From Macrostomum lignano (taxonomy: Eukaryota): a stretch of DNA of 64,000 bases. This document shows positions 1-64,000 of the stretch, piece after piece. The translations under genes and the position numbers were made by a program. The stretch covers positions 124,001 through 188,000 of the forward strand of contig NIVC01000151.1 in NCBI GenBank assembly GCA_002269645.1. Direction: 5' to 3'. Position 1 is the stretch's first letter. Each line of letters opens with the position of its first letter. The notes beneath the pieces were generated by a model that worked only from the letters and a program-made list of their open reading frames with translations, was not told where the DNA came from and ran no database searches.

Positions 1-3000
1 GGCTGGCGCCGCCCGGCTGCCAGCCTCCTGGAGCTGCGGGTTTTGTTTGCAGCCGGGGCTCCGTGGGGCCGTCGGAGCTTAGAGGGCCGGGCCGGGGCGT
101 CACCCGCCTGAAGGAGAGGCTGGCGTGGCTCCGCCGTGCGGATGACAAACTCCATCAAAAAAGCATCAAAGATCTGACAGCGGTGAGAGTGAATAGCGCG
201 ACCCGCGAACTGTTTGTGGCAAGTGCCGGAGTTTGGCAGCCCCGACATGCCGGGCACCCCAGTGCAAACAGACAGTGCTGGGTCTTTAATGCATTTGGTG
301 AAGTGATTAAAACTCTTGAGCTGGCCTTGAGTCCTCACATATCAGAGCCTTATGGCCTCATCTGCAGAGATGTCGGCCCCGCAGACTCCGCCCCGCACAG
401 TTGGGCACGCGAGCCCCGGCCGCCTGTGTTTATTTATTGTTCTCAGGTTCTGTCAACTCTCTTGGCTTTTTTCACCCCAGACAGACGAGCGGAGTTCAGG
501 CACTCTGAGAAAATTTCAAGTGTCTCGAGATATTTTGAGCTCGCGGGAGGCCTCCTCAGGCGCCCCAGTCAAGTGGCTGGGCAAACAGCACCGCAGCGCC
601 ACAGCTAAATGTCATCCCAATGGCGCCTTTGAGTCCCGATTGAGCAGCGCTTGATCTGGACAGCGATATCACTGCGGGCTCGTGTTTGCCAATGTCCCCC
701 TTCCTTCCTCCAGAGAGGATCATCGGACCCGAGTGGGTATGCAGGCAGTTTTTAATCACTTCTCGGGTTGTGCGGGATGTGCCGAGAGCCACACCTGCTC
801 CCCCCCCCCTGCTCGGCCCGGTATCGATCAGGTGCCGGACTCGCCTGAGATTGCGATCTGCCGGGCTGATGGGGGGTCGATGGTGCTGCGGGGAGTCTGC
901 AGTTCGCTGCGATCCCAGCTGGCACAATGGGCGGGGGGATTAATGCGGCCCGATAGCCCCTCGATTTTCACCCCACCGCGGTGGTCATGCAGGAATTTGC
1001 GAATCCGAGCGGCCCGTGTTTTGCTTGCGGCCGGGCGGCTCCAGTCTGGCGGGAGACTTTTTAAATTGCTGCCCCCGCCGCTGCTTCCGCGCCGCTGCCG
1101 TGAAGAAGACAGGCGGCTGAGAGGCTGCTGGGGCGCCGCGGCCGACACTGCAAGTGCCACGGAGTGAAGCTGCATTGCGGCAAGGCAGCCAGAGGGAGGG
1201 GATGCAAGGGAGACAGGGGGAGGCCGCTATCTGCGGGAGGAGGGGAGGCCAACGCAAACAGATTGTCATCTTGAAGCGCCTCGCGGTCACAGGAGCGCCG
1301 AGTTGTCAAGCTAAAGCGCTAATCGAACCTGATAAGTGGCGTCCCCCTCGGTGCGGGACGGCGGCGGCTGCAGTGGGAGCGGAGGGGGGAAATTGATGGC
1401 CACCCGCCAATTCACTCGGCACAGCCAGCCTCCCGCATGTCTCCATCGCTCCCAGCAGCGCGTCTGTTTGCGTTCGCCTCTCCAGTTGTATGTCTTCTTC
1501 TTTTGCCCCTGTTTCTCTTTCTGTCTCTCTCAACGCGGGGGGGGGAGGCGAGGCGGACAGGTAAAGCGGGGGTCCCGCTGGTCCCGCAGTCAGCAGCTGT
1601 CATTCCCGGAGCTGTCGGCGTGGCGGCGCCGCCACCGCGGCCATTCAGCGGCTCGGCAGCCCGGCAGCAGCTCGTCCATCTTCGCCAGCGGCCTCCCGCG
1701 CCTTTTGTGCCCCCCCCCCTTGTTTCTCTCGTTGCCTTTTTTGCCTTTTAAATTTATAAATGAAGTGAAGCTGCAGATGCAGATTGGCCCATAGCCGGAT
1801 ATTTAGTCACCCAGTCTCCCGTGGATCTCCATCCTGAGAATGAGGTCAGGTGGCCCCCTGCAAGGGCCGCCCGCGGGCCCGCGAAGTGAAAGCAGAGGAG
1901 GAGAAACTGGCAGCCGCAGCCCTGAGCGATCACGAAAACATTTGCTCTGCTCTGCCCGGCTTCCCCACCTGGCGGATGCGCGCGGCTGAAAGGTGGAAGC
2001 TGCGGATGAGGCCGCGGGGCCGGACAAAGCGGCTTCCCCTCCGCTCTCAGCTGCTCCTCCTGCTCTCGGCGGCGCGGGCACAAAAGCGGCCATTTGAGCA
2101 GCGGGCGGCTGAGCGGCACGCTAGCATCGATCCGCCAGCGCCGCCGCCATCGATGCCCGCCCGCGTTTCAGGAATCTGCGCGGCTCTCAGCCGCCCCCCC
2201 CCCCATTCAGCCGGTCGGTCCCGCCCACTTCGCTGCGCAATTTTGCCCAGGTGCATTAAGTGAAATTGATCTGGCCGTGAGTGGCCCCCGGGCCCGCGGC
2301 TCCGGTCACGAATTCGCGGTGAATGCCGGCAGGAGAGGCCGCATCCGGCTCGTCCCGGCAATGCCGGCCTCATCAAATTAAGAGGCCCGGACCAGACGAA
2401 GACACCGCCCGGGCCGCACATCAAACAGGCCGCTCGAGTGTCACTTTCAACGGCTCACCTGTCAGTACTGGGTGGCTGGCCCGGGTCAAGCAGGGCAAAG
2501 AAGGCTCGCTGACGCAATCCGCATGCATGGGTTCAGCTGGGCCCCGAGCCTGTCTTGAGTTGCCGGCTAGAGAGCATGGCAACGGCCGGGGCACTGGGCT
2601 GGGAAATGAGTTGAGAGAGAGCTCAGGCAGGTTAAACAAAGTCTCTGAGAGTCAAGTACTGAAAAAGGCACCTGGCACTACAAGCTGGAGCTGTCAACTC
2701 TTGCTGTGATCTCTCCATTTCATTCTCATTGCGAGCCGCCCCACCCACTCCGCTGCTCAAAACTTTGGCATCTGGCGGGGCGGTGTTTGTGTAAAATCAA
2801 CTTCAGCCCGGCTTTGTTTAACCAACTGAACTCAGGCTGTCCGTCTCTGCCCACCCCCTCAAGCCATCCATCATTCGGTGCCGCCACGAAGGTGCCACGC
2901 ATGCCGCCCTGTGTTAGCCGGGAAGCTTGGAATGGCATTTTTGCTTTCATGCAGTTCCGTGAGAGAGCCTATGAATTGTCTTTTGGCCTATGGCCTATGG

Positions 3001-3097
3001 ACTATGAATTATGGCCCATGGCTTTTGAATTATGCCTGCATTATGCATGCCTAATTATGCATGCCTTAATTTGCATTTATTCCTCGTTTCATTTCAG

Positions 3098-3193
3098 CCG
3101 GATGTTTCCGCCTTTCAAAGTGAAGGTGGCCGGCCTGGACAAGCGGGCCAAGTACATCATGCTGATGGACATTGTGCCCGTTGACGACTGCAG
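3098..3193 (+). CDS. tbx2: Tbx2/3 (omb-like) T-box factor, first visible coding exon ([31 protein letters not shown])
   Basis: Acceptor tttcag ends at 3097 and donor gtgagg starts at 3194. The peptide is the T-box N-terminal block. The preceding exon (..EMVITKSG) was not found in 1-3097. Confidence 0.92.
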
Positions 3194-3219
3194 GTGAGGC
3201 TGGCGGAGGTCCGGAAAAT

Positions 3220-3904
3220 GGGTCAGAGAAAAACAGGTTAGAGGGAAATGGGTCAGAGGGAAGTGGGTCAGAGGGAAGTGAGTCAGAAGGAAGTGGGTCA
3301 GAGGAAAGTGGGTCAGAGGGAAGTGGGTCAGAGGGAAGTGAGTCAGAAGGAAGTGGGTCAGAGGAAAGTGGGTCAGAGGGAAGTGGGTCAGAGGGAAGTG
3401 GGTCAGAGGGAAGTGGGTCAGAGGGAAGTGGGTCAGAGGGAAGTGGGTCAGAGGGAAGTGGGTCAGAGGGAAGTGGGTCAGAGGGAAGTGGGTCAGAGGG
3501 AAATGGGTCAGAGGGAAGTGGGTCAGAGGGAAGTGAGTCAGAAGGAAGTGGGTCAGAGTGAAGTGGGTCAGAGGGAAGTGGGTCAGAGGGAAGTGAGTCA
3601 GAAGGAAGTGGGTCAGAGGAAAGTGGGTCAGAGGGAAGTGGGTCAGAGGGAAGTGGGTCAGAGGGAAGTGGGTCAGAGGGAAGTGGGTCAGAGGGAAGTG
3701 GGTCAGAGCGAAGTGGGTCAGAGGGAAGTGGGTCAGAGGGAAGTGGGTCAGAGTGAAGTGGGTCAGAGGGAAGTGGGTCAGAGGGAAGTGGGTCAGAGGG
3801 AAGTGGGTCAGAGCGAAGTGGGTCAGAGCGAAGTGGGTCAGAGCGAAGTGGGTCAGAGCGAAGTGGGTCAGAGGGAAGTGGGTCAGAGGGAAGTGGGTCA
3901 GAGG
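3220..3904. repeat. 15-bp minisatellite GGGTCAGAGGGAAGT (Tbx intron)
   Basis: Direct tandem units visible. Confidence 0.95.
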
Positions 3905-3933
3905 CCACATCAGCTCATGCCGCTGCCCCGCAG

Positions 3934-4105
3934 GTACAAGTTCCACAACTCCCGCTGGATCGTCGCGGGCAAGGCGGACCCGGAGATGCCGAAGCGGATC
4001 TACATTCACCCCGACAGTCCGAGCACAGGCGAGCAGTGGATGCAGAAGATTGTCAGCTTCCACAAGCTGAAGCTCACCAACAACATCTCGGATAAGCACG
4101 GCTTT
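3934..4105 (+). CDS. tbx2: Tbx2/3 T-box exon ([58 protein letters not shown])
   Basis: ccgcag acceptor and gtgagt donor at 4106; phase matches the previous exon. Sequence is characteristic of the Tbx2/3/omb subfamily. Confidence 0.95.
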
Positions 4106-4914
4106 GTGAGTCACCTGTCTGTCAGTCAATCTACTTACCTGTGCGGAATCACGCGGGCCATCAGTCAGTTTTAATTGCTCCGAGGCCGCAGGTCATTAAG
4201 CGGCGACATGATCAGGAATATTTGAGCTCACAGACAGGCCGGGGGCGGCAGCCAGAGGGCAAACAGCGGCGGCAGCAGCGGAGTCGCCGCTTGTCTCCCA
4301 CCTCAATACACCTGAACTGCTGTCTGCAAACAGGCGGTCAGGCGCCTCAAAGTCTTCAGTCGCAGATCTGGGGGGGGGGGCAGAGCTGCCGGCAACGGGC
4401 GGCCCCAGCAATGTTAAACACGCTCTCGGTTTTTAACATTGCAAAAAGCATGTCTGTTTTTTCTCGTTTTTTTGTTTAAATTCCTGTCAAGCCTCGGCTT
4501 GGGGCCGCCCAGCCGCCACCCAAGCCGACACACGGCGCCCCCTGTTTGCTCAATCTCAGATTTCACTGCCGATTCTCACTCACTGCTCACTGCTCACTCG
4601 CTCTCTGACTCGCGCCTTGGTGAGCAGCGCCGCTCCAAGAGCTCAAAGTTCTCAGCTGCCGCTGCATCCGCCGCCCGCCTTAGCGCCATCTTGTCGGGCC
4701 CATCGCTGCAGGATGCGAGCAAAATCCAGGGCAAATAACGACTTGAGCTTATAGACAGAAGGATTTCAGAAGGCGGGTGGGGGCCTGCAGCTCATCGATT
4801 CACCCAGAATTTCGTTGCTTCTTCCACTTCTTGCGCTGCACAAGTCAAGAGTCAGCCAATGGCTTTGCCCCGTGTTCTGGGACAGTCAAAGTTAATCTGC
4901 AGACAGCTCCCGGA

Positions 4915-5046
4915 CTCTACCTCACCTGCAGCACTCTACCTCACCTGCAGCACTCTACCTTACCTGCAGCACTCTACCTTACCTGTAGCACTCTACCTCA
5001 CCTGCAGCACTCTACCTCACCTGCAGCACTCTACCTCACCTGCAGA
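4915..5046. repeat. 19-bp minisatellite CTCTACCTCACCTGCAGCA
   Basis: About 7 units. Confidence 0.9.
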
Positions 5047-5858
5047 ACTCTGCTTTAACTCCCACACTCTACCTCATCTCCCTAACACTTTCACCGTCAC
5101 ATTTCTCACCTCTCGGCCGCTCAAATTTTTCGGGTTCAATTTCGGGAAAGCTCAGACCAAAGGCAGAGCAGCAGATGATGAAGCAAGCCAGGCTCAGGGC
5201 CGGCGCCCCCTTTGCCCGGCGCAATCAAAGCGCCTCAAAGCGGAGGCCCCGCCGCGCCCGCAGCAATTTCTCAGGCGGCAATCGGGCCGCGGCAAAAGCG
5301 GAAAGAGGAGGCTGGAAAGGAGGCGGAGAAAAAGGGGCCGGTGAGATGATGAGGAGGGAAGGCCAAAGCCAAAGGATGCGTCACTTTCTGCAGCTTCCCT
5401 GCTTGTGCGCAGTCACGACAAGAAGATGCAGAGGGAAGGCATCGCTGGAGTTTGTCAGACACGTGAGAATTTGTCACAGAGCCCGAAATTGTCGGCTAAA
5501 GCTGGCGGGGCTTCGGCTCGCAAATTACAAGCGGCTGGGGGAGCGGCCGATCAAAGGGACCGGCGACTCGCCCTGCCCGGGCCCCACTTCCTCTGGACTC
5601 CCCCCCCCCAGAAATGCCACCAGAGCGGTTGTTAATGGAGCAGAAATTGACCGCCTCCCGTCATCGCGCGCCGCCTAATCAGCTCGGACAGGATGAGGCA
5701 GCGGCTTCAAGCAGCAGCTTTGTCCGGCAGGTTTCTGCAACACGGCTCCCTGAGCGGGTTGCACAAGCGGCAGATGCCTTATCTGCTCCGTGTGACTTTT
5801 GCACGGCTCGCCATTCAGTCCGGTGTCAATTTGGCGCCTTGGCCATTGCGCCGGCGAG

Positions 5859-5912
5859 ATCGGGCACTGATATCGGGCACTGATATCGGGCACTGAGATC
5901 GGGCACTGATAT
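5859..5912. repeat. 13-bp repeat ATCGGGCACTGAT x4
   Basis: Tandem units visible. Confidence 0.85.
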
Positions 5913-6224
5913 ACCAGCCCGACACAAATGCCACCGGCCCGCATGCCCCGGGCTTGAAATCCGACAGCCAGTTTTATTTAAAAGTTTTCAATGATGAACC
6001 GCTGCAGACCTGGGGAATTCTGCGACTGTGGAAAATTAGGTGCGGGAGTTTCAGTCAGCCTTCATGTGCGAATGCCCGCCAATCCTGATCGAGGCTCTGA
6101 TAGCTGCCTGATTGGAACAATCATAATGCCAAATGCTATTGATACTGAAATTCTTAATCTCTAATTCCAAATCCCAGTTTACAAATTTCAAAAATTTCTA
6201 ATCCCAACTCCAGAACCTCTAATC

Positions 6225-6800
6225 CCCAATCCCAAATCCCGAATCCGAAATTCTGACTGAAAAATCCCAACTTCCGAATCCCGAATCCCAAATCCCAAAT
6301 CTAGAATCGTGAATCATAACTCCAGAATCCCGAATCCCGAATCCCAAATCACAAATCTAGAATCACAAATCCCGAATCACAAATCTCGAATCCCAAATCC
6401 TGAATCACAAATCCCGAAACCCAAATCCCGAATCACAAATCCCGAAACCCAAATCCCGAATCACAAATATCAAATCACAAATCTCGAATCACAAATCCAG
6501 AATCCCAAGTCCCGAATCACAAATCCCGAATCACAAATCCCGAATCACAAATCTCGAATCCCAAATCCTGAATCACAAATCCCGAAACCCAAATCCCGAA
6601 TCACAAATATCAAATCACAAATCTAGAATCACAAATCCAGAATCCCAAGTCCCGAATCACAAATCCCGAATCACAAATCCCGAATCACAAATCCCGAATC
6701 ACAAATCCCGAATCACAAATCCCGAATCACAAATCCCGAATCACAAATCCCGAATCCCAAATCCCGAATCCAAAATCCCGAATCACAACTCCCCAATTCC
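6225..6800. repeat. 7/14-bp minisatellite AATCCCGAATCACA
   Basis: Tandem units, homogenised toward the right end. Confidence 0.9.
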
Positions 6801-7223
6801 ACATTCCAACGGCCTGTTTTGCCATCAGAAAGCGCAATTCAAGGAGGGGATAAAATATTGTCTGTTAGCGAATGCTCAACCGCAGGTTCTGCGGGCGGCT
6901 CAGACCCGGCAGCGGGGAGAACTCCGGCTGGGGATATTAATTCCCGCGGACGGCTTCCACTCGCTCGGATTCTCACACGCAGACTCGCAGGTTTTCTCCT
7001 CAGTCGCGCAGCTCCCCCGATATTCCGTGACAAGTCATGAAATCCCGGGCGCCTGCAGAGATCCTCATTTTTGCACCCCGGGGCTTCGCTTTCCCTTTTC
7101 CCCACCTGGCCTCCGCCTCCGCCGTCGCCTCGCCGCCGCCCCGCCCCGCCCCATCCCCCCCGTATTTTTTGACGCAAAAATTGAGCCGCCAGCCGCTGCC
7201 ACTCCTGGCCGGGCCGCCGCGCC

Positions 7224-7490
7224 CAGGGGCGTAGCCAGGATTTTTTTTTTGGGGTATCGGTTAGCTGTTATCAGAAAGCAAGGGCTTGAGATCCACATAT
7301 CCCCTTAATGTATTTCTAGTGCATAATACATATAATTACTCTATTTGTTTGTTAATTGTTATTTTTTCGATTTGGATACCTTTCTCTTCCTTAACGGTCA
7401 CAATTGCAACTGAAAAAAGGAAAAAAAATGTTGCTTTGGAAATTTGGGGGTATCGGCCGATATACCGATACCCCCCTCGCTACGCCCCTG
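7224..7490. mobile_element. hAT-type MITE in Tbx2/3 intron
   Basis: TIR CAGGGGCGTAGC / GCTACGCCCCTG; perfect 8-bp TSD GCCGCGCC (7216-7223, 7491-7498). Confidence 0.88.
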
Positions 7491-7831
7491 GCCGCGCCCG
7501 CTGATTACAGAATGAGCCCGGCGCTGAGCTCTGCTTAATGAGAAGCCGCAGCGTGAGAAGATACGGGGGCTGGGCGGGGCACGCAGGGAGCCCCCCTCTC
7601 TCGCTCACCTGCGCGCTCCCACCCCGGAATCCCGAGTCTCGCCAGCTTCTTCTCTCCGCTTTCGCTGCATGCCGGCATTTGAAAATCGCCTCAGCCAGTC
7701 TGTCAGGGCTGCGGCCGCTCAAATTGTAATTCACAGGCACTGCCGCACTTTTGCTTGCAGATCAGCGAGTCAATTAGCAATTGTTTTCTTGAAGCTGAAC
7801 CATTTCTCGAAAACACCTTTATCCCAGACCT

Positions 7832-8715
7832 CACCTTTACTCATGAATCTCACACCTTTACTCATAATTCTCACACCTTTACTCATAAATCTCACACCTT
7901 TACTCATAATTCTCACTTTACTCATGAATCTCACACCTTTACTCACAAATCTCACACCTTTACTCACAAATCTCACACCTTTACTCATAAATCTCACACC
8001 TTTACTCATGAATCTCACACCTTTACTCATGAATCTCACACCTTTACTCACAAATCTCACACCTTTACTCACAAATCTCACACCTTTACTCACAAATCTC
8101 ACACCTTTACTCATAAATCTCACACCTTTACTCATAATTCTCACACCTTTTCCCATAATTCTCTCACCTTTACTCATGAATCTCACACCTTTACTCATAA
8201 TTCTCACACCTTTACTCATGAATCTCACACCTTTACTCACAAATCTCACACCTTTACTCACAAATCTCACACCTTTACTCACAAATCTCACACATTTACT
8301 CATGAATCTCACACCTTTACTCATGAATCTCACACCTTTACTCATGAATCTCACACCTTTACTCATAATTCTCACACCTTTTCCCATAATTCTCTCCCCT
8401 TTACTCATGAATCTCACACCTTTACTCATAATTCTCACACCTTTACTCATGAATCTCACACCTTTACTCACAAATCTCACACCTTTACTCACAAATCTCA
8501 CACCTTTACTCACAAATCTCACACATTTACTCATAAATCTCACACATTTACTCACAAATCTCACACCTTTACTCATAAATCTCACACCTTTACTCATGAA
8601 TCTCACACCTTTACTCATAATTCTCACAACTTTTCTCATAATTTTCTCACCTTTACTCATGAATCTCACACCTTTACTCATAATTCTCACACCTTTACTC
8701 ACATATCTCACAATT
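7832..8715. repeat. 21-bp minisatellite CTCACACCTTTACTCATGAAT
   Basis: About 42 units. Confidence 0.95.
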
Positions 8716-9271
8716 TTACACGTAAATCTCATGTCTCACCAGAGCGCAATAAATATTGCACCATCTTGCTGTAAATTTCGCTCACTTGATCACAAAGGGC
8801 ATGGGTTTCCCAAATAATCTCACGCATTGACTCACATCTCACAGCCTTACCTTGATGCCACTCTCTTCCTATCAAACAAAACTTTCTAAAAGCCCCGCCT
8901 TCTCAGCGGGGTGCCGGGCTCGAGCTCGAGCTCGCCTACCTGGCTGGTCGGGCCATTCATTACCGCAAAGTCCGGCGATCACAGAGCCGACAATGGCGGG
9001 GGAGATGCGTGTCTCGCCAGCCGCTCTGGTGGAAAACCACCGCTCTGATGTCTTAGAATTAGATATTCTTGTAGCCAGGTGGGCAATTATGTAATTAAGC
9101 ATTAATTATTCATGCTTCTTCAGTAGCGAACTCGAGCAAAAACTGCGGATCGTGACATCCAGTTTGTGGTGTCACTAAATCCCAGAATCCCAGATCCCCA
9201 TCTCAGATCCCATCATTCGAAACTTTGATCCACATTTATGAAAATGAAACCCGTCATTCCGAACTCCGCAG

Positions 9272-9498
9272 ACCATCCTGAACTCTATGCACAAGTACCA
9301 GCCTCGCTTCCACCTGGTGCGCGCAGCCGACATCATGAAGCTGCCCTTCTCCACCTTCCGCACCTTCGTGTTCAACGAGACCGCCTTCATCGCCGTGACG
9401 GCCTACCAGAACGAGAAAATCACGCAGCTGAAGATCGACCACAACCCGTTCGCCAAGGGCTTCCGGGACACCGGCGGCGGTCGCAGCTCCAAGAAAAT
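9272..9498 (+). CDS. tbx2: Tbx2/3 T-box exon ([18 protein letters not shown]...[28 protein letters not shown])
   Basis: ccgcag acceptor, gtgagc donor at 9499; canonical T-box C-terminal motifs. Confidence 0.95.
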
Positions 9499-9565
9499 GT
9501 GAGCCTGGGAACTTCCGAAACCTCGCAAATCCCATCATACACCTGCCGATCCCACATTTCAAAAC

Positions 9566-10068
9566 GAATCCGCCCCCACCTAGAATCAAATCCGCCCCAC
9601 CTAGATTCAATCCGCCCCCACCTAGAACCAAATCCGCCCCACCTAGATTCAATCCGCCCCCACCTAGAACCAAATCCGCCCCCACCTAGATCCAATCCGC
9701 CCCCACCTAGATCCAATCCGCCCCCACCTAGAACCAAATCCGCCCCACCTAAAGCGAAATCCGCCCCACCAAGAACCAAATCCGCCCCACCTAGAACCAA
9801 ATCCGCCCCACCAAGAACCAAATCCGCCCCACCTAGAACCAAATCCACCCCACCAAGAACCAAATCCGCCCCACCTAGAACCAAATCCGCCCCACCTAGA
9901 ACCAAATCCGCCCCCACCTAGAACCAAATCCGCCCCCACCTAGAACCAAATCCGCCCCACCTAAAACCAAATCCGCCCCACCGAGAACCAAATCCGCCCC
10001 ACCTAAAACCAAATCCGCCCCACCTAGAACCAAATCCGCCCCACCTAGAACCAAATCCGCCCCACCTC
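9566..10068. repeat. 21/22-bp minisatellite CCGCCCCACCTAGAACCAAAT (Tbx intron)
   Basis: Tandem units visible. Confidence 0.95.
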
Positions 10069-10099
10069 AAACACCCCTCGCCCGCACTCCCCACTGCAG

Positions 10100-10584
10100 C
10101 AAGATGTCGGAAGGCGGCTCGCAGCTCCATCTCCCCGATGGGCGGCAGCGGCCGCGCGGCCTCTCCGCCGCCGGGCCAGCCGACGACTCCGACGACGACG
10201 ACGATGACGAGGCCGCCGCGGCCGCCGCCAGCTTCGACACTGACGACGACATTCGCAGTGGCGACGTCGGCAGCCTCACCGGACACCTGCGGCGCGGCTT
10301 CGCCGCCGGCCACCTCATCCCCAGCCTCCTGGCCGCTGGGTTTGGCGGGCACCATCACCAGCTGCAGCAGCACCAGCACGCATTCCTGCAGCAACACCAG
10401 CACCAGCTCCAGCTGCACCAGCAGCTCCAGCTGCAGCACCAGCAGCTGTTGTTGGCCGCCGAGAGGCAGGAGCGGCGCCGGCGTCGAGACTCCTCGGGAG
10501 AGCGTCGGGAGGAGCCGCCCAGCGGCACAGCGGAGGCAGCTGGTAGAAACGGCGTGGCTGGGAACGGCGTGAGCAGCGGAGCAG
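10100..10584 (+). CDS. tbx2: Tbx2/3 exon, low-complexity acidic/His-Gln-rich region
   Basis: ctgcag acceptor with phase 2 matching (AT|C AAG ATG), open frame = ORF 10104-10622, donor gtgaga at 10585. Confidence 0.85.
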
Positions 10585-10810
10585 GTGAGAAAAGTGCGCC
10601 CATCGTGTGCAGTCATTGGTAGAAGCTGACAGGCCCAAAACAGGGGAATATCGGCATGACCACAATCTTCAATTTCAACGGGACAAGTCAAAGTGCCAAT
10701 GTCCGCATAGAATTGGGGAATTGAGAAGTGGGGGATCGCGAGGTGTCCTCATAGCCACCGAGGTTCCCGCTTCAAAGTGCAACTCTGAGCTGGCCTTCCC
10801 TGCCTTCCAG

Positions 10811-11544
10811 CGCCCGGGCCCGCTCGGCACAGCAAAGACGGCACCGCTAGCGGCAAGTCGCCATCAAAGAGCGGCAGCGGCGGCCCGCCACCAAACGTGA
10901 CGGTGCTGAACTCGCACAGCTTCCTTCATCAGCCCTGGCTTCACTCCGCATCGTCCAAAGGAGACCAGCAGCAGCAGCATCAGCTCCGGTCCGCCACAGC
11001 AGCCGCCGCAGCCGCAGCCGCAGCCGCAGCCTTCAAACCGCCCTTCTTTGGCTTTCCACCTCCGCCTGGCGGCTTCCCGCCTGGATTTCCGGGCTCTGCC
11101 GGCTTTCCCGCGGGTTTTCCCGGAGGATTCCCTGCTAGCGGGAGCTACCCGCCGCCTCCGCCGCCACCGCACCAGGGATTCGCGTCCCCGCTGGGCCACG
11201 GGTCTGGCAGCGGCCCGGCCAAGCTCCATCACGGACTGCACAGATTCTCGCCCTACGGAGGCGCCAGGAAGTCGCCCTGGCCTGGTAGAGCCGCCGCTGT
11301 CGCCGCCGCCTCTCTCGCGTCAGCAGGCGCAACGTCGAATTCGGCAGTGCCCCTCTCGGCGGCCTCAGTGTCGGCCAGTCCGTCCAAGGGCGACTTCTCC
11401 AAGATCCACACGCTGATCGGCCCCTCCAGCGAGCCGGCACCAGCGGAGCTGCCAAACGCGGCTTCTCCCGCGCCGGCCGAGACCGCAGCGGTGAGCGGCG
11501 CCGCCGAGGCGGCCCTGGACGAGGACTCCCGCTCGTCAGCGTAG
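10811..11544 (+). CDS. tbx2: Tbx2/3 terminal coding exon (poly-Gln/Ala, Pro-Gly rich, RFSPY motif)
   Basis: ttccag acceptor at 10809-10810, phase 1 and in frame with ORF 10897-11544; RFSPY resembles the Tbx2/3 C-terminal motif; stop TAG at 11542-11544. Confidence 0.85.
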
Positions 11545-13515
11545 CCCTCCGAGGCCATTGTAATGAACACTGACAGCCATGGCTCACCTTCCTTGCGTGT
11601 CTCGTGCACATTTCCCGGAGTGACTGTACATACAGTGACTGTATGACAGTTGCTTGAGACTGCCGTAGCTTGTTTGACTTTTCAGGATCGTTGCTGCCCA
11701 ACTTTTGTGCTCTTATTTGAGTCTCAATGCCCGTCTACTTTGTTGTTCAAGACACCCTGACTAAATGCTAACTGACTGTGATTTCCCCCAAAGGCACTCA
11801 CGGCTTGACACAGAAGGCCGAGCGTTAAAATGGCTGTCCGTAGGCGCAGGCCGTGCCGTGGCAGTGCCATGGGCCGTCCGTTCTTGCGTCCATGCTGACC
11901 CCACTGGGCCGGCGTTGCGTACATTCGGAACCCTCCCACCTCTGCCTCTATGTATATTATTCTATTTTTAGCCTGGATGAGTAAGCGATCACTCTCACTC
12001 AGTATGTACACGCGAACTGTACATTCAACAGTCATACTTGTTTATGTTAAAAACTTTTGCTCTATTCCTTCCCACTCCGCGTCAAGAAATGTACTTTTGA
12101 TTGCAACGATGCGTACCCACCCCAAAAGACTTGAATATTGGTCAAATCTCATTTTGCTAGTCACTTGAATATGTGCTCACCCGTCTACCTGCTCTGCCCC
12201 TCCACCTTAGCAAGTCTCGCAAGCCTGCATTTCGCACGCGCCTTATAACTGCACTGAAAGCTGAGCGATAGTGTATGATAAATTCTATTATATACGCATC
12301 ATATATACCTTACTGACTGCACCACTCGGTCTTCACTTGCTATTTTACCAGAATAGAAATCCCCAAACTCAAATTTTTTCATATCCTCAGCAACGAGAAA
12401 AGCTTGTCTGGCAGGGTGCCGCATTCCACCTGAGCTTTGCGCAGATTTATCAGCAATTCTCCCACTGCCTTTGCTTGAAAGCTTGATAATAAATAAACAG
12501 CCTGCGTGTGTGTGCGCTACTATATTGTTTGTTATATTACTATTAGCTATAATATGATAGCTTACTATAGACATGAATTTGCCTTTTTGTCGATCTTTGT
12601 GGACCAGACATAAAACCATTTATCGAATTTCGAAGTAAAAATTCAATTACAAAGCATGCATTTTGAAGCCTTCTACAAAAGAGGCACACTGTTAGGTGTC
12701 TTAGAATTTTTCTGAGCCAGTGGCCCCTTGTTTTTGGAAAAAAAGCAAAATTGATTGAATGCCCGAGTGGAAAACTCTTTAAATCGTGTCGCGAGAACTC
12801 CTTCAGTGGCAGGTGGCGCCTCAGCCGCCTCAGCCGCAGCCGCCGCTGCCACCGCCGCCTCCGCCGCAGCCGCCGCCGGCGCCATCAATTCTCCCCGCAT
12901 CCCACTTCCCGCGGCTGAGCAGTCGGTGTTTGCTCAGCCTTCAACCCCCCTCTCTCGAGCCCGCGGCGATGAAACTCTTAAAACCGCATCTGCAGCTCAG
13001 CGATGGCCGCCCGGCCAGCTCCTGCTGCCCCTGTTGACTGCCCAGCAGCCGCGGCTGGCCGGAGGGCGGGGGGGAGACCGATCGGGGATTCGAGCTCTGC
13101 CCGGCCGGGAATCAACAGCTGGCCAGTGATTCTCAAGGCAGGCCTGCTCAGCTCAGCTGCTCAGCTGCTCAGTGAAGCGTGGCCGCCCCCCCCCTCCACA
13201 GAGTCACGCCAAACCGGTTAACACGCTGCTCAACATCTCAACATCCCTCTTTACCTCCAAACATCCCCTCTCGTGTTTGCCAGGCCTCTTAGGGCCGCGC
13301 CCTGCAGTTTATTTGATATTCAATTTCGCTGGTGAGCACCGCCTCTCCTCGGCTCTTTGTCAGCCGCGCTTTTATGCGCGATATCTCACCCTTTAGCGGT
13401 CTCGGCTCTCCGTAGCTGGGCGGGTCTCCCTGCAGTCCCTGTGCTGATCGCGTGCCTCCCTTGCACCGGCATGTCCCTTTGATCAGCACCGGCTTTTGGA
13501 GAGCAAGGCGGGGAC

Positions 13516-13929
13516 TCAGACAGGAATTTGGGCACTGAGACAGGAATATGGGCACTGAGACAGGAATATGGGCACTGAGACAGGAATATGGGCACTTGGA
13601 CAGGAATATGGGCACTTGGACAGGAATATGGGCACTGAGACAGGAATATGGGCACTGAGACAGGAATATGGGCACTGAGACAGGATTATGGACACTGAGA
13701 CAGGAATATGGACACTGAGACAGGATTATGGGCACTGAGACAGGATTATGGACACTGAGACAGGAATATGGACACTGAGACAGGATTATGGGCACTGAGA
13801 CAGGATTATGGGCACTTGGACAGGAATATGGGCACTGAGACAGGAATATAGACACTGACACAGGAATATAGACACTCAGACAGGAATATGGGCACTGAGA
13901 CAGGAATATGGGCACTGAGACAGGAATAT
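13516..13929. repeat. 20-bp minisatellite GACAGGAATATGGGCACTGA
   Basis: Tandem units visible. Confidence 0.95.
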
Positions 13930-14520
13930 GGACACTGAGACAGGAATACGGACACAAGGAATCAGAAAGGCGGACACTGAGACAGGAATACGGACACAAG
14001 GAATCAGAAAGGCGGACACTGAGACAGGAATACGGACACAAGGAATCAGAAAGGCGGACACTGAGACAGGAATACGGACACAAGGAATCAGAAAGGCGGA
14101 CACTGAGACAGGAATACGGACACAAGGAATCAGAAAGGCGGACACTGAGACAGGAATACGGACACAAGGAATCAGAAAGGCGGACACTGAGACAGGAATA
14201 CGGACACAAGGAATCAGAAAGGCGGACACTGAGACAGGAATACGGACACAAGGAATCAGAAAGGCGGACACTGAGACAGGAATACGGACACAAGGAATCA
14301 GAAAGGCGGACACTGAGACAGGAATACGGACACAAGGAATCAGAAAGGCGGACACTGAGACAGGAATACGGACACAAGGAATCAGAAAGGCGGACACTGA
14401 GACAGGAATACGGACACAAGGAATCAGAAAGGCGGACACTGAGACAGGAATACGGACACAAGGAATCAGAAAGGCGGACACTGAGACAGGAATACGGACA
14501 CTTAAGACAGAAAGGCGGAC
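13930..14520. repeat. 42-bp minisatellite derived from the adjacent 20-mer
   Basis: Unit GACACTGAGACAGGAATACGGACACAAGGAATCAGAAAGGCG, about 14 near-identical copies. Confidence 0.95.
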
Positions 14521-15249
14521 ATATGAGCCAAATGCGGAGAGCACGCTCAGCATGCTTCAAGTTCCCCTGTTGCTCGAAGTTGTTCTGCATTTCATTTACA
14601 ACCCGCACGTCCTCCCCATAGCGCTAATCTCCCCTCCATCATCTCATCGCCTCCCCGCCCCGCCACTGATCCCCCGGCCGAGTCCCCGGAGGCCCGGCGC
14701 GCTCATCCACTGCTCAGCGGTTTTTCCTCGCCCTCCGCGTCGCCATAAAATTCTCGCGCGCGCAGCCGCCGGCGCCAGAATTTACAACTCTCCGGGGTCT
14801 CCGGGGTCTCCGGGGCTGCCAGGGCGCAGATGATAAAGCATTTCGGGCGACCGGCGTGATGCAGGAGAAGCTGGAGATGGGGATTGGCGAGAAAGCAGCG
14901 GGAAATGCGAGCCTAGCGCTCAGTTATCTAAATGAGTGCCTCATCACCAGCTGCCAGAGGTTATAAAGAGCTCAGCAGGATTAAAAATATAGTGAAATCC
15001 CTCCACCCTGATGCAGCCGGAGCTCCCGCTGACAGGGATTTCCAGGGAACTGACGGCCTGCAGGTCCCCAGCATGCACCCAGAGGATTTGCAGCATGCAA
15101 AACTGCCGGCGCGACAGGCCGCTGACCGTCAGCTCGCGGGGCTCTCAGATCCGGTCAGTTCCACTCACTGCCGCGTCTTCCTGCAAAGTCTGCCTGCAAA
15201 GCTGCCACTTTTTAATGGAAGATATTGTTCACTGCTCACTCTGCTTCAG

Positions 15250-15392
15250 TCACTCTGTCACCCTCCCTGTTTGTCACCCTCTTATTTCACGCCTCTGTCA
15301 CCCCTCTGTCACCCTTCTGTCACCCCTCTGCCACCCCTCTGTGCCCCCACTGTCACTCCTGTAAAGCATCTGTCACTCCTCTGTCACTCCTC
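15250..15392. repeat. Degenerate 10-11-bp repeat (CTCTGTCAC core)
   Basis: Imperfect tandem units. Confidence 0.7.
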
Positions 15393-17389
15393 TTCTTCCA
15401 GTTCTCCTCATCAGCTCCAGCCAGTCCCGGCCAGCACCGGCCATCAGACGGAGTGTTCAATCAGCTCCGAAATCCCGCCGCGCAGCCGCCGACCTGCCGG
15501 CCCCTCCAAAATATTTGCCATTCGATGGCGCCAGAGTCTTCAAAAGCCGCCAAAGAATTTCTCGTGTTCGCAAAGAAGCGCAACTCCGGCCAGGCCAGTT
15601 GTTTATCCCCGGGGAAGCTGCGGATGAAGGAGGGGGGATTTCAGACTGCATGAGGGGGGGGAGGAGGTTGTCAAAAACCAGGCGACCGAAAGGTATCTGA
15701 AATCCGGTATACGGTGGCTGCTTGGGGCGGCGGCAGCGGCGCTGCCTGGAATGTGTTTCCAGCGGGCCGCCCTCAGCCCGGCCAGTCAAGTTGTCGCCTG
15801 GGCAATTAACCGCCAGCCTGCTGGGGGGGGGGTCAAGGAGACCCGGGCTGCAGTCTGGAGTGACAGCTCCACGACACCGGGGGGATTTGAGATTTTTGCT
15901 CAACTGCACTGAGGGAACAGCTGAGAAAAATCTCCAACATGGCACCATAAGCTTGGCAATTAGCAATATCTTCTTGTCCCCGAGTCCCCACATGCTAGAT
16001 CCTTGAACTATTGCAATAAATGGATCAGAAAGTCCATCAGAAAATCCATCTAGTTCAAAAAATAAAAGAACAGTTCCCAGCCTACATGTAGCCGCTGTTT
16101 GGTGTTTAAAAACGCGTTCAGACTACTGAAAGCAAACTTGGCCGTGACAGCTTCAGTTAAAGGCAGCGCAGAAACCCGGCCAGTCCGGATCCCGGTGCCG
16201 CGGTCTCCATGCCACATTTTCGCCCCCCTCCCCCCACTCCCAGGAATCCCGGCGCCGGCGCCGCCCCGCGCGACCTCCCCCGCGGGGGGCGGGCCGTGTC
16301 ACCGATAATTCGTTTGTTATTCTAAGGCGTGTAAATGGCGGATTCGAAAGCCATCGGCATCTTTTTCATCGGGGGGCTGCTGGGGCGGCGGCAGATCCAC
16401 CGCCTGCCATAAACCGGCCGTGTGGGAGCTGCCGGCTTTCTTCTCCTAAAAGGAGGGGCCGTGGGGTTGACTGGAACGGGGAAAAGGCAACTTAATGCCC
16501 GATACGGCCTGAGAGTATTTTCTAGTTAATGCTCGATTAATGTCAAAGCTTCCCCAGTTGCTATGCCAACGCAATGACAGCGAGTCATTGTTTCGGACTC
16601 CGACAAGCAGAGTGGGATGAGGCAGCTGAGAATCGGACACCAGGAGGGAGGCTGGAAACCTGAGACCGCAGTTGATGAAGAGGCGAGGGGCCGCTGCTGA
16701 TCGCTGGGCCAGATTGGCTCCCACTTGGCCGGAAGCGACCTGGACCAGCCTGTCAGAACCCTCAGCTATTCTAGCTGTGGATTGTAAGATTGAGCAAAAA
16801 AGATGAAGCAGCAGCCTCAGATGCTCAGCCATCTGCCACGAGCGGCAATGGGAGGCCTCAAACAGAAAGCAAAAAGGTGGATGAGCAACAGTGGAAATTG
16901 AACTAATTTACTGAGCAAAAACGGGACAAGCTCAGCCTGGCCCAAAGACTAGAGCCCCGGCGGCACTTATCGAGCGAGAAAATCGACCCGGCCGCGAGCC
17001 ACTGCGCCGCCTCTCTGTCATCGGCCGGCCCTCCCTGTCCCATGAAGAGCCCCGGCCGATGACAGACAGGGCGGAGCGGCCCGCGGCCGGCGGCAGCGGC
17101 TGGGCAAAGTGGCTTCATCAGCTCTTGCGCCGTGGAATGCCGCCCGAATCGACGCTCTGAGCGACGAGACGGCCTTTGTGTTGAAAGCTCGCCGCGTGCC
17201 GGCCGGCGGCTTGATGAGGCTGGGCCGCCTGCAGAAAAGAGGCTGGGGATCCCTGGGCGAGGCTTTTCTTGTCGTTCAATTGATCAAAAATTTACACGGC
17301 AAGGAGTTCTACTTTTAGTAGGCCAGTCGGTTTATGTTATATGCATTTGTTAGTTAGTCTCGAAGCCATTCCCATCGCACTCACGCCTG

Positions 17390-17720
17390 CCACCTCTGCA
17401 GTGGGATGAAAGGGCGGGGGTTCGATTCTTGATCTTACTCGGAACAATTTGTGTCTTTGAGCAAGGCACTTAACTCTGCATTGCTTCAGTTCACCCAGTG
17501 GATGTAAAATGGGTGCCAGCATTAACTGGGGCAATTGCCCCCCTCCCAGTCCTCGGACTGAACAGCCGTACGGAGCCTTCAGATGCGGAGCTGTCCATAA
17601 GGTGGTTTATCAATTGCTATTGTTACTCGGCCCTGCGCATGCAAGCTCACACAGATGCGTACGCAGGCAAAAATCATACGGGGTGTACAGCGGCCCTGAC
17701 TTTATTCATCTCATCGTCCA
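17390..17720 (+). mobile_element. tRNA-headed SINE with CORE-like central domain
   Basis: B box GGTTCGATTC; CTTTGAGCAAGGCACTTAACTCTGCATTGCTTCAGTTCACCCAG...GTAAAATGGG resembles the CORE consensus; related copies elsewhere in the window. Confidence 0.7.
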
Positions 17721-18216
17721 CGCTGTGACTAAAGAGCTCATGGGCCACAACTTAAAACTTGAGTCCTAAATAAACGCGGCTGTACGCGGATTCGAACCCA
17801 GGTACTATTGTGCTACACAGAATTGAAACCTCTCTATCTCTCTCTCTCCCTCTCTCTCTTGGACCACGAGGCCGACTCAAGCGGCTTCCTCGCATATCCT
17901 GCCGACGGACGTTTGCAAAACGAAAATGAGGAGTCCGCGATGAGACTGAAAGTTGGAAGTCAGGTAGAACCACAGAACTAGCAAAACACGCTGCCCAGGC
18001 CGAAATGCAGCGACGCAGGGCAGAGGAAAGACTTCGCCTGTCCTGGCTGGTAGGGTGTCGGCAGCGTCAGCCGGCTGTGGGCAGCACCACCGGGCATCTT
18101 CACCGTGTCCTTGTGGCCGCGGTTCGGCTCCCTATTTCTACGGGCGGCTTAATTAGAGATCCGAATAACCAGTTCCAGGGCAGCAGTCCTTCGCCTTAGC
18201 CTTAGCTAAGTAAATG

Positions 18217-19037
18217 GTATTACCCCTATGGATTTATTTATTTGGCTGATAGAGTGACCGAGGCTGCATTTCGCCGAGGCCATAGAAATGCAGCCCGAGG
18301 TCACTCTTGAGGCCCAAATTAAATGAATCCATAGGGGTAATACTCTATTTATCCCTCGCTTGGCTGACGGCGCCAAAGTCTATAGTCTATGGTAAAAAAC
18401 GAGAAGGAAAGAGAAAAAGGAGAAGGGAGACGGCAAAGATGCAAGAGGAGAGACGATAAGAGCTCCTAATGACACGGCTCGATACACCAACCAAAGCTTG
18501 AGAAAGACATGCGCCACCCGGCTGCACGAATCCGGCATGCAGCGCGCCGATTTATGCCGTGTAACGGGGCATAGCAGCACCGCCGTGGAGAAGTACATTG
18601 GAGTGTCCGTAAACCAACAGAAAATGATCAGCGAGCCGCTCAGGATAACGTCTGGAGTAGCGACAACAACACCTGCGCCTACAGCTCCTCCTGATGCCGT
18701 CTCAACGTCTGCCGTTGACGTCTGCCGACCCCCAAAAAGAAGATGCGACTAGAAATATGCGGTGAGACTAACAGAATCAGCATCCACTTTGATTGATCAT
18801 TAATTAATTAATTTAATTAACTTCGATTAACAACAATAAGCGTTTATATACATTTCAATGACATCTAATTAGACTTAATATCCGTTTTTGTTCAAAACAT
18901 TGCTCGTTCCATCGTTTGCTGCTCGTTCATTTGTAACTCAAAATACATGTCTATGTCAAAAGTTGCGTCATTTATCTGGCCCGGCCAAATAAATGAATGG
19001 CTGAAATGAATGAAAATAAAAAAGTGGGGGATAAATC
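18217..19037 (+). mobile_element. Crypton-like (tyrosine recombinase) non-autonomous remnant
   Basis: 127-bp palindrome at 18217-18343; inverted pair TATTTATCCCTC (about 18345) / GGGGGATAAAT (about 19026); YR C-terminal box YTNQSLRKTCATRL...TGHSSTAVEKY encoded at about 18483-18600. The right boundary is approximate. Confidence 0.6.
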
Positions 19038-19204
19038 TGAAGCTGGAGTCTGAAGCGCTGCATCTATGGCCCAGAGTCAATCTTTTGCTTGTAAAGCCGA
19101 CGGCCTCTGCGCCCCAGATTTTGTTAAGCAATAAAAGTACCAAATAATTCACTCGAGTATTTTAACCATTCGAAGCCGCGAGTATCTGCCGATTTCTCTT
19201 CGCG

Positions 19205-19838
19205 ATGCCGCTTGGCGCCGACTGCAGCCAGGCCCGCTCCAGCAGCCGCTGCCGCCTGCTGAAGCCGCGCTCTCACCAGACCTTCCACGTGAACCCGCGC
19301 TCCATGAACGTGCAGGTGGAGGTCCGCCTGCAGGAGGACGGCTACCGCCGCCCCGTGGACCAGCTGGGCGTGCTGGATGCCTCGTACTTCGGCTCGGCCG
19401 AGCTGCTGCTGCGGCGCCAGATCGACTCGCCATGCCGCTTCGACGTGTTCGCCCTGGACCGCTTGGTGGAGCAGCCGATGCACCAGTTCGGCATGTTCCT
19501 GTTCGACCGCTGCGGCTTCTTCCAGGCCGGCAGCCTGTGCATGGACCCCGTGATCTGCGCCTGGCTGCTGCAGCGCACGGCGGGGCTGTACCAGTACCGC
19601 AACCCCTACCACAACCAGCTGCACGCCATCGACGTCACCCAGGCCTTCTACGTGATGCTGCAGCAGCCGGGCATTCAGCACAAGTTCCACCTCAACAAGC
19701 TGGAGGTGTTCACCACCCTGCTGGCCGCGCTGTGCCACGATGTGGGCCACCCGGGCTGCACTACAAAGTACCTGTGCCTGTTCAATCACGACCATTTCTT
19801 CAAGGCGTATAACGACCGCTTCCGCGAGCTGAGGAAAG
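19205..19838 (+). CDS. Class I cyclic-nucleotide phosphodiesterase, exon 1
   Basis: YHNQLHAIDVTQ and LAALCHDVGHPG metal-binding motifs; ATG at 19205 with an in-frame stop at 19163-19165; donor gtagga at 19839. Confidence 0.9.
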
Positions 19839-20267
19839 GTAGGAGGCTGCATTTTATTTGTGGCCGGCTAGCAGCAGCAGGTCAGGTGTACTTCTATATT
19901 CCCGTTTAACAATGCCGTAGCAACAAAATTGAAATATAAAAATAGGTGCTTGACAGTTATCGACATCGTTGAAATCGGTGTTCTCAGCCAGCACAAGTTT
20001 CCCACGATGTAAAAATTTGAGCTTAGTAGAGTAGCCCCGGCTTGGTCTGGCTCAGCAAGGCTCTGGTTTGGGGCGAAGAGCGGCAGTGCTGTGCTGTGTG
20101 ATACTACAATAGAAATCTTCAGAGCTCCGGTGCCGCTTGCTGCTGACTTGTTGAAACTTGGTGTAAATCTGCGAAGCCAGCATTTATGTCATATTGTGAA
20201 TTTTTATGAAATTGCGTGTGCGTGCACTGGCTCTCACCTAGCTGTCCCGCGCCTCCGCGCCTCCCAG

Positions 20268-20464
20268 ACGATTCCAAAGGTGACATCCAGTTCACTCTGG
20301 AGAACCACCACACCCGCATGGGCTGCTCGCTGCTCCTCCAGTCCGGCCTGATGGAGACGCTTAAGCTCACCGAACAGCAGCGCATGGCAACCGTCCAGCT
20401 CATGTCCGACCTCATAAACGCCACGGACATGGACAGGCATAAGAGTCTGGTGGAGAAGTTCCAG
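20268..20464 (+). CDS. PDE exon 2 (LENHH...INATDMDRH)
   Basis: ctcccag acceptor, phase 1 matches; LENHH and ATDM motifs; donor gtgggt at 20465. Confidence 0.9.
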
Positions 20465-20526
20465 GTGGGTCTGAGAATTTTTCTGATTTCGATATTGAAT
20501 AGATAAAATTCTAAAACTGTTCAGGG

Positions 20527-21052
20527 AACCAGCCAATCCGCGAGCCGAGGGCTAGAAATGCATGTTGGAGTAGGCAGCAGCAACCAGCCAATCCGCGAGC
20601 CGAGGGCTAGAAATGCATGTTGGAGTAGGCAGCAGCAACCAGCCAATCCGCGAGCCGAGGGCTAGAAATGCATGTTGGAGTAGGCAGCAGCAACCAGCCA
20701 ATCAGCGAGCCGAGGGCTAGAAATGCATGTTGGAGTAGGCAGCAGCAACCAGCCAATCAGCGAGCCGAGGGCTAGAAATGCATGTTGGAGTAGGCAGCAG
20801 CAACCAGCCAATCCGCGAGCCGAGGGCTAGAAATGCATGTTGGAGTAGGGAGCAGCAACCAGCCAATCAGCGAGCCGAGGGCTAGAAATGCATGTTGGAG
20901 TAGGCAGCAGCAACCAGCCAATCAGCGAGCCGAGGTCTAGAAATGCATGTTGGAGTAGGCAGCAGCAACCAGCCAATCAGCGAGCCGAGGGCTAGAAATG
21001 CATGTTGGAGTAGGCAGCAGCAACCAGCCAATCAGCGAGCGGAGGTCTAGAA
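20527..21052. repeat. 55-bp minisatellite with CCAAT core (PDE intron)
   Basis: About 9.5 units of AACCAGCCAATCCGCGAGCCGAGGGCTAGAAATGCATGTTGGAGTAGGCAGCAGC. Confidence 0.95.
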
Positions 21053-21112
21053 ATGCATTATAAGCAGCAGGACTGCAAACTTAAGAAAATTTTCACCTGG
21101 CCGACTCGGCAG

Positions 21113-21367
21113 GCGGACCTGCTGCGGGCTGAGGAGGCCAGGCAGGCGGACAGCGGCAGCAACAGCGAGCCAAACCGCGGCCACAAGGGCACGGTGAAGA
21201 TGGACCTGCTGGAGCTGATCATCAAGTGCGCGGACATCGGGAATCCGTTCCGCGAGTGGCCGATCTGCAGCGCCTGGGCGGAGCTGGTCTGCCAGGAGTT
21301 CTACCGACAGGGCGACCTGGAGAACGTCTGCCGGCAGCGGTTTATGAGCTCGGAGGACTTGCTGAAA
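21113..21367 (+). CDS. PDE exon 3 (IIKCADIGNP...EFYRQGD)
   Basis: ggcag acceptor in phase 0; KCADxxNP and EFxxQGD motifs; donor gtgcag at 21368 (weaker). Confidence 0.85.
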
Positions 21368-21522
21368 GTGCAGGGCGTTTTCACAGGTTCGTTTGGGACA
21401 GCAGAACAACTGAGGTTGTCAGCTAGGGCAGAATTGCACCTGTTGTACAGCTGTTAGATATGATCACCTATTAGATTTGGTTGGATAGAATTAGCATGTC
21501 CCGGTTAGATATGAGCGTCAAC

Positions 21523-21972
21523 CTGTTAGATATGAGCGGCAGCTGTTAGACATGAGCGGCAGCTGTTAGATATGAGCGGCTGCTGTTAGATATGAGCGGC
21601 AGCTGTTAGATATGAGCGGCAGCTGTTAGATATGAGCGGCTGCTGTTAGATATGAGCGGCAGCTGTTAGATATGAGCGGCTGCTGTTAGATACGAGCAGC
21701 AGCTGTTATGAGCAGCAGCTGTTAGATACGAGCAGCAGCTGTTAGATACGAGCAGCAGCTGTTAGATATGAGCAGCAGCTGTTAGATATGAGCAGCAGCT
21801 GTTAGATATGAGCGGCAGCTGTTAGATACGAGCAGCAGCTGTTAGATATGAGCAGCAGCTGTTAGATATGAGCGGCAGCTGTTAGATATGAGTGGCAGCT
21901 GTTAGATACGAGCGGCAGCTGTTAGATATGAGCGGTAGCTGTTAGATATAGACAGCAGCTGTTAGATACGAG
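21523..21972. repeat. 20-bp minisatellite GCTGTTAGATATGAGCGGCA (PDE intron)
   Basis: Tandem units visible. Confidence 0.95.
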
Positions 21973-22044
21973 TTTTGATTAAGCAGAAATTGTGCCTGCA
22001 GGAACCAATTTTGCATTCCAGCCAGCCTCAAGCGCGACACCCAG

Positions 22045-22320
22045 GTGCCACAAGTGCAGGTGAACTTCATCACAATTTTCGTGCTGCCGCTGATCCAGGT
22101 CTACGCGCAGGTGGAGGCCACGGAGAGCAGCAGGGCCATCCAGCAGACGGTGGAGCAGAATCTGCAGCTGTGGCGCATGCTGAACTCCATGAACAAGAAG
22201 AAGATTATCAACTACTTGGGCCCCGCGGCTGACCTGCTCAGCCCTTTGGAGCTCAACCAGATGCTCGCGAGGCTGCTCGACGACCAGAATGTGCGGGTTA
22301 CTGTTAGGAGCGCGATTTGA
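22045..22320 (+). CDS. PDE exon 4 (VPQVQVNFITIFVLPL..., invariant Gln)
   Basis: cccag acceptor in phase 0; QxxF substrate-pocket motif; stop TGA at 22318-22320. An earlier donor near 22291 cannot be excluded. Confidence 0.8.
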   Translation: MPQVQVNFITIFVLPLIQVYAQVEATESSRAIQQTVEQNLQLWRMLNSMNKKKIINYLGPAADLLSPLELNQMLARLLDDQNVRVTVRSAI

Positions 22321-24439
22321 ATTGAGTGCATGGCATTAATTTTAACCTGTCAGAATTGCCGATAATCCACGAGTATTATTATGACTCATTGCAGACTCAA
22401 ACCACGAGTATATCTTGTTAAGTAGTTTTTGAGCCGTGCTTCACAAGAGACGCTGCTTAAAAGGGAATCCTTGAATTCTGAATGGCGTTGAAATTTTACA
22501 GCGTCGAAATTAGACAGCGCACTACCAAGATAAGAGATGCAAAATATCTGTTTTGCCTAGACGTGTACGAACAAAAACTGTTCAGAAAGCAATGTACGAG
22601 ACGAGAGTGACTCGCCTCTGCCCTCCGCTGCAAGCTTGCCGGCCTGCCACAGCTGCAGGAATGAGGAATTCCCAGTTTATTGACCGGTCTCTATCGATTA
22701 CTCATATTATCGCGCTATCGCAGAAGTTGACTGTTTAGTGTCTACTTTACTACTCACTACCTACTGATATGCGAACATTTTAACTCGCGTCGTCATTTAT
22801 TGGAACCGCTATAAATACTTATAGCAGTAGTATAAAAGTAGAAATAAATTCCACTATTCCCACCACCTATCTGCTCGCGAAATTGAGGACATGAGTTCCA
22901 TCTCATTTTCAATTTTACCAAGATTAGCAGCACGCAAATATGGCTTCTCTAAACAAGACCAAGGTGGCGCTTAGCGCGGCAAGATGCTGGATTAATTTGC
23001 AGCTTGCAGGCATAAAAAATTCTCAAGTCTCGCAGCAGAAATGCAAGCGAGCTAAAAGGGACCGACTTCTCCGTCCTGGCATAAATATTTGATACAGTGG
23101 AGCAGCTCTCGGCCGCCAGTCTCGCTCACTGCAGCGCCTCAAAGCCCTTTCCTGCAAAGAAGGCTCTTCTACGACTCGCCCGGGTTTCAAGTTTCTGGGA
23201 ATTCCGCCCACAAGCCCCCACGGATCCCCGGCCAGGTCGCGGACAAGAGAGAAACGGCCATTTTCTTCTAGGGGACATTTCTAATTGAACCTTTTTAAGC
23301 CCACTCAATCCCCAGTGCTGATCTGCGCGTGTGTCGTACCAGGACGTCGAAGCAAGGAGACCTCGGATCGGAAACTTTTTCAAGGACTTCAAGAGTCCCC
23401 CCGTCCCTTGGAAATGTTAGCAGAATTGAAGGCCGGTTTCGCTACAGAGTGCATCATTGATGATGGCAACTTTTTCAGCCCACAGGGACAGGCGGGCAGC
23501 GAATGCTTCCCACCTTTGCTGGCAGCGTGTTTCTACTAAATTTTTGTTCACAAGGCAGAAGCAGGGCGCTGCGCAAATTCCCCAGCAAAATGCATTGGCT
23601 GGATTGCATTTTGCAGTTTTTGCCACACAAAAATGGAGATACTTTCCCAGCCTTCTGGACCTCCGCGCTGCGGATGAAGCGAGCATGGTGGGAGCTCGCT
23701 TGTTGGCAAAATGAAGAAAAAACGCTGGCGTAACATGCAACAGTTAAACTTCATGATAATAGCATTGGCTCAATAATATATTAGTAATATATATTAATAT
23801 TAGCTTATATGAATGCAAAATTGATGTATTCTGACGCGCTCTGAAATGACAGAACTAAGTAAGACAAACTAGCATGGCTGTGGGCAGGCTGCGCGGCTCA
23901 GTCTTGGTAGGCGAACTGAACAACGAAGTCTTTGTTCGATAATGCGAGAAACGCGGTTCAAGACCAATTTGGAAAACAGAATTGAAAACAGATTTTGTTA
24001 AATATTGAAATTTACATAACGCAGAACGGTGCAACAACCTGGGACAGAGACCAGCAGCAGGCTTATCGGACATGGAAGGCAAAAGATTCTGACTAGATTT
24101 CAACTGAGCGGCTGGTCGAACCAGCTCGCAATGCAACTCATCTATTGATTGTGCAGCTGAGCTCACTGAGGTACATCATATGAATAGACTCAATACAATG
24201 GCAACGCGATGCCCCGGCTCTCAAGCCAGAGGCTGAACACTCAAACAGCTATTGTGCATGCAGGATTGCCGCGATCCAGATGCCGGCCGAAGCACTTTGG
24301 TCAGACCAGAGCTGCAGCTCAACGCAAATGCAGCGGCTCACGCGACGGATTATCATAGAGACGACTGGGGTGCTTCGCTAGGGGATTAGTGGCAATTCTT
24401 AAAGAGGATTAGGGATGAGTGTCATTGGGGCTAGGGAAA

Positions 24440-25142
24440 ACTTGCACAGGGAATTAGGGGCGATTCTCATTGGGGAAAAGGGGCGATTCCTATTGGGATT
24501 AGGGGCGATTCCTATTGGGATTAGGGGCGATTCTCATAGGCGATTAGGGGCGATTCTCATAGGCGATTAGGGGCGATTCTCATAGGGATTAGGGAAGACT
24601 CTTAGGGGATTAGGGGCGATTCTCATAGGGATTAGGGGAGACTCATAGGGGATTAAGGGCGATTCTCATAGGGATTAGGGGCGATTCTCATTATGGAAAA
24701 GGGGCGATTCTCATTGGGATTAGGGAAGACTCATAGGGGATTAAGGGCGATTCTCATAGGGATTAGGGGCGATTCTCATTATGGAAAAGGGGCGATTCTC
24801 ATTGGGATTAGGGAAGACTCATAGGGGATTAAGGGCGATTCTTATAGGGATTAGGGGAGACTCATAGGGGATTAAGGGCGATTCTCATAGGGATTAGGGG
24901 AGACTCATAGGGGATTAAGGGCGATTCTCATAGGGATTAGGGGAGACTCGTAGGGGATTAAGGGCGATTCTCATAGGGATTAGGGGAGACTTGTAGGGGA
25001 TTAAGGGCGATTCTCATAGGGATTAGGGGAGACTCATAGGGGATTAAGGGCGATTCTCATAGGGATTAGGGGAGACTCATAGGGGATTAAGGGCGATTCT
25101 CATAGGGATTAGGGGAGACTCGTAGGGGATTAAGGGCGATTC
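24440..25142. repeat. About 21-22-bp minisatellite GGGATTAGGGGCGATTCTCATA
   Basis: Alternating variant units. Confidence 0.92.
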
Positions 25143-25841
25143 CCAAGGCTCAGTCAAATATCCTCGCACAGCTTTGAGCCGCAGCAGCGCAGCCACCAAG
25201 TGGCAGCCCGTGACTTCAGCAAGAAATGCGCACCAGGAGAGCGCGAACCCGCAGCCGCAGTTAGAACGCGCACGCGGAGCTCAGCAGTAATGACAATAAA
25301 ACAGGCAAAGTAAAGTTCTTGCCGAGCTGACTAGAGACTTCAAACGGGAGGCTGCAACAGCAAGCGGGGAACAGGAAAAAACAGCAAATTACAGCCAACC
25401 CGACTGCATAAAGTTGGGGTAACGAGAGATTTTCAAACGTAAAAAATAAAAAGCGAAGTAGTTAACAATGAAGCTGGGTCATGGCGGAGTGCGTGTCTGT
25501 ACAGCTGCACTGTGGTAACACCGCAGTCCCCAGGAGTCACGCAAGCGGAGACACGGTGGGGCACTGCTAATATGAAGGGGCTTGATTGATAGCCAACTGT
25601 TGGCGAGCAAACAGGTGAAATCTCCGCCAATAAGCTGAACACGATTCTAATGGGTATTTATAGCTGCAGATTTAACTTGAAGTTAATGATCAGATCCGGC
25701 AACTCAGTGCACAAGTGCGCCAGGAGTAGCGATTTCTTTAATTGGTGTTTTTGTTACTCTGCTCTGTGACTTGACACCCACCTGCCTACAGGCTGCTGCA
25801 AACCTAACCTGCCTGCGGTCTGTGCTAAACTCCACTCCCTA

Positions 25842-26163
25842 ATCCTAATCCCGCTAATCCCCAACCAACCCCTGCAACCTGTGCTAATCCCTAGTCAGCC
25901 TGAGCTAATCCCGCTAATCCCCAACCAACCCCTGCAACCTGTGCTAATCCCTAGTCAGCCTGAGCTAATCCCGCTAATCCCCAACAAACCCCTGCAACCT
26001 GTGCTAATCCCTAGTCAGCCTGAGCTAATCCCGCTAATCCCCAACCAACCCCTGCAACCTGTGCTAATCCCTAGTCAGCCTGAGCTAATCCCGCTAATCC
26101 CCAACAAACCCCTGCAACCTGTGCTAATCCCTAGTCAGCCGGAGCTAATCCCGCTAATCCTCA
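25842..26163. repeat. 60-bp minisatellite abutting the onecut stop codon
   Basis: About 5.3 units, each with three TAATCC. Confidence 0.95.
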
Positions 26164-26178
26164 GCAGTCTCTGGCAGC

Positions 26179-26840
26179 TCAGAGGCCGGGCAGGGTGGAG
26201 TGCGTGGGCTGCATGAGCATGGAGGCTTGCAGCAGGTGGCCGGCGGTCAGCAGGCTGGAGCCGGACTCCGGCGAGCCGCCTACGGCAGCGGCGGCGGCGT
26301 CGAGGCCGACGGCAGAGTTGGCGCTGTTGTCGTCGTTCTCAGCCAGCGGGTCGTTGGAGGCCACCTCCGACTGGCGATCATCGAACAGCGAGTCGGAACC
26401 GGGCGGCAGTAGGCAGCCGTCTACGCCGCAGGCCGCGCCGGCGCCTACCGAGTCCTCGTCGACATCGACACCGGACGGGCGACAGCCGACGTTGATCTTG
26501 TCGTCCTCCTGCCACTTCTCCAGCGAGCGCCGGCGCGCATTCATGAAGAAGTTGGCGACAGTGGACACCTCCAGACACAGCTGCTGGGCAATGGTTGCCT
26601 GCATCTCCTTGCTGGGCCGCTTCGTCTCCTTGAAGATGGCGTGCAGCGTCCGCCGCTGAATGTCGGTGAACACCAGGCGCGGCTTTTTTGGCGGCGATCG
26701 GCCGGCGCAGTCGGCGGTCAGCAGCAGCGAAGAAGCCGCCGCGGCCGCCGGGGTCCCAGAAACGGCTGCCGAGTCCGCCACGCTGGTGGAGGACAGGGAC
26801 AGGTCGGAGAGCCCGTCCGGCTCCTCCTTGCGCTTGCAGG
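26179..26840 (-). CDS. onecut: Onecut homeodomain exon (ACKRKEE...KKPRLVFTDIQRRTL...VANFFMNARRR)
   Basis: ttgcag acceptor at 26842-26841; atypical F48/M50 homeodomain diagnostic of Onecut; stop TGA at 26181-26179. Confidence 0.95.
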
Positions 26841-27014
26841 CTGCAATGCAGGGCGGGTTCGAGTCACCAAGGCTTGGGGTGCCCCCTGCCCTCGGGTAGC
26901 AGCAGCTCAGGCTAAACTCACCGACTCCTGCCGCTCTGGCAGGGGAGACTTTGTCCGACGCCACGGAGTCCTCTTTTGAGTGGAAGGCCTCTGAAATCAG
27001 AGTGGAGTTTGAGA

Positions 27015-27560
27015 TTTGAGTGTGATTTAGTGTAAGATCTCACCTCTGACTGGGCTTGAGATCTCAGATCTGATTGAGTGTGAAATCTCACCTCTGACTG
27101 GGCTTGAGATCTCAGATCTGATTTAATGTAAGATCTCATCTCTGACTGGGCTTGAGATCTCAGATCTGATTGAGTGTGAAATCTCACCTCTGACTGGGCT
27201 TGAGATCTCAGATCTGATTGAGTGTGAAATCTCACATCTGACTGGGTTTGAGATCTCAGATCTGATTGAGTGTTAAATCTCACATCTGACTGGGCTTGAG
27301 ATCTCAGATCTGATTGAGTGTTAAATCTCACATCTGACTGGGCTTGAGATCTCAGATCTGATTTAATGTAAGATCTCATCTCTGACTGGGTTTGAGATCT
27401 CAGATCTGATTGAGTGTGAAATCTCACCTCTGACTGGGCTTGAGATCTCAGATCTGATTGAGTGTGAAATCTCACATCTGACTGGGCTTGAGATCTCAGA
27501 TCTGATTGAGTGTGAAATCTCACATCTGACTGGGTTTGAGATCTCTTATCTGACTGGCAT
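27015..27560. repeat. 48-bp minisatellite with GAGATCTC/TCAGATCTGA palindromes (onecut intron)
   Basis: About 11 units. Confidence 0.95.
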
Positions 27561-28680
27561 AAGATTCTCCCGAGTCTGAGATCTGCACACCAATGGTCTC
27601 TTGTACCACTCATACAGGCTAAAATTGATAATTCTACTTGATGAGCTCAGGACGAGAAAACCAGTGGCAAACTCCTTTATCAACAACATCAGCTACTGGC
27701 TCGCAACCCGCAAGCCAAGCTTGGAGGATAACGTGAATATTCGAGTCGGGGCGGGGCCCAACAACGCGATGCTTCAAAGGGGGCCGCACAAACAAAGGCA
27801 AGGCCTGAGCCAGCAGTCTCAACAGTCAAAAGCCGGACACAAAAGTTACGCTTCATAAAGCATCAAGCAGAGGGCGTGGCTCGCTCCCAAGGCTGTGGCT
27901 AAGCACTGAGGGCCTCGGCAGTGCAACAACAATGAAGCCCGAACAGACTTGGCCGCTTATACTTTATTATTAGCATAGCCGGCTGCATTCTGCCAGCCAG
28001 TTTTCCCTCGCTGTGCAGCACTCTGCGAAACTAAGATCTGGGAGAGGAGAGACAGCCTGGGGTGGCTGGGGGGCAATGCGCGGCCTTGTTGCAGAAGACT
28101 GCTGCAGCTTTGCTGCGCACCAACAAGGCCAGGGGAGCAGCGGCAGCAGACGCTCGCTCCCAAAAAATCCAAGCCATTTCTCTGTCTATCCCTCTCTACC
28201 TCCAAATCCCCATTTCTTCCCGCTTGCAGCCCCCCCCTCTCCAAACACAGCGGGCCAAAAAGCCGCAACCCGCCGCCTCCCCCCTCCTCCCTCAGCAGTG
28301 CTGACGGCCTTTCCGCCCGGACAGGAAGGCCGGCCAAGTCGGGGCCGACAACGGCCTGGGCAGCACGGGAGGGCGGGCGGGCGGGCGGGGCCTCAGAAGA
28401 AAGTTGCGCCTCCCTCAGCAGCAGTCCGCAGCTCCCCAGTGTCGCCAAGGCTGCCTGCCCGTCTGCCTGTGCTAATTGGGCCCCGGTGACACGGAGTGCC
28501 GGGACCGCCGTCAGCACTTTGCTGCTGCACTGGCTTCACAGTAATGGCCCGGCCCATTCACTTAGCTGCGTCTGCGCTTAGCCAGTTTACAGTCTCAAGT
28601 CTGCCCCTGGAAGGAGCGTTGCCTTGCATTCATTTACTGCAGGATTTGTTCAGAACTTTGAATAATGAACTCATGGTGAG

Positions 28681-29450
28681 TGCCAGGGCAGCTGGTGCCC
28701 ACACTGATGACACCAGGGCAGCTGGTGCCCACACTGATGACACCAGGGCAGCTGGTGCCCACACTGATGACACCAGGGCAGCTGGTGCCCACACTGACGA
28801 CACCAGGGCAGCTGGTGCCCACACTGATGACACCAGGGCAGCTGGTGCCCACACTGATGACACCAGGGCAGCTGGCACCCACACTGATGTACACCAGGGT
28901 TGCTGGTGCCCACACTGACGACACCAGGGCAGCTGGTGCCCACACTGATGACACCAGGGCAGCTGGTGCCTACACTGATGACACCAGGGCAGCTGGTGCC
29001 CACACTGATGACACCAGGGTTGCTGGTGCCCACACTGATGTACACCAGGGTTGCTGGCACCCTCACTGATTGACACCAGGGTTGCTGGCACCCTCACTGA
29101 TGACACCAGGGTTGCTGGCACCCTCACTGATGCACACCAGTGTTTCTGGCACCCTCACTGATTGACACCAGGGTTGCTGGCACCCACACTGATGTACACC
29201 AGGGTTGCTGGCACCCTCACTGATTGACACCAGGGTTGCTGGCACCCTCACTGATGCACACCAGTGTTTCTGGCACCCTCACTGATGACACCAGGGTTGC
29301 TGGCACCCTCACTGATTGACACCAGGGTTGCTGGCACCCTCACTGATTGACACCAGGGTTGCTGGCACCCTCACTGATTGACACCAGGGTTGCTGGCACC
29401 CTCACTGATGCACACCAGTGTTTCTGGCACCCTCACTGATAACACCAGGG
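28681..29450. repeat. 30-bp minisatellite CACCAGGGCAGCTGGTGCCCACACTGATGA (onecut intron)
   Basis: Units drift in sequence from left to right. Confidence 0.95.
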
Positions 29451-29559
29451 ATGACAAATTATGCACCTTAGAATAGCTCCCAAATTGAAATATAGAATTT
29501 CTGTACTCTCAATCTTGAACTCCAAATCCTCAAAGCGAATAGAGCAGCAAGCAACTCAC

Positions 29560-29940
29560 CCGCCAGCCTCAGGGCCGACATTCTCTGCAGCTCAGGCTCC
29601 TGAAGCCACTTCCACATCCTTCTGAAGGTCTCCCGGCCAGACTTGAGCTTGCTCCAGGGCTTGGGATTGCGCAAAAGGTCTGACAGAGTGCCCTGGCTGC
29701 GGCACAGAACCCGCTGGGCGAACACCGCTTGCGGTATGCTGTACCGCTTCAGCTCCGAGCTGATTCGGTGTGCCAGCTCCTTGGTGTTGATCTCCTCACC
29801 GTCGGAGGTGGCTGGCAGATCCGCAGAAGGCGAATGCTGCTGCTGCTGGGCATCCACAGAACCAACGAGGGAGCTGGCAGTGCCAAGGACAGGCAGAGGT
29901 GCCGGCTGCCTGCTGGCTGATGTAGCAGCGCTTGAGGAAG
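29560..29940 (-). CDS. onecut: Onecut CUT-domain exon (EEINTKELAHRISSELKRYSIPQAVFAQRVLCRSQGTLSDLLRNPKPWSKLKSGRETFRRMWKWL...RLA)
   Basis: catccag acceptor and gtgagt donor; phase-1 intron at the RLA|ACKRK junction as in other Onecut genes. Confidence 0.95.
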
Positions 29941-30060
29941 CTGGATGCAGAGGAAAAGTTTTAATTCAAGATCAGTGAATTTGTTGATTTTAATGAACCA
30001 AGTATCTCAATTGATTCGCCGCAAATGGCTATTATTGGCCGCTATTGCACAATATCTCAA

Positions 30061-30246
30061 GGCTGTTCAGTCCAAGGACTGGGGGTCGCCATACCCACCC
30101 TCAATTACCTGGCACCCATTTTATAGCTGGGTGAACTGAAGAAATGCAGAGTTGAGTGTCTTGCTCAAGGACAAATTGTTACAGTGGGGCTGGGAATTGA
30201 ACAACCAACCTCAGTTATGAGTCTGAGCTCTACCCACTAGACTACA
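30061..30246 (-). mobile_element. Second copy of the CORE-like SINE
   Basis: A box TAGTCTAGTGG, B box GTTCAATTCC, same CORE-like block and CCCAGTCCTTGGACTGAACAGCC segment as the 17390 copy. Confidence 0.7.
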
Positions 30247-31399
30247 ACCTCTAGGCTAGGGCCTATAATATTCAATTATCCCAACAATCAATGAGTAGAA
30301 GTGATTTAATTTTCACATGAAGCCTTTTTATTAGCTCAAAAAGGACAGTTTAATGCTTGAAATGAGGCTACAATGCAATGATCTATTTGCAATACCCATT
30401 TGCTTAATGCAATACATGCAGCTATTTATTGAGATATACTAAATCGAAACAATTTGCCTACCTATTTCTATGCAATGCTATAATTTGACTATATAATTGA
30501 ATCTGATAACTAATTGATTAAGTTTATAAAAAGACTTATATTATATACAAGCTATATTAAAAAGAGCTCAAAAGTATGTCTTTTAAGTCATTTATTTAGC
30601 TACAAATACATTTAACAATGTTTTATATTTATCAATATTATCTATCCTATGCTATGCACTAGGTGTAGATCTAGAAAATTTTTGAGAGGGGGGCAGGTTA
30701 TACTAAGCACTATAACCCAATATTGGAAAATAGACCTAAAATAGAGTCTATTTAATTTTTATAATAATAATTGATTATACATGCCATAATTGTGCAAGAT
30801 ATACAATTGATAGTAGCTTAGCTATAACTTATTATGTGGCATATCTGTGAAGGCTATATATAGCTATTTAATCCAAGGACTAAGAGGCCACATACACTTT
30901 CAATTATCCCAGCTAATGATGGCAGTGATAGACCAAGGTGCCATAGACTAATGTGGCCACAAGGCAAATCTATTTCTTATTGCTTTGAAGCAATAAAAAG
31001 AAGGTTAAAAGGAGGGTAAGATAATAGAAATGGAAGCTCTCTCTCATCAATTCCTCTTATCTCAACCTCTGAGTCCTTATTATATTTGCCAAACTATCTA
31101 GTTTTAGATAGGCCTAGCATTTGAATAACCAATAGTCAATACTATATTAATAACAATACTGAGTACTCTTACTCATTGATAGTTAGGCCTACAATTGTTA
31201 ATTAGGCCTATAGTCAAATTTATAGTTAGAATTAAAAGGTATCACAATGGTTCTGACTCCTCTTTAAACCCAAGAAGCTAGAAAAGCCAATAGTAAATTA
31301 AAGAGGTTAAAATTTATTTCCTTTTGCATAAGCTGATTTAGAACTATGCCTATACTATGGCCATATTAGTGTGTAGCCACTTTAGACATGCACCAATAG

Positions 31400-31500
31400 T
31401 ATCTAATTTATAGCTAGGTGAACTGAAGCAATACAATATAAAGTTAAATGTTTTGCCTAAAGACGCAAATAGTTCTAGTGGGATTGGGAATCAAATTTCT
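31400..31500 (-). mobile_element. Eroded fragment of the same SINE
   Basis: TTTATAGCTAGGTGAACTGAAGCAATA aligns to the 30061 copy with many G>A and C>T changes. Confidence 0.5.
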
Positions 31501-31788
31501 AACCATGAAAATAAAGTAGAATCAATATTTAAAAATAAAATAAATCTTGTATTAATAATAGGCAGTTGTTATTTGTCTAGTGACTGAACAAATAATGATA
31601 TGGTTGTTCATTTGGTTATTAGATAAATAGCCATAGTTCACTATTTGTTTAGTTAATACTAGAAACAGGCATTTTGTTATTTGTCTATTTAAATTGATAA
31701 CACTAATTATTTCAATTTTTACAATGCATTTTCAAGACTTTAAAGATTCTTAATCTTATTCAAAACTTGATTATTATATTTTCATACT

Positions 31789-32080
31789 CATACATGCGCA
31801 GCCTCCAAAATTCGGTCAGCTATGCGACTTAGTTTTAACAAAAATGCCTATAGTTTTTGGCCAAAAATGGGACTTACATGTAAAAAAACCCTAACGCAAA
31901 ATTAACGCAACTTTGGGTAAACGGCAGGAGTAACTATAACTGTCTTATTAGGTCAAAATGCCTCGTCAGCTACTTAGAACTGCACTGGTATTTTTTGGTG
32001 GGCATTTTTGTGACTTCCTTGGTTGGCCGCCAAATTGGTCGGCCGGATCGGCCAACTCGGCAAACTGTTGCGCATCTATG
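31789..32080. mobile_element. hAT-type MITE in onecut intron
   Basis: TIR CATACATGCGCAGC / GTTGCGCATCTATG; 8-bp TSD TTCATACT / GTCATACT with 1 mismatch. Confidence 0.75.
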
Positions 32081-32355
32081 GTCATACTAGTATATATCTT
32101 GACTTTTTTGTCTTCTTATTTTTTTTTCTCTCCTTTTTTTTCTCAAATTTTCATTTTTCACATTTTTGACTTTGCAACTTAGGCCTTGGCTAGTGGCTAT
32201 TTCACCCATTTAGTTCAGATATGTTGGATGGGTATTGGGCATGTATATTTATCTAGATTCTAGTATTAATTGAAAAAATAGTGGTAATAGCTTTGTTTGA
32301 TAACTAAAAGAATAACCACTTTGCTTATTTGTCTAGTCACTAAACAAATAATAAT

Positions 32356-32720
32356 GGGGGCTGTAGCCCAGTGGTCTAGCGCAGGCTCTGGTATGCCAGC
32401 AACCTAGGCTCGATTCCAAGTGCAGTTACATTTATTTGGGGCTGAATTGGAATCTTGGCTTGGCTCTGCTCATGCAATTAACGCCTAACGGCCTTGAAAG
32501 CCAACCCCCAAGGCGCAGTGAAGTGTACATGCCTAACGATAAATTAAAGTTAGGGCCCCTATACACTCCTGTGTGAGTGTGTGCCTGCGTATGTATCCGC
32601 GCTTGTATGCCTACTCAGGGGAGTCGGCGGAATGGGCAGTAATGCCTCTCGCTGGTTGTGCCTATGTTGCTTAAAGTGCACCAGGGTGCACACAACCCCC
32701 TGCCTCTAATAAAAAACAAA
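32356..32720 (+). mobile_element. tRNA-headed SINE, different body, related 3' tail
   Basis: A box TAGCCCAGTGG, B box GGCTCGATTCC; 3' CAGGGTGCACACAACCCCTGCCTCTAATAAA resembles the tail of the 17390 SINE. Confidence 0.55.
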
Positions 32721-32939
32721 TAATAACTACTGTATTATTAATATATAACTTGATATCAATACAACAATAATAATAGGGGGCCTATTAAGCTAAATTATAT
32801 CATTAAATAGGCTTATTAACAACCAATAGCAATAGTTCACTTAGTCTTAAGTTCTAAAAATTATATATAAAAATATATTTATACAAAAAATACTTGTTGG
32901 TATTATTAAAGTATTAAATATATTGAATATAAAACTTAC

Positions 32940-33942
32940 CAATAAACTCTGTTTTTACACTAGGCTTCAACTCAGATGCAGAAGACTCAGATTGGATAAA
33001 ATAGGAATTAGTCAAAATCTGACTTGTTTGACTTTGAGTAACTTGCTGCTGTGGTTGAAAAGAATTTGGTTGCATAAAAGAAGTTGTTTGTCCTTGGCCT
33101 TGAGTTTGCAGGATTGTTTGGCCAATGGGCAATGTTGCTTGCAGATTCAATGGAGCAAGTACTTGGTTATACTTATTAAATTCATTAGCAGTTGCATTGT
33201 AGCTTCCTTGCTTTAATTCTAAGCCATTCAACAAGGGATTATGATTTGTGAATGGCTTTATATCTTGCACTTGAAGTCCATAGTTTGCATTATTAGGCTG
33301 CTGGGAAATGGTATAACCACTTGAAGCATGAGCAATAGTTGGATTACAAAACTTGTCTGTTGTAGTTGCAATAGTTGGCAGGGAAGACAAAGATCCTATT
33401 GTAGTGTAGTTTGCACCAATGCTACCATAAGTAGGGCTGATGTGGCTGCCACTCAAAGCATAGGAGTCACTTCTATAGCTTGTTGAAGAATCCAGCATGC
33501 TGCTATCTGGTAGGTTAATTGGTAGAGCAATTCCTGATGAATTGATTGAACTTGCTTGTGGAATCTGAGTAGCAGCAGATGACGTGACAATCAGATTCTC
33601 GGGTTGTTGCTGCATTGGCAGCGATGGTGCAGCAAGCAGGAGAGGCCCAGCGCCCAGCTGGTTTGGATCAACATTGATGAGAGTAATCGTGACAGTTGGG
33701 TTGTCTGCTGAGCCATCCACCTTGGGCAAGCAAATCGCTTGCTGAATAAGCTGCGTTAGCTGCTCATGAGTCAGAGTTATATTCTGACTTTGAGATTGTG
33801 ACACTGGTAGCTGGGATGCGACAGTTGGGTTAGCAGCAATAAGCTCAGGTAAGCTCATGGCAAGTGGTTGAGATGACATCTGAACGTTTCCATTGGATAG
33901 GAGAGCAGTAACCGGCTGAGCCTGGACTTCCATCGCTCTCAT
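32940..33942 (-). CDS. onecut: Onecut probable first coding exon (Gln/Ser/Thr/Asn-rich)
   Basis: 1-kb open frame ending in G|gtaagt; phase 1 matches the CUT exon. Start ATG at 33942 or 33933. Assigned by phase and position, not by homology. Confidence 0.7.
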
Positions 33943-34855
33943 GAAAATCAAAAGCAATCAATAATAAAACACAGTAGTCATTGGACTTGACTGTACGATA
34001 ATTTGTCAAAACGAAGTCTCCAACTCAGAAGGTTGAAAACAGTCAATGTCGGTCAATAATTTAAAGGGGAATTTCGAAACCCATGTATAACAAGTAAGTA
34101 ACAACAACGCGCAGACTTTGATTCGCGCAACTTGTCAATTTTAGACAAAGTAGATCCACTGACGTGCTAAACTCTAGGAGTTTTAATGATTCAGTAGACA
34201 GATTTTTGTAACCTAAAACTCAATGTGTTATAGTTTTATTAGCTTTTTTAAGAAACGCATTGGAAACTTTGTTTTAATCGCAAGATTTCAGTTTTAAAAA
34301 TTGAGCTAATAGGATCTGACTCCGGGCCTTTTCATATTACCAATTCCAGAACCAGAATCGGTTCGGAATTCCAAGAAAAACAGCAGTATAACTATTAAAC
34401 TCTGTTAATATTTGACTGCCTTAACAACCTAACTTAGCACAATTTTTCACTTTCTTCTTGGCGATTGTCATTCAATAATTAAGAGAGTTTATAGCAAGTA
34501 TATCCCTCTAGTTAAGGAGACAAAAAGTTATACTTTACAAATTGGTTCTGGTTCTAGAACTAGAACAAGCAATATGAAGAGCCTCTAGCGCATTTAGCCC
34601 CATTCAAATTAAAAATTCAAACACTGAAAACGTTAAAAAACATTGTTTTTCAAATATTTGAGCCAATTCCAAATCTAATTTTTAATCGTTTGAAGTTTTA
34701 TAGCACACTAAGCCCCCATGGTGGGCGTTCAAATTCAAAATTCAAACATTGAAGGCATGAAAGCATATTTTATATACCAATTTGCTTAATGAATCTCAGT
34801 CGTAATTGGGCCCATTTGCTTACTGCCCTAATCTGCAACTGCGCCACCCTCTCTG

Positions 34856-35178
34856 CAGTGGCGTAGCCAGGGGGGGGCGAGGGGGCCTGGGGGGTTGGAT
34901 TGGGCGCGGCGGGTACCAAAAACCATGAGGCCATTGAGTGCCTGCGGCGCCAAAATGAGTGTCTGCGGCGCCAAAATAAGTTCCTGCGGCGCCAAAATGA
35001 GTGCCTGCGGCGCCAAAATGAGTGCCTGCGGCGCCAAAATGAGTGCCTGCGACGCTAAAATGAGTGCCTGCGGCGCCAAAATGAGTGTCTGCGGCGCCAA
35101 AAGTGGCAATGGCATAAGGCATGGCCAGCCAAGCCAACCCGCCCCCCCCCCAATTGAAATTTCTGGCTTACGCCACTG
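34856..35178. mobile_element. hAT-type MITE with internal 21-bp tandem repeat
   Basis: TIR CAGTGGCGTAGCCAG / CTGGCTTACGCCACTG; perfect 8-bp TSD CCTCTCTG (34848-34855, 35179-35186). Confidence 0.88.
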
Positions 35179-35412
35179 CCTCTCTGTGTTGTAAAATAAC
35201 CCAAGATCATATACACTGTAGCAGTTTAGTGGTTGATGAAAAAAATTGGCTTGTTTCGTCCACACACATCGCAATTCAGCTTTAACTCAGAGACTACTTA
35301 AACTAAGTTAAGTACGAGGGCTATCCCAAAAGTAAGTTTCGCTATTACTATAAAAGACAAACTAGTTAATCCACAATCAACAAAACTTTGCAACTGCAAA
35401 ATGAACTCATAG

Positions 35413-37083
35413 TTACTCTACAAATTTGCCGCCGAGGTCAACGCACTTCTGCCAGCGGCGCACCCACGCCTCGAAGGCAGGGCTGCAACCGCCAATGGCC
35501 AGATGCCGGAGAGCTGATGAAGCACACTGTTATTAATTTGCTCCACCGAGGCAAAACGTTGACCACGAAGACGATCTCCTTCATCATTGGGAAAACGTAG
35601 AAGTCCGCCGGAGCCAAGTCAGGCGAATAGCTCGGCTGAGACAGAACTTCCCAGTCCCAGGACTTTAGGAGCTCTTCCACTCTTCTGGCGCGGTGCACAG
35701 GCGCATTGTCGTGATGGAAGATGACGCCTCTCTCCAGCAAGCCAGGTCGCTTCTTTCTGATCAGTTTCTCTTGCAGAATCCATTTGTAATATTCCGCATT
35801 CACCTTGGTAACGACTGGCACAGGCCAGTCCATCAGAATGTCATGGACGTCGAAGAAGATGATGTGCATCACCTTCGTTGAACTCTGCTTGCGCTGCACC
35901 TTCTCCGGGCTTGCTGATCCCTTTGGAAGCCACTGCGCTGACTGGCGCTTCAGCTCAGGATCTCATTCTTAGATCCAAGTCTCATCCCCTGTCACAATCC
36001 TGCTGAGGAAGTCGTTGCCTTCTCGATGAAATCGACGAAGCTGCTCTCTGGACAGCCTCACCCGCTCCTCCATCTGCTTTTTTGTCAGCAGGTGGGGCAC
36101 CCACTTGACGAAGATCTTCTGCATGCCCAAGTTCTCAGTTAGGATGCGATACACGCTCGGCATTTGCGTTGATGGTAGCTGTTCTCGGCCTTTCGCAGCG
36201 CTCTTGCTCTTCCATACACAGCCTCCCTCTCAGGACCTCACGATCACGAACCCACTTGAGCACTGTCTGAACTGATGGAGCTTCTTCTTTTAAAACGTCT
36301 CCAAGCTTTTCACGAATTGCAGTTGCAGATTTGTTGTTAAACGGGGGTGGGAAGCTACGGGGCTACCCGCGGATCAGCCCTTGGAGGGGCTCTACCGCAA
36401 GAGGGCACTGTCCAGGGGCACAGATAAAACTGTACCCGAGATACCCGCTCGGAGTCCGAGTCACCAATTTAGTTGGGCCCCAGCTTAAGCTAGGGAAAGA
36501 GCGAGGGACTTCAAGCCTACGGTACAAGACACTGCCAACCCAACAGTGGAATCAGGGACGGTGCTAGGACCGAATCCACCCAGACCATCCCCCCAGCTAG
36601 CGAGTCTTTTGGGTGTGCGCAGAAAAATTGGAAAACGAAATGTTTGGGGTACTACTGAAAAAAGCGGTCCGAGTGAGGAGTTACTCCTAAACCTGCGGAA
36701 ATGGCTTAAACTATTGGAGCGAGTCTGGGCAGCTAATTACCAAGAGCGATCCTAGCAGGGTTGGTATGCCGGCTTAAGCCGCCCTGGTGGTCTCGAGCCT
36801 CAAGGCTTTTCACTACCCAGCTCTATTTTGGAGTGAGTCTGGAAGGCTTGTATCCGAGGGGGAGACTCTAGGCGGACCTACGACGCCTCTATTGCTACCA
36901 ACCCAAGGGCATCGCCTATCCAGCTCATTATTGGGGGCCAGGCCAAGGGGTCGGGAGAAAGGCACCCGGGGCAAGAGGACTCCGGACTCAGCCGGTTGTC
37001 CCGTGTTGCCGATTTCCAGCCAAAACTCCAAACTTGATGATGTTCTGAACGTCAAACCGAGTGAACGAAGCTGACGCGGCCAT
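35413..37083 (-). pseudogene. Mariner transposase pseudogene
   Basis: N-terminus MAASASFTRFDVQNIIKFGVLAG (37083-37015) continues as KSATAIREKL after the insertion. Motifs WVPHLL, TGDETW, HDNAP, YSPDLAP; in-frame stops near 35960-35971 and frameshifts; ends KFVE* at 35413. Confidence 0.88.
36333..37010 (-). mobile_element. 678-bp insertion in the mariner transposase (non-autonomous retroposon-like)
   Basis: Flanked by GATTT direct repeats (36328-36332, 37011-37015); on the minus strand it has a 5' stem-loop and an (AAC)n-like 3' end; no recognisable coding domain. Confidence 0.65.
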
Positions 37084-38210
37084 CTTTGCAAAAGTCTGTT
37101 TGATTAAAGTGATGCTAAAGTCACCCATGTTATACGCAACACACAGCAAAGCTATTACAATAATCCATGTCTCATCCAGTGCAATAATCACTGTCAGTTT
37201 TTTCTCTTGACGATTATTTTAGATTTAGTATACTTTAGTATATTTTAGTATATCAGAAGAGTAGGCGTTTGGTAGGTAGATTTCATAGGTAGATTCTATG
37301 ATTTGAACCCTAAACCTAACCCCAAAACTGACCCGGCCTAAACCCTAATCCTAACACTATACGTGAGTCTTAGCATCTTAGCAACTCCCGTATAAACCTT
37401 CAGCCTCAACATTTAAGCAGCTCCGTAAGCCCTGAACTATCAGCAATCCCCCCAGGAGCCTTGGCATCTCAGCAACTCTCCAATGAGCCACAGCGTTTCG
37501 CAGGGTCCCCGTGCCGTTTAGGCAACGAATCCATGTAACCAATGAAGACGTTGATTTCCAATCAGAGAGCAGGAATATACGAAATATCGGAGAGCTTATC
37601 AGAATATCAAGCGTTTATTGACTGACGAGTAAAAAATGATTAGCCAAATGTGGTTAAACATTTAGCAGTCTCTACTTTAAATTCAATTAAGGACAGATTC
37701 TCCACTTTGGTGTTAAATATCAGAGTTTGCAGTTGCCATGGTCCGTGTTTGCATGTCGCACCAGCCAGATGCCGGAGGCCAACTCTCACAATTAGTAAGG
37801 TAGCTGCTATGAATTTAGATTGCTTGTTTGAGTTTCCCAACCGGATCTGAATTTTGCTCAAATAGTAAAGCCTAACCTGGGTTTGGATTGGGAAAAACTG
37901 ACTCTTAATTCTAATGGAATTTGCACAATTTTATCTACAATTCGTTATAAGACTGCATGGGTGGCAACTGCAGTATCCAGATCAGGTTCCGCAAAGTAAA
38001 TTTAGTGCGGAAATTGACAAACAGTGGAAAATGGATAAATGAAGATTGGATATACTATTTTCTAAGAGCTAAAATGACTTGTCTAAATTCTAGAAAGCCC
38101 TGCGAAGCAGTCAATAACTGCTGGAGTAAAATATGCCCATGAAATTTGATTGCAACGCATAGTCAAGGCAGAGGCAAATTCATGAGTTTGCTGGGTCAGA
38201 TAGATATAGG

Positions 38211-39195
<985 letters not shown>

Positions 39196-39315
39196 TTGTC
39201 AGAATTTATTAGAGATTATTCTAGACTCGTGCAAGCTGTGGGTGGCTTTGGGGATGACCTGTGCTGTGCTGCCAGCTTTGGCCGTTTTTTCTGAAACCGA
39301 TCGCATACCTAGATA

Positions 39316-39592
39316 CCTGTTTGTCTGTTTGTCTTAGTGGTCAGTTTGTCTTAGTAGTCTGTTTGTCTTAGTGGTCTGTCTGTCTTAGTAGTCTGTTTGT
39401 CTTAGTGGTCTGTTTGTCTTAGTGGTCTGTTTGTCTTAGTGGTCTGTTTGTCTTAGTGGTCTGTCTGTCTTAGTAGTCTGTTTGTCTTAGTGGTCTGTTT
39501 GTCTTAGTGGTCTGTTTGTCTTAGTGGTCTGTTTGTCTTAGTGGTCTGTCTGTCTTAGTGGTCTGTTTGGCTTAGTGGTCTGTTTGTCTTTC
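39316..39592. repeat. 17-bp minisatellite GTCTGTTTGTCTTAGTG
   Basis: Tandem units visible. Confidence 0.92.
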
Positions 39593-40012
39593 TGCCTACC
39601 AATAAGAGTCTTATTAAAAGCTTTGCTAAGAAGTAGCTCGTAGAATTTCATCATTCCGTGCATTCTGTGGTCACACTCTGTTGTCTATGGTCAAAATCGA
39701 TCAAAGGTTTCGCCGGCTACATGATCAGCAGGTAACGAAGTGTAACGGAGCGTCTTGCTGTTTTATTTTCCAACTTAGGTACATTGCTAAATATCAAAAA
39801 GCCTTAAAGCCATTTTCTGCAGCTGCTGCAGCATATGCGACACCAAGGTGTTGATGTGGCAACAGAAATCGATTAGAATTTATTCGAGTTTATTTGAGAC
39901 TCGTGCAGCTGTGCTGCCAGCGGGAGGCCCATTGTTAAAACTTTAGGTTTGATTAAGACCAACAGTCAAAATTCCTATCGGGCTGTCATGAAAAAACCAC
40001 GCATTGATTTCT

Positions 40013-41382
40013 TCAATTAGCGCAAAAGTTCTCCAGCTCGCGCAGCTCCGAGAGGCCAAGAGCCGCCTTCGCAGTTGCGTAGCAAACCATTCGGCCTCTG
40101 AGGACGTATTCAGAGTTGCTGTCAAAGCCGAGTCTCAGGCACCGAGGCGCCTTTGTCTTACTCCACTCCAGGTCTGCGTCAGCGGCCAGAAATGACTGGT
40201 TCAGGTAGAAGGTGCTGAGGCTCTTCCCGGTGAACACGGCTGCGGACGACACGAGCTGAGCAACGTTGCTGGTTGAAAGCGGAGCCGCGCTGGACTGGCG
40301 AGTTTGCTGATAGTTGGGCCACGTTGACTGGCTGGGAAACGGGTGCTCCACCCACAGCCGGCCCCGCGGTCCCCGAACCTTCCAACGAAGACACCCGAGC
40401 AGTCGTGGAAGAAGTGGTAGCTCTGCTGGTAGTAGGTGCGTCTGATCACCCTGGCGAAGAAGGTGAAGTTCCTCGGATGGTCCAGGTAGTTGGTGCCGAG
40501 AGCGCCGCCGTCTGTGTCGACATCGATGAAGTTAGAGCTGCCTCCGGGAAAGTGGGCGCCTCGTTCGTCTCTGGTTATCGAGCCTCGAGGAGTCGCTACG
40601 TACTTTGAGGGATCGACGACGTTTTTGAATCCTTTGCGGAAGTCGAACAGGATGAGTAGCTTCGAGAGCAGGGCGGAGCTGAGGCTGACGGCAGTAGCCG
40701 CAGATGTAGCAGACTTTGCTGCATTCACAGTGTCTGGAGAGGTCATACTCGGAGCGGTTGTTGTCAGAGCGGTTGTTGTCGGAGAGGCTGTTGTCGGAGA
40801 GGTTGTCGGAGCGGTTGTTGTCGGAGCGGTTGTTGTCGGAGCGGTTGTTGTCGGAGCGGTTGTTGTCGGAGAGGCTGTTGTCGGAGAGGTTGTCGGAGTG
40901 GTTGTTGTCGGAGCGGTTGTTGTCGGAGCGGTTGTTGTCGGAGAGGTTGTTGTCGGAGAGGTTGTTGTCGGAGAGGTTGTTGTCGGAGCGGTTGTTACCA
41001 TTGAAGCATCGGACGCCCCAGAAGCTGCTGTGGTTCCTTGGTCTCCGGTAGTCCAGTTTGAGATCCTGACGTGGCTGACGCACCCAGGTGCCGCAGACTC
41101 CACAAACAGAGTTCCCAGCTGCTCAGCGGTACCGAAGTAGCACACGGAGTCCAGGTCCAAAGCTCTGTGCAGCACGGAGCAGCTTTTGTCGGAGGCGCAC
41201 TCGATAAAGCAGGCCCGAAGGTCTCGAAGGCCTTCGAGGCGTCTCAGCTGGATGAGGCTTGAGCTGTCAGTTGGGCATTTGGATACTTTTTGAAAAACAA
41301 CCTTGGTGCTGGTACCGGAGCTGCTGGTTGCACCTGCGGCTGCCACAGCCATCAGGATGAAGCAAGCTGTGTAGGTCATCAT
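40013..41382 (-). CDS. Secreted protein: signal peptide, PAN/apple-like Cys domain, (TTAPT/TTSPT)n mucin-like stalk, LamG/ConA-like C-terminal domain
   Basis: Hydrophobic N-terminus MMTYTACFILMAVAAAGA; CFIECASDKSC...C pattern; 15-bp coding repeat at about 40741-40995. A 47-nt GT-AG intron (40378-40332) joins ORF 40201-41382 to ORF 40013-40351 in frame; a 1-nt frameshift is the alternative. Confidence 0.7.
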
Positions 41383-41802
41383 GCGTTTACTGCGATAACA
41401 CGGTCGCTGATGGATGCAAGCAGGTGTTCACGTATAAATCTTTTTCTTGCTATACAATCTTCTCTGCGATTGGTCGGTTGGAGGGGAGCAGAGCTTTCTG
41501 CAGAGCCTCACGAGCGGCATCCGCAATGCAACAGGGTGGGCAAATTTTCGAGCGCGGCTACGTTGATTCGTGGGTCAGCGAAATCCTGGCCTGAGGCTTG
41601 TGCGATTCGGGCGTACGTTGATGACGGGGAAATCGGGGCTGCTGTACAGAACGTGACTTGGAGTTGATCTTGGGTCCAAAAGCAGAGAATCAACTGAAGG
41701 TAGCTCGTGCTATGCATCATGAGTTAGTTTGCTTTTATCAATACTAATGATAATATCTAGATATTTGCAGTAAGGGCTGTATGCACCCTGGCACAACGCC
41801 TT

Positions 41803-42340
41803 CAGGCTTGTGACTTTCTAATCGTCAGGCTTGTGACTTTCTTATTGTCAGGCTTGTGACTTTCTAATCGTCAGGCTTGTGACTTTCTTATTGTCAGGCT
41901 TGTGACTTTCTAATCGTCAGGCTTGTGACTTTCTAATCGTCAGGCTTGTGACTTTCTAATCGTCAGGCTTGTGACTTTCTAATTGTCAGGCTTGTGACTT
42001 TCTAATCGTCAGGCTTGTGAATTTCTAATCGTCAGGCTTGTGACTTTCTAATCGTCAGGCTTGTGACTTTCTAATCGTCAGGGTTGCGACTTTCTAATCG
42101 TCAGGCTTGTGACTTTCTAATTGTCAGGCTTGTGACTTTCTAATCGTCAGGCTTGTGAATTTCTAATCGTCAGGCTTGTGACTTTCTAATCGTCAGGCTT
42201 GTGACTTTCTAATCGTCAGGCTTGTGACTTTCTAATCGTCAGGCTTGCGACTTTCTAATCGTCAGGCTTGTGACTTTCTAATCGTCAGGGTTGTGACTTT
42301 CTAATCGTCAGGCTTGTGACTTTCTAATCGTCAGGCTTGT
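41803..42340. repeat. 23-bp minisatellite CAGGCTTGTGACTTTCTAATCGT
   Basis: About 23 units. Confidence 0.95.
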
Positions 42341-42968
42341 ACCTTCTCTGTGCTTGTGGGGAGGCTGGCCCTCAATGGTGGTTTACCGCACGACAACCCA
42401 TCGACAAATTTTGGTGCACAATTGCCTCAAATAAATGCAGCCTTTGTCATTCACGCTGTTTCAGTCATTACACAATCACTCGGGATTCGAGCTTATCCGT
42501 TGACATATTCTACGCTCATAGGTCGTTTTCCACAGGAAAAATTGAAATAATTTTTCATCTGAGCTCGCGCCGGGGGCGCCAAAGATAATCATAGATTGAG
42601 TACTTTAGAACCATGCATACGTGCAAAGTAATGTGAGCAGTTTCTACCTTAATATAATTGATGTTTTTTCTGATAAATGATGTTTTCTGTAGTGCCAGGA
42701 ATGGCATGTGGATTGCAGACGGTGTGACAGATTGTCAAGAGCTCACACTGTCAATCATCCGCGTCTGTCATGTTAGAGGGATATCGCATTGACTCAGTTC
42801 CCACGAAATTGTTCCAAAGGCTGAGTAGAGACCACAGCATCCGCTGGAGACAAGTGCGGCTACAAGTAGGTGCAGGTGGCAGCTTGGCTGAAAAGCTCTG
42901 AGTTGTTAGCGCTTGCACCTGCCACTAACCTGCCTAATGTATCCGAACTTTAAGAGAATTTTTATTTC

Positions 42969-43705
42969 TCTGGCGGATTCTTCCTTTGGGACTGGCGGAT
43001 TCTTCACCCGGGACTGGCGGATTCTTCACCCGGGACTGGCGGATTCCTCACCCGGGACTGGCAGATTCCTCACCCGGGACTGGCGGATTCCTCACCCGGG
43101 ACTGGCAGATTCCTCACCCGGGACTGGCAGATTCCTCACCCGGGACTGGCGGATTCCTCACCCGGGACTGGCGGATTCCTCACCCGGGACTGGCGGATTC
43201 CTCACCCGGGACTGGCGGATTCCTCACCCGGGACTGGCGGATTCCTCACCCGGGACTGGCGGATTCTTCACCCGGGACTGGCGGATTCTTCACCCGGGAC
43301 TGGCGGATTCTTCACCCGGGACTGGCGGATTCCTCACCCGGGACTGGCAGATTCTTCACCCGGGACTGGCAGATTCCTCACCCGGGACTGGCGGATTCCT
43401 CACCCGGGACTGGCGGATTCCTCACCCGGGACTGGCGGATTCCTCACCCGGGACTGGCGGATTCCTCACCCGGGACTGGCAGATTCCTCACCCGGGACTG
43501 GCGGATTCCTCACCCGGGACTGGCGGATTCCTCACCCGGGACTGGCGGATTCCTCACTCGGGACTGGCGGATTCCTCACCCGGGACTGGCGGATTCCTCA
43601 CCCGGGACTGGCGGATTCCTCACCCGGGACTGGCGGATTCCTCACCCGGGACTGGCGGATTCCTCACCCGGGACTGGCGGATTCCTCACTCAGGACTGGC
43701 GGATC
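42969..43705. repeat. 22-bp minisatellite GGCGGATTCCTCACCCGGGACT
   Basis: About 33 units. Confidence 0.95.
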
Positions 43706-44699
43706 CTCTCTTCACAAGAGCCATGTCCCAATAAGCCATTGTAAAGCATTTTTCAATAAAATTTGAAGTCAGAAAGCTTTTTCAGTTGTGTTTCAGATTC
43801 TCCAATCGCTCTGAATCAGGTCTGATGGATTTGAGAAGCAAATTTATTCAATCTGCACGAGTATAGAGACACAAAACTCAGTTGCCGGGCAGCCGTGGTG
43901 AATCGAGCTGCAGGACTCACGACAGAAAAGTTTTCAGTCAAATAAAATTCAAAAGACAAAAACGGGGGACGAGCGAGTCGGACTGATTAGACGAGAAACA
44001 CCTGCTGAAAATTCAGCGAGCCTTTCAACAAAGTTCACACGAATTAAACAGTGAAAAGGTATTGAAGTGCAACTACAAATAAAACGCATTGAGAGCCCTC
44101 AAGAGGCGTCTCCTCGGGCTCTGCGCACCCGGGTGCGCCGGGGTCGCCAACACCGCGGACTGCCGTCTTCAAGTTCTAATAATCAGGCTCAGCTTTTACT
44201 CCAGAACTCCAAAAGAAAACTTTCACGGCTTTGCAAAAATTGCCATTTCTGTCACTAAGTTTTTGTATCTCGCAAGAGCTGTGATTGAGCCAGTTTGCCC
44301 CATTTGCGCCTGATGAGTTTGAGCACCAGCCACCATGCAGGCAGCTTTCGTGCTGGAAAAATGAAAATTTCCTTCTCATGAGCTTTGCAACAAAAGCTGA
44401 GGCCAAACAGAATAAACAAACGGCAAAAATCTTTCGACAGTTTGAAAAATGACAAAAAATTATAGTAAAAAGTTCTCAAGACCTTTAAAACTTTTCTGTG
44501 TTCTTTCTGCAACAACTGAAAAAATATGCAGAGAGTCTCACCCAAATCCCCCCTCTGCCACAAGGAAATACGCAACGGAGGAAAATAATAAAAAAGCAAT
44601 TATATTGTTCCTAACAAATTTTCACAATAACTTTTTCTGGAACACGCATACACAGACAGCGACAAAAAAGCTTGAGTAGACTGGAGGAGGCGCGAACGG

Positions 44700-45517
44700 G
44701 CAGTGGGGCGGTTGGGCTGAGATGGGGTGACTCCGGCTGCCGCCCCCCCTCTACTCACTGGGCAGCGGGGCGGATGGGCTTAGATGGGGTGACTCCGGCT
44801 GCCGCCCCCCCCTCTACTCACTGGGCAGCGGGGCGGATGGGCTGAGATGGGGTGACTCCGGCTGCCGCCCCCCCCTCTACTCACTGGGCAGCGGGGCGGA
44901 TGGGCTGAGATGGGGTGACTCCGGCTGCCGCCCCCCCCCTCTACTCACTGGGCAGCGGGGCGGATGAGCTGAGATGGGGTGACTCCGGCTGCCGCCCCCC
45001 CTCTACTCACTGGGCAGCGGGGCGGATGGGCTGAGATGGGGTGACTCCGGCTGCCGCCCCCCTCTTCTCACTGGGCAGCGGGGCGGATGGGCTGAGATGG
45101 GGTGACTCCGGCTGCCGCCCCCCCTCTACTCACTGGGCAGCGGGGCGGATGGGCTGAGATGGGGTGACTCCGGCTGCCGCCCCCCCCCTCTACTCACTGG
45201 GCAGCGGGGCGGATGGGCTGAGATGGGGTGACTCCGGCTGCCGCCCCCCCCCTCTACTCACTGGGCAGCGGGGCGGATGAGCTGAGATGGGGTGACTCCG
45301 GCTGCCGCCCCCCCCTCTACTCACTGGGCAGCGGGGCGGATGAGCTGAGATGGGGTGACTCCGGCTGCCGCCCCCCCCTCTACTCACTGGGCAGCGGGGC
45401 GGATGGGCTGAGATGGGGTGACTCCGGCTGCCGCCCCCCCCTCTACTCACTGGGCAGCGGGGCGGATGGGCTGAGATGGGGTGACTCCGGCTGCCGCCCC
45501 CCCCCTCTCCTCACTGG
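44700..45517. repeat. About 60-bp GC-rich minisatellite with G-runs and a variable C-run
   Basis: About 13 units. Confidence 0.95.
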
Positions 45518-45566
45518 ACGCAGCTGCGCTCATCAAATAAGCAACTGCAACGCTTTGTCAAAGCGG

Positions 45567-45640
45567 GTGGCCGTGGCCGAGAGGTCAATTGTATCGTTCT
45601 TATGAGCTGCAGGTCCCGGGTTCGATTCCCAGTGGGATCA
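45567..45640 (+). other. tRNA-like fragment (pseudo-tRNA or SINE head)
   Basis: A box TGGCCGAGAGG and B box GGTTCGATTCC at tRNA spacing, but the acceptor stem does not pair. Confidence 0.5.
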
Positions 45641-46029
45641 AACTTGGATTTTAGCCTATTTTTCACCATCTTATACAAGCAGAAAACTGGAGTAGGGAAC
45701 ACATTGAAAATGTACAGGCGATTCAATCAGAATTATTCCCAGTCAGGGGCGCATTGGCTTGAGGGAGTCTGGGACTGATGAGGTGAGACAGACTGGAAAA
45801 AAACAAATAATAGAGACAAAATGTTGAATCAAAAACCATAAAAACTGAACTATCTCGTCAGAGTTCGCAAGAGACCGCCGTGCCGGTCCCGTTGCAGAAA
45901 TTGCTTTCGTGCTGCGGCTGCTGCGGCTGGCTGCAATTGACAGGGCGGCCTGCGGCCTGAATGCGCTACTCACAGTGAGTAGTAGCTATGGGATTATGCT
46001 CCCGCTACTTGCGACGAGGCATTTGAGCT

Positions 46030-46706
46030 CCTGACCCTACTGGCACTGCCTCACAAAGCTCCCGACCCCACAAAGCTCCTGACCCCACCAGCACTGCCCC
46101 CAAAGCTCCTGACGCCACCAGCACTGCCCCACAAAGCTCCCGACCCCACAAAGCTCCTGACCCCACCAGCACTGCCCCCAAAGCTCCTGACGCCACCAGC
46201 ACTGCCCCACAAAGCTCCCGACCCCACAAAGCTCCTGACGCCACCAGCACTGCCCCCAAAGCTCCTGACCCCACCAGCACTGCCCCTAAAGCTCCTGCTC
46301 CCAAAGCTCCTGACCCCACCAGCACTGCCCCCCAAAGCTCCTGACCCCACCAGCACTGCCCCACAAAGCTCCTGACCCCACCAGCACTGCCCCACAAAGC
46401 TCCTGACCCCACCAGCACTGCCCCCAAAGCTCCTGACCCCACCAGCACTGCCCCCAAAGCTCCTGACCCCACCAGCACTGCCCCCCAAAGCTCCTGACCC
46501 CACCAGCTCTGCCCCCAAAGCTCCTGACCCCACCAGCACTGCCCCACAAAGCTCCTGACCCCACCAGCTCTGCCCCTAAAGCTCCTGACCCCACCAGCAC
46601 TGCCCCCAAAGCTCCTGACCCCACCAGCACTGCCCCTAAAGCTCCTGCTCCCAAAGCTCCTGACCCCACCAGCACTGCCCCCCAAAGCTCCTGACCCCAC
46701 CAGCAC
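46030..46706. repeat. About 30-32-bp minisatellite CCACCAGCACTGCCCCACAAAGCTCCTGACC
   Basis: Tandem variant units. Confidence 0.92.
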
Positions 46707-47384
46707 TCACAGAGCGAGTCACGGCCAGACCAACTGGCCAGTGCAGAGAAGCTCGGCCTGCGGATTGTCTGAAATGAGAAAGTCGCAGGTAAAAATTACA
46801 CAAAGACAGAGCTACATAAAGTTTATGGCATTAGAATTCTCCTTGAGCAGAAAGTGAAGTTTTTGACCAGATTGCCTTTGGTCATAAACATAAACTGAGT
46901 CACCATCAGGTAAGTTTTACTTTCAGTTGATGCTGTTTTTTAATTTGGAATTTCCAAGAAGATATGGCTTGGCAAAACTGATGTAGCCAGCCACCTTATC
47001 GGTGTGAGAGCCCCCCGCGCAGCCTGGCTAAAGGGCGATCAGCACAAGAATCGCAACCTGGGCCAATATTAACAAATGAAATTCCCAATTCTGCCCCAAA
47101 CCGACCCAGCAGTCGGACGCGAGAGAAAAATCTTCCAATTAGAAAACCGTGCATGAAAAAATGTCAGACAGTCCTGCAGTTATTCGGCAGTGGCTAAGGT
47201 AGAGTGCATCAGATCGCACTAGGGTGGTGGCTGCAGGAGGCGAAGCCACCGATCTGTCAGGCCGGAGCTGCTAGCTGGATTAGATAAAGATAAGCCCCGC
47301 TCCCCTCCTTCGCCCCTCCTCCCCACAGAATCCGCCAAGTGTTTACGAGCGCAAAACTGCATCCCCAGCCAGCCGCTGACCAGG

Positions 47385-48337
47385 GATTCCCCGAAAGAGA
47401 TTCTGGAGTGGAAGGCCAGGGAGTCCCAGAGAGCGATTCTGGAGAGGAGTCCCAGAGTGAGATTCTGGAGCGGAAGGCCAGGGAGTCCCAGAGAGATCCT
47501 GGAGCGGGAGTCCCAGAGAGATCCTGGAGCGGGAGTCCCAGAGAGAGATTCTGGAGCGGAAGGCCAGGGAGTCCCAGAGAGAGATCCTGGAGCGGGAGTC
47601 CGAGAGAGAGATTCTGGAGCGGAAGGCCAGGGAGTCCCAGAGAGATCCTGGAGCGGGAGTCCCAGAGAGAGATTCTGGAGCGGAAGGTTAGGGAGTCCCA
47701 GAGAGAGATTCTGGAGCGGAAGGCCAGGGAGTCCCAGAGAGAGATCCTGGAGCGGGAGTACCAGAGAGAGATTCTGGAGCGGAAGGCCAGGGAGTCCCAG
47801 AGAGAGATCCTGGAGCGGGAGTACCAGAGAGAGATTCTGGAGCGGAAGGCCAGGGAGTCCCAGAGTGAGATTCTGGAGCGGAAGGCCAGGGAGTCCCAGA
47901 GAGAGATTCTGGAGCGGAAGGCCAGGGAGTCCCAGAGAGAGATCCTGGAGCGGGAGTACCAGAGAGAGATTCTGGAGCGGAAGGCCAGGGAGTCCCAGAG
48001 TGAGATTCTGGAGCGGAAGGTCAGGGAGTCCCAGAGAGAGATTCTGGAGCGGAAGGCCAGGGAGTCCCAGAGAGAGATTCTGGAGCGGAAGGCCAGGGAG
48101 TCCCAGAGTGAGATTCTGGAGCGGAAGGCCAGGGAGTCCCAGAGAGAGATTCTGGAGCGGAAGGCCAGGGAGTCCCAGAGAGAGATTCTGGAGCGGAAGG
48201 CCAGGGAGTCCCAGAGAGAGATTCTGGAGCGGAAGGCCAGGGAGTCCCAGAGTGAGATTCTGGAGCGGAAGGCCAGGGAGTCCCAGAGAGAGATTCTGGA
48301 GCGGAAGGCCAGGGAGTCCCAGAGTGAGATTCTGGAT
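47385..48337. repeat. 36-bp minisatellite GAGATTCTGGAGCGGAAGGCCAGGGAGTCCCAGAGA with shorter variants
   Basis: Tandem units visible. Confidence 0.95.
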
Positions 48338-49089
48338 TCCAAAGAATTTCCTTCCTGATTTTTTATCTTAAAATTGGCCAAGTTTCAAAGTTTCAACGCT
48401 GCAAAATGCTGAATTTTCCAAAAAATAAAACTTTAAGTCCGTGCGGGAAGACTTTACAATAATTGGCCCAAAGTTGAAGCAAACATGCATTTTCGGTGCT
48501 CGGGGTCCAGTCCAGGTCTTTAGTAGTTTTCGGCGTCCCCCGGCCTGACCCTCCAGTCTCCCGACAGACCATCAGCTGGGGCAGCCACTGTGGGGGTGGC
48601 GGGGGAGGCCCCGACCTGCAGCCGTAAAACTTGCACTGCGCCCGCCAAGAGGGCCAATTTCTGCCTGCCTCCCCTGTTCTTTGTTCTTTTGATTTCCCTG
48701 CCATTTTGGCCGGGTTCCCCCTGCCTGGCCGGCGCAGCATCCCATATTTCATTATCCCCGATTTCCCCCCTAGCAACCCGGCGCGTGGGCCGAGGGCCCT
48801 TTGCGCAGCAGCGGAAAGTTGGTTCTGCCGCGGGGCTCCCCGGATTTGGAGCGGCATCACCTGTGGCCTGTGGTTTATGGCTGGCTGGGGGGGAATTGGG
48901 GATAAAAAATGCACAACAATTTGCCCTGCACAATTTCTTTAGAGTTGGCAGATTTTGGCAATACAGCGACAGAGCCTGCCAGACTGGCCGCCTGCTGCTG
49001 GGGCGTTGCGGCACTTGCGCTGCGCGATACGCCATGACTAAAGAAAATGAAGAACAACAGGAAATTTGAGTGAAGAGAAGAGAGACAGA

Positions 49090-49372
49090 AGGGAGGACAG
49101 GGTGACGGGAGATAACAGACAGTGACGGGAGACAGCAGACAGTGACGGGAGATAACAGACAGTGACGGGAGACAGCAGACAGTGACGGGAGATAACAGAC
49201 AGTGACGGGAGACAGCAGACAGTGGCGAGAGACAGCAGACAGTGACAGTAGAGTGCGGCAACAGAAGACAGCAGAAAGTGACAGCAGACAGCTGACAGCA
49301 GACAGCAGACAGCAGACAGCAGACAGTGACAGCAGACAGTGACAGCAGACAGCAGACAGTGACAGCAGACAG
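49090..49372. repeat. Purine-rich ACAG-based short repeat
   Basis: CAGACAGTGACGGGAGA / CAGCAGA units. Confidence 0.8.
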
Positions 49373-49895
49373 GAGAAAGCGTGAGTCAGAGCCCCAGAAC
49401 CTCGGGCAGCCCAGGTTTCCGCAGCCAGGCGCTCATCTGCAAGAGTCCATGCCGCACTTCTCAGCCTGGCTGGGCTCATTGCTCCGGGGATTCTCGGAAA
49501 TTGGCGCGCCACGTCTCTCAACCCTGCACCCGCCCTCCCCGGCCGTCTGTCTGCTACAAATGCGCAGAAATTGAGGCCGGCCGAGATGAAGCGGCCGGGC
49601 AACTCGAAGATTCCCCATGGGAAGCAGGCCGAGCCGAGCCGCAAATGAAGAGAGCAGACAGACTCCGCAGTGACCCCCCTGACCCCCGTCGCTCGAGCAG
49701 TGAATTCCGCAGCCTCCTGGGCCAGGCGGATCCATCCGTTTTCCTATCGGCGTGCAGAAAATGCAAAATTCAGTTTGCCCAGCACAGAGCAGCTGGACAA
49801 ATCATGCGGCGCAGTTTTACTGCAGATGCAGCTGCTCAGCGGTATCGAGTGTTATGGTCTCAAAATACTGTTTCCTCGGGAGTAATGGCAGCGTC

Positions 49896-50432
49896 TGCTC
49901 ACATGAGGTGGCCCCCCCTTATCTGATTGGCCCAGCGCCTTCCCGAGTGGCTCACATGAGGTGGGCCCCCTTATCTGATTGGCCCAGCGCCTTCCCGAGT
50001 GGCTCACATGAGGTGGGCCCCTTATCTGATTGGCCCAGCGCCTTCCCGAGTGGCTCACATGAGGTGGGCCCCCTTATCTGATTGGCACAGCGCCTTCCCG
50101 AGTGGCTCACATGAGGTGGGCCCCCTTATCTGATTGGCCCAGCGCCTTCCCGAGTGGCTCACATGAGGTGGGCCCCCTTATCTGATTGGCCCAGCGCCTT
50201 CCCGAGTGGCTCACATGAGGTGGGCCCCCTTATCTGATTGGCACAGCGCCTTCCCGAGTGGCTCACATGAGGTGGGCCCCCTTATCTGATTGGCCCAGCG
50301 CCTTCCCGAGTGGCTCACATGAGGTGGGCCCCCTTATCTGATTGGCCCAGCGCCTTCCCGAGTGGCTCACATGAGGTGGGCCCCCTTATCTGATTGGCCC
50401 AGCGCCTTCCCGAGTGGCTCACATGAGGTGGG
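49896..50432. repeat. 51/52-bp minisatellite spanning an exon end and splice donor
   Basis: About 10 units; the minus-strand unit contains CCCACCTCAT|GTGAGC. Confidence 0.95.
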
Positions 50433-50594
50433 CACGAAAGAGCCGCCAGCTGCATTGGCGGGGCCGCCAGTCATGTGGTAGGCAGCGGCCGTGGCGGCAG
50501 CCGCCAGCTGCTGCTGCTGCTGCTGCTGGCTGGTCGGCTGGTAAACCGGGGCGCCGTTCTTGCTGTCGGCCACAGCGGTTCGCTTGCTGGCGAC
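50423..50594 (-). CDS. mbl: Muscleblind-like exon (VASKRTAVADSKNGAPVYQPT...SFVPTS)
   Basis: tttgccag acceptor and T|gtgagc donor. KR..D-K-x-G-x-P-V-Y-Q-P...FVPxSC matches my recollection of the invertebrate Muscleblind C-terminal region. No CCCH zinc fingers were seen in the window. Confidence 0.55.
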
Positions 50595-53114
50595 CTGGCA
50601 AATTGAGCGGGATGAAGCGGCAGCTGTCTTAGTGCTCTGGGCAGCTTGTGATGGAGATTAGCCGGCTGGGTGCTCAGGGTTAGAATGTTAGAAACAATAC
50701 CACTTCAGCAATTTGAAAGGGTTCGTGCTATTGAAAACTGCTGTAACTAAGATTAGGTGGTACCGCGGTTTCGTCATCATAACCAGGAGGCTGTGCTCTT
50801 TGATACACCTGTGCCCCATCATCGGAAACCCTCGCCAGGGAATTGCGGCAACAATAAGCGGCCCTCTGACGCAACGGGAAGTCGTGGAAAATACTTTTCG
50901 AATGCAGAAAACGATAGGAAATATTAAGGCAGAGGCAGTGGGGGGAGGGGTCGCCGGCCCCCTGCTGGGTCTCGAGACCGCTCGGAGGAAATTTCATTAA
51001 CTTCTGTCCCACTCCGCCAGCAGGAGGCGGGGGCAGCATCCCCTCCCGACACCCCCTGCCGCCCCATTCCGAGCCTCCTGGGGACAATTTTTAATAGCCG
51101 GAGATTCAGCGGGCGGCCGCCTCATGAATTATTGATTGCCGCCCGGCTGCCCCGCCCCGCAGAAGCAGCTGCGGCCAAGACTGAACTCACTCGGCCGGCC
51201 GGCCGCAGCGTCTCAGCAGAGAAGACGGTCAGTTGTTGCTGCACCGAATTACTCAGCTACTCTTTTTCTTCTTTTTAAAAAAATCTATTTTTTGAAATTC
51301 TTTTCGAATCGGCGATCGGCGATCCAGCGGCGGCGGCTTCGGTGCCTCCGTCGCTGCCAGCCGCCGAATTTCTGCGCCCGAGCCCGGCGGGGGGTCGTAA
51401 AAATTTTATTTTTGCGTCTCTCCCGGCGCCTGCGCGCTGAGAGGCCGGGCAATGGGAGAAGAGAGTGCAAAAAACAAACGGGCTCTGGGCCTCGATGCTG
51501 GGCGGAATCTGGGGGCGGATGGGTGGGGGGGCGCTGAGTCTGGCGATGCTCAGCTGCCAAACTGGATGGCGGCCCGCGGGACTCATAAGGATATCACAGG
51601 CGGCTGCACTGGATATGGCCCGAGCCTGATGGGCTGCGTGCGGAGTCGTGGGAAAGAAGGAGAGAACTCGATGGGGAGAGACTTGCATTGGGGTTACCTC
51701 GGGGATCTCATGGAGAGAGTACTACAGAATGAGGTATCTCAGGGAGAGGATTGACTGGGGAAGAGGGTATCTCAAGGAGAGGGTACTTCAGGGAGAGGGT
51801 TACCTGGGTGAGGGATACCTCGTGAAGAAGGTACCTTTGTGCGTGATTATCTGGCGACGAGACCTCCATGACCTTATGTGAGGCCAGGGCTGTTTTTTAG
51901 GAGTTTTTTAAGACGGAGCCTCACGAGCGCCTGAGTCATAACAGCCTCACCGGGAGGAGGTGCGGGCTGAGTGGGAGCTACCAGAAGCGATAATTACAGC
52001 TGGGGTCTTCAATTTGCGCCGGCCATCTCGGCCAGCTCGGACACTGCCGGACAGGAGAGGCCATAAAGCGCGCAGCTCGGACAGGGAAATGATGATTGAG
52101 AAAGGCGAAGGTGATTAGCATCAGATGAAGCTAGGGGCAGCTGGCCAGCAGGCAGGTGACCGTCATTAGCTCCGAGAGTCGAGGACTCAAGTCGCCTTGG
52201 AGCAGGGAGGAGCTGCGAGGGCCGGAAGCAGCTGCGATCGCAAGGAAATGGCGAGTCCCAGACAGCCCGGGGGACTCCGCGCTAAAAGCAAGCCAATTAC
52301 TTGAGCGCAATAAAATCCCAGCCGAAATGGGGATACAAATTCAGGAGAGCTCGGGATTCTCCCTCCTCCTTTTCTCGTCTTTTTTCTGTCTCCATTTTCC
52401 GTCTTTTGCCGCCACCCCCGCCCGCCCCAGAGTCTGGCCTTCAGCTCGCGGGACTTTACGACACCCGCGGTTTATGGCTGAGCCGCCCCCAGCCCGGGGA
52501 GAAGGCAGATTCTCGCAGCTCGAGAACTCGACACGATGAATGGCCCGCTGCGCCATGGAGCTCCAGTCCCAAACATCTGGAGCGGAAGCAGCCGATCCAG
52601 CAGCCCGTTGGTTTCGGCTCGGCATGAGGCTACGCAGCTGAAAACTCGCAGCTACGTGCCTTATCGCTGCTGCTCAGAGCTGGCTAATGCGACTCGGCGC
52701 ATGCCAAGTTAAATATTGAGACAGGGTGGGGCGACCGCTGATAGTCTGCGGCCCGGCCTGTTGATGGAGAAGCGGCACAAGTCAGGCAAGCAGAGAGCTT
52801 AAGTTGGGCCCAGAGCCAATTAGAGAGGCACATGGAAATTCGATTGCACAGCACTGACAAGCTGACGACGAAACGAGAGACGGGTCACTTCACTTCACAG
52901 ATCGGCTCTCCAATTAGGAAATAGTAATTAGCCAAAAATTATCCAAGGTAAAATCCCCGGAGTTGAGCGCTGGTTAATTTAGTTACTTTGCTAATGGCTT
53001 TGTTAGGCTGCCGTGTGAGAGCTGTGCTTGAGAAATGAACTGCATTGCTAGATGGTTAGAGGGGCTGATTGCACAGCAACTACTGCTCCCTGGTTATCAA
53101 GAGCTTTGACTGAC

Positions 53115-53312
53115 TAGCTGCTGTTGCAAATACTGCTGCTGCTGCTGCTGCTGCTGCTGCATCAGCGCCGCGTGCAGCTGAAAGCTGGGCCCGAGGGCCG
53201 GCAGCCCGGATGACCCCAGATGGTCGAGCTGCTCGACTTGCAGCTTTCGCTTCTTCGTCCCGGTGGGCGATGCCGCCTGCGTTTGATTTGCGAGTGCGCT
53301 TGCAGGTGAAAG
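53115..53312 (-). CDS. mbl: Upstream exon of the Muscleblind-like gene (LSPASALANQ...TKKRKL...poly-Gln)
   Basis: ctccccag acceptor, gtcagt donor, 198 nt, phase 0-0; splices in frame to 50594. Confidence 0.55.
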
Positions 53313-53382
53313 CTGGGGAGACATTCATGGGGACAGTGCAGCAGCCGTGATGGAGCCTACTGATCTGGGAATGGCTGATCTG

Positions 53383-53683
53383 GGAGTGTTGAGGCGTGAG
53401 TTTGGGTGTGTTGAGGCGTGAGGTGGGTGTGTTGGTGAGGTGGTTGTGTTGAGGCGTGAGGTGGGTGTGTTGGTGAGGTGGTTGTGTTGAGGCGTGAGGT
53501 GGGTGTGTTGGTGAGGTGGTTGTGTTGAGGCGTGAGGTGGTTGTGTTGAGGCGTGAGGTGGTTGTGTTGAGGCGCGAGGTGGTTGTGTTGAGGCGTGAGG
53601 TGGTTGTGTTGAGGCGTGAGGTGGTTGTGTTGAGGCGCGAGGTGGTTGTGTTGAGGCGTGAGGTGGTTGTGTTGAGGCGTGAG
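53383..53683. repeat. 21-bp minisatellite GTGGTTGTGTTGAGGCGTGAG (left of retrotransposon)
   Basis: Tandem units up to the element junction. Confidence 0.95.
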
Positions 53684-54157
53684 CCGGGGCTGTTGCCCCC
53701 AGGACCCCGGGTCCTGCACGTAATGGCGTGGTGAACTATCTGTGCAGTATGAGACTGGTATGGCCTTTATCCCAGCCAGCGATGCTCACACCTGCCTCCC
53801 CTGGCGGGCTGATAGCTCAAGAGACTCTGTCTCCTGATTTTCACCTTGCAAGGCGCACTTCGAAGGGTACTCGTCCCGTGGGTGTTAAGGCAGGCCCCCT
53901 TGGGCCCTGCCGAGCTGATTCGTTGGCGCCGGGTCCTGGTGTGACCATAAACGCACCCTCTAATGTCCCAGTGTAACTCCGTGCTGATGGACGCTTGGCC
54001 AGGGAGTAGTCTGGTCGCTAACGGTTCCCCTTGCGCTTTTGGGTCCCCCCGCAGGGTGGTATTTTGCTTTTTGGGGCCTGCCGCTTGGTTTGGGGTTGCG
54101 GCCTTGCGGCTCTTTGCCTGTGTTCTGCAGGAAGTCCCACCTTTTTACTTCCAGCCA

Positions 54158-55678
54158 ATGGCTTCTAACCGAAGTAACAAACCGGCTGTGGATGACACAG
54201 TGCCTCCGGCCTCGGCTGGGGCCGTGGACTCCTCGGCCATACCACCTGCTACCATCGGGGACGCCTCGGCGAGACCCGTGGAGCCAACTCTGAGCGGTGC
54301 CTCCGAGAAGACACCTGCTACTCCAGCTGCTAAGAAACGCAGCACCACCTCTGGAGCTGCCCGCCGTCGACTTAACAAGGCGAGGCGGGCCAAGGAGGGC
54401 GGAAGCCAAACCGGTGCCAGGGGCCAACGGCCCGCGGCAGCGGAAGCTTCCCAGTCTGGGGCGGTGGCGGAAGAGGGCCTCGAGCCCACGGAAGCCCCTG
54501 CCCAGGATAGGGAGGCCGATGCAGCCGGGAGGGTGGACAGCCCACCTGAAGAAAGCTCCACTGACCCCCGGGCCTCCTACGCTGATGCGGCAAAGAGGCA
54601 ACCGGCGGTTGTCATCCTGGGAAAGGACGCGCGCCTGTCTCCCGATCAGCTGAAGCAGGTGAGAAGTGCCGTTGATGGCCTCCTGTGGAAGCAAACTCTG
54701 AAGGGCACGCCTCTGAACATTCATTCGAATGCGACGAGGGACTCGTGCCTTCTCATTTGGCCCAGTGATGCTGACTCGGGTCGGCGGCTCCTTGAGCTGC
54801 TGCCCGAGCAGAGCTGGGACCTCAACCTAGCCTTCTGCAGAGAGGACGAGCGCCCCCGGACCAAGAGGCATCGAATCTGGGTCCCGGCCAGGAGCGTTGT
54901 TACCTCTGCTGACGAGCTCCGGAAAGGACTGCTAGCAGTCAACCGGGAGCTTCCCGCCGCGGGCCTAGTGGTGCATGACACCCTTAAGCGCACCGACGGC
55001 ACTGGCTTCACAGCCATCCTGGGGCTGTCGGACGCCTGGATGAGGCGTTATCCACACGGCAGCTTCATCAACGTCGGCCTTTGGAAGCTGCGCATCCGCT
55101 CCTACGAGGCCGACCCTCCCCGTGGCAGTGAGCAGGGCGGGCGGGATGCGGAGGCGGCCGGGGCCGAGGCGCAAGCCTCTGCTCAGACTGCCAAAGCAAA
55201 CCGCCCTGCCCGGCAGCACGGCCGCGCGGGCAAAGCTGAGCGCGCTGCTGAGGGCGGAGGCGACCGACGCCCGGCGCGTAGCACCAAGCGGCGCGGCCTG
55301 TACCAGCGTGCAGCTGAGGCAGTCCGTACCGCCAAAATCTCCCAGCTGAGGCGAGAGGTCGCCGGGACGCCTAGGCGCACCAGTTCGTCCAGGGAGGGTG
55401 GGGACGTCCCAGCTGGGCCCAACCCCTCGGGGCAGGGCCGACTGGAGACGGACCCGCCTGCCCAGGCGGCTGGCTGCTCCAGGGCATTGGGCCAATCTGA
55501 GGCGGAGGACCCCATGGATGGTGGGCAAAGGGCGGCGAACGCTGCCTACTGCCTTCCGGCCAATCGGGGGCCTTTTGCTGAAGAAGAGCCCATGGACACC
55601 GGCGACCCCGACCCGAAGCCGGTGAGCGCCGAGGAGGAGGAGGAACTCCTGGCGGCTGCAACATCCGATCTGCAATGA
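54158..55678 (+). CDS. Retrotransposon ORF1 (gag-like position; Ala/Pro/Arg-rich, no clear CCHC knuckle)
   Basis: Long open frame 53963-55678, first ATG at 54158; its TGA overlaps the ORF2 ATG (ATGATG at 55675-55680). Confidence 0.85.
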   Translation: MASNRSNKPAVDDTVPPASAGAVDSSAIPPATIGDASARPVEPTLSGASEKTPATPAAKKRSTTSGAARRRLNKARRAKEGGSQTGARGQRPAAAEASQSGAVAEEGLEPTEAPAQDREADAAGRVDSPPEESSTDPRASYADAAKRQPAVVILGKDARLSPDQLKQVRSAVDGLLWKQTLKGTPLNIHSNATRDSCLLIWPSDADSGRRLLELLPEQSWDLNLAFCREDERPRTKRHRIWVPARSVVTSADELRKGLLAVNRELPAAGLVVHDTLKRTDGTGFTAILGLSDAWMRRYPHGSFINVGLWKLRIRSYEADPPRGSEQGGRDAEAAGAEAQASAQTAKANRPARQHGRAGKAERAAEGGGDRRPARSTKRRGLYQRAAEAVRTAKISQLRREVAGTPRRTSSSREGGDVPAGPNPSGQGRLETDPPAQAAGCSRALGQSEAEDPMDGGQRAANAAYCLPANRGPFAEEEPMDTGDPDPKPVSAEEEEELLAAATSDLQ

Positions 55679-58600
55679 TGCCAACGACTACCTGGTGTCT
55701 GCAGATCAACACCCAGCACTGCGTGGCGGCGTCGGTCAACCTGATGCGCACGGCAGAGCAACAGCTTCCGGGCCTGGTCTTCGTACAGGAGCCCTGGATG
55801 ACTAAAGGTAAGCCAAATAATGTGCCATCTGGCTACCACTGTTTTTGCATGGCGGGCTCTCAGCCTCGCCCAAGATCTCTGGTCTTTGCTGCAAAAGCTT
55901 TTGAGGCATGGATGAGACCTGATCTCTCGACTGGGGACATCTGTGTTGTTCAAATCAATAACCTCATTCCCAATAAACCTGTGCTGGTAGCTTCTGCCTA
56001 TTTCCCGGGCGATGCCCCAGTTGTCTGCGACGCGTTAGTCAACCTTACTGACTATGCTGCGTCCCATCGGTTCGAGCTGCTCATTGCAGGGGATGTGAAC
56101 GCACACCACCTGCATTGGGGCAGCAAGAACATCAATAGCAGAGGCGAGGAGCTGCTGGCCTATGTCAGCAGCACTAACCTCAACTTCTGTAACGTGGGCA
56201 ATGCACCAACGTTCAATAATGGGCGGTGGGCCGAAGTCATCGACACCACCATCGCCTCACCCGGACTGCTTTCCGCAGTTACGGGCTGGCGAGTGTGGGA
56301 CGAGGACTCGCTCTCGGACCACCGCTTTATCCGCTTTTGCATTGGGCCGACCAAGCAAAAGCCTAAGGTCACTTGGAGTCGGAACGTCAGAAACACCGAT
56401 TGGGCCGCCTTTGGCTCGAAGCTGAGCCGCGGCCTTCGGGATCTTGACCCCCCAGTGACCTCTCTGACTGCCAGGTGGTGGACGATCTCGCCTCCTCCCT
56501 GGGCGGGGCGATCACCACTGCCTTTGAAGCAGCCTGCCCCTAAAGGCCTATAAAGGCAAGAAATCTGCTCCCTGGTGGAACCCAGAGCTCGGGGCCCTTC
56601 GGCGCCGAGCCAGGACCCTCCAAAGGCGAGCGCTCAAAACCAAAGACCCATCTGACAGAGAGGCCTATACCCGTGCGATCCACGAGTTTAAGGGCCAAGT
56701 CAGAAGGGCCAAGACGGCCAAGTGGCGCCAATATTGCGAAGGGCTTGAGGGCTCTCGCCCCGTAGCCCGCGTGGTTAAGGCACTCACTAATGACCGTTTT
56801 TCTAAACTCTCTGTTGTGAAGAGACCTGACGGCTCGGTCACAGAGAGTTCGGAAGAGACTCTAGAGCTCATGCTCAACAGTTTTTTCCCTAAATCTCCGA
56901 CTCAGCAGGGCCCGCCCGACCACACAGTGGGAGGGCAAGGCCTAGCAAAGTCTATGATCACCAAAGACCGCATTATTAGAGCGGCAAGGTCCTTTAACCC
57001 GTTCAAGGCGCCTGGGCCCGACGGCATCTACCCAGCGTTCTTGCACGAGGCGGTGAAAAACCACCGCTTCCTGGACCTGCTCTGTCGTCTCCTTCGAGCT
57101 TGTATGGAGCTGGGCTATGTACCAGTTGCATGGAGAGAGGCCCGGGTGGTCTTTATCCCCAAGCCTGGAAAGAGCGACTACCAATCGGTGAAGGCCTTCA
57201 GGCCTATCAGCCTCACTTCTTTCTGCCTCAAGCTCCTCGAGAGACTGGTGCTTTGGCGCCTACTTTCGGTCGAGCTGAAGCGCTTCCCACTCTCGCAGAA
57301 CCAGCACGCCTTCCGCGCGGGCAGGTCAACCGAGAGTGCTCTCCATGTCATTGTTGACTTCCTGGAGAGGGCCGTTCTTGGCAGCGGCTTTGCCCTCTCG
57401 CTTTTCCTGGACATTGAGGGGGCCTTCGACAACGTCATCTTCGAGGCCTTTTGCAGAGCCCTGGAATCCAGGGCCACGCACCCTCACCTTGTCCGGTGGA
57501 TCATGTTCATGATCCGAAACCGCACTGTTGTGGCCCACCTGAGCGGCAGCTCTCTTTCGGTGCCTGTCCTGAAAGGGGGCCCCCAGGGCGGCGTTCTCAC
57601 CCCCGTTCTCTGGAACATGGTCATGGATGAGTTGCTTTGCAGTGATCTCCACGACCCCATTCTCAAGGTGGGCTATGCCGATGATGTGACCGCGATATGC
57701 GCGGGCCCCTCGGTTGATACCATCAGAGACCTTCTGCAGGGCTTTCTGGGACGAGCGGAGCGTTGGGCAGACCAATGTGGCCTTAGACTCTCAGAGTCGA
57801 AAACCACAGCAGTCATGTTTACCAACAAACTGCTCTGGACCATTAAGCCCCTCACCCTCTATGGAAAGAATATTTCCATGGAGAAGCAGGTCCGCTGCCT
57901 GGGCCTCACTCTGGACCACAGGCTTAACTGGACTCCGCACATTCAAACTAAAGCCAAAAAAGCCCTGGCTGTACTGGCTCAGATCAGGCGCGCCGTGGGC
58001 ACCACCTGGGGGCTCACCCCCAGGAAGCTGTGGTGGATTTACACTGCCATCATCCGCCCCTCGATCAGTTACGCCAGCCTCGTGTGGGCTAGCGGCCTGA
58101 GCGTCAAGAGCAACCTCGACGCTCTCTACAAAATCCAGGGCAGAGCCTGCCGCATGACTATGGGCGCTCCACCCTCTACTCCTTTTGAAGGCATGAATGC
58201 CTTCCTCTGCGCCCCTCCTTTGGATATTTATATCAAAGGAGAGGCGGCGAAGAGCACCCGGCGTCTTCTGGATGCTGGGGTGGCCTTCAAGAAAGTGCGG
58301 GCCTTTAAGAAGCGGTCGCTTATCCCGCACTCTGACCTCTGCCTCAAGGCTCTCGAGGAGTGTGGCGGGCTCAACATCCTCACGGACTCGATCCCAGCCA
58401 CCCTTCTCCTGAGCCAAAGGTATAAGGTCACCATTCAGCCTCGACACGAGGCGAGTGACAGCTGGAGCGACTCTGAAGTCCACTGTTACACTGACGGCTC
58501 TATGAGGCATGGTCTTTCAGGCTTCGGAGCTTGCGTCTTCTTCAAGGGAGAAGTGGTGTGGAGCTACTCCCAGCACACTGGGCTCAACTCCAGTGTTTTT

Positions 58601-59377
58601 CAGAGCGAGGTGCTTGCCATCAGCTCCTGCGCGGCAGAGCTGCGCCGAAGGCAGCTTAGCGGCCGGAAATTTATTTTTCACTCTGACAGCCAAGCAGCCC
58701 TTCGGGCCCTCTGCCGCAGCACCGCCAGCTCCAGGTCCGTCCTGGACTGCAACACCCAGCTCAACGGGCTTGCGCTAGGCAACCAGGTGGAGCTCAGATG
58801 GATCCCGGGCCACGCCGGCTTCCTCGGCAACGAGCGCGCTGACCTGCTGGCCAAGGCTGGCTCCGCCGGCGCGCTATTGGGGCCGGGCCCGGGTGCCCCC
58901 ATCCCCGCCTCGGTGATCAATTCCCGCGTTAAGCGCTGGGCTGACTCCGAGCATCTCCGCAGGTGGCACGACACCCGGAATTGTAGGCAATCCCGTGCTG
59001 CCGTCCCCTGTCCCTCTCCTCTCCTGCGTAGAGCCCTCCTCAGGCTCAACCGCAGAGACCTCAGAGCAGTTAGCATGGCCCTCTCCGGGCATGGCTGCTT
59101 CTCTCGCCACCGCTTCCTTCAGGGCCAAGTACCCGAGGAGCGGTGCCCCTTCTGCCGCTCAGGCAGTGAAAACGCCGAGCATTTTATCTGCCACTGCCCG
59201 GTTTTCACCAGGGCCAGGCTTACTCACCTCGGGCCAAACCCGGTTCTCTCCGACGTTTGCAGGCCCGAGAGCATCCCACTGCTCGCCCGGTACCTCAGGG
59301 ACACCGGACGAGCTGATTTCTTCCCCACCGTCGGTGAGGAGGACCGCGCTGCAGGCGAGACCGACGGGTCCCCCTGA
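55675..59377 (+). CDS. Retrotransposon ORF2: AP endonuclease, reverse transcriptase, RNase H, CCHC; two apparent -1 frameshifts
   Basis: APE motifs VQEPW, GDVNAHH..WGS, SDH; RT motifs FLDIEGAFD, PQGGVLTP, YADD; RNase H motifs YTDGS, SDSQAA, WIPGH..GNERAD; CPFC-x8-H-x4-C. The frame breaks at C-runs 56448-56453 and 56537-56540. Confidence 0.9.
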
Positions 59378-59493
59378 GCGACACCACTTCAACGGAAGTC
59401 GTTGGTCGCCAGGGGCTAGCGGAATGGGCGGTCTCCTCCGCCTCCTCGCTGCATCCGCCGGACGCCCCCTGCAGCTAAGTCAAGTAAGTCAAG

Positions 59494-59735
59494 TTGAGGC
59501 GTGAGGTGGTTGTGTTGAGGCGTGAGGTGGTTGTGTTGAGACGTGAGGTGGTTGTGTTGAGGCGTGAGGTGGTTGTGTTGAGGCGTGAGGTGGTTGTGTT
59601 GAGGCGTGAGGTGGTTTTGTTGAGGCGTGAGGTGGTTGTGTTGAGGCGTGAGGTGGTTTTGTTGAGGCGTGAGGTGGTTGTGTTGAGGCGTGAGGTGGTT
59701 TTGTTGAGGCGTGAGGTGGTTGTGTTGAGGCGTGA
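59494..59735. repeat. Same 21-bp minisatellite (right of retrotransposon)
   Basis: The array resumes immediately after the element tail. Confidence 0.95.
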
Positions 59736-60296
59736 GTTGGGTGTCTTGGGTAATGAAGTTAACGATGAGCTTAAGATGTGATCATGTTATTGAACAATCT
59801 GGTTGCAAATCTTCATCTGGAGGGCTATCAAGCATCCCAGAAGATAATAATATTTAATTTGACTTGCATTAGAAATCTAAGACAGAATTTAACTATTACT
59901 ACCCAGGCGTCAAAGCACTTTTGCATTACTCGCACACAACAATACAGAAGCGATTCACAGGCATCGCTTCCCCCAGAATCTTGAGGACAATAATCCCCTC
60001 CGGCGCGCCAAAGAGGGCGGGAGTGCAGGGGGTTCTTCGGGCGCTGATAAGGCCAAGGCGCTCCTCGTAGCCACTGTTGCTGGGCCGGGGGGGGGGGAAT
60101 TTAGACGTCGAATGCTGCGGCCCCGGCTGACTAATGCGGCAGAGGATTTCGCAGAGACGGGAAGATAAGGCGGGCGGGCGGCGTGCGGGCGGGCGGGCGG
60201 GCAGGGAGGCTCTCATCGGCAACTCGATGAAAGTTTTGGGCGGCGGCGGCGACCGCGGCAGGGCGGGGCGGCTCCGCGGCCGCAGCCATTCATTAA

Positions 60297-60426
60297 TCAG
60301 CGCCGGCCTTGCACGGCGGCGGCCAGACAAAGAAAAATGATGGCGGCTGCGGCTGCGGTAACCAGGCCGCTGGCCGTTGCTGCCCCGCCAGAGATACCAC
60401 TGAGATATGCGGCTGCGGCAGTGCAG
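60297..60426 (-). CDS. Candidate terminal exon with hydrophobic, GPI-signal-like tail (CTAAAAYLSGISGGAATASGLVTAAAAAIIFLCLAAAVQGRR*)
   Basis: Acceptor tctctccctgactcccag ends at 60427; 130 nt in phase 2 ending in TGA. Confidence 0.35.
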
Positions 60427-61185
60427 CTGGGAGTCAGGGAGAGAATCTCACAGCTCCATCACTGCGGCAGTGCAGCTGGGAGTCAGGGAGAGAATCTCAC
60501 AGCTCCATTGCGGCAGTGCAGCTGGGAGTCAGGGAGAGAATCTCACAGCTCCATTGCGGCAGTGCAGCTGGGAGTCAGGTAGAGAATCTCACAGCTCCAT
60601 TGCGGCAGTGCAGCTGGGAGTCAGGGAGAGAATCTCACAGCTCCATCACTGCGGCAGTGCAGCTGGGAGTCAGGGAGAGAATCTCACAGCTCCATCACTG
60701 CGGCAGTGCAGCTGGGAGTCAGGGAGAGAATCTCACAGCTCCATCACTGTGGCAGTTCAGCTGGGAGTCAGGGAGAGAATCTCACAGCTCCATTGCGGCA
60801 ATGCAGCTGGGAGTCAGGGAGAGAATCTCACAGCTCCATTGCGGCAGTGCAGCTGGGAGTCAGGTAGAGAATCTCACAGCTCCATTGCGGCAGTGCAGCT
60901 GGGAGTCAGGGAGAGAATCTCACAGCTCCATCACTGCGGCAGTGCAGCTGGGAGTCAGGGAGAGAATCTCACAGCTCCATCACTGCAGCAGTGCAGCTGG
61001 AAGTCAGGGAGAGAATCTCACAGCTCCATCACTGTGGCAGTGCAGCTGGAAGTCAGGGAGAGAATCTCACAGCTCCATCACTGCGGCAGTGAAGCTGGGA
61101 GTCAGGGAGAGAATCTCACAGCTCCATCACTGCGGCAGTGCAGCTAAGAGTCAGGTAGAGAATCTCGCACAGCTCCATTGCGGCA
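60410..61185. repeat. 46/49-bp minisatellite containing donor-, branch- and acceptor-like motifs on the minus strand
   Basis: Unit GTGAGATTCTCTCCCTGACTCCCAG + CTGCACTGCCGCA(GTG)ATGGAGCT. Confidence 0.93.
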
Positions 61186-61481
61186 CTGGCCAACTAAGTA
61201 GAGAAGCCAGGTGTTTCCAAAGCTTCGCAAAGTTCTTTCAGGCGATACCCCCAGAAACAGGAGCGGCCAATGTCGCAGCGCAGAAGTTTCAACCCAAATT
61301 GGCCCAAAGCATTACGCGCATTAAAAAATTGTTTGCTCGGCTCGAGAGCGCGGAGTTGCCGGGGCCGGGGCCGAATTCCGCAGCTGGCGAGGGCTGCTGC
61401 GCAGAATTCGAAGGCCAAGGGCAGCTGGGCCTGAGCGTTGGTCCCGGGCTAATGGTGCAATTGCTGTTCCCCAGGTGCTTC

Positions 61482-62302
61482 GGGCTGAGTCAGTGAGATG
61501 GGAAGTGATGGCGGAGGCTGAGTCGGTAAAATGGGAAGTGAGAGCGGAGGCTGAGTCGGTAAAATGGGAAGTGAGGGCGGAGGCTGAGTCAGTGAGATGG
61601 GAAGTGAGGGCGGAGGCTGAGTCGGTGAGATGGGAAGTGATGGCGGAGGCTGAGTCGGTGAGATGGGAAGTGAGGGCGGAGGCTGAGTCGGTGAGATGGG
61701 AAGTGAGGGCGGAGGCTGAGTCGGTGAGATGGGAAGTGATGGCGGAGGCTGAGTCGGTAAAATGGGAAGTGAGAGCGGAGGCTGAGTCGGTAAAATGGGA
61801 AGTGAGGGCGGAGGCTGAGTCAGTGAGATGGGAAGTGAGGGCGGAGGCTGAGTCGGTGAGATGGGAAGTGATGGCGGAGGCTGAGTCGGTGAGATGGGAA
61901 GTGAGGGCGGAGGCTGAGTCGGTGAGATGGGAAGTGAGGGCGGAGGCTGAGTCGGTGAGATGGGAAGTGAGGGCGGAGGCTGAGTCGGTAAAATGGGAAG
62001 TGAGGGCGGAGGCTGAGTCGGTGAAATGGGAAGTGATGGCGGAGGCTGAGTCGGTGAAATGGGAAGTGAGGGCGGAGGCTGAGTCGGTGAGATGGGAAGT
62101 GATGGCGGAGGCTGAGTCGGTGAGATGGGAAGTGAGGGCGGAGGCTGAGTCGGTGAGATGGGAAGTGAGGGCGGAGGCTGAGTCGGTAAAATGGGAAGTG
62201 AGGGCGGAGGCTGAGTCGGTGAAATGGGAAGTGATGGCGGAGGCTGAGTCGGTGAAATGGGAAGTGAGGGCGGAGGCTGAGTCGGTGAGATGGGAAGTGA
62301 GA
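61482..62302. repeat. 33-bp minisatellite GCGGAGGCTGAGTCGGTGAGATGGGAAGTGAGG
   Basis: About 25 units. Confidence 0.95.
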
Positions 62303-62485
62303 TAAGGGAGGATTGCAACTGTGGGAGAGGAGTCGCGCAGAGGCGGTGGCAGGCGGTGGAGTGCAGCGTGAACTGCAGGCCAGATGGCCGTCCGGGCTGA
62401 GCAGAGGCTGATAATGGATGGCCCGCAGCGGTAGGCAGGGGAGCCGAACCCGATGCAGCTGCACGGCCTTCCCCAGCAATAAATG

Positions 62486-64000
62486 CTAGCTTAGCCGCCT
62501 GTATTTATGCAAAGAACCCCCAGCCCCGGGTCCGGTCACAGCTGTTTGAGTTGGCAATTCTTGCTCAAGATGCGCATCGCAATTCAGGGAACTGCGTGGC
62601 TGCCCTCTGTGCACGGGGCAGCTGGAGAGCAGCATACAGTGATGTGGCACGCACACAGGGTGTACAGCGACCCTGACTTTTAAATCATCAAGCATGTACA
62701 CTCTCTGTGCCTCATGGGGTTGGTCACTCTCTGTGCCTCATGGGGTTGGCCACTCTCTGTGCCTCATGGGGTTGGCCACTCTCTGTGCCTCATGGGGTTG
62801 GCCACTCTCTGTGCCTCATGGGGTTGGCCACTCTCTGTGCCTCATGGGGTTGGCCACTCTCTGTGCCTCATGGGGTTGGCCACTCTCTGTGCCTCATGGG
62901 GTTGGCCACTCTCTGTGCCTCATGGGGTTGGCCACTCTCTGTGCCTCATGGGGTTGGCCACTCTCTGTGCCTCATGGGGTTGGCCCTCAGGGTTGGGAAT
63001 CGAACCACGAGTCGCGGCGCGTTTACCTCTGAGCTGCTCTGCCCCATAAACTAATCCTGCACCCAAGCTGCCAACTCATTTTCTGCGTCCGTCGGGCGTA
63101 TTGGGCAAACTGGTCGGCCAGACTTATCAAGGCACCCAGCAGTTGCTGCATATTGCTGCCTGTGCAGCTGAATAATTGCTAAACATTTCTGCTCAGCTCC
63201 CACGATAAAATTGCGGTTTGGTGGTTATCGACCACTGCTCAGGCCAAATGCCTGATATTTTAAGTGCCTCTGGCCACTAGGTATCGAATGTAGCTTTTAT
63301 TCAAATAGTCGTTTGTTCAAGCCTTTAGATATTCTATCTAGCCTCTAGATATTATATCTAGCCTCTAGATATTGTATCTAGCCCTAGACACTTGATCTAG
63401 CCCCTAGACACCCGATCTAGCCCTAGACACTTGATCTAGCCCCTAGACACCCGATCTAGCCCTAGACACTTGATCTAGCCCCTAGACACCCGATCTAGCC
63501 CTAGACACTTGATCTAGCCCCTAGAAACCCGATCTAGCCCTAGACACTTGATCTAGCCCCTAGACACCCGATATAGCCCCTAGACACCCGATCTAGCTCC
63601 TAGACACCCGATCTAGCCCCTAGACACTCGATCTAGCCCCTAGGCACCCGATCTAGCCCCTAGACACCCGATCTAGCCCCTAGACACCCGATCTAGCCCC
63701 TAGACACCCGATCTAGCCCCCAGAAACTCGATCTAGCCTCTAAACAACCGATTTAGCCCCTAGACAACCAATTTAGCCCCTAGATATCTTATCGAGTCAA
63801 TGGGTATCCCAACGGGTGAAGAGAGAACTACCTCAAAACATTTGGATGCTTGGAATACGCAGTTCCAGAAGTTCGGTAAATCTGCTGATTAAAGACTAAA
63901 TAATTTTGAGCAGCTGGCACTCTTGTGAAACTCACATCTCTACCGTCGATTTTCATTTGACCAGCCGAGATGCCACCATTGGCCATGGACACCTGGCCCA
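62486..64000 (-). CDS. Candidate unidentified spliced gene (exons >64000-63936, 63884-63832, 63167-63063, 62621-62486?)
   Basis: GT-AG sites with consistent phases (0, 2, 2), open frames, a 51-nt intron and two minisatellite-filled introns. No recognisable domain; the last exon is uncertain. Confidence 0.35.
62699..62986. repeat. 26-bp minisatellite CACTCTCTGTGCCTCATGGGGTTGGC
   Basis: 11 near-identical units. Confidence 0.95.
63325..63785. repeat. 20-22-bp minisatellite CTAGACACCCGATCTAGCCC
   Basis: Tandem variant units. Confidence 0.92.

Follow-up and report, generated by a model that had tools for sequence, protein, structure and literature searches.

Minisatellites that reiterate an exon-intron junction have been described in the human F7, IFI6, CBS, LMNB2 and PDGF genes (Borensztajn et al. 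2006, PMC1557585). In intron 7 (IVS7) of F7 a 37-bp unit is present in 5-9 copies, the first monomer spans the exon 7-IVS7 boundary, and the first donor alone is used (PMC1557585). Fifty constructs of F7 established that the pseudo-sites are functional, yet they are outcompeted by the most upstream functional site (PMC1557585), which wins even against downstream copies that have been strengthened (PMC1557585). As the other cases are summarised in that paper, the authentic donor alone is used in LMNB2 (100-bp unit, 10-15 copies) and in intron 4 of PDGF (81-bp unit, 16-18 copies), and in intron 2 of IFI6 (6-16) and intron 13 of CBS splicing also uses the two copies that follow the first donor (Turri et al. 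1995; Yang et al. 2000; Lievers et al. 2001, in PMC1557585). The same summary gives CBS 15-20 copies of a 31-bp unit and IFI6 25 pseudo-sites (PMC1557585). A C. elegans paper on intronic minisatellites and splicing mentions neither mbl-1 nor the reiteration of donors (PMC4039745).

The window, ie the whole 64,000-nucleotide stretch of DNA that was analysed, carries on its minus strand a Muscleblind (Mbl) coding exon at 50423..50594 and a 52-bp minisatellite at 49897-50433 (10.3 copies, 98% matches, no indels, score 1037 in Tandem Repeats Finder). The array starts inside the last 11 bases of the exon, so that the exon's 5' splice site has been copied eleven times. It consists of 10.3 units of GCCCACCTCAT/GTGAGCCACTCGGGAAGGCGCTGGGCCAATCAGATAAGGGG with 11 identical donor sequences, and alignment of the units gives each of them 11 nt of exon (GCCCACCTCAT, 50433-50423) and 41 nt of intron. 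The original prediction had described a 51/52-bp unit made up of the exon end, the donor GTGAGC and about 41 nt of intron, which is correct except that it counted 10 exonic nucleotides instead of 11. Its estimate of roughly ten identical 5' splice sites after the exon agrees with the count of the 15-mer CCACCTCAT/GTGAGC, which has 11 copies, all on the minus strand, none elsewhere in the 64-kb window and none expected in shuffles. The authentic, most upstream 5' splice site, CAT/GTGAGC (50417..50425), has its last exonic base at 50423, and the corresponding bases of the following copies are 50371, 50319, 50267, 50215, 50163, 50111, 50059, 50008, 49956 and 49903; the donor-to-donor steps are seven of 52 nt and then 51, 52 and 53 nt. 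All 11 sites share the 9-mer CAT/GTGAGC, which matches the consensus MAG/GTRAGT at seven of nine positions.

A search of the whole window for the 34-nt intronic core of the unit found 10 copies, all inside the array. The final copy retains the junction alone and is followed by unique sequence. One unit is 51 bp, and a G>T variant is common to units 4 and 7, which suggests that a block of three units was duplicated; the 98% identity between units and this common variant are consistent with recent turnover. Since the unit is confined to one array in the window, an origin as a dispersed repeat or transposon was rejected and local duplication is indicated instead. No match was obtained in a search of Rfam, and scans of metagenome contigs with the repeat unit and with the exon matched neither.

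By the span of its unit and the repetition of an authentic donor, the array is a junction-reiterating minisatellite. As in F7, the first unit holds the exon end and the 5' splice site and is followed by sequence-identical pseudo-donors, and the copy number is similar (5-9 in F7, about 10 in the Mbl array). The units themselves differ, that of F7 having 37 bp with 4 exonic nucleotides compared to 52 bp with 11 in the Mbl array, and so do the donors, UGG/GUGGGU in F7 and CAU/GUGAGC in the Mbl array. In F7, donor usage has been measured and polymorphism documented. IFI6 and CBS, in which the donor is reiterated at the exon-intron border, are the closest precedent for the idea of a ladder of usable donors. 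In LMNB2 and PDGF the repeat fills much of the intron and reiterates the junction, and the units are longer than those of the Mbl array. The architecture is thus already known in human genes, and it reveals no new mechanism.

The exon is 172 nt long (57 codons plus 1 nt, acceptor phase 0, donor phase 1). Read from 50594 to 50423 it encodes VASKRTAVADSKNGAPVYQPTSQQQQQQQLAAAATAAAYHMTGGPANAAGGSFVPTS plus one T, and the open stretch of the minus strand ends ...GGCTCTTTCGTGCCCACCTCAT, followed by GTGAGCC. Upstream of the first codon, 21 codons away, there is an in-frame stop. The putative 3' splice site, ccgcttcatcccgctcaatttgccag/ (50595..50620, minus strand), gives the same phase as in orthologous loci; this 5' boundary of the exon is less certain than its donor. 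For the retrieval of Mbl proteins the zinc-finger region of Drosophila Mbl served only as bait and recovered 788 proteins. BLASTP of the exon peptide against the Bombyx 'protein muscleblind isoform X22' (P0006), which carries ...KRPAADKAGVPVYQPATTYQQLMQLQQPFVPVS-FTGHPPGVPRF, gave E = 2e-5, and the best BLASTP matches of the exon include annotated Mbl proteins of Lineus, Lingula and Sinanodonta. A two-sequence profile made with the Bombyx C-terminus found 24 more proteins carrying the same exon, and a 25-sequence profile found 256 proteins at E <= 1e-3 among 1.84 billion representatives. A profile HMM built from the 24 foreign exons only, and run against the six-frame translation of the window, gave one significant match, the Mbl exon ORF at E = 0.0025, the next best being 0.4. 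The short length of the exon and its Gln/Ala insertion keep the significance of these similarities modest.

Among animal Mbl proteins its counterpart is the conserved KRPAxDKSGxPVYQP...FVPVS exon. In the 25-sequence alignment the window peptide keeps the invariant columns K4, K12, G14, P16, V17, Q19, P20, Y39, V54 and P55, and the tblastn matches from many Mbl proteins to the window all stop at FVPTS. The closest relatives carry KRxAVADxKSG, which is longer by two residues than the insect version, and those of them that are named are Mbl proteins from a nemertean, a brachiopod and a bivalve; the pattern in the exon, KRxAVADxK-G, is nearer to lophotrochozoan than to insect Mbl. The residue after FVPVS in Mbl proteins is F, C, Y or S, all with codons that begin with T. 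Homology thus places the end of the exon, and its phase, at 50423. The identification of 50594-50423 as an Mbl exon, with its authentic donor between 50423 and 50422, is supported by these comparisons, and the gene structure (intron positions and phases) adds support for Mbl identity that is independent of similarity scores.

Four orthologous loci of other organisms (L001, L006, L007 and L010) were compared. In all of them a cag/ acceptor in phase 0 precedes the exon, and the donor follows one base past the S/T codon of FVPV(S/T). The acceptors, all in phase 0, read cag/GTC in the window, cag/GCC in L001 and cag/GCT in L006, and the donors are TCAT/GTGAGC in the window, ACAT/GTAAGT in L001, TCAT/GTGAGT in L006 and ACAA/GTGAGT in both L007 and L010. 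The Muscleblind assignment originally made from the letters of the DNA is thus borne out by BLASTP, profile, alignment and the conserved splice phases, and the donor position it gave, 50423, has a phase that matches these loci. A donor array was sought at the four loci and none was found, each having a single donor; the array in the window is accordingly a derived, lineage-specific gain. L001 is a marine metagenome contig in which (region 1618-1745) the intron after the Mbl exon is only about 90 nt long, and the mini terminal exon that follows encodes YGTTALTIPRYQ and a stop, the counterpart of the conserved FTGHPPGVPRF end. A search of the window for a counterpart of this mini exon did not find one.

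The exon could instead be a decaying Mbl remnant or a divergent paralogue, the multiplied donors of which would be without consequence. It is more divergent than any retrieved orthologue, with a Gln/Ala run in place of the YQQL...QQPF core and FVPTS with a T in place of V. The peptide alone had no match among 5.8 billion proteins, in a search where the word index needs several shared 5-mers, and zinc-finger and downstream Mbl exons were not recognised in the window. On the other side, the 57 codons are intact, both splice sites are in the conserved phases, and the diagnostic KR, K-x-G, PVYQP, Y and VP-x-S are retained. The zinc-finger exons, moreover, may be located farther upstream on the minus strand, past position 64000 and past an intron that bears a 5.4-kb retrotransposon. 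We consider a remnant or paralogue decidedly unlikely.

The consequences of using each donor follow from frame arithmetic. Donor 1 gives the 172-nt exon in phase 1, the conserved state. Donor 2 gives an exon of 224 nt (+52), which is open, adds CEPLGKALGQSDKGAHL and ends in phase 2; the shift from phase 1 to phase 2 had been anticipated in the original prediction. At donor 2, intron positions +2 to +4 form an in-frame TGA, which is therefore included by donors 3-11 (+104 to +520 nt) and by full read-through. The read-through product ends ..FVPTSCEPLGKALGQSDKGAHLM and a stop, as had also been foreseen in the earlier reading of a TGA in the next unit. The frame is therefore preserved by donor 1 only, every other donor leading to a frameshift or a stop, and because 52 is not a multiple of three the array holds no graded series of in-frame protein isoforms.

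In some transcripts the donor might be skipped altogether, giving a terminal isoform that would end at the TGA of unit 2 (..FVPTSCEPLGKALGQSDKGAHLM) and making the array a 3' UTR or retained intron. Many annotated Mbl proteins do cross the homologous donor (FVPVS-CEY..., FVPVS-CK...), some with tails of hundreds of residues, and the frame here stays open for 19 more codons. The read-through peptide is, however, unlike the Ser/Thr/Ala-rich tails of other species, and the nearest AATAAA/ATTAAA on the same strand is about 3 kb downstream, at 46944. Such an isoform is unlikely; it can coexist with the explanation that we prefer.

That explanation, which we consider likely, is a tolerated local expansion in which donor 1 is used and the other copies are silent or minor. 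A 52-bp segment of the exon-intron junction (11 nt of exon and 41 nt of intron) would have undergone tandem duplication and grown to about 10 units, probably by replication slippage or unequal exchange in a minisatellite-rich region. The outcome would be a single authentic 5' splice site with ten pseudo-sites of identical sequence behind it. By analogy with the mammalian genes, from which donor choice is inferred here, the spliceosome would use the most upstream donor and produce the 172-nt exon in the conserved phase 1. Little or no splicing would occur at the downstream copies, and their use would yield unproductive or truncated transcripts, through the frameshift at donor 2 or the in-frame TGA at donors 3-11. 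Complete silence cannot be assumed, given that IFI6 and CBS use some of their downstream copies. The array would then have arisen incidentally from the turnover of repeats in the region; it would probably be near-neutral, with a length that is probably polymorphic, and would not be a device for regulating isoforms.

The original prediction had gone further and proposed a copy-number-tuned ladder of donors acting on isoforms, NMD or autoregulation. Several donors would be used, and copy number or a trans factor, possibly Mbl itself, would set the ratio of productive to frameshifted or NMD-directed transcripts and so tune the Mbl level. The 11 donors are identical, and the frameshifts and stops produced by donors 2-11 would suit unproductive splicing. 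In the account of IFI6 and CBS given in PMC1557585, the pseudo-sites nearest the exon are usable. The homologous donor in arthropod Mbl genes (T/GTGAGT after FVPVS) is an alternative-splicing hub, from which transcripts splice to one of several exons, such as the FTGHPPGVPRF terminal exon or a second pair of zinc fingers, or read through into CEY... tails. The exon and donor position are the same as in the window, and the choice is made at a single donor; this gives regulated choice at the donor some precedent.

Other results do not favour such a ladder. MBNL proteins bind YGCY motifs (PMC3315501), and each unit contains one YGCY, at a density in the array of 2.23 per 100 nt compared to 2.31 for the whole strand; 56% of equal-sized segments have a density at least that of the array. 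Enrichment of MBNL-binding YGCY was thus rejected, the density being that of the background. The predicted fold of RNA made up of the exon end and three units is no better than that of shuffled sequences (z = +0.58), and an RNA structure that sequesters the donors was rejected on the same value. The array is absent from the four orthologous loci and so is not a conserved feature, arrays are abundant in the window and others also have splice-like motifs, and in the F7 mutagenesis the most upstream site beats stronger downstream copies (PMC1557585). With YGCY at background, an ordinary fold, no in-frame series, arrays everywhere in the neighbourhood and copies that are silent or little used in the genes of PMC1557585, the proposal of a regulatory ladder found no support, and we regard it as quite unlikely.

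A related proposal makes the array a copy-number-dependent attenuator. Donors 2-11 would be used, or would compete as U1 sites that are left unresolved, and their share would rise with the number of units, giving frameshifted or PTC-containing Mbl mRNAs. We consider this very unlikely; if it were true, length polymorphism of the array would set the Mbl dose between individuals. Each unit also carries CCAATCAGATAAG, a CCAAT box directly abutting a GATA-factor site (AGATAAG), and in a variant of the attenuator proposal the ten CCAATCAGATAAG motifs would make the array an intronic enhancer. An unrelated 55-bp array at 20527-21058 also has CCAATCAG, and the shared motif may be due to chance.

If tolerated expansion with use of donor 1 is the right explanation, the locus would be a clean non-mammalian addition to the small known class of minisatellites in which a 5' splice site is repeated. 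Loci of this kind offer a natural test of spliceosome choice between identical sites, and the rules that might govern that choice are scanning from 5' to 3', closeness to the acceptor and exon definition. The Mbl array could test the 'most upstream wins' rule of F7 outside mammals, and at a donor that is a splicing hub elsewhere.

The window contains 32 distinct minisatellite arrays, which make up 25.6% of its length, about one per 2 kb. As arrays are common throughout, it is unremarkable that one of them reaches an exon edge and a splice site. The length of the Mbl array, or its position relative to the exon, might be an artefact of assembly, near-identical 52-bp units being hard to assemble from short reads. 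Structured variants (the G>T of units 4 and 7, the 51-bp unit and the 53-nt step), unique sequence on both flanks and thirty-one other arrays of similar style in the window all count against an artefact, and make it extremely improbable. Conserved genes (Mbl, a T-box gene and a homeobox gene with Onecut-type sequence) stay intact in this stretch, one quarter of which is minisatellite.

Splice-like motifs were observed in other arrays. In a 36-bp array at 47380-48336, which shares the strand of the Mbl exon, an acceptor-like motif (...ccttccgctccag/; actccctggccttccgctccag/) recurs about 25 times. Acceptors as well as donors are multiplied in the region. The T-box gene has two exons at approximately 3090-3195 and 3934-4107 (region 2706-4110, plus strand; Pfam T-box E = 2.5e-35), the sequence of which we take to be Tbx2/3/omb-like. 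Its 738-nt intron (3196-3933) is 91% minisatellite, a 15-bp unit repeated 44.6 times at 3236-3904; the units contain donor-like GTGGGT or GTGAGT, and the flanking exons are intact.

The search for further Mbl exons in the window used CCCH and motif regular expressions and tblastn of 144 and then 286 Mbl proteins, and yielded one exon only. Neither strand of the window showed a CCCH motif or a zinc-finger exon, and tblastn with the tails downstream of FVPVS did not find the next Mbl exon there. The strongest nearby acceptor, judged by its pyrimidine tract, is ttgttcttcattttctttag/TCATGGCG... at 49037..49056 on the minus strand, a possible start of a downstream exon that has no support from homology. 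The acceptor at 49037 pointed out in the original prediction does exist, and its phase 2 does read IHGVSRSASAATPQQQAAS..., so that part stands; phase 1 is open too, and Mbl homology is absent. In phase 1 the candidate exon is open (FMAYRAAQVPQRP...) for 172 codons, which is longer than in phase 2, where the frame is also open (IHGVSRSASAAT...). The phase-2 peptide (IHGVSRSASAATPQQQ...) had no match among the tails of 126 Mbl proteins, and the candidate exon gave no alignment with the C-terminus of human MBNL1. The likeness of the phase-1 start, F-M-A-Y-R-A-A-Q-V-P-Q-R, to the terminal F-T-G-H-P-P-G-V-P-R-F was too faint to count. Of the two-exon peptide that had been put forward for comparison with Mbl proteins, the first exon matches them and the second, at 49037, does not.

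Two open reading frames downstream on the minus strand bear on where the Mbl gene ends. One, of 393 aa at 40201-41382, has a start that resembles a signal peptide, cysteines in its N-terminal part, a mucin-like repeat rich in Thr and Pro, and a globular part at the C-terminus, and has no convincing Pfam family; if it is a separate gene, the 3' end or next exon of Mbl lies within about 41.4-49.9 kb. The other, at 26179-26964 and about 24 kb downstream of the Mbl exon, is a homeodomain ORF (Pfam E = 8e-11) with the sequence AACKRKEE...RLVFTDIQRRTLHAIFKETKRPSKEMQ...NFFMNARRRS, which resembles the end of a CUT domain and a homeodomain of the Onecut type. Its place downstream on the same strand implies that the Mbl gene ends before it.

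The retrotransposon in the intron upstream of the Mbl exon is an apparently intact non-LTR element of 5.4 kb (53963-59377, plus strand), with a 571-aa ORF1 that has no Pfam match, an endonuclease (55675-56553) and a reverse transcriptase with RNase H (56771-59377). It sits inside a 21-bp minisatellite, the unit GTTGAGGCGTGAGGTGGTTGT being found on both sides (53386-53683 and 59493-59748). An ORF at 19205-19909 (plus strand) contains the start of a 3'5'-cyclic nucleotide phosphodiesterase catalytic domain (Pfam PDEase_I, E = 3.4e-17), with the sequence YHNQLHAIDVTQ...CHDVGHPG, and is overlapped by a 242-aa ORF on the opposite strand. Finally, 30000-40000 is an AT-rich block, with a GC content of 0.33-0.48 compared to 0.55-0.63 elsewhere. 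It contains a 347-aa Gln/Ser-rich ORF without a Pfam match (32914-33957, minus strand), a DDE_3 transposase fragment (35438-35899, minus strand) and a 1-kb (AGAT)n microsatellite (38198-39195).
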